Source: Auanema rhodensis | Taxonomy: Eukaryota > Animalia > Nematoda | Direction of reading: 5' to 3' | NCBI GenBank assembly: GCA_964057225.1 | Contig: OZ059895.1 | Coordinates: forward strand, 3,782,001 to 3,846,000 | Length of the DNA stretch: 64,000 nucleotides | Made by a program: the position numbers and the translations under genes | The notes under the pieces: generated by a model | Seen by the model: the letters and a program-made list of their open reading frames with translations, nothing else | Told to the model about the DNA's origin: nothing | Database searches by the model: none | Shown here: positions 1 through 64,000 of the stretch, one piece after another | How positions within the stretch are numbered: position 1 is the stretch's first letter | Layout of the letters: every line of letters begins with the position of its first letter

Positions 1-3000
1 TTAAATAATGAACTGACCGACTAATCAGACATGGATCTTTCCTAGTTCTGTTGCTTGAATGGATGTTTTCCTACGTAGGCTAGTAAAACATGCCCTTCAA
101 AGCATCAGAACATGTGATCACATTCCAATTTTTTTGTATCTATCTTGTAAAGATAGTAATATATCATATGTTGAACACTATGTTGGAAAGATTTTAATTC
201 AGATTTTCTAACTTTTATTCAGTTTGTTTTTTAAACTTTGATTAAGAACTTTGATTTTTGTACACCCATAAATTATACGCAGCACAGGTTACCCTTAAAT
301 AATGAACTGACCGACTAATCAGACATGGATCTTTCCTAGTTCTGTTGCTTGAATGGATGTTTTCCTACGTAGGCTAGTAAAACATGCCCTTCAAAGCATC
401 AGAACATGTGATCACATTCCAATTTTTTTGTATCTATCTTGTAAAGATAGTAATAAACTTCGATTTTTGTACACCCATAAATTATACGCAGCACAGGTTA
501 CCCTTAAATAATGAACTGACCGACTAATCAGACATGGATCTTTCCTAGTTCTGTTGCTTGAATGGATGTTTTCCTACGTAGGCTAGTAAAACATGCCCTT
601 CAAAGCATCAGAACATGTGATCACATTCCAATTTTTTTTTTATCTATCTTGTAAAGATAGTAATATATCATATGTTGAACACTATGTTGGAAAGATTTTA
701 ATTCAGATTTTCTAACTTTTATTCAGTTTGTTTTTTAAACTTTGATTAAGAACTTTGATTTTTGTACACCCATAAATTATACGCAGCACAGGTTACCCTT
801 AAATAATGAACTGACCGACTAATCAGACATGGATCTTTCCTAGTTCTGTTGCTTGAATGGATGTTTTCCTACGTAGGCTAGTAAAACATGCCCTTCAAAG
901 CATCAGAACATGTGATCACATTCCAATTTTTTTGTATCTATCTTGTAAAGATAGTAATATATCATATGTTGAACACTATGTTAGAAAGATTTTAATTCAG
1001 ATTTTCTAACTTTTATTCAGTTTGTTTTTTAAACTTTGATTAAGAACTTTGATTTTTGTACACCCATAAATTATACGCAGCACAGGTTACCCTTAAATAA
1101 TGAACTGACCGACTAATCAGACATGGATCTTTCCTAGTTCTGTTGCTTGAATGGATGTTTTCCTACGTAGGCTAGTAAAACATGCCCTTCAAAGCATCAG
1201 AACATGTGATCACATTCCAATTTTTTTGTATCCATTTTGTAAAGATAGTAATAAACTTTGATTTTTGTACACCCATAAATTATACGCAGCACAGGTTACC
1301 CTTAAATAATGAACTGACCGACTAATCAGACATGGATCTTTCCAAGTTCTGTTGCTTGAATGGATGTTTTCCTACGTAGGCTAGTAAAACATGCCCTTCA
1401 AAGCATCAGAACATGTGATCACATTCCAATTTTTTTGTATCTATCTTGTAAAGATAGTAATAAACTTCGATTTTTGTACACCCATAAATTATACGCAGCA
1501 CAGGTTACCCTTAAATAATGAACTGACCGACTAATCAGACATGGATCTTTCCTAGTTCTGTTGCTTGAATGGATGTTTTCCTACGTAGGCTAGTAAAACA
1601 TGCCCTTCAAAGCATCAGAACATGTGATCACATTCCAATTTTTTTGTATCTATCTTGTAAAGATAGTAATATATCATATGTTGAACACTATGTTGGAAAG
1701 ATTTTAATTCAGATTTTCTAACTTTTAATCAGTTTGTTTTTTAAACTTTGATTAAGAACTTTGATTTTTGTACACCCATAAATTATACGCAGCACAGGTT
1801 ACCCTTAAATAATGAACTGACCGACTAATCAGCCATGGATCTTTCCTAGTTCTGTTGCTTGAATGGATGTTTTCCTACGTAGGCTAGTAAAACATGCCCT
1901 TCAAAGCATCAGAACTTGTGATCACATTCCAATTTTTTTGTATCTATCTTATAAAGATAGTAATATATCATATGTTGAACACTATGTTGGAAAGATTTTA
2001 ATTCAGATTTTCTAACTTTTATTCAGTTTGTTTTTTAAACTTTGATTAAGAACTTTGATTTTTGTACACCCATAAATTATACGCAGCACAGGTTACCCTT
2101 AAATAATGAACTGACCGACTAATCAGACATGGATCTTTCCTAGTTCTGTTGCTTGAATGGATGTTTTCCTACGTAGGCTAGTAAAACATGCCCTTCAAAG
2201 CATCAGAACATGTGATCACATTCCAATTTTTTTGTATCTATCTTGTAAAGATAATAATATATCATATGTTGAACACTATGTTAGAAAGATTTTAATTCAG
2301 ATTTTCTAACTTTTATTCAGTTTGTTTTTTAAACTTTGATTAAGAACTTTGATTTTTGTACACCCATAAATTATACGCAGCACAGGTTACCCTTAAATAA
2401 TGAACTGACCGACTAATCAGACATGGATCTTTCCTAGTTCTGTTGCTTGAATGGATGTTTTCCTACGTAGGCTAGTAAAACATGCCCTTCAAAGCATCAG
2501 AACATGTGATCACATTCCAATTTTTTTGTATCCATTTTGTAAAGATAGTAATAAACTTTGATTTTTGTACACCCATAAATTATACGCAGCACAGGTTACC
2601 CTTAAATAATGAACTGACCGACTAATCAGACATGGATCTTTCCAAGTTCTGTTGCTTGAATGGATGTTTTCCTACGTAGGCTAGTAAAACATGCCCTTCA
2701 AAGCATCAGAACATGTGATCACATTCCAATTTTTTTGTATCTATCTTGTAAAGATAGTAATAAACTTCGATTTTTGTACACCCATAAATTATACGCAGCA
2801 CAGGTTACCCTTAAATAATGAACTGACCGACTAATCAGACATGGATCTTTCCTAGTTCTGTTGCTTGAATGGATGTTTTCCTACGTAGGCTAGTAAAACA
2901 TGCCCTTCAAAGCATCAGAACATGTGATCACATTCCAATTTTTTTGTATCCATTTTGTAAAGATAGTAATAAACTTTGATTTTTGTACACCCATAAATTA

Positions 3001-6000
3001 TACGCAGCACAGGTTACCCTTAAATAATGAACTGACCGACTAATCAGACATGGATCTTTCCTAGTTCTGTTGCTTGAATGGATGTTTTCCTACGTAGGCT
3101 AGTAAAACATGCCCTTCAAAGCATCAGAACATGTGATCACATTCCAATTTTTTTGTATCTATCTTGTAAAGATAGTAATATATCATATGTTGAACACTAT
3201 GTTAGAAAGATTTTAATTCAGATTTTCTAACTTTTATTCAGTTTGTTTTTTAAACTTTGATTAAGAACTTTGATTTTTGTACACCCATAAATTATACGCA
3301 GCACAGGTTACCCTTAAATAATGAACTGACCGACTAATCAGACATGGATCTTTCCTAGTTCTGTTGCTTGAATGGATGTTTTCCTACGTAGGCTAGTAAA
3401 ACATGCCCTTCAAAGCATCAGAACATGTGATCACATTCCAATTTTTTTGTATCCATTTTGTAAAGATAGTAATAAACTTTGATTTTTGTACACCCATAAA
3501 TTATACGCAGCACAGGTTACCCTTAAATAATGAACTGACCGACTAATCAGACATGGATCTTTCCAAGTTCTGTTGCTTGAATGGATGTTTTCCTACGTAG
3601 GCTAGTAAAACATGCCCTTCAAAGCATCAGAACATGTGATCACATTCCAATTTTTTTGTATCTATCTTGTAAAGATAGTAATAAACTTCGATTTTTGTAC
3701 ACCCATAAATTATACGCAGCACAGGTTACCCTTAAATAATGAACTGACCGACTAATCAGACATGGATCTTTCCTAGTTCTGTTGCTTGAATGGATGTTTT
3801 CCTACGTAGGCTAGTAAAACATGCCCTTCAAAGCATCAGAACATGTGATCACATTCCAATTTTTTTGTATCTATCTTGTAAAGATAGTAATATATCATAT
3901 GTTGAACACTATGTTGGAAAGATTTTAATTCAGATTTTCTAACTTTTAATCAGTTTGTTTTTTAAACTTTGATTAAGAACTTTGATTTTTGTACACCCAT
4001 AAATTATACGCAGCACAGGTTACCCTTAAATAATGAACTGACCGACTAATCAGCCATGGATCTTTCCTAGTTCTGTTGCTTGAATGGATGTTTTCCTACG
4101 TAGGCTAGTAAAACATGCCCTTCAAAGCATCAGAACTTGTGATCACATTCCAATTTTTTTGTATCTATCTTATAAAGATAGTAATATATCATATGTTGAA
4201 CACTATGTTGGAAAGATTTTAATTCAGATTTTCTAACTTTTATTCAGTTTGTTTTTTAAACTTTGATTAAGAACTTTGATTTTTGTACACCCATAAATTA
4301 TACGCAGCACAGGTTACCCTTAAATAATGAACTGACCGACTAATCAGACATGGATCTTTCCTAGTTCTGTTGCTTGAATGGATGTTTTCCTACGTAGGCT
4401 AGTAAAACATGCCCTTCAAAGCATCAGAACATGTGATCACATTCCAATTTTTTTGTATCTATCTTGTAAAGATAGTAATATATCATATGTTGAACACTAT
4501 GTTAGAAAGATTTTAATTCAGATTTTCTAACTTTTATTCAGTTTGTTTTTTAAACTTTGATTAAGAACTTTGATTTTTGTACACCCATAAATTATACGCA
4601 GCACAGGTTACCCTTAAATAATGAACTGACCGACTAATCAGACATGGATCTTTCCTAGTTCTGTTGCTTGAATGGATGTTTTCCTACGTAGGCTAGTAAA
4701 ACATGCCCTTCAAAGCATCAGAACATGTGATCACATTCCAATTTTTTTGTATCCATTTTGTAAAGATAGTAATAAACTTTGATTTTTGTACACCCATAAA
4801 TTATACGCAGCACAGGTTACCCTTAAATAATGAACTGACCGACTAATCAGACATGGATCTTTCCAAGTTCTGTTGCTTGAATGGATGTTTTCCTACGTAG
4901 GCTAGTAAAACATGCCCTTCAAAGCATCAGAACATGTGATCACATTCCAATTTTTTTGTATCTATCTTGTAAAGATAGTAATAAACTTCGATTTTTGTAC
5001 ACCCATAAATTATACGCAGCACAGGTTACCCTTAAATAATGAACTGACCGACTAATCAGACATGGATCTTTCCTAGTTCTGTTGCTTGAATGGATGTTTT
5101 CCTACGTAGGCTAGTAAAACATGCCCTTCAAAGCATCAGAACATGTGATCACATTCCAATTTTTTTGTATCTATCTTGTAAAGATAGTAATATATCATAT
5201 GTTGAACACTATGTTGGAAAGATTTTAATTCAGATTTTCTAACTTTTAATCAGTTTGTTTTTTAAACTTTGATTAAGAACTTTGATTTTTGTACACCCAT
5301 AAATTATACGCAGCACAGGTTACCCTTAAATAATGAACTGACCGACTAATCAGCCATGGATCTTTCCTAGTTCTGTTGCTTGAATGGATGTTTTCCTACG
5401 TAGGCTAGTAAAACATGCCCTTCAAAGCATCAGAACTTGTGATCACATTCCAATTTTTTTGTATCTATCTTATAAAGATAGTAATATATCATATGTTGAA
5501 CACTATGTTGGAAAGATTTTAATTCAGATTTTCTAACTTTTATTCAGTTTGTTTTTTAAACTTTGATTAAGAACTTTGATTTTTGTACACCCATAAATTA
5601 TACGCAGCACAGGTTACCCTTAAATAATGAACTGACCGACTAATCAGACATGGATCTTTCCTAGTTCTGTTGCTTGAATGGATGTTTTCCTACGTAGGCT
5701 AGTAAAACATGCCCTTCAAAGCATCAGAACATGTGATCACATTCCAATTTTTTTGTATCTATCTTGTAAAGATAGTAATATATCATATGTTGAACACTAT
5801 GTTAGAAAGATTTTAATTCAGATTTTCTAACTTTTATTCAGTTTGTTTTTTAAACTTTGATTAAGAACTTTGATTTTTGTACACCCATAAATTATACGCA
5901 GCACAGGTTACCCTTAAATAATGAACTGACCGACTAATCAGACATGGATCTTTCCTAGTTCTGTTGCTTGAATGGATGTTTTCCTACGTAGGCTAGTAAA

Positions 6001-8649
6001 ACATGCCCTTCAAAGCATCAGAACATGTGATCACATTCCAATTTTTTTGTATCCATTTTGTAATGATAGTAATAAACTTTGATTTTTGTACACCCATAAA
6101 TTATACGCAGCACAGGTTACCCTTAAATAATGAACTGACCGACTAATCAGACATGGATCTTTCCTAGTTCTGTTGCTTGAATGGATGTTTTCCTACGTAG
6201 GCTAGTAAAACATGCCCTTCAAAGCATCAGAACATGTGATCACATTCCAATTTTTTTGTATCTATCTTGTAAAGATAGTAATATATCATATGTTGAACAC
6301 TATGTTGGAAAGATTTTAATTCAGATTTTCTAACTTTTAATCAGTTTGTTTTTTAAACTTTGATTAAGAACTTTGATTTTTGTACACCCATAAATTATAC
6401 GCAGCACAGGTTACCCTTAAATAATGAACTGACCGACTAATCAGACATGGATCTTTCCTAGTTCTGTTGCTTGAATGGATGTTTTCCTACGTAGGCTAGT
6501 AAAACATGCCCTTCAAAGCATCAGAACATGTGATCACATTCCAATTTTTTTGTATCTATCTTGTAAAGATAGTAATATATCATATGTTGAACACTATGTT
6601 GGAAAGATTTTAATTCAGATTTACGAACTTTTATTCAGTTTGTTTTTTAAACTTTGATTAAGAACTTTGATTTTTGTACACCCATAAATTATACGCAGCA
6701 CAGGTTACCCTTAAATAATGAACTGACCGACTAATCAGACATGGATCTTTCCTAGTTCTGTTGCTTGAATGGATGTTTTCCTACGTAGGCTAGTAAAACA
6801 TGCCCTTCAAAGCATCAGAACATGTGATCACATTCCAATTTTTTTGTATCTATCTTGTAAAGATAGTAATATATCATATGTTGAACACTATGTTAGAAAG
6901 ATTTTAATTCAGATTTTCTAACTTTTATTCAGTTTGTTTTTTAAACTTTGATTAAGAACTTTGATTTTTGTACACCCATAAATTATACGCAGCACAGGTT
7001 ACCCTTAAATAATGAACTGACCGACTAATCAGACATGGATCTTTCCTAGTTCTGTTGCTTGAATGGATGTTTTCCTACGTAGGCTAGTAAAACATGCCCT
7101 TCAAAGCATCAGAACATGTGATCACATTCCAATTTTTTTGTATCCATTTTGTAATGATAGTAATAAACTTTGATTTTTGTACACCCATAAATTATACGCA
7201 GCACAGGTTACCCTTAAATAATGAACTGACCGACTAATCAGACATGGATCTTTCCTAGTTCTGTTGCTTGAATGGATGTTTTCCTACGTAGGCTAGTAAA
7301 ACATGCCCTTCAAAGCATCAGAACATGTGATCACATTCCAATTTTTTTGTATCTATCTTGTAAAGATAGTAATATATCATATGTTGAACACTATGTTGGA
7401 AAGATTTTAATTCAGATTTTCTAACTTTTAATCAGTTTGTTTTTTAAACTTTGATTAAGAACTTTGATTTTTGTACACCCATAAATTATACGCAGCACAG
7501 GTTACCCTTAAATAATGAACTGACCGACTAATCAGACATGGATCTTTCCTAGTTCTGTTGCTTGAATGGATGTTTTCCTACGTAGGCTAGTAAAACATGC
7601 CCTTCAAAGCATCAGAACATGTGATCACATTCCAATTTTTTTGTATCTATCTTGTAAAGATAGTAATATATCATATGTTGAACACTATGTTGGAAAGATT
7701 TTAATTCAGATTTACGAACTTTTATTCAGTTTGTTTTTTAAACTTTGATTAAGAACTTTGATTTTTGTACACCCATAAATTATACGCAGCACAGGTTACC
7801 CTTAAATAATGAACTGACCGACTAATCAGACATGGATCTTTCCTAGTTCTGTTGCTTGAATGGATGTTTTCCTACGTAGGCTAGTAAAACATGCCCTTCA
7901 AAGCATCAGAACATGTGATCACATTCCAATTTTTTTGTATCTATCTTGTAAAGATAGTAATATATCATATGTTGAACACTATGTTAGAAAGATTTTAATT
8001 CAGATTTTCTAACTTTTATTCAGTTTGTTTTTTAAACTTTGATTAAGAACTTTGATTTTTGTACACCCATAAATTATACGCAGCACAGGTTACCCTTAAA
8101 TAATGAACTGACCGACTAATCAGACATGGATCTTTCCTAGTTCTGTTGCTTGAATGGATGTTTTCCTACGTAGGCTAGTAAAACATGCCCTTCAAAGCAT
8201 CAGAACATGTGATCACATTCCAATTTTTTTGTATCCATTTTGTAATGATAGTAATAAACTTTGATTTTTGTACACCCATAAATTATACGCAGCACAGGTT
8301 ACCCTTAAATAATGAACTGACCGACTAATCAGACATGGATCTTTCCTAGTTCTGTTGCTTGAATGGATGTTTTCCTACGTAGGCTAGTAAAACATGCCCT
8401 TCAAAGCATCAGAACATGTGATCACATTCCAATTTTTTTGTATCTATCTTGTAAAGATAGTAATATATCATATGTTGAACACTATGTTGGAAAGATTTTA
8501 ATTCAGATTTTCTAACTTTTAATCAGTTTGTTTTTTAAACTTTGATTAAGAACTTTGATTTTTGTACACCCATAAATTATACGCAGCACAGGTTACCCTT
8601 AAATAATGAACTGACCGACTAATCAGACATGGATCTTTCCTAGTTCTGT

Positions 8650-11600
8650 TGCTTGAATGGATGTTTTCCTACGTAGGCTAGTAAAACATGCCCTTCAAAG
8701 CATCAGAACATGTGATCACATTCCAATTTTTTTGTATCTATCTTGTAAAGATAGTAATATATCATATGTTGAACACTATGTTGGAAAGATTTTAATTCAG
8801 ATTTACGAACTTTTATTCAGTTTGTTTTTTAAACTTTGATTAAGAACTTTGATTTTTGTACACCCATAAATTATACGCAGCACAGGTTACCCTTAAATAA
8901 TGAACTGACCGACTAATCAGACATGGATCTTTCCTAGTTCTGTTGCTTGAATGGATGTTTTCCTACGTAGGCTAGTAAAACATGCCCTTCAAAGCATCAG
9001 AACATGTGATCACATTCCAATTTTTTTGTATCTATCTTGTAAAGATAGTAATAAACTTCGATTTTTGTACACCCATAAATTATACGCAGCACAGGTTACC
9101 CTTAAATAATGAACTGACCGACTAATCAGACATGGATCTTTCCTAGTTCTGTTGCTTGAATGGATGTTTTCCTACGTAGGCTAGTAAAACATGCCCTTCA
9201 AAGCATCAGAACATGTGATCACATTCCAATTTTTTTGTATCTATCTTGTAAAGATAGTAATATATCATATGTTGAACACTATGTTGGAAAGATTTTAATT
9301 CAGATTTTCTAACTTTTAATCAGTTTGTTTTTTAAACTTTGATTAAGAACTTTGATTTTTGTACACCCATAAATTATACGCAGCACAGGTTACCCTTAAA
9401 TAATGAACTGACCGACTAATCAGCCATGGATCTTTCCTAGTTCTGTTGCTTGAATGGATGTTTTCCTACGTAGGCTAGTAAAACATGCCTTTCAAAGCAT
9501 CAGAACATGTGATCACATTCCAATTTTTTTGTATCTATCTTGTAAAGATAGTAATATATCATATGTTGAACACTATGTTGGAAAGATTTTAATTCAGATT
9601 TACGAACTTTTATTCAGTTTGTTTTTTAAACTTTGATTAAGAACTTTGATTTTTGTACACCCATAAATTATACGCAGCACAGGTTACCCTTAAATAATGA
9701 ACTGACCGACTAATCAGACATGGATCTTTCCTAGTTCTGTTGCTTGAATGGATGTTTTCCTACGTAGGCTAGTAAAACATGCCCTTCAAAGCATCAGAAC
9801 ATGTGATCACATTCCAATTTTTTTGTATCTATCTTGTAAAGATAGTAATAAACTTCGATTTTTGTACACCCATAAATTATACGCAGCACAGGTTACCCTT
9901 AAATAATGAACTGACCGACTAATCAGACATGGATCTTTCCTAGTTCTGTTGCTTGAATGGATGTTTTCCTACGTAGGCTAGTAAAACATGCCCTTCAAAG
10001 CATCAGAACATGTGATCACATTCCAATTTTTTTGTATCTATCTTGTAAAGATAGTAATATATCATATGTTGAACACTATGTTGGAAAGATTTTAATTCAG
10101 ATTTTCTAACTTTTAATCAGTTTGTTTTTTAAACTTTGATTAAGAACTTTGATTTTTGTACACCCATAAATTATACGCAGCACAGGTTACCCTTAAATAA
10201 TGAACTGACCGACTAATCAGCCATGGATCTTTCCTAGTTCTGTTGCTTGAATGGATGTTTTCCTACGTAGGCTAGTAAAACATGCCCTTCAAAGCATCAG
10301 AACATGTGATCACATTCCAATTTTTTTGTATCTATCTTGTAAAGATAGTAATATATCATATGTTGAACACTATGTTGGAAAGATTTTAATTCAGATTTAC
10401 GAACTTTTATTCAGTTTGTTTTTTAAACTTTGATTAAGAACTTTGATTTTTGTACACCCATAAATTATACGCAGCACAGGTTACCCTTAAATAATGAACT
10501 GACCGACTAATCAGACATGGATCTTTCCTAGTTCTGTTGCTTGAATGGATGTTTTCCTACGTAGGCTAGTAAAACATGCCCTTCAAAGCATCAGAACATG
10601 TGATCACATTCCAATTTTTTTGTATCTATCTTGTAAAGATAGTAATAAACTTCGATTTTTGTACACCCATAAATTATACGCAGCACAGGTTACCCTTAAA
10701 TAATGAACTGACCGACTAATCAGACATGGATCTTTCCTAGTTCTGTTGCTTGAATGGATGTTTTCCTACGTAGGCTAGTAAAACATGCCCTTCAAAGCAT
10801 CAGAACATGTGATCACATTCCAATTTTTTTGTATCTATCTTGTAAAGATAGTAATATATCATATGTTGAACACTATGTTGGAAAGATTTTAATTCAGATT
10901 TTCTAACTTTTAATCAGTTTGTTTTTTAAACTTTGATTAAGAACTTTGATTTTTGTACACCCATAAATTATACGCAGCACAGGTTACCCTTAAATAATGA
11001 ACTGACCGACTAATCAGCCATGGATCTTTCCTAGTTCTGTTGCTTGAATGGATGTTTTCCTACGTAGGCTAGTAAAACATGCCTTTCAAAGCATCAGAAC
11101 ATGTGATCACATTCCAATTTTTTTGTATCTATCTTGTAAAGATAGTAATATATCATATGTTGAACACTATGTTGGAAAGATTTTAATTCAGATTTACGAA
11201 CTTTTATTCAGTTTGTTTTTTAAACTTTGATTAAGAACTTTGATTTTTGTACACCCATAAATTATACGCAGCACAGGTTACCCTTAAATAATGAACTGAC
11301 CGACTAATCAGACATGGATCTTTCCTAGTTCTGTTGCTTGAATGGATGTTTTCCTACGTAGGCTAGTAAAACATGCCCTTCAAAGCATCAGAACATGTGA
11401 TCACATTCCAATTTTTTTGTATCTATCTTGTAAAGATAGTAATAAACTTCGATTTTTGTACACCCATAAATTATACGCAGCACAGGTTACCCTTAAATAA
11501 TGAACTGACCGACTAATCAGACATGGATCTTTCCTAGTTCTGTTGCTTGAATGGATGTTTTCCTACGTAGGCTAGTAAAACATGCCCTTCAAAGCATCAG

Positions 11601-13850
11601 AACATGTGATCACATTCCAATTTTTTTGTATCTATCTTGTAAAGATAGTAATAAACTTCGATTTTTGTACACCCATAAATTATACGCAGCACAGGTTACC
11701 CTTAAATAATGAACTGACCGACTAATCAGACATGGATCTTTCCTAGTTCTGTTGCTTGAATGGATGTTTTCCTACGTAGGCTAGTAAAACATGCCCTTCA
11801 AAGCATCAGAACATGTGATCACATTCCAATTTTTTTGTATCTATCTTGTAAAGATAGTAATATATCATATGTTGAACACTATGTTGGAAAGATTTTAATT
11901 CAGATTTTCTAACTTTTAATCAGTTTGTTTTTTAAACTTTGATTAAGAACTTTGATTTTTGTACACCCATAAATTATACGCAGCACAGGTTACCCTTAAA
12001 TAATGAACTGACCGACTAATCAGCCATGGATCTTTCCTAGTTCTGTTGCTTGAATGGATGTTTTCCTACGTAGGCTAGTAAAACATGCCCTTCAAAGCAT
12101 CAGAACATGTGATCACATTCCAATTTTTTTGTATCTATCTTGTAAAGATAGTAATATATCATATGTTGAACACTATGTTGGAAAGATTTTAATTCAGATT
12201 TACGAACTTTTATTCAGTTTGTTTTTTAAACTTTGATTAAGAACTTTGATTTTTGTACACCCATAAATTATACGCAGCACAGGTTACCCTTAAATAATGA
12301 ACTGACCGACTAATCAGACATGGATCTTTCCTAGTTCTGTTGCTTGAATGGATGTTTTCCTACGTAGGCTAGTAAAACATGCCCTTCAAAGCATCAGAAC
12401 ATGTGATCACATTCCAATTTTTTTGTATCTATCTTGTAAAGATAGTAATAAACTTCGATTTTTGTACACCCATAAATTATACGCAGCACAGGTTACCCTT
12501 AAATAATGAACTGACCGACTAATCAGACATGGATCTTTCCTAGTTCTGTTGCTTGAATGGATGTTTTCCTACGTAGGCTAGTAAAACATGCCCTTCAAAG
12601 CATCAGAACATGTGATCACATTCCAATTTTTTTGTATCTATCTTGTAAAGATAGTAATATATCATATGTTGAACACTATGTTGGAAAGATTTTAATTCAG
12701 ATTTTCTAACTTTTAATCAGTTTGTTTTTTAAACTTTGATTAAGAACTTTGATTTTTGTACACCCATAAATTATACGCAGCACAGGTTACCCTTAAATAA
12801 TGAACTGACCGACTAATCAGCCATGGATCTTTCCTAGTTCTGTTGCTTGAATGGATGTTTTCCTACGTAGGCTAGTAAAACATGCCTTTCAAAGCATCAG
12901 AACATGTGATCACATTCCAATTTTTTTGTATCTATCTTGTAAAGATAGTAATATATCATATGTTGAACACTATGTTGGAAAGATTTTAATTCAGATTTAC
13001 GAACTTTTATTCAGTTTGTTTTTTAAACTTTGATTAAGAACTTTGATTTTTGTACACCCATAAATTATACGCAGCACAGGTTACCCTTAAATAATGAACT
13101 GACCGACTAATCAGACATGGATCTTTCCTAGTTCTGTTGCTTGAATGGATGTTTTCCTACGTAGGCTAGTAAAACATGCCCTTCAAAGCATCAGAACATG
13201 TGATCACATTCCAATTTTTTTGTATCTATCTTGTAAAGATAGTAATAAACTTCGATTTTTGTACACCCATAAATTATACGCAGCACAGGTTACCCTTAAA
13301 TAATGAACTGACCGACTAATCAGACATGGATCTTTCCTAGTTCTGTTGCTTGAATGGATGTTTTCCTACGTAGGCTAGTAAAACATGCCCTTCAAAGCAT
13401 CAGAACATGTGATCACATTCCAATTTTTTTGTATCTATCTTGTAAAGATAGTAATATATCATATGTTGAACACTATGTTGGAAAGATTTTAATTCAGATT
13501 TTCTAACTTTTAATCAGTTTGTTTTTTAAACTTTGATTAAGAACTTTGATTTTTGTACACCCATAAATTATACGCAGCACAGGTTACCCTTAAATAATGA
13601 ACTGACCGACTAATCAGCCATGGATCTTTCCTAGTTCTGTTGCTTGAATGGATGTTTTCCTACGTAGGCTAGTAAAACATGCCCTTCAAAGCATCAGAAC
13701 ATGTGATCACATTCCAATTTTTTTGTATCTATCTTGTAAAGATAGTAATATATCATATGTTGAACACTATGTTGGAAAGATTTTAATTCAGATTTACGAA
13801 CTTTTATTCAGTTTGTTTTTTAAACTTTGATTAAGAACTTTGATTTTTGT
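8650..13850. repeat. 797-bp trimeric higher-order repeat (294+294+209); a second block lies at ~18300-21450
   Basis: The TTTACGAAC variant (the 60-aa ORF copies) recurs at 8657, 9454, 10251, 11048, then 12054, 12851, 13648, and at 18848, 19645, 20442, 21239. Confidence 0.93.
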
Positions 13851-16800
13851 ACACCCATAAATTATACGCAGCACAGGTTACCCTTAAATAATGAACTGAC
13901 CGACTAATCAGACATGGATCTTTCCTAGTTCTGTTGCTTGAATGGATGTTTTCCTACGTAGGCTAGTAAAACATGCCCTTCAAAGCATCAGAACATGTGA
14001 TCACATTCCAATTTTTTTGTATCTATTTTGTAAAGATAGTAATAAACTTTGATTTTTGTACACCCATAAATTTTACGCAGCACAGGTTACCCTTAAATAA
14101 TGAACTGACAGACTAATCAGACATGGATCTTTCCTAGTTCTGTTGCTTGAATGGATGTTTTCCTACGTAGGCTAGTAAAACATGCCCTTCAAAGCATCAG
14201 AACATGTGATCACATTCCAATTTTTTTGTATCTATCTTGTAAAGATAGTAATATATCATATGTTGAACACTATGTTGGAAAGATTTTAATTCAGATTTTC
14301 AAACTTTTATTCAGTTTGTTTTTTAAACTTTGATTAAGAACTTTGATTTTTGTACACCCATAAATTATACGCAGCACAGGTTACCCTTAATTAATGAACT
14401 GACCGACTAATCAGACATGGATCTTTCCAAGTTCTGTTGCTTGAACGGATGTTTTCCTACGTAGGCTAGTAAAACATGCCCTTCAAAGCATCAGAACATG
14501 TGACCACATTCCAATTTTTCTGTATCTATCTTGTAAAGATAGTAATAAACTTTGATTTTTGTACACCCATAAATTATACGCAGAACAGGTTACCCTTAAA
14601 TAATGAACTGACCGACTAATCAGACATGGATCTTTCCTAGTTCTGTTGCTTGAATGGATGTTTTCCTACGTAGGCTAGTAAAACATGCCCTTCAAAGCAT
14701 CAGAACATGTGATCACATTCCAATTTTTTTGTATCTATCTTGTAAAGATAGTAATATATCATATGTTGAACACTATGTTGGAAAGATTTTAATTCAGATT
14801 TTCTAACTTTTAATCAGTTTGTTTTTTAAACTTTGATTAAGAACTTTGATTTTTGTACACCCATAAATTATACGCAGCACAGGTTACCCTTAAATAATGA
14901 ACTGACCGACTAATCAGACATGGATCTTTCCTAGTTCTGTTGCTTGAATGGATGTTTTCCTACGTAGGCTAGTAAAACATGCCCTTCAAAGCATCAGAAC
15001 ATGTGATCACATTCCAATTTTTTTGTATCTATCTTGTAAAGATAGTAATATATCATATGTTGAACACTATGTTGGAAAGATTTTAATTCAGATTTTCTAA
15101 CTTTTATTCAGTTTGTTTTTTAAACTTTGATTAAGAACTTTGATTTTTGTACACCCATAAATTATACGCAGCACAGGTTACCCTTAAATAATGAACTGAC
15201 CGACTAATCAGACATGGATCTTTCCTAGTTCTGTTGCTTGAATGGATGTTTTCCTACGTAGGCTAGTAAAACATGCCCTTCAAAGCATCAGAACATGTGA
15301 TCACATTCCAATTTTTTTGTTACTATCTTGTAAAGATAGTAATAAACTTTGATTTTTGTACACCCATAAATTATACGCAGCACAGGTTACCCTTAAATAA
15401 TGAACTGACCGACTAATCAGACATGGATCTTTCCTAGTTCTGTTGCTTGAATGGATGTTTTCCTACGTAGGCTAGTAAAACATGCCCTTCAAAGCATCAG
15501 AACATGTGATCACATTCCAATTTTTTTGTATCTATCTTGTAAAGATAGTAATATATCATATGTTGAACACTATGTTGGAAAGATTTTAATTCAGATTTTC
15601 TAACTTTTAATCAGTTTGTTTTTTAAACTTTGATTAAGAACTTTGATTTTTGTACACCCATAAATTATACGCAGCACAGGTTACCCTTAAATAATGAACT
15701 GACCGACTAATCAGACATGGATCTTTCCAAGTTCTGTTGCTTGAACGGATGTTTTCCTACGTAGGCTAGTAAAACATGCCCTTCAAAGCATCAGAACATG
15801 TGACCACATTCCAATTTTTCTGTATCTATCTTGTAAAGATAGTAATAATCTTTGATTTTTGTACACCCATAAATTATACGCAGAACAGGTTACCCTTAAA
15901 TAATGAACTGACCGACTAATCAGACATGGATCTTTCCTAGTTCTGTTGCTTGAATGGATGTTTTCCTACGTAGGCTAGTAAAACATGCCCTTCAAAGCAT
16001 CAGAACATGTGATCACATTCCAATTTTTTTGTATCTATCTTGTAAAGATAGTAATATATCATATGTTGAACACTATGTTGGAAAGATTTTAATTCAGATT
16101 TTCTAACTTTTAATCAGTTTGTTTTTTAAACTTTGATTAAGAACTTTGATTTTTGTACACCCATAAATTATACGCAGCACAGGTTACCCTTAAATAATGA
16201 ACTGACCGACTAATCAGACATGGATCTTTCCTAGTTCTGTTGCTTGAATGGATGTTTTCCTACGTAGGCTAGTAAAACATGCCCTTCAAAGCATCAGAAC
16301 ATGTGATCACATTCCAATTTTTTTGTATCTATCTTGTAAAGATAGTAATATATCATATGTTGAACACTATGTTGGAAAGATTTTAATTCAGATTTTCTAA
16401 CTTTTATTCAGTTTGTTTTTTAAACTTTGATTAAGAACTTTGATTTTTGTACACCCATAAATTATACGCAGCACAGGTTACCCTTAAATAATGAACTGAC
16501 CGACTAATCAGACATGGATCTTTCCTAGTTCTGTTGCTTGAATGGATGTTTTCCTACGTAGGCTAGTAAAACATGCCCTTCAAAGCATCAGAACATGTGA
16601 TCACATTCCAATTTTTTTGTTACTATCTTGTAAAGATAGTAATAAACTTTGATTTTTGTACACCCATAAATTATACGCAGCACAGGTTACCCTTAAATAA
16701 TGAACTGACCGACTAATCAGACATGGATCTTTCCTAGTTCTGTTGCTTGAATGGATGTTTTCCTACGTAGGCTAGTAAAACATGCCCTTCAAAGCATCAG

Positions 16801-19800
16801 AACATGTGATCACATTCCAATTTTTTTGTATCTATCTTGTAAAGATAGTAATATATCATATGTTGAACACTATGTTGGAAAGATTTTAATTCAGATTTTC
16901 TAACTTTTAATCAGTTTGTTTTTTAAACTTTGATTAAGAACTTTGATTTTTGTACACCCATAAATTATACGCAGCACAGGTTACCCTTAAATAATGAACT
17001 GACCGACTAATCAGCCATGGATCTTTCCTAGTTCTGTTGCTTGAATGGATGTTTTCCTACGTAGGCTAGTAAAACATGCCCTTCAAAGCATCAGAACTTG
17101 TGATCACATTCCAATTTTTTTGTATCTATCTTATAAAGATAGTAATATATCATATGTTGAACACTATGTTGGAAAGATTTTAATTCAGATTTTCTAACTT
17201 TTATTCAGTTTGTTTTTTAAACTTTGATTAAGAACTTTGATTTTTGTACACCCATAAATTATACGCAGCACAGGTTACCCTTAAATAATGAACTGACCGA
17301 CTAATCAGACATGGATCTTTCCTAGTTCTGTTGCTTGAATGGATGTTTTCCTACGTAGGCTAGTAAAACATGCCCTTCAAAGCATCAGAACATGTGATCA
17401 CATTCCAATTTTTTTGTATCTATCTTGTAAAGATAGTAATATATCATATGTTGAACACTATGTTAGAAAGATTTTAATTCAGATTTTCTAACTTTTATTC
17501 AGTTTGTTTTTTAAACTTTGATTAAGAACTTTGATTTTTGTACACCCATAAATTATACGCAGCACAGGTTACCCTTAAATAATGAACTGACCGACTAATC
17601 AGACATGGATCTTTCCTAGTTCTGTTGCTTGAATGGATGTTTTCCTACGTAGGCTAGTAAAACATGCCCTTCAAAGCATCAGAACATGTGATCACATTCC
17701 AATTTTTTTGTATCCATTTTGTAAAGATAGTAATAAACTTTGATTTTTGTACACCCATAAATTATACGCAGCACAGGTTACCCTTAAATAATGAACTGAC
17801 CGACTAATCAGACATGGATCTTTCCTAGTTCTGTTGCTTGAATGGATGTTTTCCTACGTAGGCTAGTAAAACATGCCCTTCAAAGCATCAGAACATGTGA
17901 TCACATTCCAATTTTTTTGTATCTATCTTGTAAAGATAGTAATATATCATATGTTGAACACTATGTTGGAAAGATTTTAATTCAGATTTTCTAACTTTTA
18001 TTCAGTTTGTTTTTTAAACTTTGATTAAGAACTTTGATTTTTGTACACCCATAAATTATACGCAGCACAGGTTACCCTTAAATAATGAACTGACCGACTA
18101 ATCAGACATGGATCTTTCCTAGTTCTGTTGCTTGAATGGATGTTTTCCTACGTAGGCTAGTAAAACATGCCCTTCAAAGCATCAGAACATGTGATCACAT
18201 TCCAATTTTTTTGTATCTATCTTGTAAAGATAGTAATAAACTTCGATTTTTGTACACCCATAAATTATACGCAGCACAGGTTACCCTTAAATAATGAACT
18301 GACCGACTAATCAGACATGGATCTTTCCTAGTTCTGTTGCTTGAATGGATGTTTTCCTACGTAGGCTAGTAAAACATGCCCTTCAAAGCATCAGAACATG
18401 TGATCACATTCCAATTTTTTTGTATCTATCTTGTAAAGATAGTAATAAACTTCGATTTTTGTACACCCATAAATTATACGCAGCACAGGTTACCCTTAAA
18501 TAATGAACTGACCGACTAATCAGACATGGATCTTTCCTAGTTCTGTTGCTTGAATGGATGTTTTCCTACGTAGGCTAGTAAAACATGCCCTTCAAAGCAT
18601 CAGAACATGTGATCACATTCCAATTTTTTTGTATCTATCTTGTAAAGATAGTAATATATCATATGTTGAACACTATGTTGGAAAGATTTTAATTCAGATT
18701 TTCTAACTTTTAATCAGTTTGTTTTTTAAACTTTGATTAAGAACTTTGATTTTTGTACACCCATAAATTATACGCAGCACAGGTTACCCTTAAATAATGA
18801 ACTGACCGACTAATCAGCCATGGATCTTTCCTAGTTCTGTTGCTTGAATGGATGTTTTCCTACGTAGGCTAGTAAAACATGCCCTTCAAAGCATCAGAAC
18901 ATGTGATCACATTCCAATTTTTTTGTATCTATCTTGTAAAGATAGTAATATATCATATGTTGAACACTATGTTGGAAAGATTTTAATTCAGATTTACGAA
19001 CTTTTATTCAGTTTGTTTTTTAAACTTTGATTAAGAACTTTGATTTTTGTACACCCATAAATTATACGCAGCACAGGTTACCCTTAAATAATGAACTGAC
19101 CGACTAATCAGACATGGATCTTTCCTAGTTCTGTTGCTTGAATGGATGTTTTCCTACGTAGGCTAGTAAAACATGCCCTTCAAAGCATCAGAACATGTGA
19201 TCACATTCCAATTTTTTTGTATCTATCTTGTAAAGATAGTAATAAACTTCGATTTTTGTACACCCATAAATTATACGCAGCACAGGTTACCCTTAAATAA
19301 TGAACTGACCGACTAATCAGACATGGATCTTTCCTAGTTCTGTTGCTTGAATGGATGTTTTCCTACGTAGGCTAGTAAAACATGCCCTTCAAAGCATCAG
19401 AACATGTGATCACATTCCAATTTTTTTGTATCTATCTTGTAAAGATAGTAATATATCATATGTTGAACACTATGTTGGAAAGATTTTAATTCAGATTTTC
19501 TAACTTTTAATCAGTTTGTTTTTTAAACTTTGATTAAGAACTTTGATTTTTGTACACCCATAAATTATACGCAGCACAGGTTACCCTTAAATAATGAACT
19601 GACCGACTAATCAGCCATGGATCTTTCCTAGTTCTGTTGCTTGAATGGATGTTTTCCTACGTAGGCTAGTAAAACATGCCCTTCAAAGCATCAGAACATG
19701 TGATCACATTCCAATTTTTTTGTATCTATCTTGTAAAGATAGTAATATATCATATGTTGAACACTATGTTGGAAAGATTTTAATTCAGATTTACGAACTT

Positions 19801-22800
19801 TTATTCAGTTTGTTTTTTAAACTTTGATTAAGAACTTTGATTTTTGTACACCCATAAATTATACGCAGCACAGGTTACCCTTAAATAATGAACTGACCGA
19901 CTAATCAGACATGGATCTTTCCTAGTTCTGTTGCTTGAATGGATGTTTTCCTACGTAGGCTAGTAAAACATGCCCTTCAAAGCATCAGAACATGTGATCA
20001 CATTCCAATTTTTTTGTATCTATCTTGTAAAGATAGTAATAAACTTCGATTTTTGTACACCCATAAATTATACGCAGCACAGGTTACCCTTAAATAATGA
20101 ACTGACCGACTAATCAGACATGGATCTTTCCTAGTTCTGTTGCTTGAATGGATGTTTTCCTACGTAGGCTAGTAAAACATGCCCTTCAAAGCATCAGAAC
20201 ATGTGATCACATTCCAATTTTTTTGTATCTATCTTGTAAAGATAGTAATATATCATATGTTGAACACTATGTTGGAAAGATTTTAATTCAGATTTTCTAA
20301 CTTTTAATCAGTTTGTTTTTTAAACTTTGATTAAGAACTTTGATTTTTGTACACCCATAAATTATACGCAGCACAGGTTACCCTTAAATAATGAACTGAC
20401 CGACTAATCAGCCATGGATCTTTCCTAGTTCTGTTGCTTGAATGGATGTTTTCCTACGTAGGCTAGTAAAACATGCCCTTCAAAGCATCAGAACATGTGA
20501 TCACATTCCAATTTTTTTGTATCTATCTTGTAAAGATAGTAATATATCATATGTTGAACACTATGTTGGAAAGATTTTAATTCAGATTTACGAACTTTTA
20601 TTCAGTTTGTTTTTTAAACTTTGATTAAGAACTTTGATTTTTGTACACCCATAAATTATACGCAGCACAGGTTACCCTTAAATAATGAACTGACCGACTA
20701 ATCAGACATGGATCTTTCCTAGTTCTGTTGCTTGAATGGATGTTTTCCTACGTAGGCTAGTAAAACATGCCCTTCAAAGCATCAGAACATGTGATCACAT
20801 TCCAATTTTTTTGTATCTATCTTGTAAAGATAGTAATAAACTTCGATTTTTGTACACCCATAAATTATACGCAGCACAGGTTACCCTTAAATAATGAACT
20901 GACCGACTAATCAGACATGGATCTTTCCTAGTTCTGTTGCTTGAATGGATGTTTTCCTACGTAGGCTAGTAAAACATGCCCTTCAAAGCATCAGAACATG
21001 TGATCACATTCCAATTTTTTTGTATCTATCTTGTAAAGATAGTAATATATCATATGTTGAACACTATGTTGGAAAGATTTTAATTCAGATTTTCTAACTT
21101 TTAATCAGTTTGTTTTTTAAACTTTGATTAAGAACTTTGATTTTTGTACACCCATAAATTATACGCAGCACAGGTTACCCTTAAATAATGAACTGACCGA
21201 CTAATCAGCCATGGATCTTTCCTAGTTCTGTTGCTTGAATGGATGTTTTCCTACGTAGGCTAGTAAAACATGCCCTTCAAAGCATCAGAACATGTGATCA
21301 CATTCCAATTTTTTTGTATCTATCTTGTAAAGATAGTAATATATCATATGTTGAACACTATGTTGGAAAGATTTTAATTCAGATTTACGAACTTTTATTC
21401 AGTTTGTTTTTTAAACTTTGATTAAGAACTTTGATTTTTGTACACCCATAAATTATACGCAGCACAGGTTACCCTTAAATAATGAACTGACCGACTAATC
21501 AGACATGGATCTTTCCTAGTTCTGTTGCTTGAATGGATGTTTTCCTACGTAGGCTAGTAAAACATGCCCTTCAAAGCATCAGAACATGTGATCACATTCC
21601 AATTTTTTTGTATCTATTTTGTAAAGATAGTAATAAACTTTGATTTTTGTACACCCATAAATTTTACGCAGCACAGGTTACCCTTAAATAATGAACTGAC
21701 AGACTAATCAGACATGGATCTTTCCTAGTTCTGTTGCTTGAATGGATGTTTTCCTACGTAGGCTAGTAAAACATGCCCTTCAAAGCATCAGAACATGTGA
21801 TCACATTCCAATTTTTTTGTATCTATCTTGTAAAGATAGTAATATATCATATGTTGAACACTATGTTGGAAAGATTTTAATTCAGATTTTCTAACTTTTA
21901 ATCAGTTTGTTTTTTAAACTTTGATTAAGAACTTTGATTTTTGTACACCCATAAATTATACGCAGCACAGGTTACCCTTAAATAATGAACTGACCGACTA
22001 ATCAGACATGGATCTTTCCTAGTTCTGTTGCTTGAATGGATGTTTTCCTACGTAGGCTAGTAAAACATGCCCTTCAAAGCATCAGAACATGTGATCACAT
22101 TCCAATTTTTTTGTATCTATCTTGTAAAGATAGTAATAAACTTTGATTTTTGTACACCCATAAATTATACGCAGCACAGGTTACCCTTAAATAATGAACT
22201 GACCGACTAATCAGACATGGATCTTTCCTAGTTCTGTTGCTTGAATGGATGTTTTCCTACGTAGGCTAGTAAAACATGCCCTTCAAAGCATCAGAACATG
22301 TGATCACATTCCAATTTTTTTGTATCTATCTTGTAAAGATAGTAATATATCATATGTTGAACACTATGTTGGAAAGATTTTAATTCAGATTTTCTAACTT
22401 TTAATCAGTTTGTTTTTTAAACTTTGATTAAGAACTTTGATTTTTGTACACCCATAAATTATACGCAGCACAGGTTACCCTTAAATAATAAACTGACCGA
22501 CTAATCAGACATGGATCTTTCCTAGTTCTGTTGCTTGAATGGATGTTTTCCTACGTAGGCTAGTAAAACATGCCCTTCAAAGCATCAGAACATGTGATCA
22601 CATTCCAATTTTTTTGTATCTATTTTGTAAAGATAGTAATAAACTTTGATTTTTGTACACCCATAAATTATACGCAGCACAGGTTACCCTTAAATAATGA
22701 ACTGACCGACTAATCAGACATGGATCTTTCCTAGTTCTGTTGCTTGAATGGATGTTTTCCTACGTAGGCTAGTAAAACATGCCCTTCAAAGCATCAGAAC

Positions 22801-25800
22801 ATGTGATCACATTCCAATTTTTTTGTATCTATTTTGTAAAGATAGTAATAAACTTTGATTTTTGTACACCCATAAATTATACGCAGAACAGGTTACCCTT
22901 AAATAATGAACTGACCGACTAATCAGACATGGATCTTTCCTAGTTCTGTTGCTTGAATGGATGTTTTCCTACGTAGGCTAGTAAAACATGCCCTTCAAAG
23001 CATCAGAACATGTGATCACATTCCAATTTTTTTGTATCTATCTTGTAAAGATAGTAATATATCATATGTTGAACACTATGTTGGAAAGATTTTAATTCAG
23101 ATTTTCTAACTTTTATTCAGTTTGTTTTTTAAACTTTGATTAAGAACTTTGATTTTTGTACACCCATAAATTATACGCAGCACAGGTTACCCTTAAATAA
23201 TGAACTGACCGACTAATCAGACATGGATCTTTCCTAGTTCTGTTGCTTGAATGGATGTTTTCCTACGTAGGCTAGTAAAACATGCCCTTCAAAGCATCAG
23301 AACATGTGATCACATTCCAATTTTTTTGTATCTATCTTGTAAAGATAGTAATAAACTTTGATTTTTGTACACCCATAAATTATACGCAGCACAGGTTACC
23401 CTTAAATAATGAACTGACCGACTAATCAGACATGGATCTTTCCTAGTTCTGTTGCTTGAATGGATGTTTTCCTACGTAGGCTAGTAAAACATGCCCTTCA
23501 AAGCATCAGAACATGTGATCACATTCCAATTTTTTTGTATCTATCTTGTAAAGATAGTAATATATCATATGTTGAACACTATGTTGGAAAGATTTTAATT
23601 CAGATTTTCTAACTTTTAATCAGTTTGTTTTTTAAACTTTGATTAAGAACTTTGATTTTTGTACACCCATAAAATATACGCAGCACAGGTTACCCTTAAA
23701 TAATGAACTGACCGACTAATCAGACATGGATCTTTCCTAGTTCTGTTGCTTGAATGGATGTTTTCCTACGTAGGCTAGTAAAACATGCCCTTCAAAGCAT
23801 CAGAACATGTGATCACATTCCAATTTTTTTGTATCTATCTTGTGAAGATAGTAATATATCATATGTTGAACACTATGTTGGAAAGATTTTAATTCAGATT
23901 TTCTAACTTTTATTCAGTTTGTTTTTTAAACTTTGATTAAGAACTTTGATTTTTGTACACCCATAAATTATACGCAGCACAGGTTACCCTTAAATAATGA
24001 ACTGACCGACTAATCAGACATGGATCTTTCCTAGTTCTGTTGCTTGAATGGATGTTTTCCTACGTAGGCTAGTAAAACATGCCCTTCAAAGCATCAGAAC
24101 ATGTGATCACATTCCAATTTTTTTGTATCTATCTTGTAAAGATAGTAATACATCATATGTTGAACACTATGTTGGAAAGATTTTAATTCAGATTTTCTAA
24201 CTTTTATTCAGTTTGTTTTTTAAACTTTGATTAAGAACTTTGATTTTTGTACACCCATAAATTATACGCAGCACAGGTTACCCTTAAATAATGAACTGAC
24301 CGACTAATCAGACATGGATCTTTCCTAGTTCTGTTGCTTGAATGGATGTTTTCCTACGTAGGCTAGTAAAACATGCCCTTCAAAGCATCAGAACATGTGA
24401 TCACATTCCAATTTTTTTGTATCTATCTTGTAAAGATAGTAATAAACTTTGATTTTTGTACACCCATAAATTATACGCAGCACAGGTTACCCTTAAATAA
24501 TGAACTGACCGACTAATCAGACATGGATCTTTCCTAGTTCTGTTGCTTGAATGGATGTTTTCCTACGTAGGCTAGTAAAACATGCCCTTCAAAGCATCAG
24601 AACATGTGATCACATTCCAATTTTTTTGTATCTATCTTGTAAAGATAGTAATATATCATATGTTGAACACTATGTTGGAAAGATTTTAATTCAGATTTTC
24701 TAACTTTTATTCAGTTTGTTTTTTAAACTTTGATTAAGAACTTTGATTTTTGTACACCCATAAATTATACGCAGCACAGGTTACCCTTAAATAATGAACT
24801 GACCGACTAATCAGACATGGATCTTTCCTAGTTCTGTTGCTTGAATGGATGTTTTCCTACGTAGGCTAGTAAAACATGCCCTTCAAAGCATCAGAACATG
24901 TGATCACATTCCAATTTTTTTGTATCTATCTTGTAAAGATAGTAATAAACTTTGATTTTTGTACACCCATAAATTATACGCAGCACAGGTTACCCTTAAA
25001 TAATGAACTGACCGACTAATCAGACATGGATCTTTCCTAGTTCTGTTGCTTGAATGGATGTTTTCCTACGTAGGCTAGTAAAACATGCCCTTCAAAGCAT
25101 CAGAACATGTGATCACATTCCAATTTTTTTGTATCTATCTTGTAAAGATAGTAATATATCATATGTTGAACACTATGTTGGAAAGATTTTAATTCAGATT
25201 TTCTAACTTTTAATCAGTTTGTTTTTTAAACTTTGATTAAGAACTTTGATTTTTGTACACCCATAAATTATACGCAGCACAGGTTACCCTTAAATAATGA
25301 ACTGACCGACTAATCAGACATGGATCTTTCCTAGTTCTGTTGCTTGAATGGATGTTTTCCTACGTAGGCTAGTAAAACATGCCCTTCAAAGCATCAGAAC
25401 ATGTGATCACATTCCAATTTTTTTGTATCTATCTTGTAAAGATAGTAATAAACTTTGATTTTTGTACACCCATAAATTATACGCAGCACAGGTTACCCTT
25501 AAATAATGAACTGACCGACTAATCAGACATGGATCTTTCCTAGTTCTGTTGCTTGAATGGATGTTTTCCTACGTAGGCTAGTAAAACATGCCCTTCAAAG
25601 CATCAGAACATGTGATCACATTCCAATTTTTTTGTATCTATCTTGTAAAGATAGTAATATATCATATGTTGAACACTATGTTGGAAAGATTTTAATTCAG
25701 ATTTTCTAACTTTTAATCAGTTTGTTTTTTAAACTTTGATTAAGAACTTTGATTTTTGTACACCCATAAATTATACGCAGCACAGGTTACCCTTAAATAA

Positions 25801-26199
25801 TGAACTGACCGACTAATCAGACATGGATCTTTCCTAGTTCTGTTGCTTGAATGGATGTTTTCCTACGTAGGCTAGTAAAACATGCCCTTCAAAGCATCAG
25901 AACATGTGATCACATTCCAATTTTTTTGTATCTATCTTGTGAAGATAGTAATATATCATATGTTGAACACTATGTTGGAAAGATTTTAATTCAGATTTTC
26001 TAAGTTTTATTCAGTTTGTTTTTTAAACTTTGATTAAGAACTTTGATTTTTGTACACCCATAAATTATACGCAGCACAGGTTACCCTTAAATAATAAACT
26101 GACCGACTAATCAGACATGGATCTTTCCTAGTTCTGTTGCTTGAATGGATGTTTTCCTACGTAGGCTAGTAAAACATGCCCTTCAAAGCATCAGAACAT

Positions 26200-29100
26200 G
26201 TGATCACATTCCAATTTTTTTGTATCTATTTTGTAAAGATAGTAATAAACTTTGATTTTTGTACACCCATAAATTATACGCAGCACAGGTTACCCTTAAA
26301 TAATGAACTGACCGACTAATCAGACATGGATCTTTCCTAGTTCTGTTGCTTGAATGGATGTTTTCCTACGTAGGCTAGTAAAACATGCCCTTCAAAGCAT
26401 CAGAACATGTGATCACATTCCAATTTTTTTGTATCTATCTTGTAAAGATAGTAATATATCATATGTTGAACACTATGTTGGAAAGATTTTAATTCAGATT
26501 TTCTAACTTTTATTCAGTTTGTTTTTTAAACTTTGATTAAGAACTTTGATTTTTGTACACCCATAAATTATACGCAGCACAGGTTACCCTTAAATAATGA
26601 ACTGACCGACTAATCAGACATGGATCTTTCCTAGTTCTGTTGCTTGAATGGATGTTTTCCTACGTAGGCTAGTAAAACATGCCCTTCAAAGCATCAGAAC
26701 ATGTGATCACATTCCAATTTTTTTGTATCTATCTTGTAAAGATAGTAATAAACTTTGATTTTTGTACACCCATAAATTATACGCAGCACAGGTTACCCTT
26801 AAATAATGAACTGACCGACTAATCAGACATGGATCTTTCCTAGTTCTGTTGCTTGAATGGATGTTTTCCTACGTAGGCTAGTAAAACATGCCCTTCAAAG
26901 CATCAGAACATGTGATCACATTCCAATTTTTTTGTATCTATCTTGTAAAGATAGTAATATATCATATGTTGAACACTATGTTGGAAAGATTTTAATTCAG
27001 ATTTTCTAACTTTTAATCAGTTTGTTTTTTAAACTTTGATTAAGAACTTTGATTTTTGTACACCCATAAATTATACGCAGCACAGGTTACCCTTAAATAA
27101 TGAACTGACCGACTAATCAGACATGGATCTTTCCTAGTTCTGTTGCTTGAATGGATGTTTTCCTACGTAGGCTAGTAAAACATGCCCTTCAAAGCATCAG
27201 AACATGTGATCACATTCCAATTTTTTTGTATCTATCTTGTAAAGATAGTAATAAACTTTGATTTTTGTACACCCATAAATTATACGCAGCACAGGTTACC
27301 CTTAAATAATGAACTGACCGACTAATCAGACATGGATCTTTCCTAGTTCTGTTGCTTGAATGGATGTTTTCCTACGTAGGCTAGTAAAACATGCCCTTCA
27401 AAGCATCAGAACATGTGATCACATTCCAATTTTTTTGTATCTATCTTGTAAAGATAGTAATATATCATATGTTGAACACTATGTTGGAAAGATTTTAATT
27501 CAGATTTTCTAACTTTTAATCAGTTTGTTTTTTAAACTTTGATTAAGAACTTTGATTTTTGTACACCCATAAATTATACGCAGCACAGGTTACCCTTAAA
27601 TAATGAACTGACCGACTAATCAGACATGGATCTTTCCTAGTTCTGTTGCTTGAATGGATGTTTTCCTACGTAGGCTAGTAAAACATGCCCTTCAAAGCAT
27701 CAGAACATGTGATCACATTCCAATTTTTTTGTATCTATCTTGTGAAGATAGTAATATATCATATGTTGAACACTATGTTGGAAAGATTTTAATTCAGATT
27801 TTCTAAGTTTTATTCAGTTTGTTTTTTAAACTTTGATTAAGAACTTTGATTTTTGTACACCCATAAATTATACGCAGCACAGGTTACCCTTAAATAATAA
27901 ACTGACCGACTAATCAGACATGGATCTTTCCTAGTTCTGTTGCTTGAATGGATGTTTTCCTACGTAGGCTAGTAAAACATGCCCTTCAAAGCATCAGAAC
28001 ATGTGATCACATTCCAATTTTTTTGTATCTATTTTGTAAAGATAGTAATAAACTTTGATTTTTGTACACCCATAAATTATACGCAGCACAGGTTACCCTT
28101 AAATAATGAACTGACCGACTAATCAGACATGGATCTTTCCTAGTTCTGTTGCTTGAATGGATGTTTTCCTACGTAGGCTAGTAAAACATGCCCTTCAAAG
28201 CATCAGAACATGTGATCACATTCCAATTTTTTTGTATCTATTTTGTAAAGATAGTAATAAACTTTGATTTTTGTACACCCATAAATTATACGCAGCACAG
28301 GTTACCCTTAAATAATGAACTGACCGACTAATCAGACATGGATCTTTCCTAGTTCTGTTGCTTGAATGGATGTTTTCCTACGTACGCTAGTGAAACATGC
28401 CCTTCAAAGCATCAGAACATGTGATCACATTCCAATTTTCTTGTATCTATCTTGTAAAGATAGTAATATATCATATGTTGAACCCTATGTTGGAAAGATT
28501 TTAATTCAGATTTTCTAACTTTTATTCAGTTTGTTTTTTAAACTTTGATTAAGAACTTTGATTTTTGTACACCCATAAATTATACGCAGCACAGGTTACC
28601 TTTAAATAATGAACTGACCGACTAATCAGACATGGATCTTTCCTAGTTCTGTTGCTTGAATGGATGTTTTCCTACGTAGGCTAGTAAAACATGCCCTTCA
28701 AAGCATCAGAACATGTGATCACATTCCAATTTTTTTGTATCTATCTTGTAAAGATAGTAATAAACTTTGATTTTTGTACACCCATAAATTATACGCAGCA
28801 CAGGTTACCCTTAAATAATGAACTGACCGACTAATCAGACATGAATCTTTCCTAGTTCTGTTGCTTGAATGGATGTTTTCCTACGTAGGCTAGTAAAACA
28901 TGCCCTTCAAAGCATCAGAACATGTGATCACATTCCAATTTTTTTGTATCTATCTTGTAAAGATAGTAATAAACTTTGATTTTTGTACACATATAAATTA
29001 TACGCAGCACAGGTTACCCTTAAATAATGAACTGACCGACTAATCAGACATGGATCTTTCCTAGTTCTGTTGCTTGAATGGATGTTTTCCTACGTATGCT

Positions 29101-32100
29101 TGTAAAACATGCCCTTCAAAGCATCAGAACATGTGATCACATTCCAATTTTTTTGTATCTATCTTGTAAAGATAGTAATATATCATATGTTGAACACTAT
29201 GTTGGAAAGATTTTAATTCAGATTTTTTAATTTTTATTCAGTTTGTTTTTTAAACTTTGATTAAGAACTTTGATTTTTGTACACCCATAAAATATACGCA
29301 GCACAGGTTACCCTTGAATAATGAACTGACCGACTAATCAGACATGGATCTTTCCTAGTTCTGTTGCTTGAATGGATGTTTTCCTACGTAGGCTAGTAAA
29401 ACATGCCCTTCAAAGCATCAGAACATGTGACCACATTCCAATTTTTTTGTATCTATCTTGTAAAGATAGTAATATATCATATGTTGAACACTATGTTGGA
29501 AAGATTTTAATTCAGATTTTCTAACTTTTATTCAGTTTGTTTTTTAAACTTTGATTAAGAACTTTGATTTTTGTACACCCATAAATTATACGCAGCACAG
29601 GTTACCCTTAATTAATGAACTGACCGACTAATCAGACATGGATCTTTCCAAGTTCTGTTGCTTGAACGGATGTTTTCCTACGAAGGCTAGTAAAACATGC
29701 CCTTCAAAGCATCAGAACATGTGATCACATTCCAATATTTTTGTATCTATCTTGTAAAGATAGTAATATATCATATGTTGAACACTATGTTGGAAAGATT
29801 TTAATTCAGATTTTTTCAACTTTCACTCAGTTTGTTTTCTTAACTTTGATTAAGAACCTTGTTGTTCGTACACCCATAAAATATACGCAGCACAGGTTAC
29901 CCTTAAATAATGAACTGACCGACTAATCAGACATGGATCTTTCCTAGTTCTGTTGCTTGAATGGATGTTTTCCTACGTAGGCTAGTAAAACATGCCCTTC
30001 AAAGCATCAGAACATGTGATCACATTCCAATTTTTTTGTATCTATCTTGTAAAGATAGTAATATATCATATGTTGAACACTATGTTGGAAAGATTTTAAT
30101 TCAGATTTTTTAATTTTTATTCAGTTTGTTTTTTAAACTTTGATTAAGAACTTTGATTTTTGTACACCCATAAATTATACGCAGCACAGGTTACCCTTAA
30201 ATAATGAACTGACCGACTAATCAGACATGGATCTTTCCAAGTTCTGTTGCTTGAACGGATGTTTTCCTACGTAGGCTAGTAAAACATGCCCTTCAAAGCA
30301 TCAGAACATGTGATCACATTCCAATTTTTTTGTATCTATCTTGTAAAGATAGTAATATATCATATGTTGAACACTATGTTGGAAAGATTTTAATTCAGAT
30401 TTTTTCATCTTTCACTCAGTTTGTTCTCTAAACTTTGATTAAGAACCTTGTTGTTTGTACACCCATAAGATATACGCAGCACAGGTTACCCTTAATTAAT
30501 GAACTGACCGACTAATCAGACATGGATCTTTCCAAGTTCTGTTGCTTGAACGGATGTTTTCCAACGTAGGCTAGTAAAACATGCCCTTCAAAGCATCAGA
30601 ACATGTGATCACATTCCAATTTTTTTGTATCTATTTTGTAAAGATAGTAATAAACTTTGATTTTTGTACACCCATAAATTATACGCAGCACAGGTTACCC
30701 TTAAATAATGAACTGACCGACTAATCAGACATGGATCTTTCCTAGTTCTGTTGCTTGAATGGATGTTTTCCTACGTAGGCTAGTAAAACATGCCCTTCAA
30801 AGCATCAGAACATGTGATCACATTCCAATTTTTTTGTATCTATCTTGTAAAGATAGTAATATATCATATGTTGAACACTATGTTGGAAAGATTTTAATTC
30901 AGATTTTCTAACTTTTATTCAGTTTGTTTTTTAAACTTTGATTAAGAACTTTGATTTTTGTACACCCATAAATTATACGCAGCACAGGTTACCCTTAAAT
31001 AATGAACTGACCGACTAATCAGACATGGATCTTTCCTAGTTCTGTTGCTTGAATGGATGTTTTCCTACGTAGGCTAGTAAAACATGCCCTTCAAAGCATC
31101 AGAACATGTGATCACATTCCAATTTTTTTGTATCTATCTTGTAAAGATAGTAATAAACTTTGATTTTTGTACACCCATAAATTATACGCAGCACAGGTTA
31201 CCCTTAAATAATGAACTGACCGACTAATCAGACATGGATCTTTCCTAGTTCTGTTGCTTGAATGGATGTTTTCCTACGTAGGCTAGTAAAACATGCCCTT
31301 CAAAGCATCAGAACATGTGATCACATTCCAATTTTTTTGTATCTATCTTGTAAAGATAGTAATATATCATATGTTGAACACTATGTTGGAAAGATTTTAA
31401 TTCAGATTTTCTAACTTTTAATCAGTTTGTTTTTTAAACTTTGATTAAGAACTTTGATTTTTGTACACCCATAAATTATACGCAGCACAGGTTACCCTTA
31501 AATAATGAACTGACCGACTAATCAGACATGGATCTTTCCTAGTTCTGTTGCTTGAATGGATGTTTTCCTACGTAGGCTAGTAAAACATGCCCTTCAAAGC
31601 ATCAGAACATGTGATCACATTCCAATTTTTTTGTATCTATCTTGTAAAGATAGTAATAAACTTTGATTTTTGTACACCCATAAATTATACGCAGCACAGG
31701 TTACCCTTAAATAATGAACTGACCGACTAATCAGACATGGATCTTTCCTAGTTCTGTTGCTTGAATGGATGTTTTCCTACGTAGGCTAGTAAAACATGCC
31801 CTTCAAAGCATCAGAACATGTGATCACATTCCAATTTTTTTGTATCTATCTTGTAAAGATAGTAATATATCATATGTTGAACACTATGTTGGAAAGATTT
31901 TAATTCAGATTTTCTAACTTTTAATCAGTTTGTTTTTTAAACTTTGATTAAGAACTTTGATTTTTGTACACCCATAAATTATACGCAGCACAGGTTACCC
32001 TTAAATAATGAACTGACCGACTAATCAGACATGGATCTTTCCTAGTTCTGTTGCTTGAATGGATGTTTTCCTACGTAGGCTAGTAAAACATGCCCTTCAA

Positions 32101-35010
32101 AGCATCAGAACATGTGATCACATTCCAATTTTTTTGTATCTATCTTGTGAAGATAGTAATATATCATATGTTGAACACTATGTTGGAAAGATTTTAATTC
32201 AGATTTTCTAAGTTTTATTCAGTTTGTTTTTTAAACTTTGATTAAGAACTTTGATTTTTGTACACCCATAAATTATACGCAGCACAGGTTACCCTTAAAT
32301 AATAAACTGACCGACTAATCAGACATGGATCTTTCCTAGTTCTGTTGCTTGAATGGATGTTTTCCTACGTAGGCTAGTAAAACATGCCCTTCAAAGCATC
32401 AGAACATGTGATCACATTCCAATTTTTTTGTATCTATTTTGTAAAGATAGTAATAAACTTTGATTTTTGTACACCCATAAATTATACGCAGCACAGGTTA
32501 CCCTTAAATAATGAACTGACCGACTAATCAGACATGGATCTTTCCTAGTTCTGTTGCTTGAATGGATGTTTTCCTACGTAGGCTAGTAAAACATGCCCTT
32601 CAAAGCATCAGAACATGTGATCACATTCCAATTTTTTTGTATCTATTTTGTAAAGATAGTAATAAACTTTGATTTTTGTACACCCATAAATTATACGCAG
32701 CACAGGTTACCCTTAAATAATGAACTGACCGACTAATCAGACATGGATCTTTCCTAGTTCTGTTGCTTGAATGGATGTTTTCCTACGTACGCTAGTGAAA
32801 CATGCCCTTCAAAGCATCAGAACATGTGATCACATTCCAATTTTCTTGTATCTATCTTGTAAAGATAGTAATATATCATATGTTGAACCCTATGTTGGAA
32901 AGATTTTAATTCAGATTTTCTAACTTTTATTCAGTTTGTTTTTTAAACTTTGATTAAGAACTTTGATTTTTGTACACCCATAAATTATACGCAGCACAGG
33001 TTACCTTTAAATAATGAACTGACCGACTAATCAGACATGGATCTTTCCTAGTTCTGTTGCTTGAATGGATGTTTTCCTACGTAGGCTAGTAAAACATGCC
33101 CTTCAAAGCATCAGAACATGTGATCACATTCCAATTTTTTTGTATCTATCTTGTAAAGATAGTAATAAACTTTGATTTTTGTACACCCATAAATTATACG
33201 CAGCACAGGTTACCCTTAAATAATGAACTGACCGACTAATCAGACATGAATCTTTCCTAGTTCTGTTGCTTGAATGGATGTTTTCCTACGTAGGCTAGTA
33301 AAACATGCCCTTCAAAGCATCAGAACATGTGATCACATTCCAATTTTTTTGTATCTATCTTGTAAAGATAGTAATAAACTTTGATTTTTGTACACATATA
33401 AATTATACGCAGCACAGGTTACCCTTAAATAATGAACTGACCGACTAATCAGACATGGATCTTTCCTAGTTCTGTTGCTTGAATGGATGTTTTCCTACGT
33501 ATGCTTGTAAAACATGCCCTTCAAAGCATCAGAACATGTGATCACATTCCAATTTTTTTGTATCTATCTTGTAAAGATAGTAATATATCATATGTTGAAC
33601 ACTATGTTGGAAAGATTTTAATTCAGATTTTTTAATTTTTATTCAGTTTGTTTTTTAAACTTTGATTAAGAACTTTGATTTTTGTACACCCATAAAATAT
33701 ACGCAGCACAGGTTACCCTTGAATAATGAACTGACCGACTAATCAGACATGGATCTTTCCTAGTTCTGTTGCTTGAATGGATGTTTTCCTACGTAGGCTA
33801 GTAAAACATGCCCTTCAAAGCATCAGAACATGTGACCACATTCCAATTTTTTTGTATCTATCTTGTAAAGATAGTAATATATCATATGTTGAACACTATG
33901 TTGGAAAGATTTTAATTCAGATTTTCTAACTTTTATTCAGTTTGTTTTTTAAACTTTGATTAAGAACTTTGATTTTTGTACACCCATAAATTATACGCAG
34001 CACAGGTTACCCTTAATTAATGAACTGACCGACTAATCAGACATGGATCTTTCCAAGTTCTGTTGCTTGAACGGATGTTTTCCTACGAAGGCTAGTAAAA
34101 CATGCCCTTCAAAGCATCAGAACATGTGATCACATTCCAATATTTTTGTATCTATCTTGTAAAGATAGTAATATATCATATGTTGAACACTATGTTGGAA
34201 AGATTTTAATTCAGATTTTTTCAACTTTCACTCAGTTTGTTTTCTTAACTTTGATTAAGAACCTTGTTGTTCGTACACCCATAAAATATACGCAGCACAG
34301 GTTACCCTTAAATAATGAACTGACCGACTAATCAGACATGGATCTTTCCTAGTTCTGTTGCTTGAATGGATGTTTTCCTACGTAGGCTAGTAAAACATGC
34401 CCTTCAAAGCATCAGAACATGTGATCACATTCCAATTTTTTTGTATCTATCTTGTAAAGATAGTAATATATCATATGTTGAACACTATGTTGGAAAGATT
34501 TTAATTCAGATTTTTTAATTTTTATTCAGTTTGTTTTTTAAACTTTGATTAAGAACTTTGATTTTTGTACACCCATAAATTATACGCAGCACAGGTTACC
34601 CTTAAATAATGAACTGACCGACTAATCAGACATGGATCTTTCCAAGTTCTGTTGCTTGAACGGATGTTTTCCTACGTAGGCTAGTAAAACATGCCCTTCA
34701 AAGCATCAGAACATGTGATCACATTCCAATTTTTTTGTATCTATCTTGTAAAGATAGTAATATATCATATGTTGAACACTATGTTGGAAAGATTTTAATT
34801 CAGATTTTTTCATCTTTCACTCAGTTTGTTCTCTAAACTTTGATTAAGAACCTTGTTGTTTGTACACCCATAAGATATACGCAGCACAGGTTACCCTTAA
34901 TTAATGAACTGACCGACTAATCAGACATGGATCTTTCCAAGTTCTGTTGCTTGAACGGATGTTTTCCAACGTAGGCTAGTAAAACATGCCCTTCAAAGCA
35001 TCAGAACATG
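26200..35010. repeat. Tandem duplication of a 4405-bp, 17-monomer block
   Basis: Private variants recur at +4405: TGTGAAG at 27741/32146, CGTACGCTAGTG at 28381/32786, and the 61-aa ORFs at 29741/34146. Boundaries are approximate. Confidence 0.92.
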
Positions 35011-35337
35011 TGATCACATTCCAATTTTTTTGTATCTATCTTGTAAAGATAGTAATAAACTTTGATTTTTGTACACCCATAAATTATACGCAGCACAGGT
35101 TACCCTTAAATAATGAACTGACCGACTAATCAGACATGGATCTTTCCTAGTTCTGTTGCTTGAATGGATGTTTTCCTACCTAGGCTAGTAAAACATGCCC
35201 TTCAAAGCATCAGAACATGTGATCACATTCCAATTTTTTTGTATCTATCTTGTAAAGATAGTAATATATCATATGTTGAACACTATGTTCGAAAGATTTT
35301 AATTCAGATTTTCTAACTTTTATTCAGTTTGTTTTTT

Positions 35338-35341
35338 AAAC
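35338..35341 (+). other. Target-site duplication AAAC (second copy at 46821-46824)
   Basis: The intact monomer reads TTTTTTAAACTTTGATT. The junctions read TTTTTT-AAAC|LTR and LTR|AAAC-TTTGATT. Confidence 0.95.
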
Positions 35342-35676
35342 CGTTCCGTTATGCTCTCGCATCTATCCTATAGACCAATGTAGTCTATAAGATGTGCGAT
35401 ACAGTGTTCCAGATGTAGCGGTATTAATAGAGCATATGGATAACATAAGACTCATGAAAAGAAAGGTTTATTCTACATAATGATTACAATAAGTTACGAT
35501 AAGAATTAAAGAGATATAAACTATAGGTGAGCTCTGAGGAGATGACAAGCCATCCTTAGTCATTCCATGAGACAGAACTAAAGTCTGAGTTCCGTATAAA
35601 GGGCGTGTCAGCTCCTCTCGTCTCTTGTCGTCTAGCTCTAACCCGCCTGCTACGTATTGATCATCCGAATGGAACG
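35342..35676 (-). repeat. 3' LTR (335 bp)
   Basis: Direct repeat of 46485-46820. Candidate minus-strand polyadenylation signal AATAAA at 35467-35472. Confidence 0.97.
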
Positions 35677-35688
35677 TGCCATTTTTTC
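35677..35688 (-). promoter_or_regulatory. Putative short, atypical polypurine tract
   Basis: Minus-strand GAAAAAATGGCA directly precedes the 3' LTR. The position is right, but the tract is short and interrupted by pyrimidines. Confidence 0.5.
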
Positions 35689-36402
35689 GAGTTTATGTCG
35701 CGTCCTCGCGACTATCAAAATGTGTGGCTTGTTTCAATCGTAGCAAGAGGTTTAGAGGTTTTACATGTTAAAATATATTGTTGTTGTTCAAATAATACAA
35801 AATTATACAATATTAACCTCAACAATATTGTCTAAAAAGGATTTAATAAGTTTTAAATAAAATAATACATGAGTATAAAGCAAAAACACAATCTTTTAAG
35901 AATACTAGAGCTATATTTTGTCAGCGAAAGTGCATGAAAGTAGCTTTTTGGGCACGACGCTGTATGTCTAACCAATATAGAGCAGAGTAGCGAGAGCTAA
36001 GTTATATTCTCAATGAAGCTAGGCTGTTTCTTCAGCTTTGAAAGAAAACATTATTTGTTTGGAATTATTAAAACAATCCCGTATAATTTCCAGAAATGAA
36101 TCATTAATTACTTGATGATGACTGTTGCTCAGCTTTGATTGCAATATAATGTCTCTCATCTTTCATTTCTTCGGGTTTTTAGGGGAAATTATTTGAGATT
36201 GGAGTAACTTTTATGATAATTTGTAGCTATTATTATATATATATTTTTTTTTCGATGTGCTTGAAACATGACTGCTCATTAAGTTATAGCTTACTGCTCA
36301 TCTATCTGTTGTTTGTGTTGGTAAAATTAATTTTTAGCTCTAGTTTCCTTTAAACGATTTTTATGCAAAATTTTTAACAATAGTGTAATCAATGTGGTTG
36401 TT

Positions 36403-37656
36403 TTATCTTCTTCTTGATGGTATCCAATTATGATCTGATGGGTCTTCTGAGTCAATTTCGGTGTCTAATTCTTCGTTATTGTTTCCGTGTATAACTTCGA
36501 TAATTTCGATGTCACTGTCGTCATCTGAGTCGCTGTTTCTAGCTTTGGAGCGAGTGTTGTGCGCTGCTCCACATGTTGAACTTCGATTGAAAAGTTTCAA
36601 GTTGTCTTTGTGTATATCTTGGAGTTTTCCAAAAGGATTCTTGATTTGTACCATTGATCCTTTTACTTTGATGACCTCAAAGGGTCCATCATAACATTTC
36701 CTCAGCTTTTGACCTATTTTATGTGACTTAATGGTCAACATAACTTGGTCTCCTTCACTGATGTCTCTTTCTTCAATTCGTTGTCTTGAATCGTGTTTCT
36801 TCTTTGCTTGTTGCTGATGTTTTTCCAAGTTATCTTGAATGATAGATTTTCTTTCTTGACGAAGTTGTTCCATGTTTTCTACATCAATGGATATTGTTCC
36901 TGATTCCGGTGTTTCAGGTGATAATTCTTTATCGAGTCTCATACGACTTTCTTTTCCGAATAAAGCTATATATGGTGATATTCCTGTTGTTGAGTGTGTT
37001 GTGGTGTTTAACGCAAAGGTGACTTTTGGCAAAAATAAGTCCCAATCAGTAACTTCTTCGTTCAAATAATGTGTTAATCCTTCTTCTAACGTCCTATGTA
37101 GTCTTTCCACTTGTCCGTTAGAGTTCTTCTGATGCGGGAGTGTTGGTTCATGTTTTATGCCGAGTTTATCACACATATTTTCGAATTTCTTTGATACAAA
37201 ATTGGAACCTCGATCTGTTATTAGTCGATTTGGAGGTCCATAAATGTATACAAAATTTCTGAGGAATCTGTCGATGACAACGTCCGTAACTATTGTAGGT
37301 ATAGCAATAGTTGTCGCCCATTTGGAAAAAGAGTCCTGGATTGTAAGAACGTAGTTGTTGTTTTTTTTTGATGTTGGGAAGGGTCCCATAATATCCATAT
37401 GTATTCTCTCAAATGGTTTAGATGGTATTTCGAATTGACCCATTGGCTGAACGGTCATAGCATGAGGGTCTTTCTTCCTTTGTGCGCATTTAACGCATTG
37501 TTTCACAAAAATTGCTATGTCCGTTTGCATATTTGTCCAGAAGAATCTTCGTAATATGGCTTCTTTCGTTTTATTAATTCCTTGATGTGCCCCGATTGCT
37601 GGGTCTTCATGAAATTCTTCGATGATCTTGCTGATCAGTTCGCTTTTGTGGTAAAA
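36403..37656 (-). CDS. Polyprotein segment 3: integrase (HHCC, D,D35E, GPF) with an acidic C-terminal tail
   Basis: Frame open from 37656 gives FHEDPAIGAH...CVKC. Catalytic motifs HMDIMGP and ITDRG-(35 aa)-VERL; also YDGPFEV. No chromodomain recognised. Confidence 0.95.
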   Translation of the reverse strand, partial: FYHKSELISKIIEEFHEDPAIGAHQGINKTKEAILRRFFWTNMQTDIAIFVKQCVKCAQRKKDPHAMTVQPMGQFEIPSKPFERIHMDIMGPFPTSKKNNNYVLTIQDSFSKWATTIAIPTIVTDVVIDRFLRNFVYIYGPPNRLITDRGSNFVSKKFENMCDKLGIKHEPTLPHQKNSNGQVERLHRTLEEGLTHYLNEEVTDWDLFLPKVTFALNTTTHSTTGISPYIALFGKESRMRLDKELSPETPESGTISIDVENMEQLRQERKSIIQDNLEKHQQQAKKKHDSRQRIEERDISEGDQVMLTIKSHKIGQKLRKCYDGPFEVIKVKGSMVQIKNPFGKLQDIHKDNLKLFNRSSTCGAAHNTRSKARNSDSDDDSDIEIIEVIHGNNNEELDTEIDSEDPSDHNWIPSRRR

Positions 37657-40600
37657 CTAAGGCTGGGTGTGGTCTTTTCGTGCTCGGTTTTGTGTACAGC
37701 ATGTTATCAATTACACAATAACGATCATTGGAGAGCATGTTTTTCTTTGTTCTGTATTCAATTTCGGCAATTGTCTTTTTGATCCAAGGTGTATTGCCTT
37801 GTATTTGTTTAATGTCTGGTATGTTAACAAAGTTAACCTGAGCAAGTTGAGGCTCTTTAACTTTCTTTTTCTTTTCTGGCTTTGGATCATTAGCTTCGTC
37901 TCCAATGTATCGTGAAAGAGCGTCACAGACTTTGTTTAGTCTACCTTCACGATATCTGATCTCAATGTTGTATTCCTGTATCACTAATTGAAATTTTGCT
38001 AGTCTTCCAAACAAATCTCTTCGTGTCATTAAGCTTGTTAATGGTCGGTGATCCGTAATGCATATTGCGTGTGATCCAAGTATATAAGTCCGAAACTGAG
38101 CAAGCGCGTATACTAATCCTAGGGCTTCGATCTCAATAGGAGGATAGTTTCGTTCGGCTTTAACTAATTTTCTACTTGCAAAAGCAATAGGATGTAAGTT
38201 TTTCAAAGGTTCATTCGGATCTTCAGGTTGTAACAGTACTGCTCCGATGGCTATATTGCTGCCATCGCTTTCAATTATGAAAATACGATCTGCTCTTGGT
38301 GGTTTCAGTACTGGTGCTTCCATTAATCTTTTCTTTAATTTTTCTAGCGCTTGTTGGCACTGGTCTGACCATTTGAAATCTGTGTCCAGTTTTGTGAGAT
38401 CATATAGAGGGCTTGCGATGTGAGCAAAGTCTTTAATGAATTTCCGAAAGAATCCTACCATTCCCAAAAATGCTCTAACTCCCGTAGGTGACTGTGGAGC
38501 AGGATAGTCTTGGATGGCGGAAACTTTCTTTGGATCAGGCTTAACTCCATCTCTTCCAACAATTAACCCAAGAAATTTGACTTCTGGTCTAGCAAATGAG
38601 CATTTCTTGAGCTTTATCTTCAATCCTAGTTCTTCAATTCTTTCGAGTACTTCTTCAATATCATATATGTGTTGTTCTGCATTATCTGATATAACAAGTA
38701 GATCGTCTAAGTAAACGAATAGTCTGCATTTGCATCTGCTTTGAAGATATCGTACCGCAGTTTGGAAGGTATGTGGAGCGCCACATAATCCCATAGGCAT
38801 CCTTCTGTATTGATACGTTCCCGTATTTGTTGTGAAGGCTGTTAAGGATCGGTCTGATTTCTTTAATGGTATTTGGAAAAATCCAGAAACTAAATCAAAA
38901 TTGGAAAAATATTTTGATCCAGCTGTCATATCAATAATGTCGGAGATATTAGGAATTACATATGTTTGCTTCCGTGTAACGTTGTTTAAAGCGCGGAAAT
39001 CAGTTACGAAACGAAATGTATCGTCCTTTTTCTTCACTAATACGACAGGACTATTGAACAGTGATGTTGATGGTTCGATTATTCCTTGTTGAAGCATTTC
39101 CTGTACTTGTCTTTCGATTTCCTCTTGTTTTCCTAAGGGTATACGAGTGATCCTAGGTTTAGGCATATCCATGTCAGTTCTTAATGGTATGCTGTGTTCT
39201 ACAGGGCCTTTGAACAGCCCTATATTTTTGTCTTCATTGAGGAAAGCCTTTTTTCGTCTGCGAATTATAGAACGTAAATGATCTTTAAGATTTTGTGTAA
39301 GATCAGCATCTTTTAGATCAAGTTCTTTCATAAAATCAGTTGGAAAAGTAGGTAATTTACTTTCCCAATCAGCTTCAGGTGGAATATAGTCTTGTTTTTG
39401 ATCAGTTGTGAAGATTTCATAGTCTGGCATGATTCCTATCTCAGCTTTAGTAATTACGTGTCCTGATGGTAATTCAATAGATTTGTTGGAGTTGTTTTTG
39501 AACGTGATATCAATGGAATTAACATCGCGAAATGCTGTATGGTATTTGGGTGTTAACATATTGTTATTATCTATCGAGAGCATCGCGAAAGAATCGTCTC
39601 TGATGGGTTTTTCTAATTGAACTTGTAGTGTACAAGTTTCGTTTGGAAGCATATCTCGCTGTTTTAAGTTAATCAGATTGACAGTTGTTGATGTTTTGCT
39701 GAGTCTTCCGTCAATTCCATTAGCTAACCGTACTACGCGGTTTCCAATTTCTAGTGTCCTTTTGTATGGTCTAAGTTTCATGCCAATGTTTTGACTGTCA
39801 AGTGTCTTCATGAAATCTAATCCAATTAATGCTGGTGAAGGGCAGTCTTCATCGTTGGATATATAGAATGTATGATCGATTTCATATCCGGCAATTTCGA
39901 CGGTTAGATCTATTGTACCGATGAATCGAAATTCTGATCCGTTTGCTGTTGTAGCACTTGATTTATTGTTCTTTACAAAGTCGTTTAAAGTCAAGTAATG
40001 TAGTGTTGATACTCTGATATAACTGATAGATGATCCTGAATCCCATAAGGTGAGGACTAATCTGTCATTAACAGTCATCCATAATAGTGGTAAAGATTGA
40101 TCTTTCCTTTTTGAAATTGAACAAACCAATGGTATTGCAATTGGTATATACGTCAGTATTGATGGGTAGTATTGCTTCATTATGTTTCTTGGAATGGGTT
40201 GATCAGGTTGAGTAACTAGCTCTAAGGTTTCTTCGTATGTAGGTGGGTTACTATTTCGATCCTTCAGTTCAATGTGCATGATTGGTATCGGAATTGATTT
40301 GAGGAAGTAGACCTTGATGATAAATGCTAGTATGATCACAATTATTATAACAGATGTGATTGCACCAATTGTAATTAGTGTTCGTTCGATTGTCCCTACC
40401 ATCGTATCAATGAATGAATTCCAAGTGTTTTTTGTGAATTCGTGTGCTTTAGATATGTAGTCACTACTCTTCTTTAAAACACTATAAGCGGCTGATATTT
40501 TAGGATCATTGTGAATTGTATGAAGTACATGATTTTGACGGATTGACGCTAAACTAGCACCATAAGCAATGGCTGTGGTCATGGAGTATACACGTGATGT

Positions 40601-42880
40601 TAAATTAGTGTAAAGGTGTGCTCCAGTGAATTTTAATGGTGTGATATTTTCGTGATGCAGTCCATCTCCCATGGATATGAGACTGACATCTACTGTGCCA
40701 TTGATTCCTTTCCATTCACCGTCTGCTGACCATACGTCTGTTGGTACGTGATCACAATTGATTTCTTTTCCGTGGGGTAGAAGATCTTTTGATCCTGGTG
40801 CTGCGAATAGTAATTGGCCTTCTTCGGTTAAAATTGGCGTTTCGAGATAACATGTATTGTTTACCGTGTGATTGTGATAAATAGTTTTTGTGAAAACTGT
40901 TGGGCAAACATGTACGTGTAATATCTCACTTCCAACAAAACGAGCTGCTATGTCTTCTCTTCCAAGGATAGTACGCATAGCGATTGTTGGTTCGATTTGT
41001 AAAATTGATCGCCATAGCTCTGGATATCTATTTTGGATCTCACATATTGATTCGTATGACTCTTTGAAATGTTTCTGTAGCTCGCTTTGAATCATTGTTG
41101 TGGCGTATTGCAAATGATCTTGTGCAATCTTGCTCGTAATGTTTTGGCGATACTGTTCTTCCGAGTCAATTTTCGAAGCTATGTAATGAGCTTGAGCCTG
41201 AACAGACTGTATTTCTTTTGCTGTTGGTGTTGATGAAGCTCTCTGTTTCCGAATCAATGTCGTGGGTAAGTATGTTATTTCGTCCATTATTGGAATTTGT
41301 TGATCTTTATAAGTGGCGTAGAGCTTTGTTGATGTTGGCGCCTGGGTAGTCGATATTGTCGCGCGTGCGGTAGTTGTTGCGGTTGTGTAGCTCTCTGTTA
41401 TTTTCGGCTCGGCTGTCGACGATGGCGCGCGCGCGGTAGTCGCTGCGGTTGCTTGAGGGCTTGTTATTGCATGCGGCTGCATTGCGGGATCTGATTCGAT
41501 GGTCGTCTTCCGATCGATTATGGGTTGGGCTGATGTTGCTGCCGCGCCGCCTGCAGCGACGCTCGGCGTACGCGTCGTGGTTTGCAGCGATTCAAGCTCG
41601 AGTTTCTCTGCCATTAGTCTCCTTAGGTGTTCTGGTGATATTCTACTTGAAGTATAAGGCAATTTCTTTTCAGCAAGTAGTGGCAAGAAAATTTTCAATA
41701 ATAAATCTTTAGAGATTTTACTAGGCTTGATGAGCTTAGGGTGTGGACCGATTGGTATTCCAAAATTATTTTTGATATCGTAAAACAGTTTATCAGTATT
41801 TTGTACAAATATTCGTGATGCAGGAAGATTAATAAATTTCATCTCATCAATGTCTGCTGCTGTTTTGTTTTTCCTAATTTTTATGAGAGTTTTAAGTTCG
41901 GTTACAAGATTAATTGTTTCTTGTATGAATTCGCTCTTTTGTGCTTCTTCATTTGTTAGTATCTTTTGTCGTATCGGTGGTAATTTCACAAAAGATTGTA
42001 ACACTTCTTGTCTAGATGGAACAGTGAGGTTTTCTTCGATTATGACTGGGGTATTAGCTAAATCAAGCGCAATACTTTCAGTTCTTTCACGATAAGTGCC
42101 TTCTTTGGTATGAAGAATGCGATCGAATTCAATAACAGTTAACCGATCAGATATTTGTTGAAGTAATTGTTTGGGTGTTAGATAAGATATTCCTGTCTTT
42201 GTTGCTAACGCCAGTTCTCTTTGTGCAACATATTGTAGGATTGCTTCATCTTTATCGCGAAAATCGTATTGTTTAAGAAAATGTCTTAAGGATTTATCAT
42301 AAATTTGGATTTTAAAGAAAAATTCAAATTTCTCGCGATTAGCAGTTATCCATTCCTTTAAAGAGTACGTGGGATCTGCCATTCGTCTTCCTTTGATTAA
42401 AGAGATAATCTGCGTAATGCCCGGATTGCTCATAATTGGTCTCAAAAAGGCATATGGGCATATGTGAAGCGTATGAGTCTCAAAATCTTCAACTTCCATT
42501 ACTCTATCTTGGTCTAAAGGGAATGAACATCCTGTAGCGATTGCGCGTTTTTGTCTTTTAAACGGCAATTTTCTAAACTCTCTTTCTACGAGGATAGTAA
42601 TGTTATTGTCATTTGGAAATTTGGGGAGTATGATGTAGTTCCCCGATGTTGTGTGAAATGCTGGTTGTCTAAAACACGAAGCGATAGGTTTTGGGGTTGG
42701 TTTGTTCGAAAGGATAAGAGCAGATTGTGTGCTCGGAATTAGGATAGTATCGCCGCTAATGATGGCTTCATATGTGTGCATATCTATGTAATTGCAACGG
42801 GAATCCGTAGTTTGTGGATCCCAAATAATTATTGATGTGTTTGATTCGCAGTTACCATGATGCGCACTGCCCTTCAGTGT
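37607..42880 (-). CDS. pol: Polyprotein segment 2: rest of gB-like Env, TM and tail, aspartic protease, reverse transcriptase, RNase H; ends at a frameshift at the start of integrase
   Basis: 1724-aa ORF from ATG 42781, with the frame open from 42880. Protease LWDSGS...LIGLDF, RT YLDD, RNase H ESDGS / EIEALG / TDHRPL / DALSR. Confidence 0.95.
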   Translation of the reverse strand, partial: TLKGSAHHGNCESNTSIIIWDPQTTDSRCNYIDMHTYEAIISGDTILIPSTQSALILSNKPTPKPIASCFRQPAFHTTSGNYIILPKFPNDNNITILVEREFRKLPFKRQKRAIATGCSFPLDQDRVMEVEDFETHTLHICPYAFLRPIMSNPGITQIISLIKGRRMADPTYSLKEWITANREKFEFFFKIQIYDKSLRHFLKQYDFRDKDEAILQYVAQRELALATKTGISYLTPKQLLQQISDRLTVIEFDRILHTKEGTYRERTESIALDLANTPVIIEENLTVPSRQEVLQSFVKLPPIRQKILTNEEAQKSEFIQETINLVTELKTLIKIRKNKTAADIDEMKFINLPASRIFVQNTDKLFYDIKNNFGIPIGPHPKLIKPSKISKDLLLKIFLPLLAEKKLPYTSSRISPEHLRRLMAEKLELESLQTTTRTPSVAAGGAAATSAQPIIDRKTTIESDPAMQPHAITSPQATAATTARAPSSTAEPKITESYTTATTTARATISTTQAPTSTKLYATYKDQQIPIMDEITYLPTTLIRKQRASSTPTAKEIQSVQAQAHYIASKIDSEEQYRQNITSKIAQDHLQYATTMIQSELQKHFKESYESICEIQNRYPELWRSILQIEPTIAMRTILGREDIAARFVGSEILHVHVCPTVFTKTIYHNHTVNNTCYLETPILTEEGQLLFAAPGSKDLLPHGKEINCDHVPTDVWSADGEWKGINGTVDVSLISMGDGLHHENITPLKFTGAHLYTNLTSRVYSMTTAIAYGASLASIRQNHVLHTIHNDPKISAAYSVLKKSSDYISKAHEFTKNTWNSFIDTMVGTIERTLITIGAITSVIIIVIILAFIIKVYFLKSIPIPIMHIELKDRNSNPPTYEETLELVTQPDQPIPRNIMKQYYPSILTYIPIAIPLVCSISKRKDQSLPLLWMTVNDRLVLTLWDSGSSISYIRVSTLHYLTLNDFVKNNKSSATTANGSEFRFIGTIDLTVEIAGYEIDHTFYISNDEDCPSPALIGLDFMKTLDSQNIGMKLRPYKRTLEIGNRVVRLANGIDGRLSKTSTTVNLINLKQRDMLPNETCTLQVQLEKPIRDDSFAMLSIDNNNMLTPKYHTAFRDVNSIDITFKNNSNKSIELPSGHVITKAEIGIMPDYEIFTTDQKQDYIPPEADWESKLPTFPTDFMKELDLKDADLTQNLKDHLRSIIRRRKKAFLNEDKNIGLFKGPVEHSIPLRTDMDMPKPRITRIPLGKQEEIERQVQEMLQQGIIEPSTSLFNSPVVLVKKKDDTFRFVTDFRALNNVTRKQTYVIPNISDIIDMTAGSKYFSNFDLVSGFFQIPLKKSDRSLTAFTTNTGTYQYRRMPMGLCGAPHTFQTAVRYLQSRCKCRLFVYLDDLLVISDNAEQHIYDIEEVLERIEELGLKIKLKKCSFARPEVKFLGLIVGRDGVKPDPKKVSAIQDYPAPQSPTGVRAFLGMVGFFRKFIKDFAHIASPLYDLTKLDTDFKWSDQCQQALEKLKKRLMEAPVLKPPRADRIFIIESDGSNIAIGAVLLQPEDPNEPLKNLHPIAFASRKLVKAERNYPPIEIEALGLVYALAQFRTYILGSHAICITDHRPLTSLMTRRDLFGRLAKFQLVIQEYNIEIRYREGRLNKVCDALSRYIGDEANDPKPEKKKKVKEPQLAQVNFVNIPDIKQIQGNTPWIKKTIAEIEYRTKKNMLSNDRYCVIDNMLYTKPSTKRPHPALVLPQKRTDQQDHRRIS
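37910..39200 (-). other. Reverse transcriptase and RNase H domains
   Basis: YLDD at 38702-38713; RNase H catalytic motifs at ~37910-38290. Domain limits are approximate. Confidence 0.95.
39780..40100 (-). other. Aspartic protease domain
   Basis: DSG active-site motif at 40034-40042 and downstream LIGLDF. Domain limits are approximate. Confidence 0.9.
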
Positions 42881-43409
42881 TTAGTAGTAAGTTTGAAAGG
42901 ATGGTATCGTCTGGCATGCGGGTCATAACACCCCGCTCCAGTACTAAACGCGACCGCTCCTCGCACTCGTCGCGGCTAAACGGTCGCGCCGGATCGAAGG
43001 AGGGTTCAGGGGTTGCTTGGGCAATACTATCGATTCTTTCTAGTTCCATATTATTCCACTTTCGATCGCGAATTGCCTGCCTGCATGACTGCACGCTTAT
43101 AGGCTCTATCCTATCGATTGTTTTGTTGCTGTCGCGAAGGAATAATAAATCGCGTACACACAGCCTGTGCACTTCCTTCGAGCAGCGCCACGCGTCCCAC
43201 TCGTGAGCTGTGTGATTGCGAGTGTATAGATGGACTTGTGTTTGGATCACGTGGTTTGCTTCGGTTAATTTGCATTTCTCTAATGTTGGAGGCATGAGTA
43301 GTGCTCCCCCTGTTGCTTTTGTGCATGCTTGGTAGCTTGACGCACAAGGTAGCAGTATTGCTGCTGCTAATGCCATTACAACAGTTAATGAGAGTGGTGA
43401 AAGAGAGAT
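40316..43409 (-). other. env: env region: class III (herpes gB / chuvirus G-like) fusion glycoprotein, signal peptide to TM anchor, ~1030 aa
   Basis: Signal peptide at 43335-43409, about 12 N-X-S/T sequons, furin-type RQKR (42545-42556), gB-like LQY....IQ..............CEIQN....LW.......P......GR...AR..G......C (41113-40904), CY motif, and TM LITIGAITSVIIIVIILAFII (40316-40378). Confidence 0.85.
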
Positions 43410-45059
43410 GGAGTTAACTCTTGAAGAGCTCCTATCTCTTCCTCTCGATTGGTTTCTTCGTTCTTTAAATTGTACTCGCCTTTGTCCATTTCTTCCTCCT
43501 TGATTGTTATATCGAGGATTATAATTATTTTGGTACCAATTAGTACCATTATTGCTGTTTTGACGCTCGTTATTTCTTCCAAAATTATTTGGACGGCGAT
43601 TATTTCCAAAATTATTATTACGTTGTTGGAAATTGTTATAATTTGAACGGTTTTTATTTGTTTGATAATTTTGATAATTTTGATTACCGCGCTGGTAACT
43701 TCGGTCAAAAGTTCTGTTATCTCTTCTCTCTTTATTGCGCGTAAAGGGAGCTAGTGCTTGGTTAACTGCATTCACTAGCATCGCCTGAGTGTCTGCCGTC
43801 TGGTTCAATATTGATTCTTCCCAGCGGGCAGCCTCAATCGCCTCAGCAAAGGTTTTGGGCCTTGCTCGGATCACTCCTGCCTTCAGAGTATTTTTAAGTC
43901 CTCTCAGGAAGGTTGATCTTAGTATGTGATCCTTATGTGGGTCATCACTGGCAAAAGCACTAAGGCTTATTGTTCGCAAAGCCTGAGCAAAGGCATCAAT
44001 CGAAAGATCCCCTTGACTAGTGTTTTGAAGGCTGATCAGTGCTGGGTCCTGATTATATTCAGGACAGAGCTTTGATGTTAAAGCTGCTAACAAATCATTC
44101 CATGAACCCGATGTTTTAAGGTGTTCAGGAGTTTGTTTGTATGCTTCTTCTGCCGCATCATTTTTAAGAAGCAACGGCAGAAGAGTCAACCTTTCAGGTA
44201 TCACTAGGCCAAGTGCATTAGCGAAGACATTAAATTTAGCGGTAAAGTCGCGGAAATTGCGGCTACCGTCATAAACAGGGCAGTAGGGTGATGTTAAAAC
44301 TTGGGCAATTGTTGTTTTCCCCGCTCCGGGTAAATTGGTTGCGGGCTCAGTCATTTTTTTCGGAACAGCTATTACTGTATGTGCAGATCTTGAACTTCCT
44401 GACGTAGAAGTAATATGCTCTGTTTGGTTATATTGGTTAGGTGTCGTCAATTCGTCTAATCTTGGACTATTGAGAATTGGGGTTGATGTTTGTGGGTTAT
44501 TTTTCAAAAGTTTTCTTTGCTCCGGTGAGGTGATTGGAGATAACGTATAGCGCGTGTATGTATTGGGTATTGTAGCAAGTCGCTGTGCTCGGCTAGATTT
44601 TGGGTTTGGGTCTTTGGGTGAGCGATTCAATAAATCAACGACTTTGTTTTTGAGAGATTGTAAGCCTGTTGTTGAAGGTGAACCAGTAGGTTCTTGACTT
44701 GAGAGAGAGAGAGAGATATCAGAATTATTTAGATTTTTATTATTTTTATTTTTATGTATATTGGAAGAGCGTACCTTTTCTTTCGTAGTGGTGTTCGGTG
44801 TCTGTTCGTCTATCACCAAGGGTCGCTCGTCGTCTCCAGATGGTATGTAGTCCGGATCACTAGAACGTTCTGAAGGAGAAAACGTACCTGCACGGGGCGT
44901 GTAAAATTTTTCCACGTTAGGCTTCTCCTCTGCTGTGTCTTCGTTGATGATGGCGACACTTTGCGCGCGAGTTCGGCTTCTGGTTACTGGAGCTGAGTCG
45001 CGGGGATCCGGGTTGGAGTGCGTACTGAGAGGTACTGCTGAGTTATACCTTCTCTCCAC
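42852..45059 (-). CDS. gag: Polyprotein segment 1: Gag (disordered N-terminal region, capsid, N/Q/R-rich nucleocapsid) fused in frame to an internal signal peptide and the N-terminal part of Env; ends at a frameshift
   Basis: Gypsy capsid-like motifs PVYDG..F.DF, LQNTSQGDLSIDAF and FLRGL...RPKTFAEAI (~43810-44290). Then hydrophobic LSLTVVMALAAAILLPCASS and a Cys-rich glycoprotein-like region. The annotated start is GTG; the first ATG is at 44354; the frame is open from 45101. Confidence 0.9.
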   Translation of the reverse strand: MERRYNSAVPLSTHSNPDPRDSAPVTRSRTRAQSVAIINEDTAEEKPNVEKFYTPRAGTFSPSERSSDPDYIPSGDDERPLVIDEQTPNTTTKEKVRSSNIHKNKNNKNLNNSDISLSLSSQEPTGSPSTTGLQSLKNKVVDLLNRSPKDPNPKSSRAQRLATIPNTYTRYTLSPITSPEQRKLLKNNPQTSTPILNSPRLDELTTPNQYNQTEHITSTSGSSRSAHTVIAVPKKMTEPATNLPGAGKTTIAQVLTSPYCPVYDGSRNFRDFTAKFNVFANALGLVIPERLTLLPLLLKNDAAEEAYKQTPEHLKTSGSWNDLLAALTSKLCPEYNQDPALISLQNTSQGDLSIDAFAQALRTISLSAFASDDPHKDHILRSTFLRGLKNTLKAGVIRARPKTFAEAIEAARWEESILNQTADTQAMLVNAVNQALAPFTRNKERRDNRTFDRSYQRGNQNYQNYQTNKNRSNYNNFQQRNNNFGNNRRPNNFGRNNERQNSNNGTNWYQNNYNPRYNNQGGRNGQRRVQFKERRNQSRGRDRSSSRVNSISLSPLSLTVVMALAAAILLPCASSYQACTKATGGALLMPPTLEKCKLTEANHVIQTQVHLYTRNHTAHEWDAWRCSKEVHRLCVRDLLFLRDSNKTIDRIEPISVQSCRQAIRDRKWNNMELERIDSIAQATPEPSFDPARPFSRDECEERSRLVLERGVMTRMPDDTILSNLLLNTEGQCASW

Positions 45060-46471
45060 CTTGTTAGGACTCTTGGTTTGAAAAAAACCTCGAGTGTCTG
45101 ATTACGTGTGGGATGATGGAATTTGAACGTAATTGGGTGGGTATGTACGTTTAGTTGTTGGTGGTAAGTTGGGAAAAGCTAGATTGAGACTGACAACTGG
45201 TTTGGTCAAGTCGGAAGGATAGGAATGAATCTAAGGTTCTGGCCATAACTTTAGATCCGAATTCTACCGTACTTTGAAATTGGACTTTGGTTATCTTGGT
45301 CTTTTGGGTCCAATTTGTATAGCATTTGCATTTTTCTTTTCTCTTTGCACGCATTATGGATGATTGCCTGGTCTCAATGGGCTTATTCCCTTCTCTTTTT
45401 TATAGAATTTTTTGATTTTTAGTCGCAAACTCCCTTAGGCATTCCAAAAAGTTGCATTAAAATTAGACTTTGGTAATCCATCACTCTATCCAAGAAGAAT
45501 TACTAGTCCCAATTGCATACTTAATTCGTTCGTTCATGGTTCAACGGGAAGTAAGGATCTTTTTTAAGAAATCTACCGTAGTCGTTTTGCAAACCAAAGA
45601 TCTCGTTTTATAATATTGAAGTTACATAGCTGACTAAAATTTACAAGAACTATACGAAATTATAAAAAGAATAAGGTGATTTGGAATTGAGTCTCATGTT
45701 TCTAAACAACAAAACGGTATGAGGAAGGTGACATATAGTATGGGGAGAAAATCCAACTAATATGCTTTAGTCAACTCGACCTGACGAATAAATTTAAATT
45801 GGGAGATCAGTTTGTAAGAATATCGCAGGATTTTTCGGACTATAGCGAATGTAAGTTATTGAATTAAACATCCTCTCACTTGTTGTGAGGTTTCCCGTAC
45901 GATTTTTAAGCGTTTTGTTATGTTTTTGGATGGTAAATGCTAAAAGTTGTCTGAACGATTTTAAACGCAAAATATAATAGTCCTTATCGCAAAATTATTT
46001 AAAATTCAAATTGGCATGCTTTTCATCCACAAAATTTAAGAAATAACTGGAGTTATTCTTTCCTCAAAGCCGAAATCAATCCTTAAAAGGAGAATGGTGT
46101 GGGTAATAATCAAAATATATATAAAATCTTTAGGTGAATCTGTTCACGAATTCAGCCTAAAGTCCTCATGTGGCTTCGAGGTCGGGTAACAGTATAATCA
46201 GATGTTAATAGCAAGGATATGTGACTTAGGTTCAGACATGACAAAATTGTGAACAACGGGATCAAGTAAAATAAATTCTTCCCAAAATGTATAATTTTAC
46301 TCTCTTATTATGAGAGTTCCTTGCATCTGTTCCCTATAACGATGTTGGCCCCTCCGTTTTGTGTTTTAGCGTGGAGAAGATGGCAATGGATAAGAGAAAG
46401 TTGAAAAGAAAATGAATATTGCAAGAGTGAATAAAATTTAAGAAAATAAGAGAAAGTAAAAAAACGTTCGA

Positions 46472-46484
46472 GGTGGAACCTCCA
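46472..46484 (-). promoter_or_regulatory. Primer-binding site, tRNA-Gln
   Basis: Minus-strand TGGAGGTTCCACC starts immediately after the 5' LTR. It is complementary to the metazoan tRNA-Gln 3' end (...GGUGGAACCU-CCA, recalled from memory). Confidence 0.88.
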
Positions 46485-46820
46485 CGTTCCGTTATGCTCT
46501 CGCATCTATCCTATAGACCAATGTAGTCTATAAGATGTGCGATACAGTGTTCCAGATGTAGCGGTATTAATAGAGCATAATGGATAACATAAGACTCATG
46601 AAAAGAAAGGTTTATTCTACATAATGATTACAATAAGTTACGATAAGAATTAAAGAGATATAAACTATAGGTGAGCTCTGAGGAGATGACAAGCCATCCT
46701 TAGTCATTCCATGAGACAGAACTAAAGTCTGAGTTCCGTATAAAGGGCGTGTCAGCTCCTCTCGTCTCTTGTCGTCTAGCTCTAACCCGCCTGCTACGTA
46801 TTGATCATCCGAATGGAACG
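46485..46820 (-). repeat. 5' LTR (336 bp), termini 5'-CGTTCC...GGAACG-3'
   Basis: Direct repeat of 35342-35676, identical by eye except one extra A (AGAGCATAATGG vs AGAGCATATGG). Abuts the PBS. Minus-strand AATAAA at 46611-46616. Confidence 0.97.
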
Positions 46821-49800
46821 AAACTTTGATTAAGAACTTTGATTTTTGTACACCCATAAATTACACGCAGCACAGGTTACCCTTAATTAATGAACTGACC
46901 GACTAATCAGACATGGATCTTTCCAAGTTCTGTTGCTTGAACGGATGTTTTCCTACGTAGGCTAGTAAAACATGCCCTTCAAAGCATCAGAACATGTGAC
47001 CACATTCCAATTTTTTTGTATCTATCTTGTAAAGATAGTAATATATCATATGTTGAACACTATGTTGGAAAGATTTTAATTCAGATTTTCTAACTTTTAT
47101 TCAGTTTGTTTTTTAAACTTTGATTAAGAACTTTGATTTTTGTACACCCATAAATTATACGCAGCACAGGTTACCCTTAAATAATGAACTGACCGACTAA
47201 TCAGACATGGATCTTTCCTAGTTCTGCTGCTTGAATGGATGTTTTCCTACGTAGGCTAGTAAAACATGCCCTTCAAAGCATCAGAACATGTGATCACATT
47301 CCAATTTTTTTGTATCTATCTTGTAAAGATAGTAATAAACTTTGATTTTTGTACACCCATAAATTATACACAGCACAGGTTACCCTTAAATAATGAACTG
47401 ACCGACTAATCAGACATGGATCTTTCCTAGTTCTGTTGCTTGAATGGATGTTTTCCTACGTAAGCTAGTAAAACATGCCCTTCAAAGCATCAGAACATGT
47501 GATCACATTCCAATTTTTTTGTATCTATCTTGTAAAGATAGTAATATATCATATGTTGAACACTATGTTGGAAAGATTTTAATTCAGATTTTCTAACTTT
47601 TAATCAGTTTGTTTTTTAAACTTTGATTAAGAACTTTGATTTTTGTACACCCATAAATTATACGCAGCACAGGTTACCCTTAAATAATGAACTGACCGAC
47701 TAATCAGACATGGATCTTTCCTAGTTCTGTTGCTTGAATGGATGTTTTCCTACGTAGGCTAGTAAAACATGCCCTTCAAAGCATCAGAACATGTGATCAC
47801 ATTCCAATTTTTTTGTATCTATCTTGTAAAGATAGTAATATATCATATGTTGAACACTATGTTAGAAAGATTTTAATTCAGATTTTCTAACTTTTAATCA
47901 GTTTGTTTTTTAAACTTTGATTAAGAACTTTGATTTTTGTACACCCATAAATTATACGCAGCACAGGTTACCCTTAAATAATGAACTGACCGACTAATCA
48001 GACATGGATCTTTCCTAGTTCTGTTGCTTGAATGGATGTTTTCCTACGTAGGCTAGTAAAACATGCCCTTCAAAGCATCAGAACATGTGATCACATTCCA
48101 ATTTTTTTGTATCTATCTTGTAAAGATAGTAATAAACTTTGATTTTTGTACACCCATAAATTACACGCAGCACAGGTTACCCTTAATTAATGAACTGACC
48201 GACTAATCAGACATGGATTTTTCCAAGTTCTGTTGCTTGAACGGATGTTTTCCTACGTAGGCTAGTAAAACATGCCCTTCAAAGCATCAGAACATGTGAC
48301 CACATTCCAATTTTTTTGTATCTATCTTGTAAAGATAGTAATATATCATATGTTGAACACTATGTTGGAAAGATTTTAATTCAGATTTTCTAACTTTTAT
48401 TCAGTTTGTTTTTTAAACTTTGATTAAGAACTTTGATTTTTGTACACCCATAAATTATACGCAGCACAGGTTACCCTTAAATAATGAACTGACCGACTAA
48501 TCAGACATGGATCTTTCCTAGTTCTGTTGCTTGAATGGATGTTTTCCTACGTAGGCTAGTAAAACATGCCCTTCAAAGCATCAGAACATGTGATCACATT
48601 CCAATTTTTTTGTATCTATCTTGTAAAGATAGTAATATATCATATGTTGAACACTATGTTGGAAAGATTTTAATTCAGATTTTCTAACTTTTAATCAGTT
48701 TGTTTTTTAAACTTTGATTAAGAACTTTGATTTTTGTACACCCATAAATTATACGCAGCACAGGTTACCCTTAAATAATGAACTGACCGACTAATCAGAC
48801 ATGGATCTTTCCTAGTTCTGTTGCTTGAATGGATGTTTTCCTACGTAGGCTAGTAAAACATGCCCTTCAAAGCATCAGAACATGTGATCACATTCCAATT
48901 TTTTTGTATCTATCTTGTAAAGATAGTAATATATCATATGTTGAACACTATGTTAGAAAGATTTTAATTCAGATTTTCTAACTTTTAATCAGTTTGTTTT
49001 TTAAACTTTGATTAAGAACTTTGATTTTTGTACACCCATAAATTATACGCAGCACAGGTTACCCTTAAATAATGAACTGACCGACTAATCAGACATGGAT
49101 CTTTCCTAGTTCTGTTGCTTGAATGGATGTTTTCCTACGTAGGCTAGTAAAACATGCCCTTCAAAGCATCAGAACATGTGATCACATTCCAATTTTTTTG
49201 TATCTATCTTGTAAAGATAGTAATATATCATATGTTGAACACTATGTTGGAAAGATTTTAATTCAGATTTTCTAACTTTTATTCAGTTTGTTTTTTAAAC
49301 TTTGATTAAAAACTTTGATTTTTGTACACCCATAAATCATACGCAGCACAGGTTACCCTTAAATAATGAACTGACCGACTAATCAGACATGGATCTTTCC
49401 TAGTTCTGTTGCTTGAATGGATGTTTTCCAACGTAGGCTAGTAAAACATGCCCTTCAAAGCATCAGAACATGTGATCACATTCCAATTTTTTTGTATCTA
49501 TCTTGTAAAGATAGTAATATATCATATGTTGAACACTATGTTGGAAAGATTTTAATTCAGATTTTCTAACTTTTATTCAGTTTGTTTTTTAAACTTTGAT
49601 TAAAAACTTTGATTTTTGTACACCCATAAATTATACGCAGCACAGGTTACCCTTAAATAATGAACTGACCGACTAATCAGACATGGATCTTTCCTAGTTC
49701 TGTTGCTTGAATGGATGTTTTCCAACGTAGGCTAGTAAAACATGCCCTTCAAAGCATCAGAACATGTGATCACATTCCAATTTTTTTGTATCTATCTTGT

Positions 49801-52800
49801 AAAGATAGTAATAAACTTTGATTTTTGTACACCCATAAATTATACGCAGCACAGGTTACCCTTAAATAATGAACTGACCGACTAATCAGACATGGATCTT
49901 TCCAAGTTCTGTTGCTTGAACGGATGTTTTCCTACGTAGGCTAGTAAAACATGCCCTTCAAAGCATCAGAACATGTGACCACATTCCAATTTTTTTGTAT
50001 CTATCTTGTAAAGATAGTAATATATCATATGTTGAACACTATGTCGGAAAGATTTTAATTCAGATTTTTTCAACTTTCACTCAGTTTGTTTTCTAAACTT
50101 TGATTAAGAACCTTGTTGTTTGTACACCCATAAATTATACGCAGCACAGGTTACCCTTAATTAATGAACTGACCGACTAATCAGACATGGATCTTTCCTA
50201 GTTCTGTTGCTTGAATGGATGTTTTCCTACGTAGGCTAGTAAAACATGCCCTTCAAAGCATCAGAACATGTGACCACATTCCAATTTTTTTGTATCTATC
50301 TTGTAAAGATAGTAATATATCATATGTTGAACACTATGTCGGAAAGATTTTAATTCAGATTTTTTCAACTTTCACTCAGTTTGTTTTCTAAACTTTGATT
50401 AAGAACCTTGTTGTTTGTACACCCATAAATTATACGCAGCACAGGTTACCCTTAATTAATGAACTGACCGACTAATCAGACATGGATCTTTCCTAGTTCT
50501 GTTGCTTGAATGGATGTTTTCCTACGTAGGCTAGTAAAACATGCCCTTCAAAGCATCAGAACATGTGACCACATTCTAATTTTTTTGTATCTATCTTGTA
50601 AAGATAGTAATATATCATATGTTGAACACTATGTTGGAAAGATTTTAATTCAGATTTTCTCAACTTTCACTCAGTTTGTTTTCTAAACTTTGATTGAGAA
50701 CTTTGATTTTTGTACACCCATAAATTATACGCAGCACAGGTTACCCTTAAATAATGAACTGACCGACTAATCAGACATGGATCTTTCCAAGTTCTGTTGC
50801 TTGAACGGATGTTTTCCTACGTAGGCTAGTAAAACATGCCCTTCAAAGCATCAGAACATGTGACCACATTCCAATTTTTTTGTATCTATCTTGTAAAGAT
50901 AGTAATATATCATATGTTGAACACTAAGTTGGAAAGATTTTAATTCAGATTTTTTCAACTTTCACTCAGTTTGTTTTCTAAACTTTGATTAAGAACCTTG
51001 TTGTTTGTACACCCATAAAATATACGCAGCACAGGTTACCCTTAAATAATGAACTGACCGACTAATCAGACATGGATCTTCCCAAGTTCTGTTGCTTGAA
51101 TGGATGTTTTCCTACGTAGGCTAGTAAAACATGCCTTTCAAAGCATCAGAACATGTGATCACATTCCAATTTTTTTGTATCTATCTTGTAAAGATAGTAA
51201 TATATCATATGTTGAACACTATGTTGGAAAGATTTTAATTCAGATTTTTTCATCTTTCACTCAGTTTGTTTTCTAAACTTTGATTAAGAACCTTGTTGTT
51301 TGTACACGCATAAGATATACGCAGCACAGGTTACCCTTAATTAATGAACTGACCGACTAATCAGACATGGATCTTTCCTAGTTCTGTTGCTTGAATGGAT
51401 GTTTTCCAACGTAGGCTAGTAAAACATGCCCTTCAAAGCATCAGAACATGTGATCACATTCCAATTTTTTTGTATCTATCTTGTAAAGATAGTAATATAT
51501 CATATGTTGAACACTATGTTGGAAAGATTTTAATTCAGATTTTCTAACTTTTATTCAGTTTGTTTTTTAAACTTTGATTAAAAACTTTGATTTTTGTACA
51601 CCCATAAATTATACGCAGCACAGGTTACCCTTAAATAATGAACTGACCGACTAATCAGACATGGATCTTTCCTAGTTCTGTTGCTTGAATGGATGTTTTC
51701 CAACGTAGGCTAGTAAAACATGCCCTTCAAAGCATCAGAACATGTGATCACATTCCAATTTTTTTGTATCTATCTTGTAAAGATAGTAATAAACTTTGAT
51801 TTTTGTACACCCATAAATTATACGCAGCACAGGTTACCCTTAAATAATGAACTGACCGACTAATCAGACATGGATCTTTCCAAGTTCTGTTGCTTGAACG
51901 GATGTTTTCCTACGTAGGCTAGTAAAACATGCCCTTCAAAGCATCAGAACATGTGACCACATTCCAATTTTTTTGTATCTATCTTGTAAAGATAGTAATA
52001 TATCATATGTTGAACACTATGTCGGAAAGATTTTAATTCAGATTTTTTCAACTTTTATTCAGTTTGTTTTTTAAACTTTGATTAAGAACTTTGATTTTTG
52101 TACACCCATAAATTATACGCAGCACAGGTTACCCTTAAATAATGAACTGACCGACTAATCAGACATGGATCTTTCCTAGTTCTGTTGCTTGAATGGATGT
52201 TTTCCAACGTAGGCTAGTAAAACATGCCCTTCAAAGCATCAGAACATGTGATCATATTCCAATTTTTTTGTATCTATCTTGTAAAGATAGTAATAAACTT
52301 TGATTTTTGTACACCCATAAATTATACGCAGCACAGGTTACCCTTAAATAATGAACTGACCGACTGATCAGACATGGATCTTTCCTAGTTCTGTTGCTTG
52401 AATGGATGTTTTCCTACGTAGGCTAGTAAAACATGCCCTTCAAAGCATCAGAACATGTGATCACATTCCAATTTTTTTGTATCTATCTTGTAAAGATAGT
52501 AATATATCATATGTTGAACACTATGTTGGAAAGATTTTAATTCAGATTTTCTAACTTTTATTCAGTTTGTTTTTTAAACTTTGATTAAGAACTTTGATTT
52601 TTGTACACCCATAAATTACACGCAGCACAGGTTACCCTTAAATAATGAACTGACCGACTAATCAGACATGGATCTTTCCTAGTTCTGTTGCTTGAATGGA
52701 TGTTTTCCTACGTAGGCTAGTAAAACATGCCCTTCAAAGCATCAGAACATGTGACCACATTCTAATTTTTTTGTATCTATCTTGTAAAGATAGTAATATA

Positions 52801-55800
52801 TCATATGTTGAACACTATGTTGGAAAGATTTTAATTCAGATTTTTTCAACTTTCACTCAGTTTGTTTTCTAAACTTTGATTGAGAACTTTGATTTTTGTA
52901 CACCCATAAATTATACGCAGCACAGGTTACCCTTAAATAATGAACTGACCGACTAATCAGACATGGATCTTTCCAAGTTCTGTTGCTTGAACGGATGTTT
53001 TCCTACGTAGGCTAGTAAAACATGCCCTTCAAAGCATCAGAACATGTGACCACATTCCAATTTTTTTGTATCTATCTTGTAAAGATAGTAATATATCATA
53101 TGTTGAACACTAAGTTGGAAAGATTTTAATTCAGATTTTTTCAACTTTCACTCAGTTTGTTTTCTAAACTTTGATTAAGAACCTTGTTGTTTGTACACCC
53201 ATAAAATATACGCAGCACAGGTTACCCTTAAATAATGAACTGACCGACTAATCAGACATGGATCTTCCCAAGTTCTGTTGCTTGAATGGATGTTTTCCTA
53301 CGTAGGCTAGTAAAACATGCCCTTCAAAGCATCAGAACATGTGATCACATTCCAATTTTTTTGTATCTATCTTGTAAAGATAGTAATAAACTTTGATTTT
53401 TGTACACCCATAAATTATACGCAGCACAGGTTACCCTTAAATAATGAACTGACCGACTAATCAGACATGGATCTTTCCAAGTTCTGTTGCTTGAACGGAT
53501 GTTTTCCTACGTAGGCTAGTAAAACATGCCCTTCAAAGCATCAGAACATGTGATCACATTCCAATTTTTTTGTATCTATCTTGTAAAGATAGTAATATAT
53601 CATATGTTGAACACTATGTTGGAAAGATTTTAATTCAGATTTTCTAACTTTTATTCAGTTTGTTTTTTAAACTTTGATTAAGAACTTTCATTTTTGTACA
53701 CCCATAAATTATACGCAGCACAGGTTACCCTTAATTAATGAACTGACCGACTAATCAGACATGGATCTTTCCAAGTTCTGTTGCTTGAACGGATGTTTTC
53801 CTACGTAGGCTAGTAAAACATGCCCTTCAAAGCATCAGAACATGTGACCACATTCCAATTTTTTTGTATCTATCTTGTAAAGATAGTAATATATCATATG
53901 TTGAACACTAAGTTGGAAAGATTTTAATTCAGATTTTTTCAACTTTCACTCAGTTTGTTTTCTAAACTTTGATTAAGAACCTTGTTGTTTGTACACCCAT
54001 AAAATATACGCAGCACAGGTTACCCTTAAATAATGAACTGACCGACTAATCAGACATGGATCTTCCCAAGTTCTGTTGCTTGAATGGATGTTTTCCTACG
54101 TAGGCTAGTAAAACATGCCCTTCAAAGCATCAGAACATGTGATCACATTCCAATTTTTTTGTATCTATCTTGTAAAGATAGTAATAAACTTTGATTTTTG
54201 TACACCCATAAATTATACGCAGCACAGGTTACCCTTAAATAATGAACTGACCGACTAATCAGACATGGATCTTTCCAAGTTCTGTTGCTTGAACGGATGT
54301 TTTCCTACGTAGGCTAGTAAAACATGCCCTTCAAAGCATCAGAACATGTGATCACATTCCAATTTTTTTGTATCTATCTTGTAAAGATAGTAATATATCA
54401 TATGTTGAACACTATGTTGGAAAGATTTTAATTCAGATTTTCTAACTTTTATTCAGTTTGTTTTTTAAACTTTGATTAAGAACTTTCATTTTTGTACACC
54501 CATAAATTATACGCAGCACAGGTTACCCTTAATTAATGAACTGACCGACTAATCAGACATGGATCTTTCCAAGTTCTGTTGCTTGAACGGATGTTTTCCT
54601 ACGTAGGCTAGTAAAACATGCCCTTCAAAGCATCAGAACATGTGACCACATTCCAATTTTTTTGTATCTATCTTGTAAAGATAGTAATATATCATATGTT
54701 GAACACTATGTTGGAAAGATTTTAATTCAGATTTTCTAACTTTTATTCAGTTTGTTTTTTAAACTTTGATTAAGAACTTTGATTTTTGTACACCCATAAA
54801 TTATACGCAGCACAGGTTACCCTTAAATAATGAACTGACCGACTAATCAGACATGGATCTTTCCTAGTTCTGTTGCTTGAATGGATGTTTTCCTACGTAG
54901 GCTAGTAAAACATGCCCTTCAAAGCATCAGAACATGTGATCACATTCCAATTTTTTTGTATCTATCTTGTAAAGATAGTAATAAACTTTGATTTTTGTAC
55001 ACCCATAAATCATACGCAGCACAGGTTACTCTTAAATAATGAACTGACCGACTTATCAGACATGGATCTTTCCTAGTTCTGTTGCTTGAATGGATGTTTT
55101 CCTACGTAGGCTAGTAAAACATGCCCTTCAAAGCATCAGAACATGTGATCACATTCCAATTTTTTTGTATCTATCTTGTAAAGATAGTAATATATCATAT
55201 GTTGAACACTATGTTGGAAAGATTTTAATTCAGATTTTTTCAACTTTCACTCAGTTTGTTTTCTAAACTTTGATTAAGAACTTTGATTTTTGTACACCCA
55301 TAAATTATACGCAGCACAGGTTACCCTTAAATAATGAACTGACCGACTAATCAGACATGGATCTTTCCTAGTTCTGTTGCTTGAACGGATGTTTTCCTAC
55401 GTAGGCTAGTAAAACATGCCCTTCAAAGCATCTGAACATGTGATCACATTCCAATTTTTTTGTATCTATCTTGTAAAGATAGTAATATATCATATGTTGA
55501 ACACTATGTTGGAAAGATTTTAATTCAGATTTTTTCAACTTTCACTCAGTTTGTTTTCTAAACTTTGATTAAGAACTTCGATTTTTGTACACCCATAAAT
55601 TATACGCAGCACAGGTTACCCTTAAATAATGAACTGACCGACTAATCAGACATGGATCTTTCCTAGTTCTGTTGCTTGAATGGATGTTTTCCTACGTAGG
55701 CTAGTAAAACATGCCCTTCAAAGCATCAGAACATGTGATCACATTCCAATTTTTTTGTATCTATCTTGTAAAGATAGTAATAAACTTTGATTTTTGTACA

Positions 55801-58800
55801 CCCATAAATTATACGCAGCACAGGTTACCCTTAAATAATGAACTGACCGACTAATCAGACATGGATCTTTCCAAGTTCTGTTGCTTGAACGGATGTTTTC
55901 CTACGTAGGCTAGTAAAACATGCCCTTCAAAGCATCAGAACATGTGACCACATTCCAATTTTTTTGTATCTATCTTGTAAAGATAGTGATATATCATATG
56001 TTGAACACTATGTTGGAAAGATTTTAATTCAGATTTTTTCAACTTTCACTCAATTTGTTTTCTAAACTTTGATTAAGAACCTTGTTGTTTGTACACCCAT
56101 AAAATATACGCAGCACAGGTTACCCTTAAATAATGAACTGACCGACTAATCAGACATGGATCTTCCCAAGTTCTGTTGCTTGAATGGATGTTTTCCTACG
56201 TAGGCTAGTAAAACATGCCCTTCAAAGCATCAGAACATGTGATCACATTCCAATTTTTTTGTATCTATCTTGTAAAGATAGTAATATATCATATGTTGAA
56301 CACTATGTTGGAAAGATTTTAATTCAGATTTTCTAACTTTTATTCAGTTTGTTTTTTAAACTTTGATTAAGAACTTTGATTTTTGTACACCCATAAATTA
56401 TACGCAGCACAGGTTACCCTTAAATAATGAACTGACCGACTAATCAGACATGGATCTTTCCTAGTTCTGTTGCTTGAATGGATGTTTTCCTACGTAGGCT
56501 AGTAAAACATGCCCTTCAAAGCATCAGAACATGTGATCACATTCCAATTTTTTTGTATCGATCTTGTAAAGATAGTAATATATCATATGTTGAACACTAT
56601 GTTGGAAAGATTTTAATTCAGATTTTCTAACTTTTATTCAGTTTGTTTTTTAAACTTTGATTAAGAACTTTGATTTTTGTACACCCATAAATTATACGCA
56701 GCACAGGTTACCCTTAAATAATGAACTGACCGACTAATCAGACATGGATCTTTCCTAGTTCTGTTGCTTGAATGGATGTTTTCCTACGTAGGCTAGTAAA
56801 ACATGCCCTTCAAAGCATCAGAACATGTGATCACATTCCAATTTTTTTGTATCGATCTTGTAAAGATAGTAATATATCATATGTTGAACACTATGTTGGA
56901 AAGATTTTAATTCAGATTTTTTCATCTTTCACTCAGTTTGTTTTCTAAACTTTGATTAAGAACCTTGTTGTTTGTACACCCATAAATTATACGCAGCACA
57001 GGTTACCCTTAAATAATGAACTGACCGACTAATCAGACATGGATCTTTCCTAGTTCTGTTGCTTGAATGGATGTTTTCCTACGTAGGCTAGTAAAACATG
57101 CCCTTCAAAGCATCAGAACATGTGATCACATTCCAATTTTTTTGTATCTATCTTGTAAAGATAGTAATATATCATATGTTGAACACTATGTTGGAAAGAT
57201 TTTAATTCAGATTTTCTAACTTTTATTCAGTTTGTTTTTTAAACTTTGATTAAAAACTTTGATTTTTGTACACCCATAAATTATACGCAGCACAGGTTAC
57301 CCTTAAATAATGAACTGACCGACTAATCAGACATGGATCTTTCCTAGTTCTGTTGCTTGAATGGATGTTTTCCAACGTAGGCTAGTAAAACATGCCCTTC
57401 AAAGCATCAGAACATGTGATCACATTCCAATTTTTTTGTATCTATCTTGTAAAGATAGTAATATATCATATGTTGAACACTATGTTGGAAAGATTTTAAT
57501 TCAGATTTTCTAACTTTTATTCAGTTTGTTTTTTAAACTTTGATTAAAAACTTTGATTTTTGTACACCCATAAATTATACGCAGCACAGGTTACCCTTAA
57601 ATAATGAACTGACCGACTAATCAGACATGGATCTTTCCTAGTTCTGTTGCTTGAATGGATGTTTTCCAACGTAGGCTAGTAAAACATGCCCTTCAAAGCA
57701 TCAGAACATGTGATCACATTCCAATTTTTTTGTATCTATCTTGTAAAGATAGTAATAAACTTTGATTTTTGTACACCCATAAATTATACGCAGCACAGGT
57801 TACCCTTAAATAATGAACTGACCGACTAATCAGACATGGATCTTTCCTAGTTCTGTTGCTTGAATGGATGTTTTCCTACGTAGGCTAGTAAAACATGCCC
57901 TTCAAAGCATCAGAACATGTGATCACATTCCAATTTTTTTGTATCTATCTTGTAAAGATAGTAATAAACTTTGATTTTTGTACACCCATAAATTATACGC
58001 AGCACAGGTTACCCTTAAATAATGAACTGACCGACTAATCAGACATGGATCTTTCCAAGTTCTGTTGCTTGAACGGATGTTTTCCTACGTAGGCTAGTAA
58101 AACATGCCCTTCAAAGCATCAGAACATGTGACCACATTCCAATTTTTTTGTATCTATCTTGTAAAGATAGTAATATATCATATGTTGAACACTATGTTGG
58201 AAAGATTTTAATTCAGATTTTCTAACTTTTAATCAGTTTGTTTTTTAAATTTTGATTAAGAACTTTGATTTTTGTACACCCATAAATTATACGCAGCACA
58301 GGTTACCCTTAAATAATGAACTGACCGACTAATCAGACATGGATCTTTCCTAGTTCTGTTGCTTGAATGGATGTTTTCCTACGTAGGCTAGTAAAACATG
58401 CCCTTCAAAGCATCAGAACATGTGATCACATTCCAATTTTTTTGTATCTATCTTGTAAAGATAGTAATAAACTTTGATTTTTGTACACCCATAAATTATA
58501 CGCAGCACAGGTTACCCTTAAATAATGAACTGACCGACTAATCAGACATGGATCTTTCCAAGTTCTGTTGCTTGAACGGATGTTTTCCTACGTAGGCTAG
58601 TAAAACATGCCCTTCAAAGCATCAGAACATGTGACCACATTCCAATTTTTTTGTATCTATCTTGTAAAGATAGTAATATATCATATGTTGAACACTATGT
58701 CGGAAAGATTTTAATTCAGATTTTTTCAACTTTCACTCAGTTTGTTTTCTAAACTTTGATTAAGAACCTTGTTGTTTGTACACCCATAAAATATACGCAG

Positions 58801-61800
58801 CACAGGTTACCCTTAAATAATGAACTGACCGACTAATCAGACATGGATCTTCCCAAGTTCTGTTGCTTGAATGGATGTTTTCCTACGTAGGCTAGTAAAA
58901 CATGCCTTTCAAAGCATCAGAACATGTGATCACATTCCAATTTTTTTGTATCTATCTTGTAAAGACAGTAATAAACTTTGATTTTTGTACACCCATAAAT
59001 TATACGCAGCACAGGTTACCCTTAAATAATGAACTGACCGACTAATCAGACATGGATCTTTCCTAGTTCTGTTGCTTGAATGGATGTTTTCCTACGTAGG
59101 CTAGTAAAACATGCCTTTCAAAGCATCAGAACATGTGATCAAATTCCAATTTTTTTGTATCTATCTTGTAAAGATAGTAATATATCATATGTTGAACACT
59201 ATGTTGGAAAGATTTTAATTCAGATTTTCTAACTTTTATTCAGTTTGTTTTTTAAACTTTGATTAAAAACTTTGATTTTTGTACACCCATAAATTATACG
59301 CAGCACAGGTTACCCTTAAATAATGAACTGACCGACTAATCAGACATGGATCTTTCCTAGTTCTGTTGCTTGAATGGATGTTTTCCTACGTAGGCTAGTA
59401 AAACATGCCCTTCAAAGCATCAGAACATGTGATCACATTCCAATTTTTTTGTATCTATCTTGTAAAGATAGTAATAAACTTTGATTTTTGTACACCCATA
59501 ATTTATACGCAGCACAGGTTACCCTTAAATAATGAACTGACCGACTAATCAGACATGGATCTTTCCAAGTTCTGTTGCTTGAACGGATGTTTTCCTACGT
59601 AGGCTAGTAAAACATGCCCTTCAAAGCATCAGAACATGTGACCACATTCCAATTTTTTTGTATCTATCTTGTAAAGATAGTGATATATCATATGTTGAAC
59701 ACTATGTTGGAAAGATTTTAATTCAGATTTTTTCAACTTTCACTCAATTTGTTTTCTAAACTTTGATTAAGAACCTTGTTGTTTGTACACCCATAAAATA
59801 TACGCAGCACAGGTTACCCTTAAATAATGAACTGACCGACTAATCAGACATGGATCTTCCCAAGTTCTGTTGCTTGAATGGATGTTTTCCTACGTAGGCT
59901 AGTAAAACATGCCCTTCAAAGCATCAGAACATGTGATCACATTCCAATTTTTTTGTATCTATCTTGTAAAGATAGTAATATATCATATGTTGAACACTAT
60001 GTTGGAAAGATTTTAATTCAGATTTTCTAACTTTTATTCAGTTTGTTTTTTAAACTTTGATTAAGAACTTTGATTTTTGTACACCCATAAATTATACGCA
60101 GCACAGGTTACCCTTAAATAATGAACTGACCGACTAATCAGACATGGATCTTTCCTAGTTCTGTTGCTTGAATGGATGTTTTCCTACGTAGGCTAGTAAA
60201 ACATGCCCTTCAAAGCATCAGAACATGTGATCACATTCCAATTTTTTTGTATCGATCTTGTAAAGATAGTAATATATCATATGTTGAACACTATGTTGGA
60301 AAGATTTTAATTCAGATTTTCTAACTTTTATTCAGTTTGTTTTTTAAACTTTGATTAAGAACTTTGATTTTTGTACACCCATAAATTATACGCAGCACAG
60401 GTTACCCTTAAATAATGAACTGACCGACTAATCAGACATGGATCTTTCCTAGTTCTGTTGCTTGAATGGATGTTTTCCTACGTAGGCTAGTAAAACATGC
60501 CCTTCAAAGCATCAGAACATGTGATCACATTCCAATTTTTTTGTATCGATCTTGTAAAGATAGTAATATATCATATGTTGAACACTATGTTGGAAAGATT
60601 TTAATTCAGATTTTTTCATCTTTCACTCAGTTTGTTTTCTAAACTTTGATTAAGAACCTTGTTCTTTGTACACCCATAAATTATACGCAGCACAGGTTAC
60701 CCTTAAATAATGAACTGACCGACTAATCAGACATGGATCTTTCCTAGTTCTGTTGCTTGAATGGATGTTTTCCTACGTAGGCTAGTAAAACATGCCCTTC
60801 AAAGCATCAGAACATGTGATCACATTCCAATTTTTTTGTATCTATCTTGTAAAGATAGTAATATATCATATGTTGAACACTATGTTGGAAAGATTTTAAT
60901 TCAGATTTTCTAACTTTTATTCAGTTTGTTTTTTAAACTTTGATTAAAAACTTTGATTTTTGTACACCCATAAATTATACGCAGCACAGGTTACCCTTAA
61001 ATAATGAACTGACCGACTAATCAGACATGGATCTTTCCTAGTTCTGTTGCTTGAATGGATGTTTTCCAACGTAGGCTAGTAAAACATGCCCTTCAAAGCA
61101 TCAGAACATGTGATCACATTCCAATTTTTTTGTATCTATCTTGTAAAGATAGTAATATATCATATGTTGAACACTATGTTGGAAAGATTTTAATTCAGAT
61201 TTTCTAACTTTTATTCAGTTTGTTTTTTAAACTTTGATTAAAAACTTTGATTTTTGTACACCCATAAATTATACGCAGCACAGGTTACCCTTAAATAATG
61301 AACTGACCGACTAATCAGACATGGATCTTTCCTAGTTCTGTTGCTTGAATGGATGTTTTCCAACGTAGGCTAGTAAAACATGCCCTTCAAAGCATCAGAA
61401 CATGTGATCACATTCCAATTTTTTTGTATCTATCTTGTAAAGATAGTAATAAACTTTGATTTTTGTACACCCATAAATTATACGCAGCACAGGTTACCCT
61501 TAAATAATGAACTGACCGACTAATCAGACATGGATCTTTCCTAGTTCTGTTGCTTGAATGGATGTTTTCCAACGTAGGCTAGTAAAACATGCCCTTCAAA
61601 GCATCAGAACATGTGATCACATTCCAATTTTTTTGTATCTATCTTGTAAAGATAGTAATAAACTTTGATTTTTGTACACCCATAAATTATACGCAGCACA
61701 GGTTACCCTTAAATAATGAACTGACCGACTAATCAGACATGGATCTTTCCTAGTTCTGTTGCTTGAATGGATGTTTTCCTACGTAGGCTAGTAAAACATG

Positions 61801-64000
61801 CCCTTCAAAGCATCAGAACATGTGATCACATTCCAATTTTTTTGTATCGATCTTGTAAAGATAGTAATATATCATATGTTGAACACTATGTTGGAAAGAT
61901 TTTAATTCAGATTTTCTAACTTTTATTCAGTTTGTTTTTTAAACTTTGATTAAGAACTTTGATTTTTGTACACCCATAAATTATACGCAGCACAGGTTAC
62001 CCTTAAATAATGAACTGACCGACTAATCAGACATGGATCTTTCCTAGTTCTGTTGCTTGAATGGATGTTTTCCTACGTAGGCTAGTAAAACATGCCCTTC
62101 AAAGCATCAGAACATGTGATCACATTCCAATTTTTTTGTATCGATCTTGTAAAGATAGTAATATATCATATGTTGAACACTATGTTGGAAAGATTTTAAT
62201 TCAGATTTTTTCATCTTTCACTCAGTTTGTTTTCTAAACTTTGATTAAGAACCTTGTTGTTTGTACACCCATAAATTATACGCAGCACAGGTTACCCTTA
62301 AATAATGAACTGACCGACTAATCAGACATGGATCTTTCCTAGTTCTGTTGCTTGAATGGATGTTTTCCTACGTAGGCTAGTAAAACATGCCCTTCAAAGC
62401 ATCAGAACATGTGATCACATTCCAATTTTTTTGTATCTATCTTGTAAAGATAGTAATATATCATATGTTGAACACTATGTTGGAAAGATTTTAATTCAGA
62501 TTTTCTAACTTTTATTCAGTTTGTTTTTTAAACTTTGATTAAAAACTTTGATTTTTGTACACCCATAAATTATACGCAGCACAGGTTACCCTTAAATAAT
62601 GAACTGACCGACTAATCAGACATGGATCTTTCCTAGTTCTGTTGCTTGAATGGATGTTTTCCAACGTAGGCTAGTAAAACATGCCCTTCAAAGCATCAGA
62701 ACATGTGATCACATTCCAATTTTTTTGTATCTATCTTGTAAAGATAGTAATATATCATATGTTGAACACTATGTTGGAAAGATTTTAATTCAGATTTTCT
62801 AACTTTTATTCAGTTTGTTTTTTAAACTTTGATTAAAAACTTTGATTTTTGTACACCCATAAATTATACGCAGCACAGGTTACCCTTAAATAATGAACTG
62901 ACCGACTAATCAGACATGGATCTTTCCTAGTTCTGTTGCTTGAATGGATGTTTTCCAACGTAGGCTAGTAAAACATGCCCTTCAAAGCATCAGAACATGT
63001 GATCACATTCCAATTTTTTTGTATCTATCTTGTAAAGATAGTAATAAACTTTGATTTTTGTACACCCATAAATTATACGCAGCACAGGTTACCCTTAAAT
63101 AATGAACTGACCGACTAATCAGACATGGATCTTTCCTAGTTCTGTTGCTTAAATGGATGTTTTCCTACGTAGGCTAGTAAAACATGCCCTTCAAAGCATC
63201 AGAACATGTGATCACATTCCAATTTTTTTGTATCTATCTTGTAAAGATAGTAATAAACTTTGATTTTTGTACACCCATAAATTATACGCAGCACAGGTTA
63301 CCCTTAAATAATGAACTGACCGACTAATCAGACATGGATCTTTCCAAGTTCTGTTGCTTGAACGGATGTTTTCCTACGTAGGCTAGTAAAACATGCCCTT
63401 CAAAGCATCAGAACATGTGACCACATTCCAATTTTTTTGTATCTATCTTGTAAAGATAGTAATATATCATATGTTGAACACTATGTTGGAAAGATTTTAA
63501 TTCAGATTTTCTAACTTTTAATCAGTTTGTTTTTTAAATTTTGATTAAGAACTTTGATTTTTGTACACCCATAAATTATACGCAGCACAGGTTACCCTTA
63601 AATAATGAACTGACCGACTAATCAGACATGGATCTTTCCTAGTTCTGTTGCTTGAATGGATGTTTTCCTACGTAGGCTAGTAAAACATGCCCTTCAAAGC
63701 ATCAGAACATGTGATCACATTCCAATTTTTTTGTATCTATCTTGTAAAGATAGTAATAAACTTTGATTTTTGTACACCCATAAATTATACGCAGCACAGG
63801 TTACCCTTAAATAATGAACTGACCGACTAATCAGACATGGATCTTTCCAAGTTCTGTTGCTTGAACGGATGTTTTCCTACGTAGGCTAGTAAAACATGCC
63901 CTTCAAAGCATCAGAACATGTGACCACATTCCAATTTTTTTGTATCTATCTTGTAAAGATAGTAATATATCATATGTTGAACACTATGTCGGAAAGATTT
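46821..64000. repeat. Satellite DNA array, right arm: same family, orientation and register as the left arm; runs off the window end
   Basis: Resumes at AAACTTTGATTAAGAAC exactly where the left arm was interrupted. Contains 294/209/295-bp monomers with more variant positions than the far-left part of the array. Confidence 0.99.

Follow-up and report, generated by a model that had tools for sequence, protein, structure and literature searches.

A young Ty3/gypsy element of Auanema rhodensis with a gB-like envelope between Gag and Pol, from a nematode family that probably makes one membrane-threading precursor

Insect errantiviruses such as gypsy and ZAM carry an F-type env as a separate open reading frame (ORF) after pol, whereas the element described here has a gB-type Env ahead of the protease (PR). 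This second gene order, GAG-ENV-POL, has been reported with a gB-type Env in elements of nematodes, bryozoans and flatworms (Chary and Hayashi, eLife 2026, PMC13524379). In excerpts of that survey, nematode GAG-ENV-POL elements with an HSV/gB-type ENV are called 'ancient errantiviruses', GAG-ENV-POL elements are stated not to be monophyletic, and Sacco et al. 2022 (J Gen Virol), whose title speaks of glycoprotein capture by a metavirus, is cited for nematode ERVs with env and pol flipped. 'Nematoda' occurs 72 times in the survey's element table, twice per row in the 30 rows examined, all of them gB-type. The excerpted 2019 report on the planarian giant gypsy element Burro/GYPSM1 (PMC6431247) places env in frame between gag and pol within one polyprotein and calls this the first such case; Burro/GYPSM1 differs from our element in its ~5,000-aa ORF, CCHC knuckles, cargo domains and flatworm host. 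Atlas virus, a nematode belpaovirus, makes one 2,828-aa polyprotein of Gag, Pol and Env according to excerpts of a preprint (bioRxiv 10.64898/2026.03.22.711591), but there Env comes last and is phlebovirus-like class II, and Atlas virus belongs to a different superfamily.

We analyzed a 64,000-nt stretch of A. rhodensis contig OZ059895.1 (assembly GCA_964057225.1, positions 3,782,001 to 3,846,000, forward strand), hereafter the window. Nearly the whole window is a satellite array with units of 294 and 209 bp, and its sole interruption is an 11.5-kb Ty3/gypsy element on the minus strand, delimited as follows.

35338-46824, minus strand: whole element including long terminal repeats (LTRs) and target-site duplications
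46821..46824, unstranded: 4-bp target-site duplication, upstream copy, in satellite DNA
46485..46820, minus strand: 5' LTR, 336 bp, with 6-bp terminal inverted repeats
46473..46484, minus strand: primer binding site, tRNA-Gln-type, directly adjoining the 5' LTR
35342..35676, minus strand: 3' LTR, 335 bp
35338..35341, unstranded: 4-bp target-site duplication, downstream copy

The LTRs, which end in 6-bp inverted repeats and not in TG...CA, are identical at 335/336 positions; this near-identity and the 4-bp duplication point to a young insertion. Assignment to Ty3/gypsy follows from the LTRs, primer binding site and target-site duplication together with a gypsy-type Gag and the Pol order PR, reverse transcriptase (RT), RNase H, integrase. 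All 12 bases of the primer site (12/12) are shared with the tRNA-Gln-type site of two Caenorhabditis GAG-ENV-POL elements, Clat_errantivirus_4 and Ctro_errantivirus_1, in the excerpts of PMC13524379, and the elements described there are like ours in their Ty3/gypsy Pol, gB-type Env between gag and pol, and short LTRs. The survey's genome table, as excerpted, records ENV-POL matches in two Auanema assemblies and in Heterorhabditis; Auanema is named in that table only and not in the element table. The initial annotation of this DNA had presented the layout as a different assembly logic, while noting that similar layouts may already be catalogued in nematodes. Its novelty is not supported: the layout is already catalogued, having been published for nematodes, bryozoans and flatworms in the excerpted sources (PMC13524379; PMC6431247), and this copy is one more young member, of a rhabditid-type lineage. 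Our analysis extends that annotation by the full extent of the element (35338-46824), the gB class of its envelope and its insertion in a satellite array. The excerpted survey text nowhere uses 'single ORF', 'fused' or 'polyprotein', and its passages do not refer to protease sites, late domains or a 320-aa insert; to the published picture we add putative [VI]N-x-[VIL] sites before the signal and in the linker, late-domain-like motifs and an ~320-aa Auanema env insert, which we infer from the sequences.

The window contains three ORFs of at least 200 aa, all on the minus strand and all within the element. Their coding content, apart from the Env ectodomain, is given below.

42852..45101, minus strand: ORF1, 749 aa between stops, with its first Met at 44354; Gag, signal and first part of Env
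37607..42880, minus strand: ORF2, 1757 aa; rest of Env, transmembrane (TM) helix, linker, PR, RT and RNase H
36403..37656, minus strand: ORF3, 417 aa; integrase (H2C2, rve, SH3-like)
43797..44168, minus strand: Gag capsid domain (Retrotrans_gag, Ty3_capsid; Retrotrans_gag E 2.8e-5)
43422..43739, minus strand: Asn/Arg/Gln-rich stretch in the nucleocapsid position
43335..43394, minus strand: internal signal-like hydrophobic helix (hydropathy)
40316..40375, minus strand: predicted TM helix (hydropathy)
40079..40315, minus strand: predicted cytosolic tail plus linker leading to PR (~80 aa)
39806..40078, minus strand: aspartic protease
38561..39037, minus strand: RT core (Pfam RVT_1 span)
37970..38371, minus strand: RNase H
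42852..42880, minus strand: frame break 1, within the env ectodomain
37607..37656, minus strand: frame break 2, at the beginning of integrase

In the window's own DNA, the reading frame continues across both the Gag-to-Env junction (ORF1) and the Env-to-Pol junction (ORF2). ORF1 has one hydrophobic peak (aa 570-588, KD 2.18), which is followed by Cys-rich sequence with no stop between them; the Asn/Arg/Gln-rich stretch ahead of it contains no Cys or His and hence no zinc knuckle. ORF2 has one strong hydrophobic peak (aa 836-855, KD 2.97), after which PR, RT and RNase H continue in the same frame. The initial annotation had read Gag as running without a stop into a signal-like helix and a Cys-rich ectodomain, and the ectodomain's TM helix as running in frame into PR-RT-RNase H; both readings hold. 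Its estimate of a ~2650-2900-aa precursor agrees with the lengths that we obtained: 2,649 codons if counted from the first Met, 2,898 if counted between stops.

As assembled, this copy is unable to make the whole precursor, since the frame changes twice. Relatives are continuous at both places: ORF1 and ORF2 line up head to tail along a single 1,666-aa Auanema protein, meeting at its residue 339, and this protein holds the end of Gag, the signal, Env, TM helix, PR and the start of RT in one chain, while a 2,580-aa chain is matched first by ORF2 and then by ORF3. We found no X XXY YYZ, Ty1-type or Ty3-type shift motif near either break. Because relatives are continuous across the breaks and no shift motif lies nearby, both breaks are probably specific to this copy or to the assembly. 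We also compared the window with contigs from 4 of the 14 listed DNA runs. Contigs ~99.5% identical to it bridge break 1 in 4/4 runs, each with small gaps relative to the window, and break 2 is fully bridged in 3/4 runs, again by contigs with small gaps; the output does not place these gaps, three listed contigs away from the breaks are gapped too, and the gaps are thus supporting and not decisive. Three ORFs with short overlaps could also be read as the result of two programmed frame changes yielding three separately tuned products. Both changes fall inside domains, though, and the continuous relatives, the missing shift motifs and the gapped bridging contigs all speak against this reading, which we consider extremely improbable; programmed frameshifting was rejected as an account of the breaks. 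The excerpted survey included elements with intact, uninterrupted ORFs (PMC13524379), whereas the window copy is broken, a difference that concerns the state of this copy and not the family.

To place the element among its relatives, we built a quick RT tree from the window and 118 of 121 search matches, leaving out three whose RT core was incomplete. Ranked by identity, the top RT matches (55-69%) come from Auanema, Heterorhabditis, Caenorhabditis and Diploscapter, and by themselves point to a rhabditid nematode as the likely host. The window groups with two Auanema proteins (SH-aLRT 97), and this group falls within a clade of 40 rows (SH-aLRT 100) whose named members are all nematodes, from eight genera. 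Env occupies the same place in 30/40 rows of this clade, with signal, cysteines and TM helix kept at 20-30% identity. Among 268 proteins, env lies ahead of RT in 64/64 of those that match both queries, and 18 of these also match Gag upstream. In a Pfam scan of 21 long proteins chosen from the 121, env matches lay ahead of PR or RT in 20/21, and 8/21 had Gag, Env, PR, RT and integrase in one chain, many relatives being gene models that could conceal small introns. The abstract of Sacco et al. reportedly describes a continuous gag-env-pro-pol ORF in nematode endogenous retroviruses. Searching longer proteins with the Gag-signal-Env part, a weak test, gave no match, and a DNA search for a continuous relative returned three loci with 39-40% identity over Pol only, none of them the query's contig.

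These comparisons bear on whether env is a separate insertion or a captured passenger without a role in particle formation. In favour of a passenger, ten of the 40 clade rows lack an env match, but several rows without env have RT too near the start to hold one. Conservation of env position and features across eight nematode genera at such low identity runs counter to a passenger, as does the same gene order published across nematodes in the excerpts of PMC13524379, and we regard a passenger env as very unlikely. The single Gag-Env-Pol precursor with an internal signal and stop-transfer helix proposed in the initial annotation is supported by the element's sequence and by its relatives. We consider it likely that the family makes one Gag-Env-Pol precursor threaded through the ER membrane, then probably cut by viral and host proteases; the element itself is a recent Ty3/gypsy LTR insertion of the nematode GAG-ENV-POL kind.

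The Env ectodomain, interrupted by frame break 1, comprises the following parts.

42861..43334, minus strand: N-terminal part of the Env ectodomain, with 5 Cys invariant across a 10-sequence alignment
42545..42556, minus strand: furin-type site R-x-K-R
41591..42544, minus strand: ~320-aa Env insert, predicted helical
41246..41578, minus strand: Thr/Ser/Pro-rich mucin-like stretch
40376..41203, minus strand: gB-like C-terminal ectodomain with long helix, beta crown and membrane-proximal helices

The C-terminal ectodomain identifies the fusion protein class. ORF2 matches Pfam Monjiviricetes_fusion (3e-12) and, under Pfam's curated cut-off, Glycoprotein_B (7.5e-8), and a profile built from 42 sequences of this region matches herpesvirus gB chains with E about 1e-10. 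Its structure model (pLDDT 80.7) has a long helix and a beta-rich crown as in gB, and every row listed by Foldseek is a gB (E 1e-4 to 1e-3), with low TM-scores of ~0.3. By profile and predicted fold, Env is gB-like, class III. A PDB sequence search with the N-terminal env part gave no match. The ~320-aa insert is present in 4/268 proteins, all four named Auanema sp. Its model has a pLDDT of 49; Atlas matches at 0.91-0.92 are unnamed, and recognition is below threshold. The insert has no match among viral folds at E 0.001, and against PDB structures the best Z is 4.5, not significant, among death-domain and generic helical rows.

We judged topology by hydropathy and the positive-inside rule. 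Lys and Arg are commoner after the TM helix than before it in 18/22 proteins and rarer in 0/22, consistent with a cytosolic linker and Pol; for the window's own helix the difference is slight (1 before vs 2 after). In eight relatives belonging to the window's subclade, a third hydrophobic stretch, rich in Pro (KD 1.6-2.1), lies just ahead of PR. If this stretch crossed the membrane, the protease would be lumenal, which counts against a simple topology.

We looked at two kinds of short motif. The window has [VI]N-x-[VIL] at the capsid end, at 43418 ahead of the signal-like helix, and near the RNase H-integrase boundary; its linker has a variant of this motif, the strict form being absent, and also the following.

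40235-40246, minus strand: PPxY motif (PPTY) in the linker
40168, minus strand: YPx(n)L-like motif in the linker

Because the motifs were defined after inspecting the sequences and the relatives are not independent, the counts overstate significance: [VI]N-x-[VIL] lies just ahead of the signal in 12 of the 14 proteins whose signal peak could be detected (0.8 expected), the TM-PR linker has it in 21/22 proteins (4.2 expected; 0/2000 shuffles as high), and linkers contain PPxY or P[ST]AP in 6/22 proteins (shuffle mean 0.7), or any late-domain-like motif including YPx(n)L in 7/22 (shuffle mean 1.9), with none in 15/22. The [VI]N-x-[VIL] motif also precedes PR in 11/34 other RT matches and is therefore not specific to the GAG-ENV-POL layout. 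These motifs are likely cut sites of the viral protease, and the presence of conserved motifs resembling protease sites on both cytosolic sides suggests that Gag and Pol are cut free. PPxY, P[ST]AP and YPx(n)L resemble retroviral late domains, and we class the linker motifs as putatively late-domain-like. Our literature search, which did not cover Sacco et al. 2022, found no account of processing sites or late domains in the nematode GAG-ENV-POL group.

Flavivirus and alphavirus structural polyproteins rely on a viral protease that frees the capsid, an internal signal, signal peptidase and furin. The route that we propose for the nematode precursor resembles theirs by analogy only, with no homology expected. 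Gag would be made in the cytosol, and the first helix would act as an internal signal directing Env into the lumen, to be cut there by signal peptidase and furin. The second helix would stop transfer, and Pol would emerge in the cytosol. The viral protease would then release Gag and Pol by cutting at [VI]N-x-[VIL] ahead of the signal and within the tail. Budding would draw on ESCRT, recruited by the late-domain-like motifs of the tail linker. As Gag and Pol would be freed by the viral protease, Pol is probably not tethered for long.

Gag is usually in excess and capsids normally need it, so a 1:1:1 ratio of Gag, Env and Pol fits poorly. In a rival reading, the DNA is one long frame while most Gag is made without Env-Pol, by splicing, by premature polyadenylation or through supply in trans by sister copies that carry deletions, leaving the full precursor minor and the ratio far from 1:1:1. 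Besides the general need for excess Gag, this reading draws on joints that delete env-pol yet keep gag in 4/4 DNA runs and on a contig depth that, when summed, is several times as high over gag as over env-pol, depth here being no measure of copy number. Against it, the deletion joints lack GT-AG on the sense strand, and nowhere does that strand of the element contain TTTCAG, the canonical nematode splice acceptor. We view a minor full precursor as possible, if somewhat doubtful. Deletion copies that retain gag could supply Gag in trans. The joints themselves were rejected as splice products, not being GT-AG. A minor full precursor is compatible with the single-precursor explanation.

For the origin of the single precursor we offer a more tentative scheme, which we hold to be rather unlikely as a whole. 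Env would have entered an ancestral gag-pol gene between its nucleocapsid and a p6-like spacer, so that a protease site remained at either end of the insertion. The signal for budding would thus sit on the tail of Env and not on Gag, tying ESCRT budding to the presence of envelope; the 320-aa domain of the Auanema lineage at the furin loop would be a swapped-in attachment module; and the elements would be infectious nematode retroviruses built by flavivirus-like processing. The motifs give specific, testable cut sites and budding signals for the processing and budding of such a precursor, and the Caenorhabditis relatives offer tractable hosts. Enveloped transfer, if it occurs, would matter for the question of how nematode retroelements pass between soma and germ line.

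Four long proteins (P0216, P0235, P0249 and P0259) have an env match near the C-terminus and no match to the RT query; they may be canonical-order elements.

The element lies on the minus strand and is embedded in satellite DNA; further features of the window are as follows:

1-35337 and 46825-64000: satellite array, the rest of the window outside the element
35677-36402 (minus strand): trailer, a long untranslated stretch of 0.7 kb
40120-40170 (minus strand): proline-rich hydrophobic stretch shortly ahead of the protease
45102-46472 (minus strand): leader, a long untranslated stretch of about 1.4 kb
36838/43246, 36596/42480 and 42557/44775: deletion joints, found in contigs of DNA runs

The array is homogeneous and has a GC content of 33%. 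Units of 294 bp and 209 bp are interspersed in it, with some 198 copies among those listed for the window, and insertion of the element split one unit. Contigs from three of the four DNA runs compared join the two flanks (35337/46821). These contigs represent either an empty site or other satellite units, and they cannot show insertion polymorphism because the surroundings are satellite.

All four runs contain deletion joints within the element, and these joints point to non-autonomous derivatives. One joint removes env-pol and retains gag plus the signal, and 4-bp microhomology is present at one joint; none of the joints matches GT-AG.

The sense strand of the leader holds a single Met-started ORF longer than 40 aa (67 aa). 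The first Met of ORF1, which encodes Gag and the start of Env, is preceded by 249 open codons (44355-45101) enriched in Ser, Thr, Pro and Asn. The hydrophobic stretch before the protease is conserved within the subclade of this element.

Outside the nematode clade of the RT tree, we found a 3,036-aa relative (P0055) with a strong Pfam match to Monjiviricetes fusion protein (E = 2e-86) upstream of PR-RT-IN. P0055 apparently represents a separate lineage with env before pol.

Follow-up and report, generated by a model that had tools for sequence, protein, structure and literature searches.

The window, by which we mean the whole 64,000-nucleotide stretch of Auanema rhodensis DNA analysed here, contains on its minus strand a Ty3/gypsy element of about 11.5 kb (35342-46820) that sits inside satellite DNA and carries, between gag and pol, an env gene with a central helix of the glycoprotein B (gB) type. 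We consider it highly probable that this is a likely recent LTR element whose env is a fusogen, as predicted, of enveloped particles. The pairing of a Gypsy element with a gB-type env is no discovery, because the class has already been published: Chary and Hayashi (eLife 2026, PMC13524379) describe, in the accessible part of their paper, Ty3/gypsy elements with a gB-type env from many animals. The novelty implied by the initial annotation of this DNA is thereby lost. What the window copy adds is an apparently young member from a nematode lineage missing from the published table.

The features of the element and of its surroundings are collected in Table 1. The LTR pair is identical at 335/335 aligned bases, with a single 1-base gap, and its termini read CG...CG instead of the usual TG...CA. 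Because the LTRs are nearly identical and AAAC is duplicated on both sides, a 4-mer that empty satellite units carry once, the insertion is likely young. A satellite unit used as a probe matches the whole window apart from 35338-46820.

Table 1. Features of the element and its flanks, in positions of the window
Feature	Positions	Strand	Remarks
Satellite array left of insertion	1..35337	.	294- and 209-bp units
Target-site duplication AAAC, left copy	35338..35341	.	flanks LTR
3' LTR	35342..35676	-	335 bp
Putative polypurine tract, weak	35679..35688	-	purine-rich, two bases before 3' LTR; role suggested by position
ORF3	36403..37656	-	417 aa integrase: Integrase_H2C2 E 2e-17, rve E 4.5e-16
ORF2	37607..42880	-	1757 aa: remaining env, protease, RT, RNase H
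RNase H	37961..38293	-	Pfam E 3e-28
Reverse transcriptase core (YLDD)	38546..39163	-	Pfam E 6e-33
Aspartic protease (DSG)	39791..40093	-	Pfam E 4e-07
Linker, membrane segment to protease	40106..40300	-	contains PPTY motif
Env transmembrane segment	40301..40378	-	hydropathy 2.97
Env domains III-V	40391..41245	-	central helix, beta crown, arm
Ser/Thr/Pro-rich mucin-like tract	41246..41590	-	poorly conserved; ends near second basic motif RKQR
Inserted region, ~320 aa	41591..42544	-	predicted helical; first 188 aa 48% identical to P0001
Furin-type site RQKR, candidate	42545..42556	-	RTKR in P0001, RKKR in P0127 at equivalent place
Remainder of env domains I-II	42581..42880	-	61% identical to P0001
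ORF1	42852..45101	-	749 aa between stops, with Gag, the signal-like segment and the first part of env
Env N-terminal part	42855..43331	-	most of fusion domains I-II; 56% identical to P0001
Predicted fusion loop LLFL	about 43137-43148	-	hydrophobic hairpin tip in env N-terminal part
Internal hydrophobic signal-like segment	43332..43409	-	between Gag and env, VNSI motif ahead; putative cleavage
Gag capsid region, approximate	43782..44294	-	within ORF1
Primer-binding site, tRNA-Gln type	46473..46484	-	12-mer abutting 5' LTR
5' LTR	46485..46820	-	336 bp; ends CG...CG
Target-site duplication AAAC, right copy	46821..46824	.	flanks LTR
Satellite array right of insertion	46821..64000	.	same 294- and 209-bp units

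Three long minus-strand frames (ORF1, ORF2 and ORF3) run through the element in the order gag-env-pol. ORF1 matches the Pfam families Retrotrans_gag (E 2.8e-05) and Ty3_capsid (E 0.0034), while the Pfam families of the other two give the Pol order protease-RT-RNase H-integrase. Ty3-G Gag-Pol is among the best solved RT relatives, with E 1.4e-80, and the Pr125Pol and p80 RTs stay at 1e-36 or weaker. The element thus shows the LTRs, target-site duplication, tRNA primer site, Pol order and RT affinity of the Ty3/gypsy group (Metaviridae), together with the env between gag and pol that distinguishes the GAG-ENV-POL errantiviruses; its earlier attribution to Gypsy is borne out by both the Ty3-type families and the Ty3-G match.

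Env extends from about 43331 down to 40106, and a frame break near 42850-42880, at the boundary of ORF1 and ORF2, divides it. This boundary is a break inside env, because in the nearest database protein, P0001 from Auanema sp., a single chain runs colinear with the last part of ORF1 and on through ORF2. A second break, near 37610-37656, falls at the ORF2/ORF3 boundary, where integrase starts. Judged from its reading frames, the window copy as written is unable to make a whole polyprotein, and as assembled it lacks the uninterrupted ORFs of the intact errantiviruses published by Chary and Hayashi (PMC13524379, accessible part), a failing that bears on the copy and not on the family. Contigs from four sequencing runs of three studies, one of the runs being possibly the window's own source, match the element at high identity. 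Those crossing the first break zone align with gaps to the window in 4/4 runs, and those crossing the second do so clearly in 3/4, the remaining one being marginal. Since contigs of other runs align gapped over both zones, the two breaks may be peculiar to the window copy or have arisen when it was assembled. Internally deleted derivatives, without most of env and pol, are found among the contigs of all four runs.

The initial annotation had proposed, from the stretch at 40780-41220, that this env is a gB-like class III fusogen, and this reading holds. The stretch corresponds to the helix at the centre of a class III fusion protein and covers domain III and no more than the beginning of domain IV; the peptide singled out there lies at ORF2 residues 590-662 (41113 down to 40895 in the window) and is directly followed by TCY. 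Over the whole of ORF2, the Pfam family Monjiviricetes_fusion (PF24664) is matched at E 3.1e-12, with 45.7 bits against a cut-off of 27, whereas Glycoprotein_B (PF00606), at E 7.5e-08 and 32.6 bits, stays below its cut-off of 43. When ORF2 residues 545-870 were compared with the PDB by phmmer, 42 distinct sequences were matched at E<=10 (best E 4.5e-04), all named glycoprotein B save one named ORF8, and the first ~60 columns of the alignment to gB are free of gaps, in agreement with the ungapped register noted before.

A profile of env with 41 rows extends this picture. It comprises the P0001 ectodomain, the window ORF2 piece and 39 of the best 150 among 221 scan matches, the 39 being picked because they are shorter than about 1100 aa and, in most cases, carry both env halves. 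Against gB structures it reaches E 1.2e-15 through domain III. Its N-terminal half, through profile positions 67-203 in the fusion domain, matches rhabdovirus-type G chains instead of gB, at about E 1e-05; these chains are labelled 'Glycoprotein' or RABV-G (9kfb), and the structures 7u9g and 8a1e are presumably lyssavirus G. PF24664 is matched by 36/41 rows and PF00606 by 22/41. The PF00606 scores obtained for this env, 32.6-35.9 bits, fall under the cut-off of 43, so that membership in the herpesvirus gB family is not reached. Four cysteines (C764, C810, C828 and C860, in aligned homologue numbering) are invariant or nearly so over the 41 rows.

The AlphaFold/Foldseek comparison that the initial annotation had put forward as a check was carried out on the ectodomain of P0001, a natural homologue to which the window core is 56-61% identical, in place of an intact window env. 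The model has a mean pLDDT of 65.6, with core blocks mostly at 75-97, and a pTM of 0.43. Its N-terminal 240 residues are rich in beta strands and include a long beta-hairpin tipped by ILFL (LLFL in the window), with pLDDT of 64-97; a helix of 77 residues, a beta crown and helices at the C-terminus make up the rest. A hydrophobic loop on a hairpin, a PH-like domain, a central helix and a beta crown, all features of class III proteins, are therefore present in the model, as is a gB-like ectodomain of domains I-V between a signal/membrane segment and a membrane segment. Foldseek against the PDB placed gB on top (E 1e-09; 113 matches at E<=0.001). In VIA-align the first 43 entries were all gB, with Z from 12.9 to 10.0, mostly 390-450 aligned residues and rmsd of 4.4-7.5; the leading overlays (Z 12.9 with 309 residues at rmsd 4.4, Z 12.6 with 426 at rmsd 6.9) span model residues 1-950. 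Taken over the whole model, the TM-score is low, at 0.19 by query and about 0.3 by target, as is to be expected because of the long disordered insert. A single-sequence fold of window ORF2 residues 1-870 was discarded, with a pLDDT of 35.

By sequence and homologue model, then, the window env is a gene for a class III fusogen of the gB type, with a predicted fusogenic role, gB-like by fold yet outside the PF00606 assignment of herpesvirus gB. In a library of viral models the first gB appears only at rank 6, behind Beihai rhabdo-like virus 3, Nyavirus midwayense, an unnamed entry, Keturi virus and a hemipteran rhabdo-related virus. Since models from negative-strand RNA viruses or without a name outrank gB, the env is correctly labelled 'class III, gB-type', but a derivation from herpesviruses is not supported. 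The special tie to herpesviruses drawn at first thus loses its footing, also in view of the rhabdovirus-type matches of the N-terminal half, although an ancient viral origin of env may be supposed.

Relatives were gathered through both env and pol. Word-based protein searches with env returned P0001 as the sole match among 1893 and 7981 candidates, whereas a full HMMER scan with env gave 221 matches at E<=0.001, the best 150 of which are listed. The pol search, the source of the named relatives, gave 448 proteins, 120 of them listed; among those listed, the best named matches come from Auanema, Caenorhabditis, Diploscapter, Heterorhabditis, Ancylostoma and Oesophagostomum. Going by protein relatives, the element's host is likely a rhabditid nematode close to Auanema. 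Many named nematode relatives hold gag, env, protease, RT and integrase families in one chain, and env precedes RT in 53 of the 54 stored proteins that carry both. Three matches to viral or metagenome contigs (19-48 aa, E 0.001-0.002), where gag, RT and integrase were absent, were dismissed as chance.

The phylogenies place the window with its Auanema relatives twice. The RT-RNase H tree holds 68 sequences from 118 with a near-whole RT, namely the window, all env-bearing matches and the ids up to P0070; P0001 and P0030 were omitted as partial, and the tree was rooted at its midpoint, without a BEL/Pao outgroup. There the window groups with two Auanema proteins (support 0.991) in a clade of 29 (0.999), of whose members 25 have a detected env. 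The tree of env domains III-IV, made from the window and 164/167 matches, joins the window to P0001 (0.757); both lie in a seven-member group to which the other Auanema env also belongs (0.954), and deeper nodes are weak. In these trees env and pol have travelled together in the nematode clade, and the gain of env is older than the clade. The initial annotation had supposed that this very Gypsy lineage captured the fusogen; env being common to the whole nematode clade and the env tree giving the same neighbours, there was no such fresh capture.

This history leaves little room for the view that this Gypsy lineage recently took up a herpesvirus gB gene of its own, which we judge very improbable. 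The best solved-structure matches are indeed herpesvirus gB, but the PDB has few other class III types, five rhabdo-like, nyami-like or unnamed glycoproteins come before gB among the viral models, identity in the gB overlays is 10-16% in nearly all rows, and both trees argue for shared ancestry of env within the clade. We give next to no credence to a further reading, in which the element would belong to BEL/Pao, like Tas or the mosquito carriers of chuvirus G, and not to Gypsy. A gB-like env is known from Tas, as the initial annotation stated in agreement with the accessible account of Merchant et al. (PMC9094657), and DUF5641 occurs on 3/41 env rows. However, no Pao-type Pfam family, be it of Gag or of RNase H, is found on the three ORFs, which carry Ty3-type RNase H, integrase and capsid instead, and the RT motif is YLDD, against the YVDN reported for nematode belpaoviruses (Belpaoviridae) in the accessible part of PMC9094657.

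A more substantial alternative, still quite unlikely in our view, is that env keeps its fold without fusing membranes, the element spreading intracellularly or in trans and the insert between domains II and III reflecting decay or some other role. The two frame breaks of the window copy, the deleted derivatives in every run and the drift of linker length from 26 to 526 aa among relatives would all fit such a loss. Against it, the env core has diverged from P0001 no more than the protease has (56-61% and 54% identity), the four cysteines are kept in all or nearly all rows of the profile, and the first 188 aa of the insert are conserved in an open frame. We retain the reading of env as a predicted fusogen.

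The insert itself comprises ~430 residues after RQKR, and its identity to P0001, 48% at first, falls to 26% before the Ser/Thr/Pro-rich tract is reached. Linkers between domains II and III were measured in 93 of the 264 stored proteins, those with both env halves, one of which was dropped for overlapping coordinates. Among the remaining 92 relatives the median is about 80 aa and 10/92 exceed 300 aa; the linker of P0001 measures 514 aa and that of the window has the same length (471 vs 470 by a second measure), near the longest of all. As the linkers of relatives run from 26 to 526 aa, long II-III loops are part of a continuum. The helical part is clear in P0127 and P0124 and weak in P0003, P0004 and P0005. 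A conserved and possibly folded insert in the window lineage is best taken as a lead. Nothing in Pfam matches the insert better than E 0.22, and Atlas cluster matches (0.90-0.91; recognition 1968, under the 2300 mark; at most 162/256 features), unnamed and mostly bacterial, were rejected. Basic pairs occur behind the insert in close relatives with no single fixed motif, a weak hint of a second cut site. A literature search that covered few subscription papers returned no description of this insert.

We tentatively raise the idea, more doubtful than probable, that the II-III loop of Auanema-like elements gained a conserved helical domain of ~200-300 residues and a mucin-like tract, both lying between the furin-type site and a weaker basic site downstream, and that this addition would act as a built-in module for receptor binding or fusion triggering or as a shed shield. 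The mucin domain of filoviruses is such a shed shield. If the idea is true, the insert, as a module for binding or triggering, may do the job of herpesvirus gH/gL or gD, and it would suggest a way for gB-type envelopes of retroelements to gain entry when no partner glycoprotein is at hand. The hypervariable loop and its conserved insert offer in any case a concrete place to study entry, in small laboratory nematodes.

A signal-like hydrophobic segment precedes env in 13/13 relatives with sequence upstream of it, and a membrane segment follows env in 24/24 relatives examined, then a linker of 36-143 aa and the protease; both fit one polyprotein that crosses the ER membrane twice. Gag-Env-Pol would be threaded through as follows: the hydrophobic stretch that follows Gag would serve as internal signal, so that Gag stays cytosolic, and the env membrane segment would stop transfer, with env luminal and Pol cytosolic. 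Signal peptidase would free the N-terminus of env, the element's protease would release the Gag and Pol parts at sites of the VN-x-V/I type, and furin would cleave within the II-III loop. In its strict form the VN-x-V/I motif is found before protease in 8/21, before env in 4/12 and before integrase in 6/18 relatives, against 4-6% of random stretches, but these relatives are kin and their counts not independent, and most of them lack it. In the window it lies at domain junctions (ORF1 443 and 562; ORF2 1067 and 1682), with two more matches, 323 and 1120, off junctions, and it probably marks protease sites. PPxY was rejected as a family-wide budding signal, as besides the window it occurs in P0001 alone, 1/24 relatives. 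As the last step env would form trimers, be carried on budding particles and bring about their fusion with another cell, for instance from soma to germ line; fusion, trimer formation and cell-to-cell spread are suggested here by the model and by analogy with Drosophila gypsy.

With regard to known systems, the window env resembles herpesvirus gB in the domain III helix and cysteines, rhabdovirus G in domains I-II, and the glycoproteins of Monjiviricetes (chu-, nyami- and xinmo-like) through PF24664. It differs from these viral class III fusogens in being embedded in a retroelement polyprotein and in its 430-aa II-III insert, and the element has none of the gH/gL partners of herpesvirus gB. The BEL/Pao elements Tas, Atlas and the mosquito carriers of chuvirus G are also LTR elements with a viral-type fusogen, from a different retroelement family. 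Atlas, according to the accessible part of PMC9094657, likewise has a single polyprotein, though ordered Gag-Pol-Env; its env comes after pol and is of class II. What is accessible of PMC7084138 treats a phlebovirus-type env and has no bearing on the window.

The closest company is that of the nematode GAG-ENV-POL errantiviruses, like the window in their Ty3/gypsy pol, in the position of env and in its gB-type fold. The accessible part of PMC13524379 reports gB-type env, in this order, as the sole kind in elements of nematodes, bryozoans and flatworms, describes domains I-V and fusion loops in it, states that it is unknown how errantiviruses with gB enter cells, and credits the nematode case to Sacco et al. 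2022 (J Gen Virol, PMID 35550022). The latter work, going by its title and this account, concerns non-canonical nematode endogenous retroviruses, in which a metavirus has an RNA-virus glycoprotein gene and a flipped env/pol order. As accessible, the text of PMC13524379 has no mention of a linker, a mucin tract or a polyprotein, and its master table has no Auanema element; its genome table has ENV-POL matches in two Auanema assemblies. The nearest published element by eye is Nematoda_Chromadorea_Clat_errantivirus_4 (group Nematoda_C1). In the supplementary files of that paper, this element and Ctro_errantivirus_1, both from Caenorhabditis and labelled Gln, have the same 12-mer primer site as the window (supplementary file 1), and domains I-II of Clat_errantivirus_4 show, again by eye, the same pattern of eight cysteines (supplementary file 2, row 167).

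The LTRs of this Ty3/gypsy element end in CG...CG rather than in TG...CA (35342-35343, 46819-46820, 35671-35678 and 46483-46490), with a 6-bp inverted repeat at the ends and, at both inner LTR borders, a TG directly following the terminal GGAACG. In the element's lineage, integrase cleavage may take place behind CG. ORF1, the frame encoding Gag and the first part of env, follows a leader of about 1.4 kb (45102-46472) and has 249 open codons (44355-45101) upstream of its first methionine.

Contigs joining window positions 36838/43246, 36596/42480 and 42557/44775 are present in all four sequencing runs, and they are internally deleted derivatives of the element, in which the greater part either of env and pol or of gag is missing. 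In the same runs, the summed contig depth of LTR and gag, which is not a copy number, lies far above that of env. Together, both observations suggest the existence of non-autonomous copies and of numerous solo or related LTRs. As for the flanking satellite, its two unit types alternate irregularly and are 95-100% alike, the shorter one appearing to be the longer one minus about 85 bp.

Features flanking or within the element
Feature	Position	Strand	Details
Satellite array	1-35337 and 46821-64000		Both sides of element; unit lengths 294 and 209 bp
Linker, env membrane segment to protease	40106-40300	minus	Holds PPTY and YPSIL

Among nematode relatives, the annotated protein P0015 of Caenorhabditis nigoni carries, in one chain, the gB-type env families together with PF07245, the phlebovirus G2 family, and PF18701; its domain content is likely that of a gene model merging two nested elements. 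PF18701 is a Pao-associated family.

In the linker that follows the env membrane segment, PPxY is missing from 23 of the 24 relatives examined. The closest database protein, P0001 of Auanema sp., has PPSY and YPTML as counterparts of the window's PPTY and YPSIL, and these motifs resemble late-budding or WW-binding ones.
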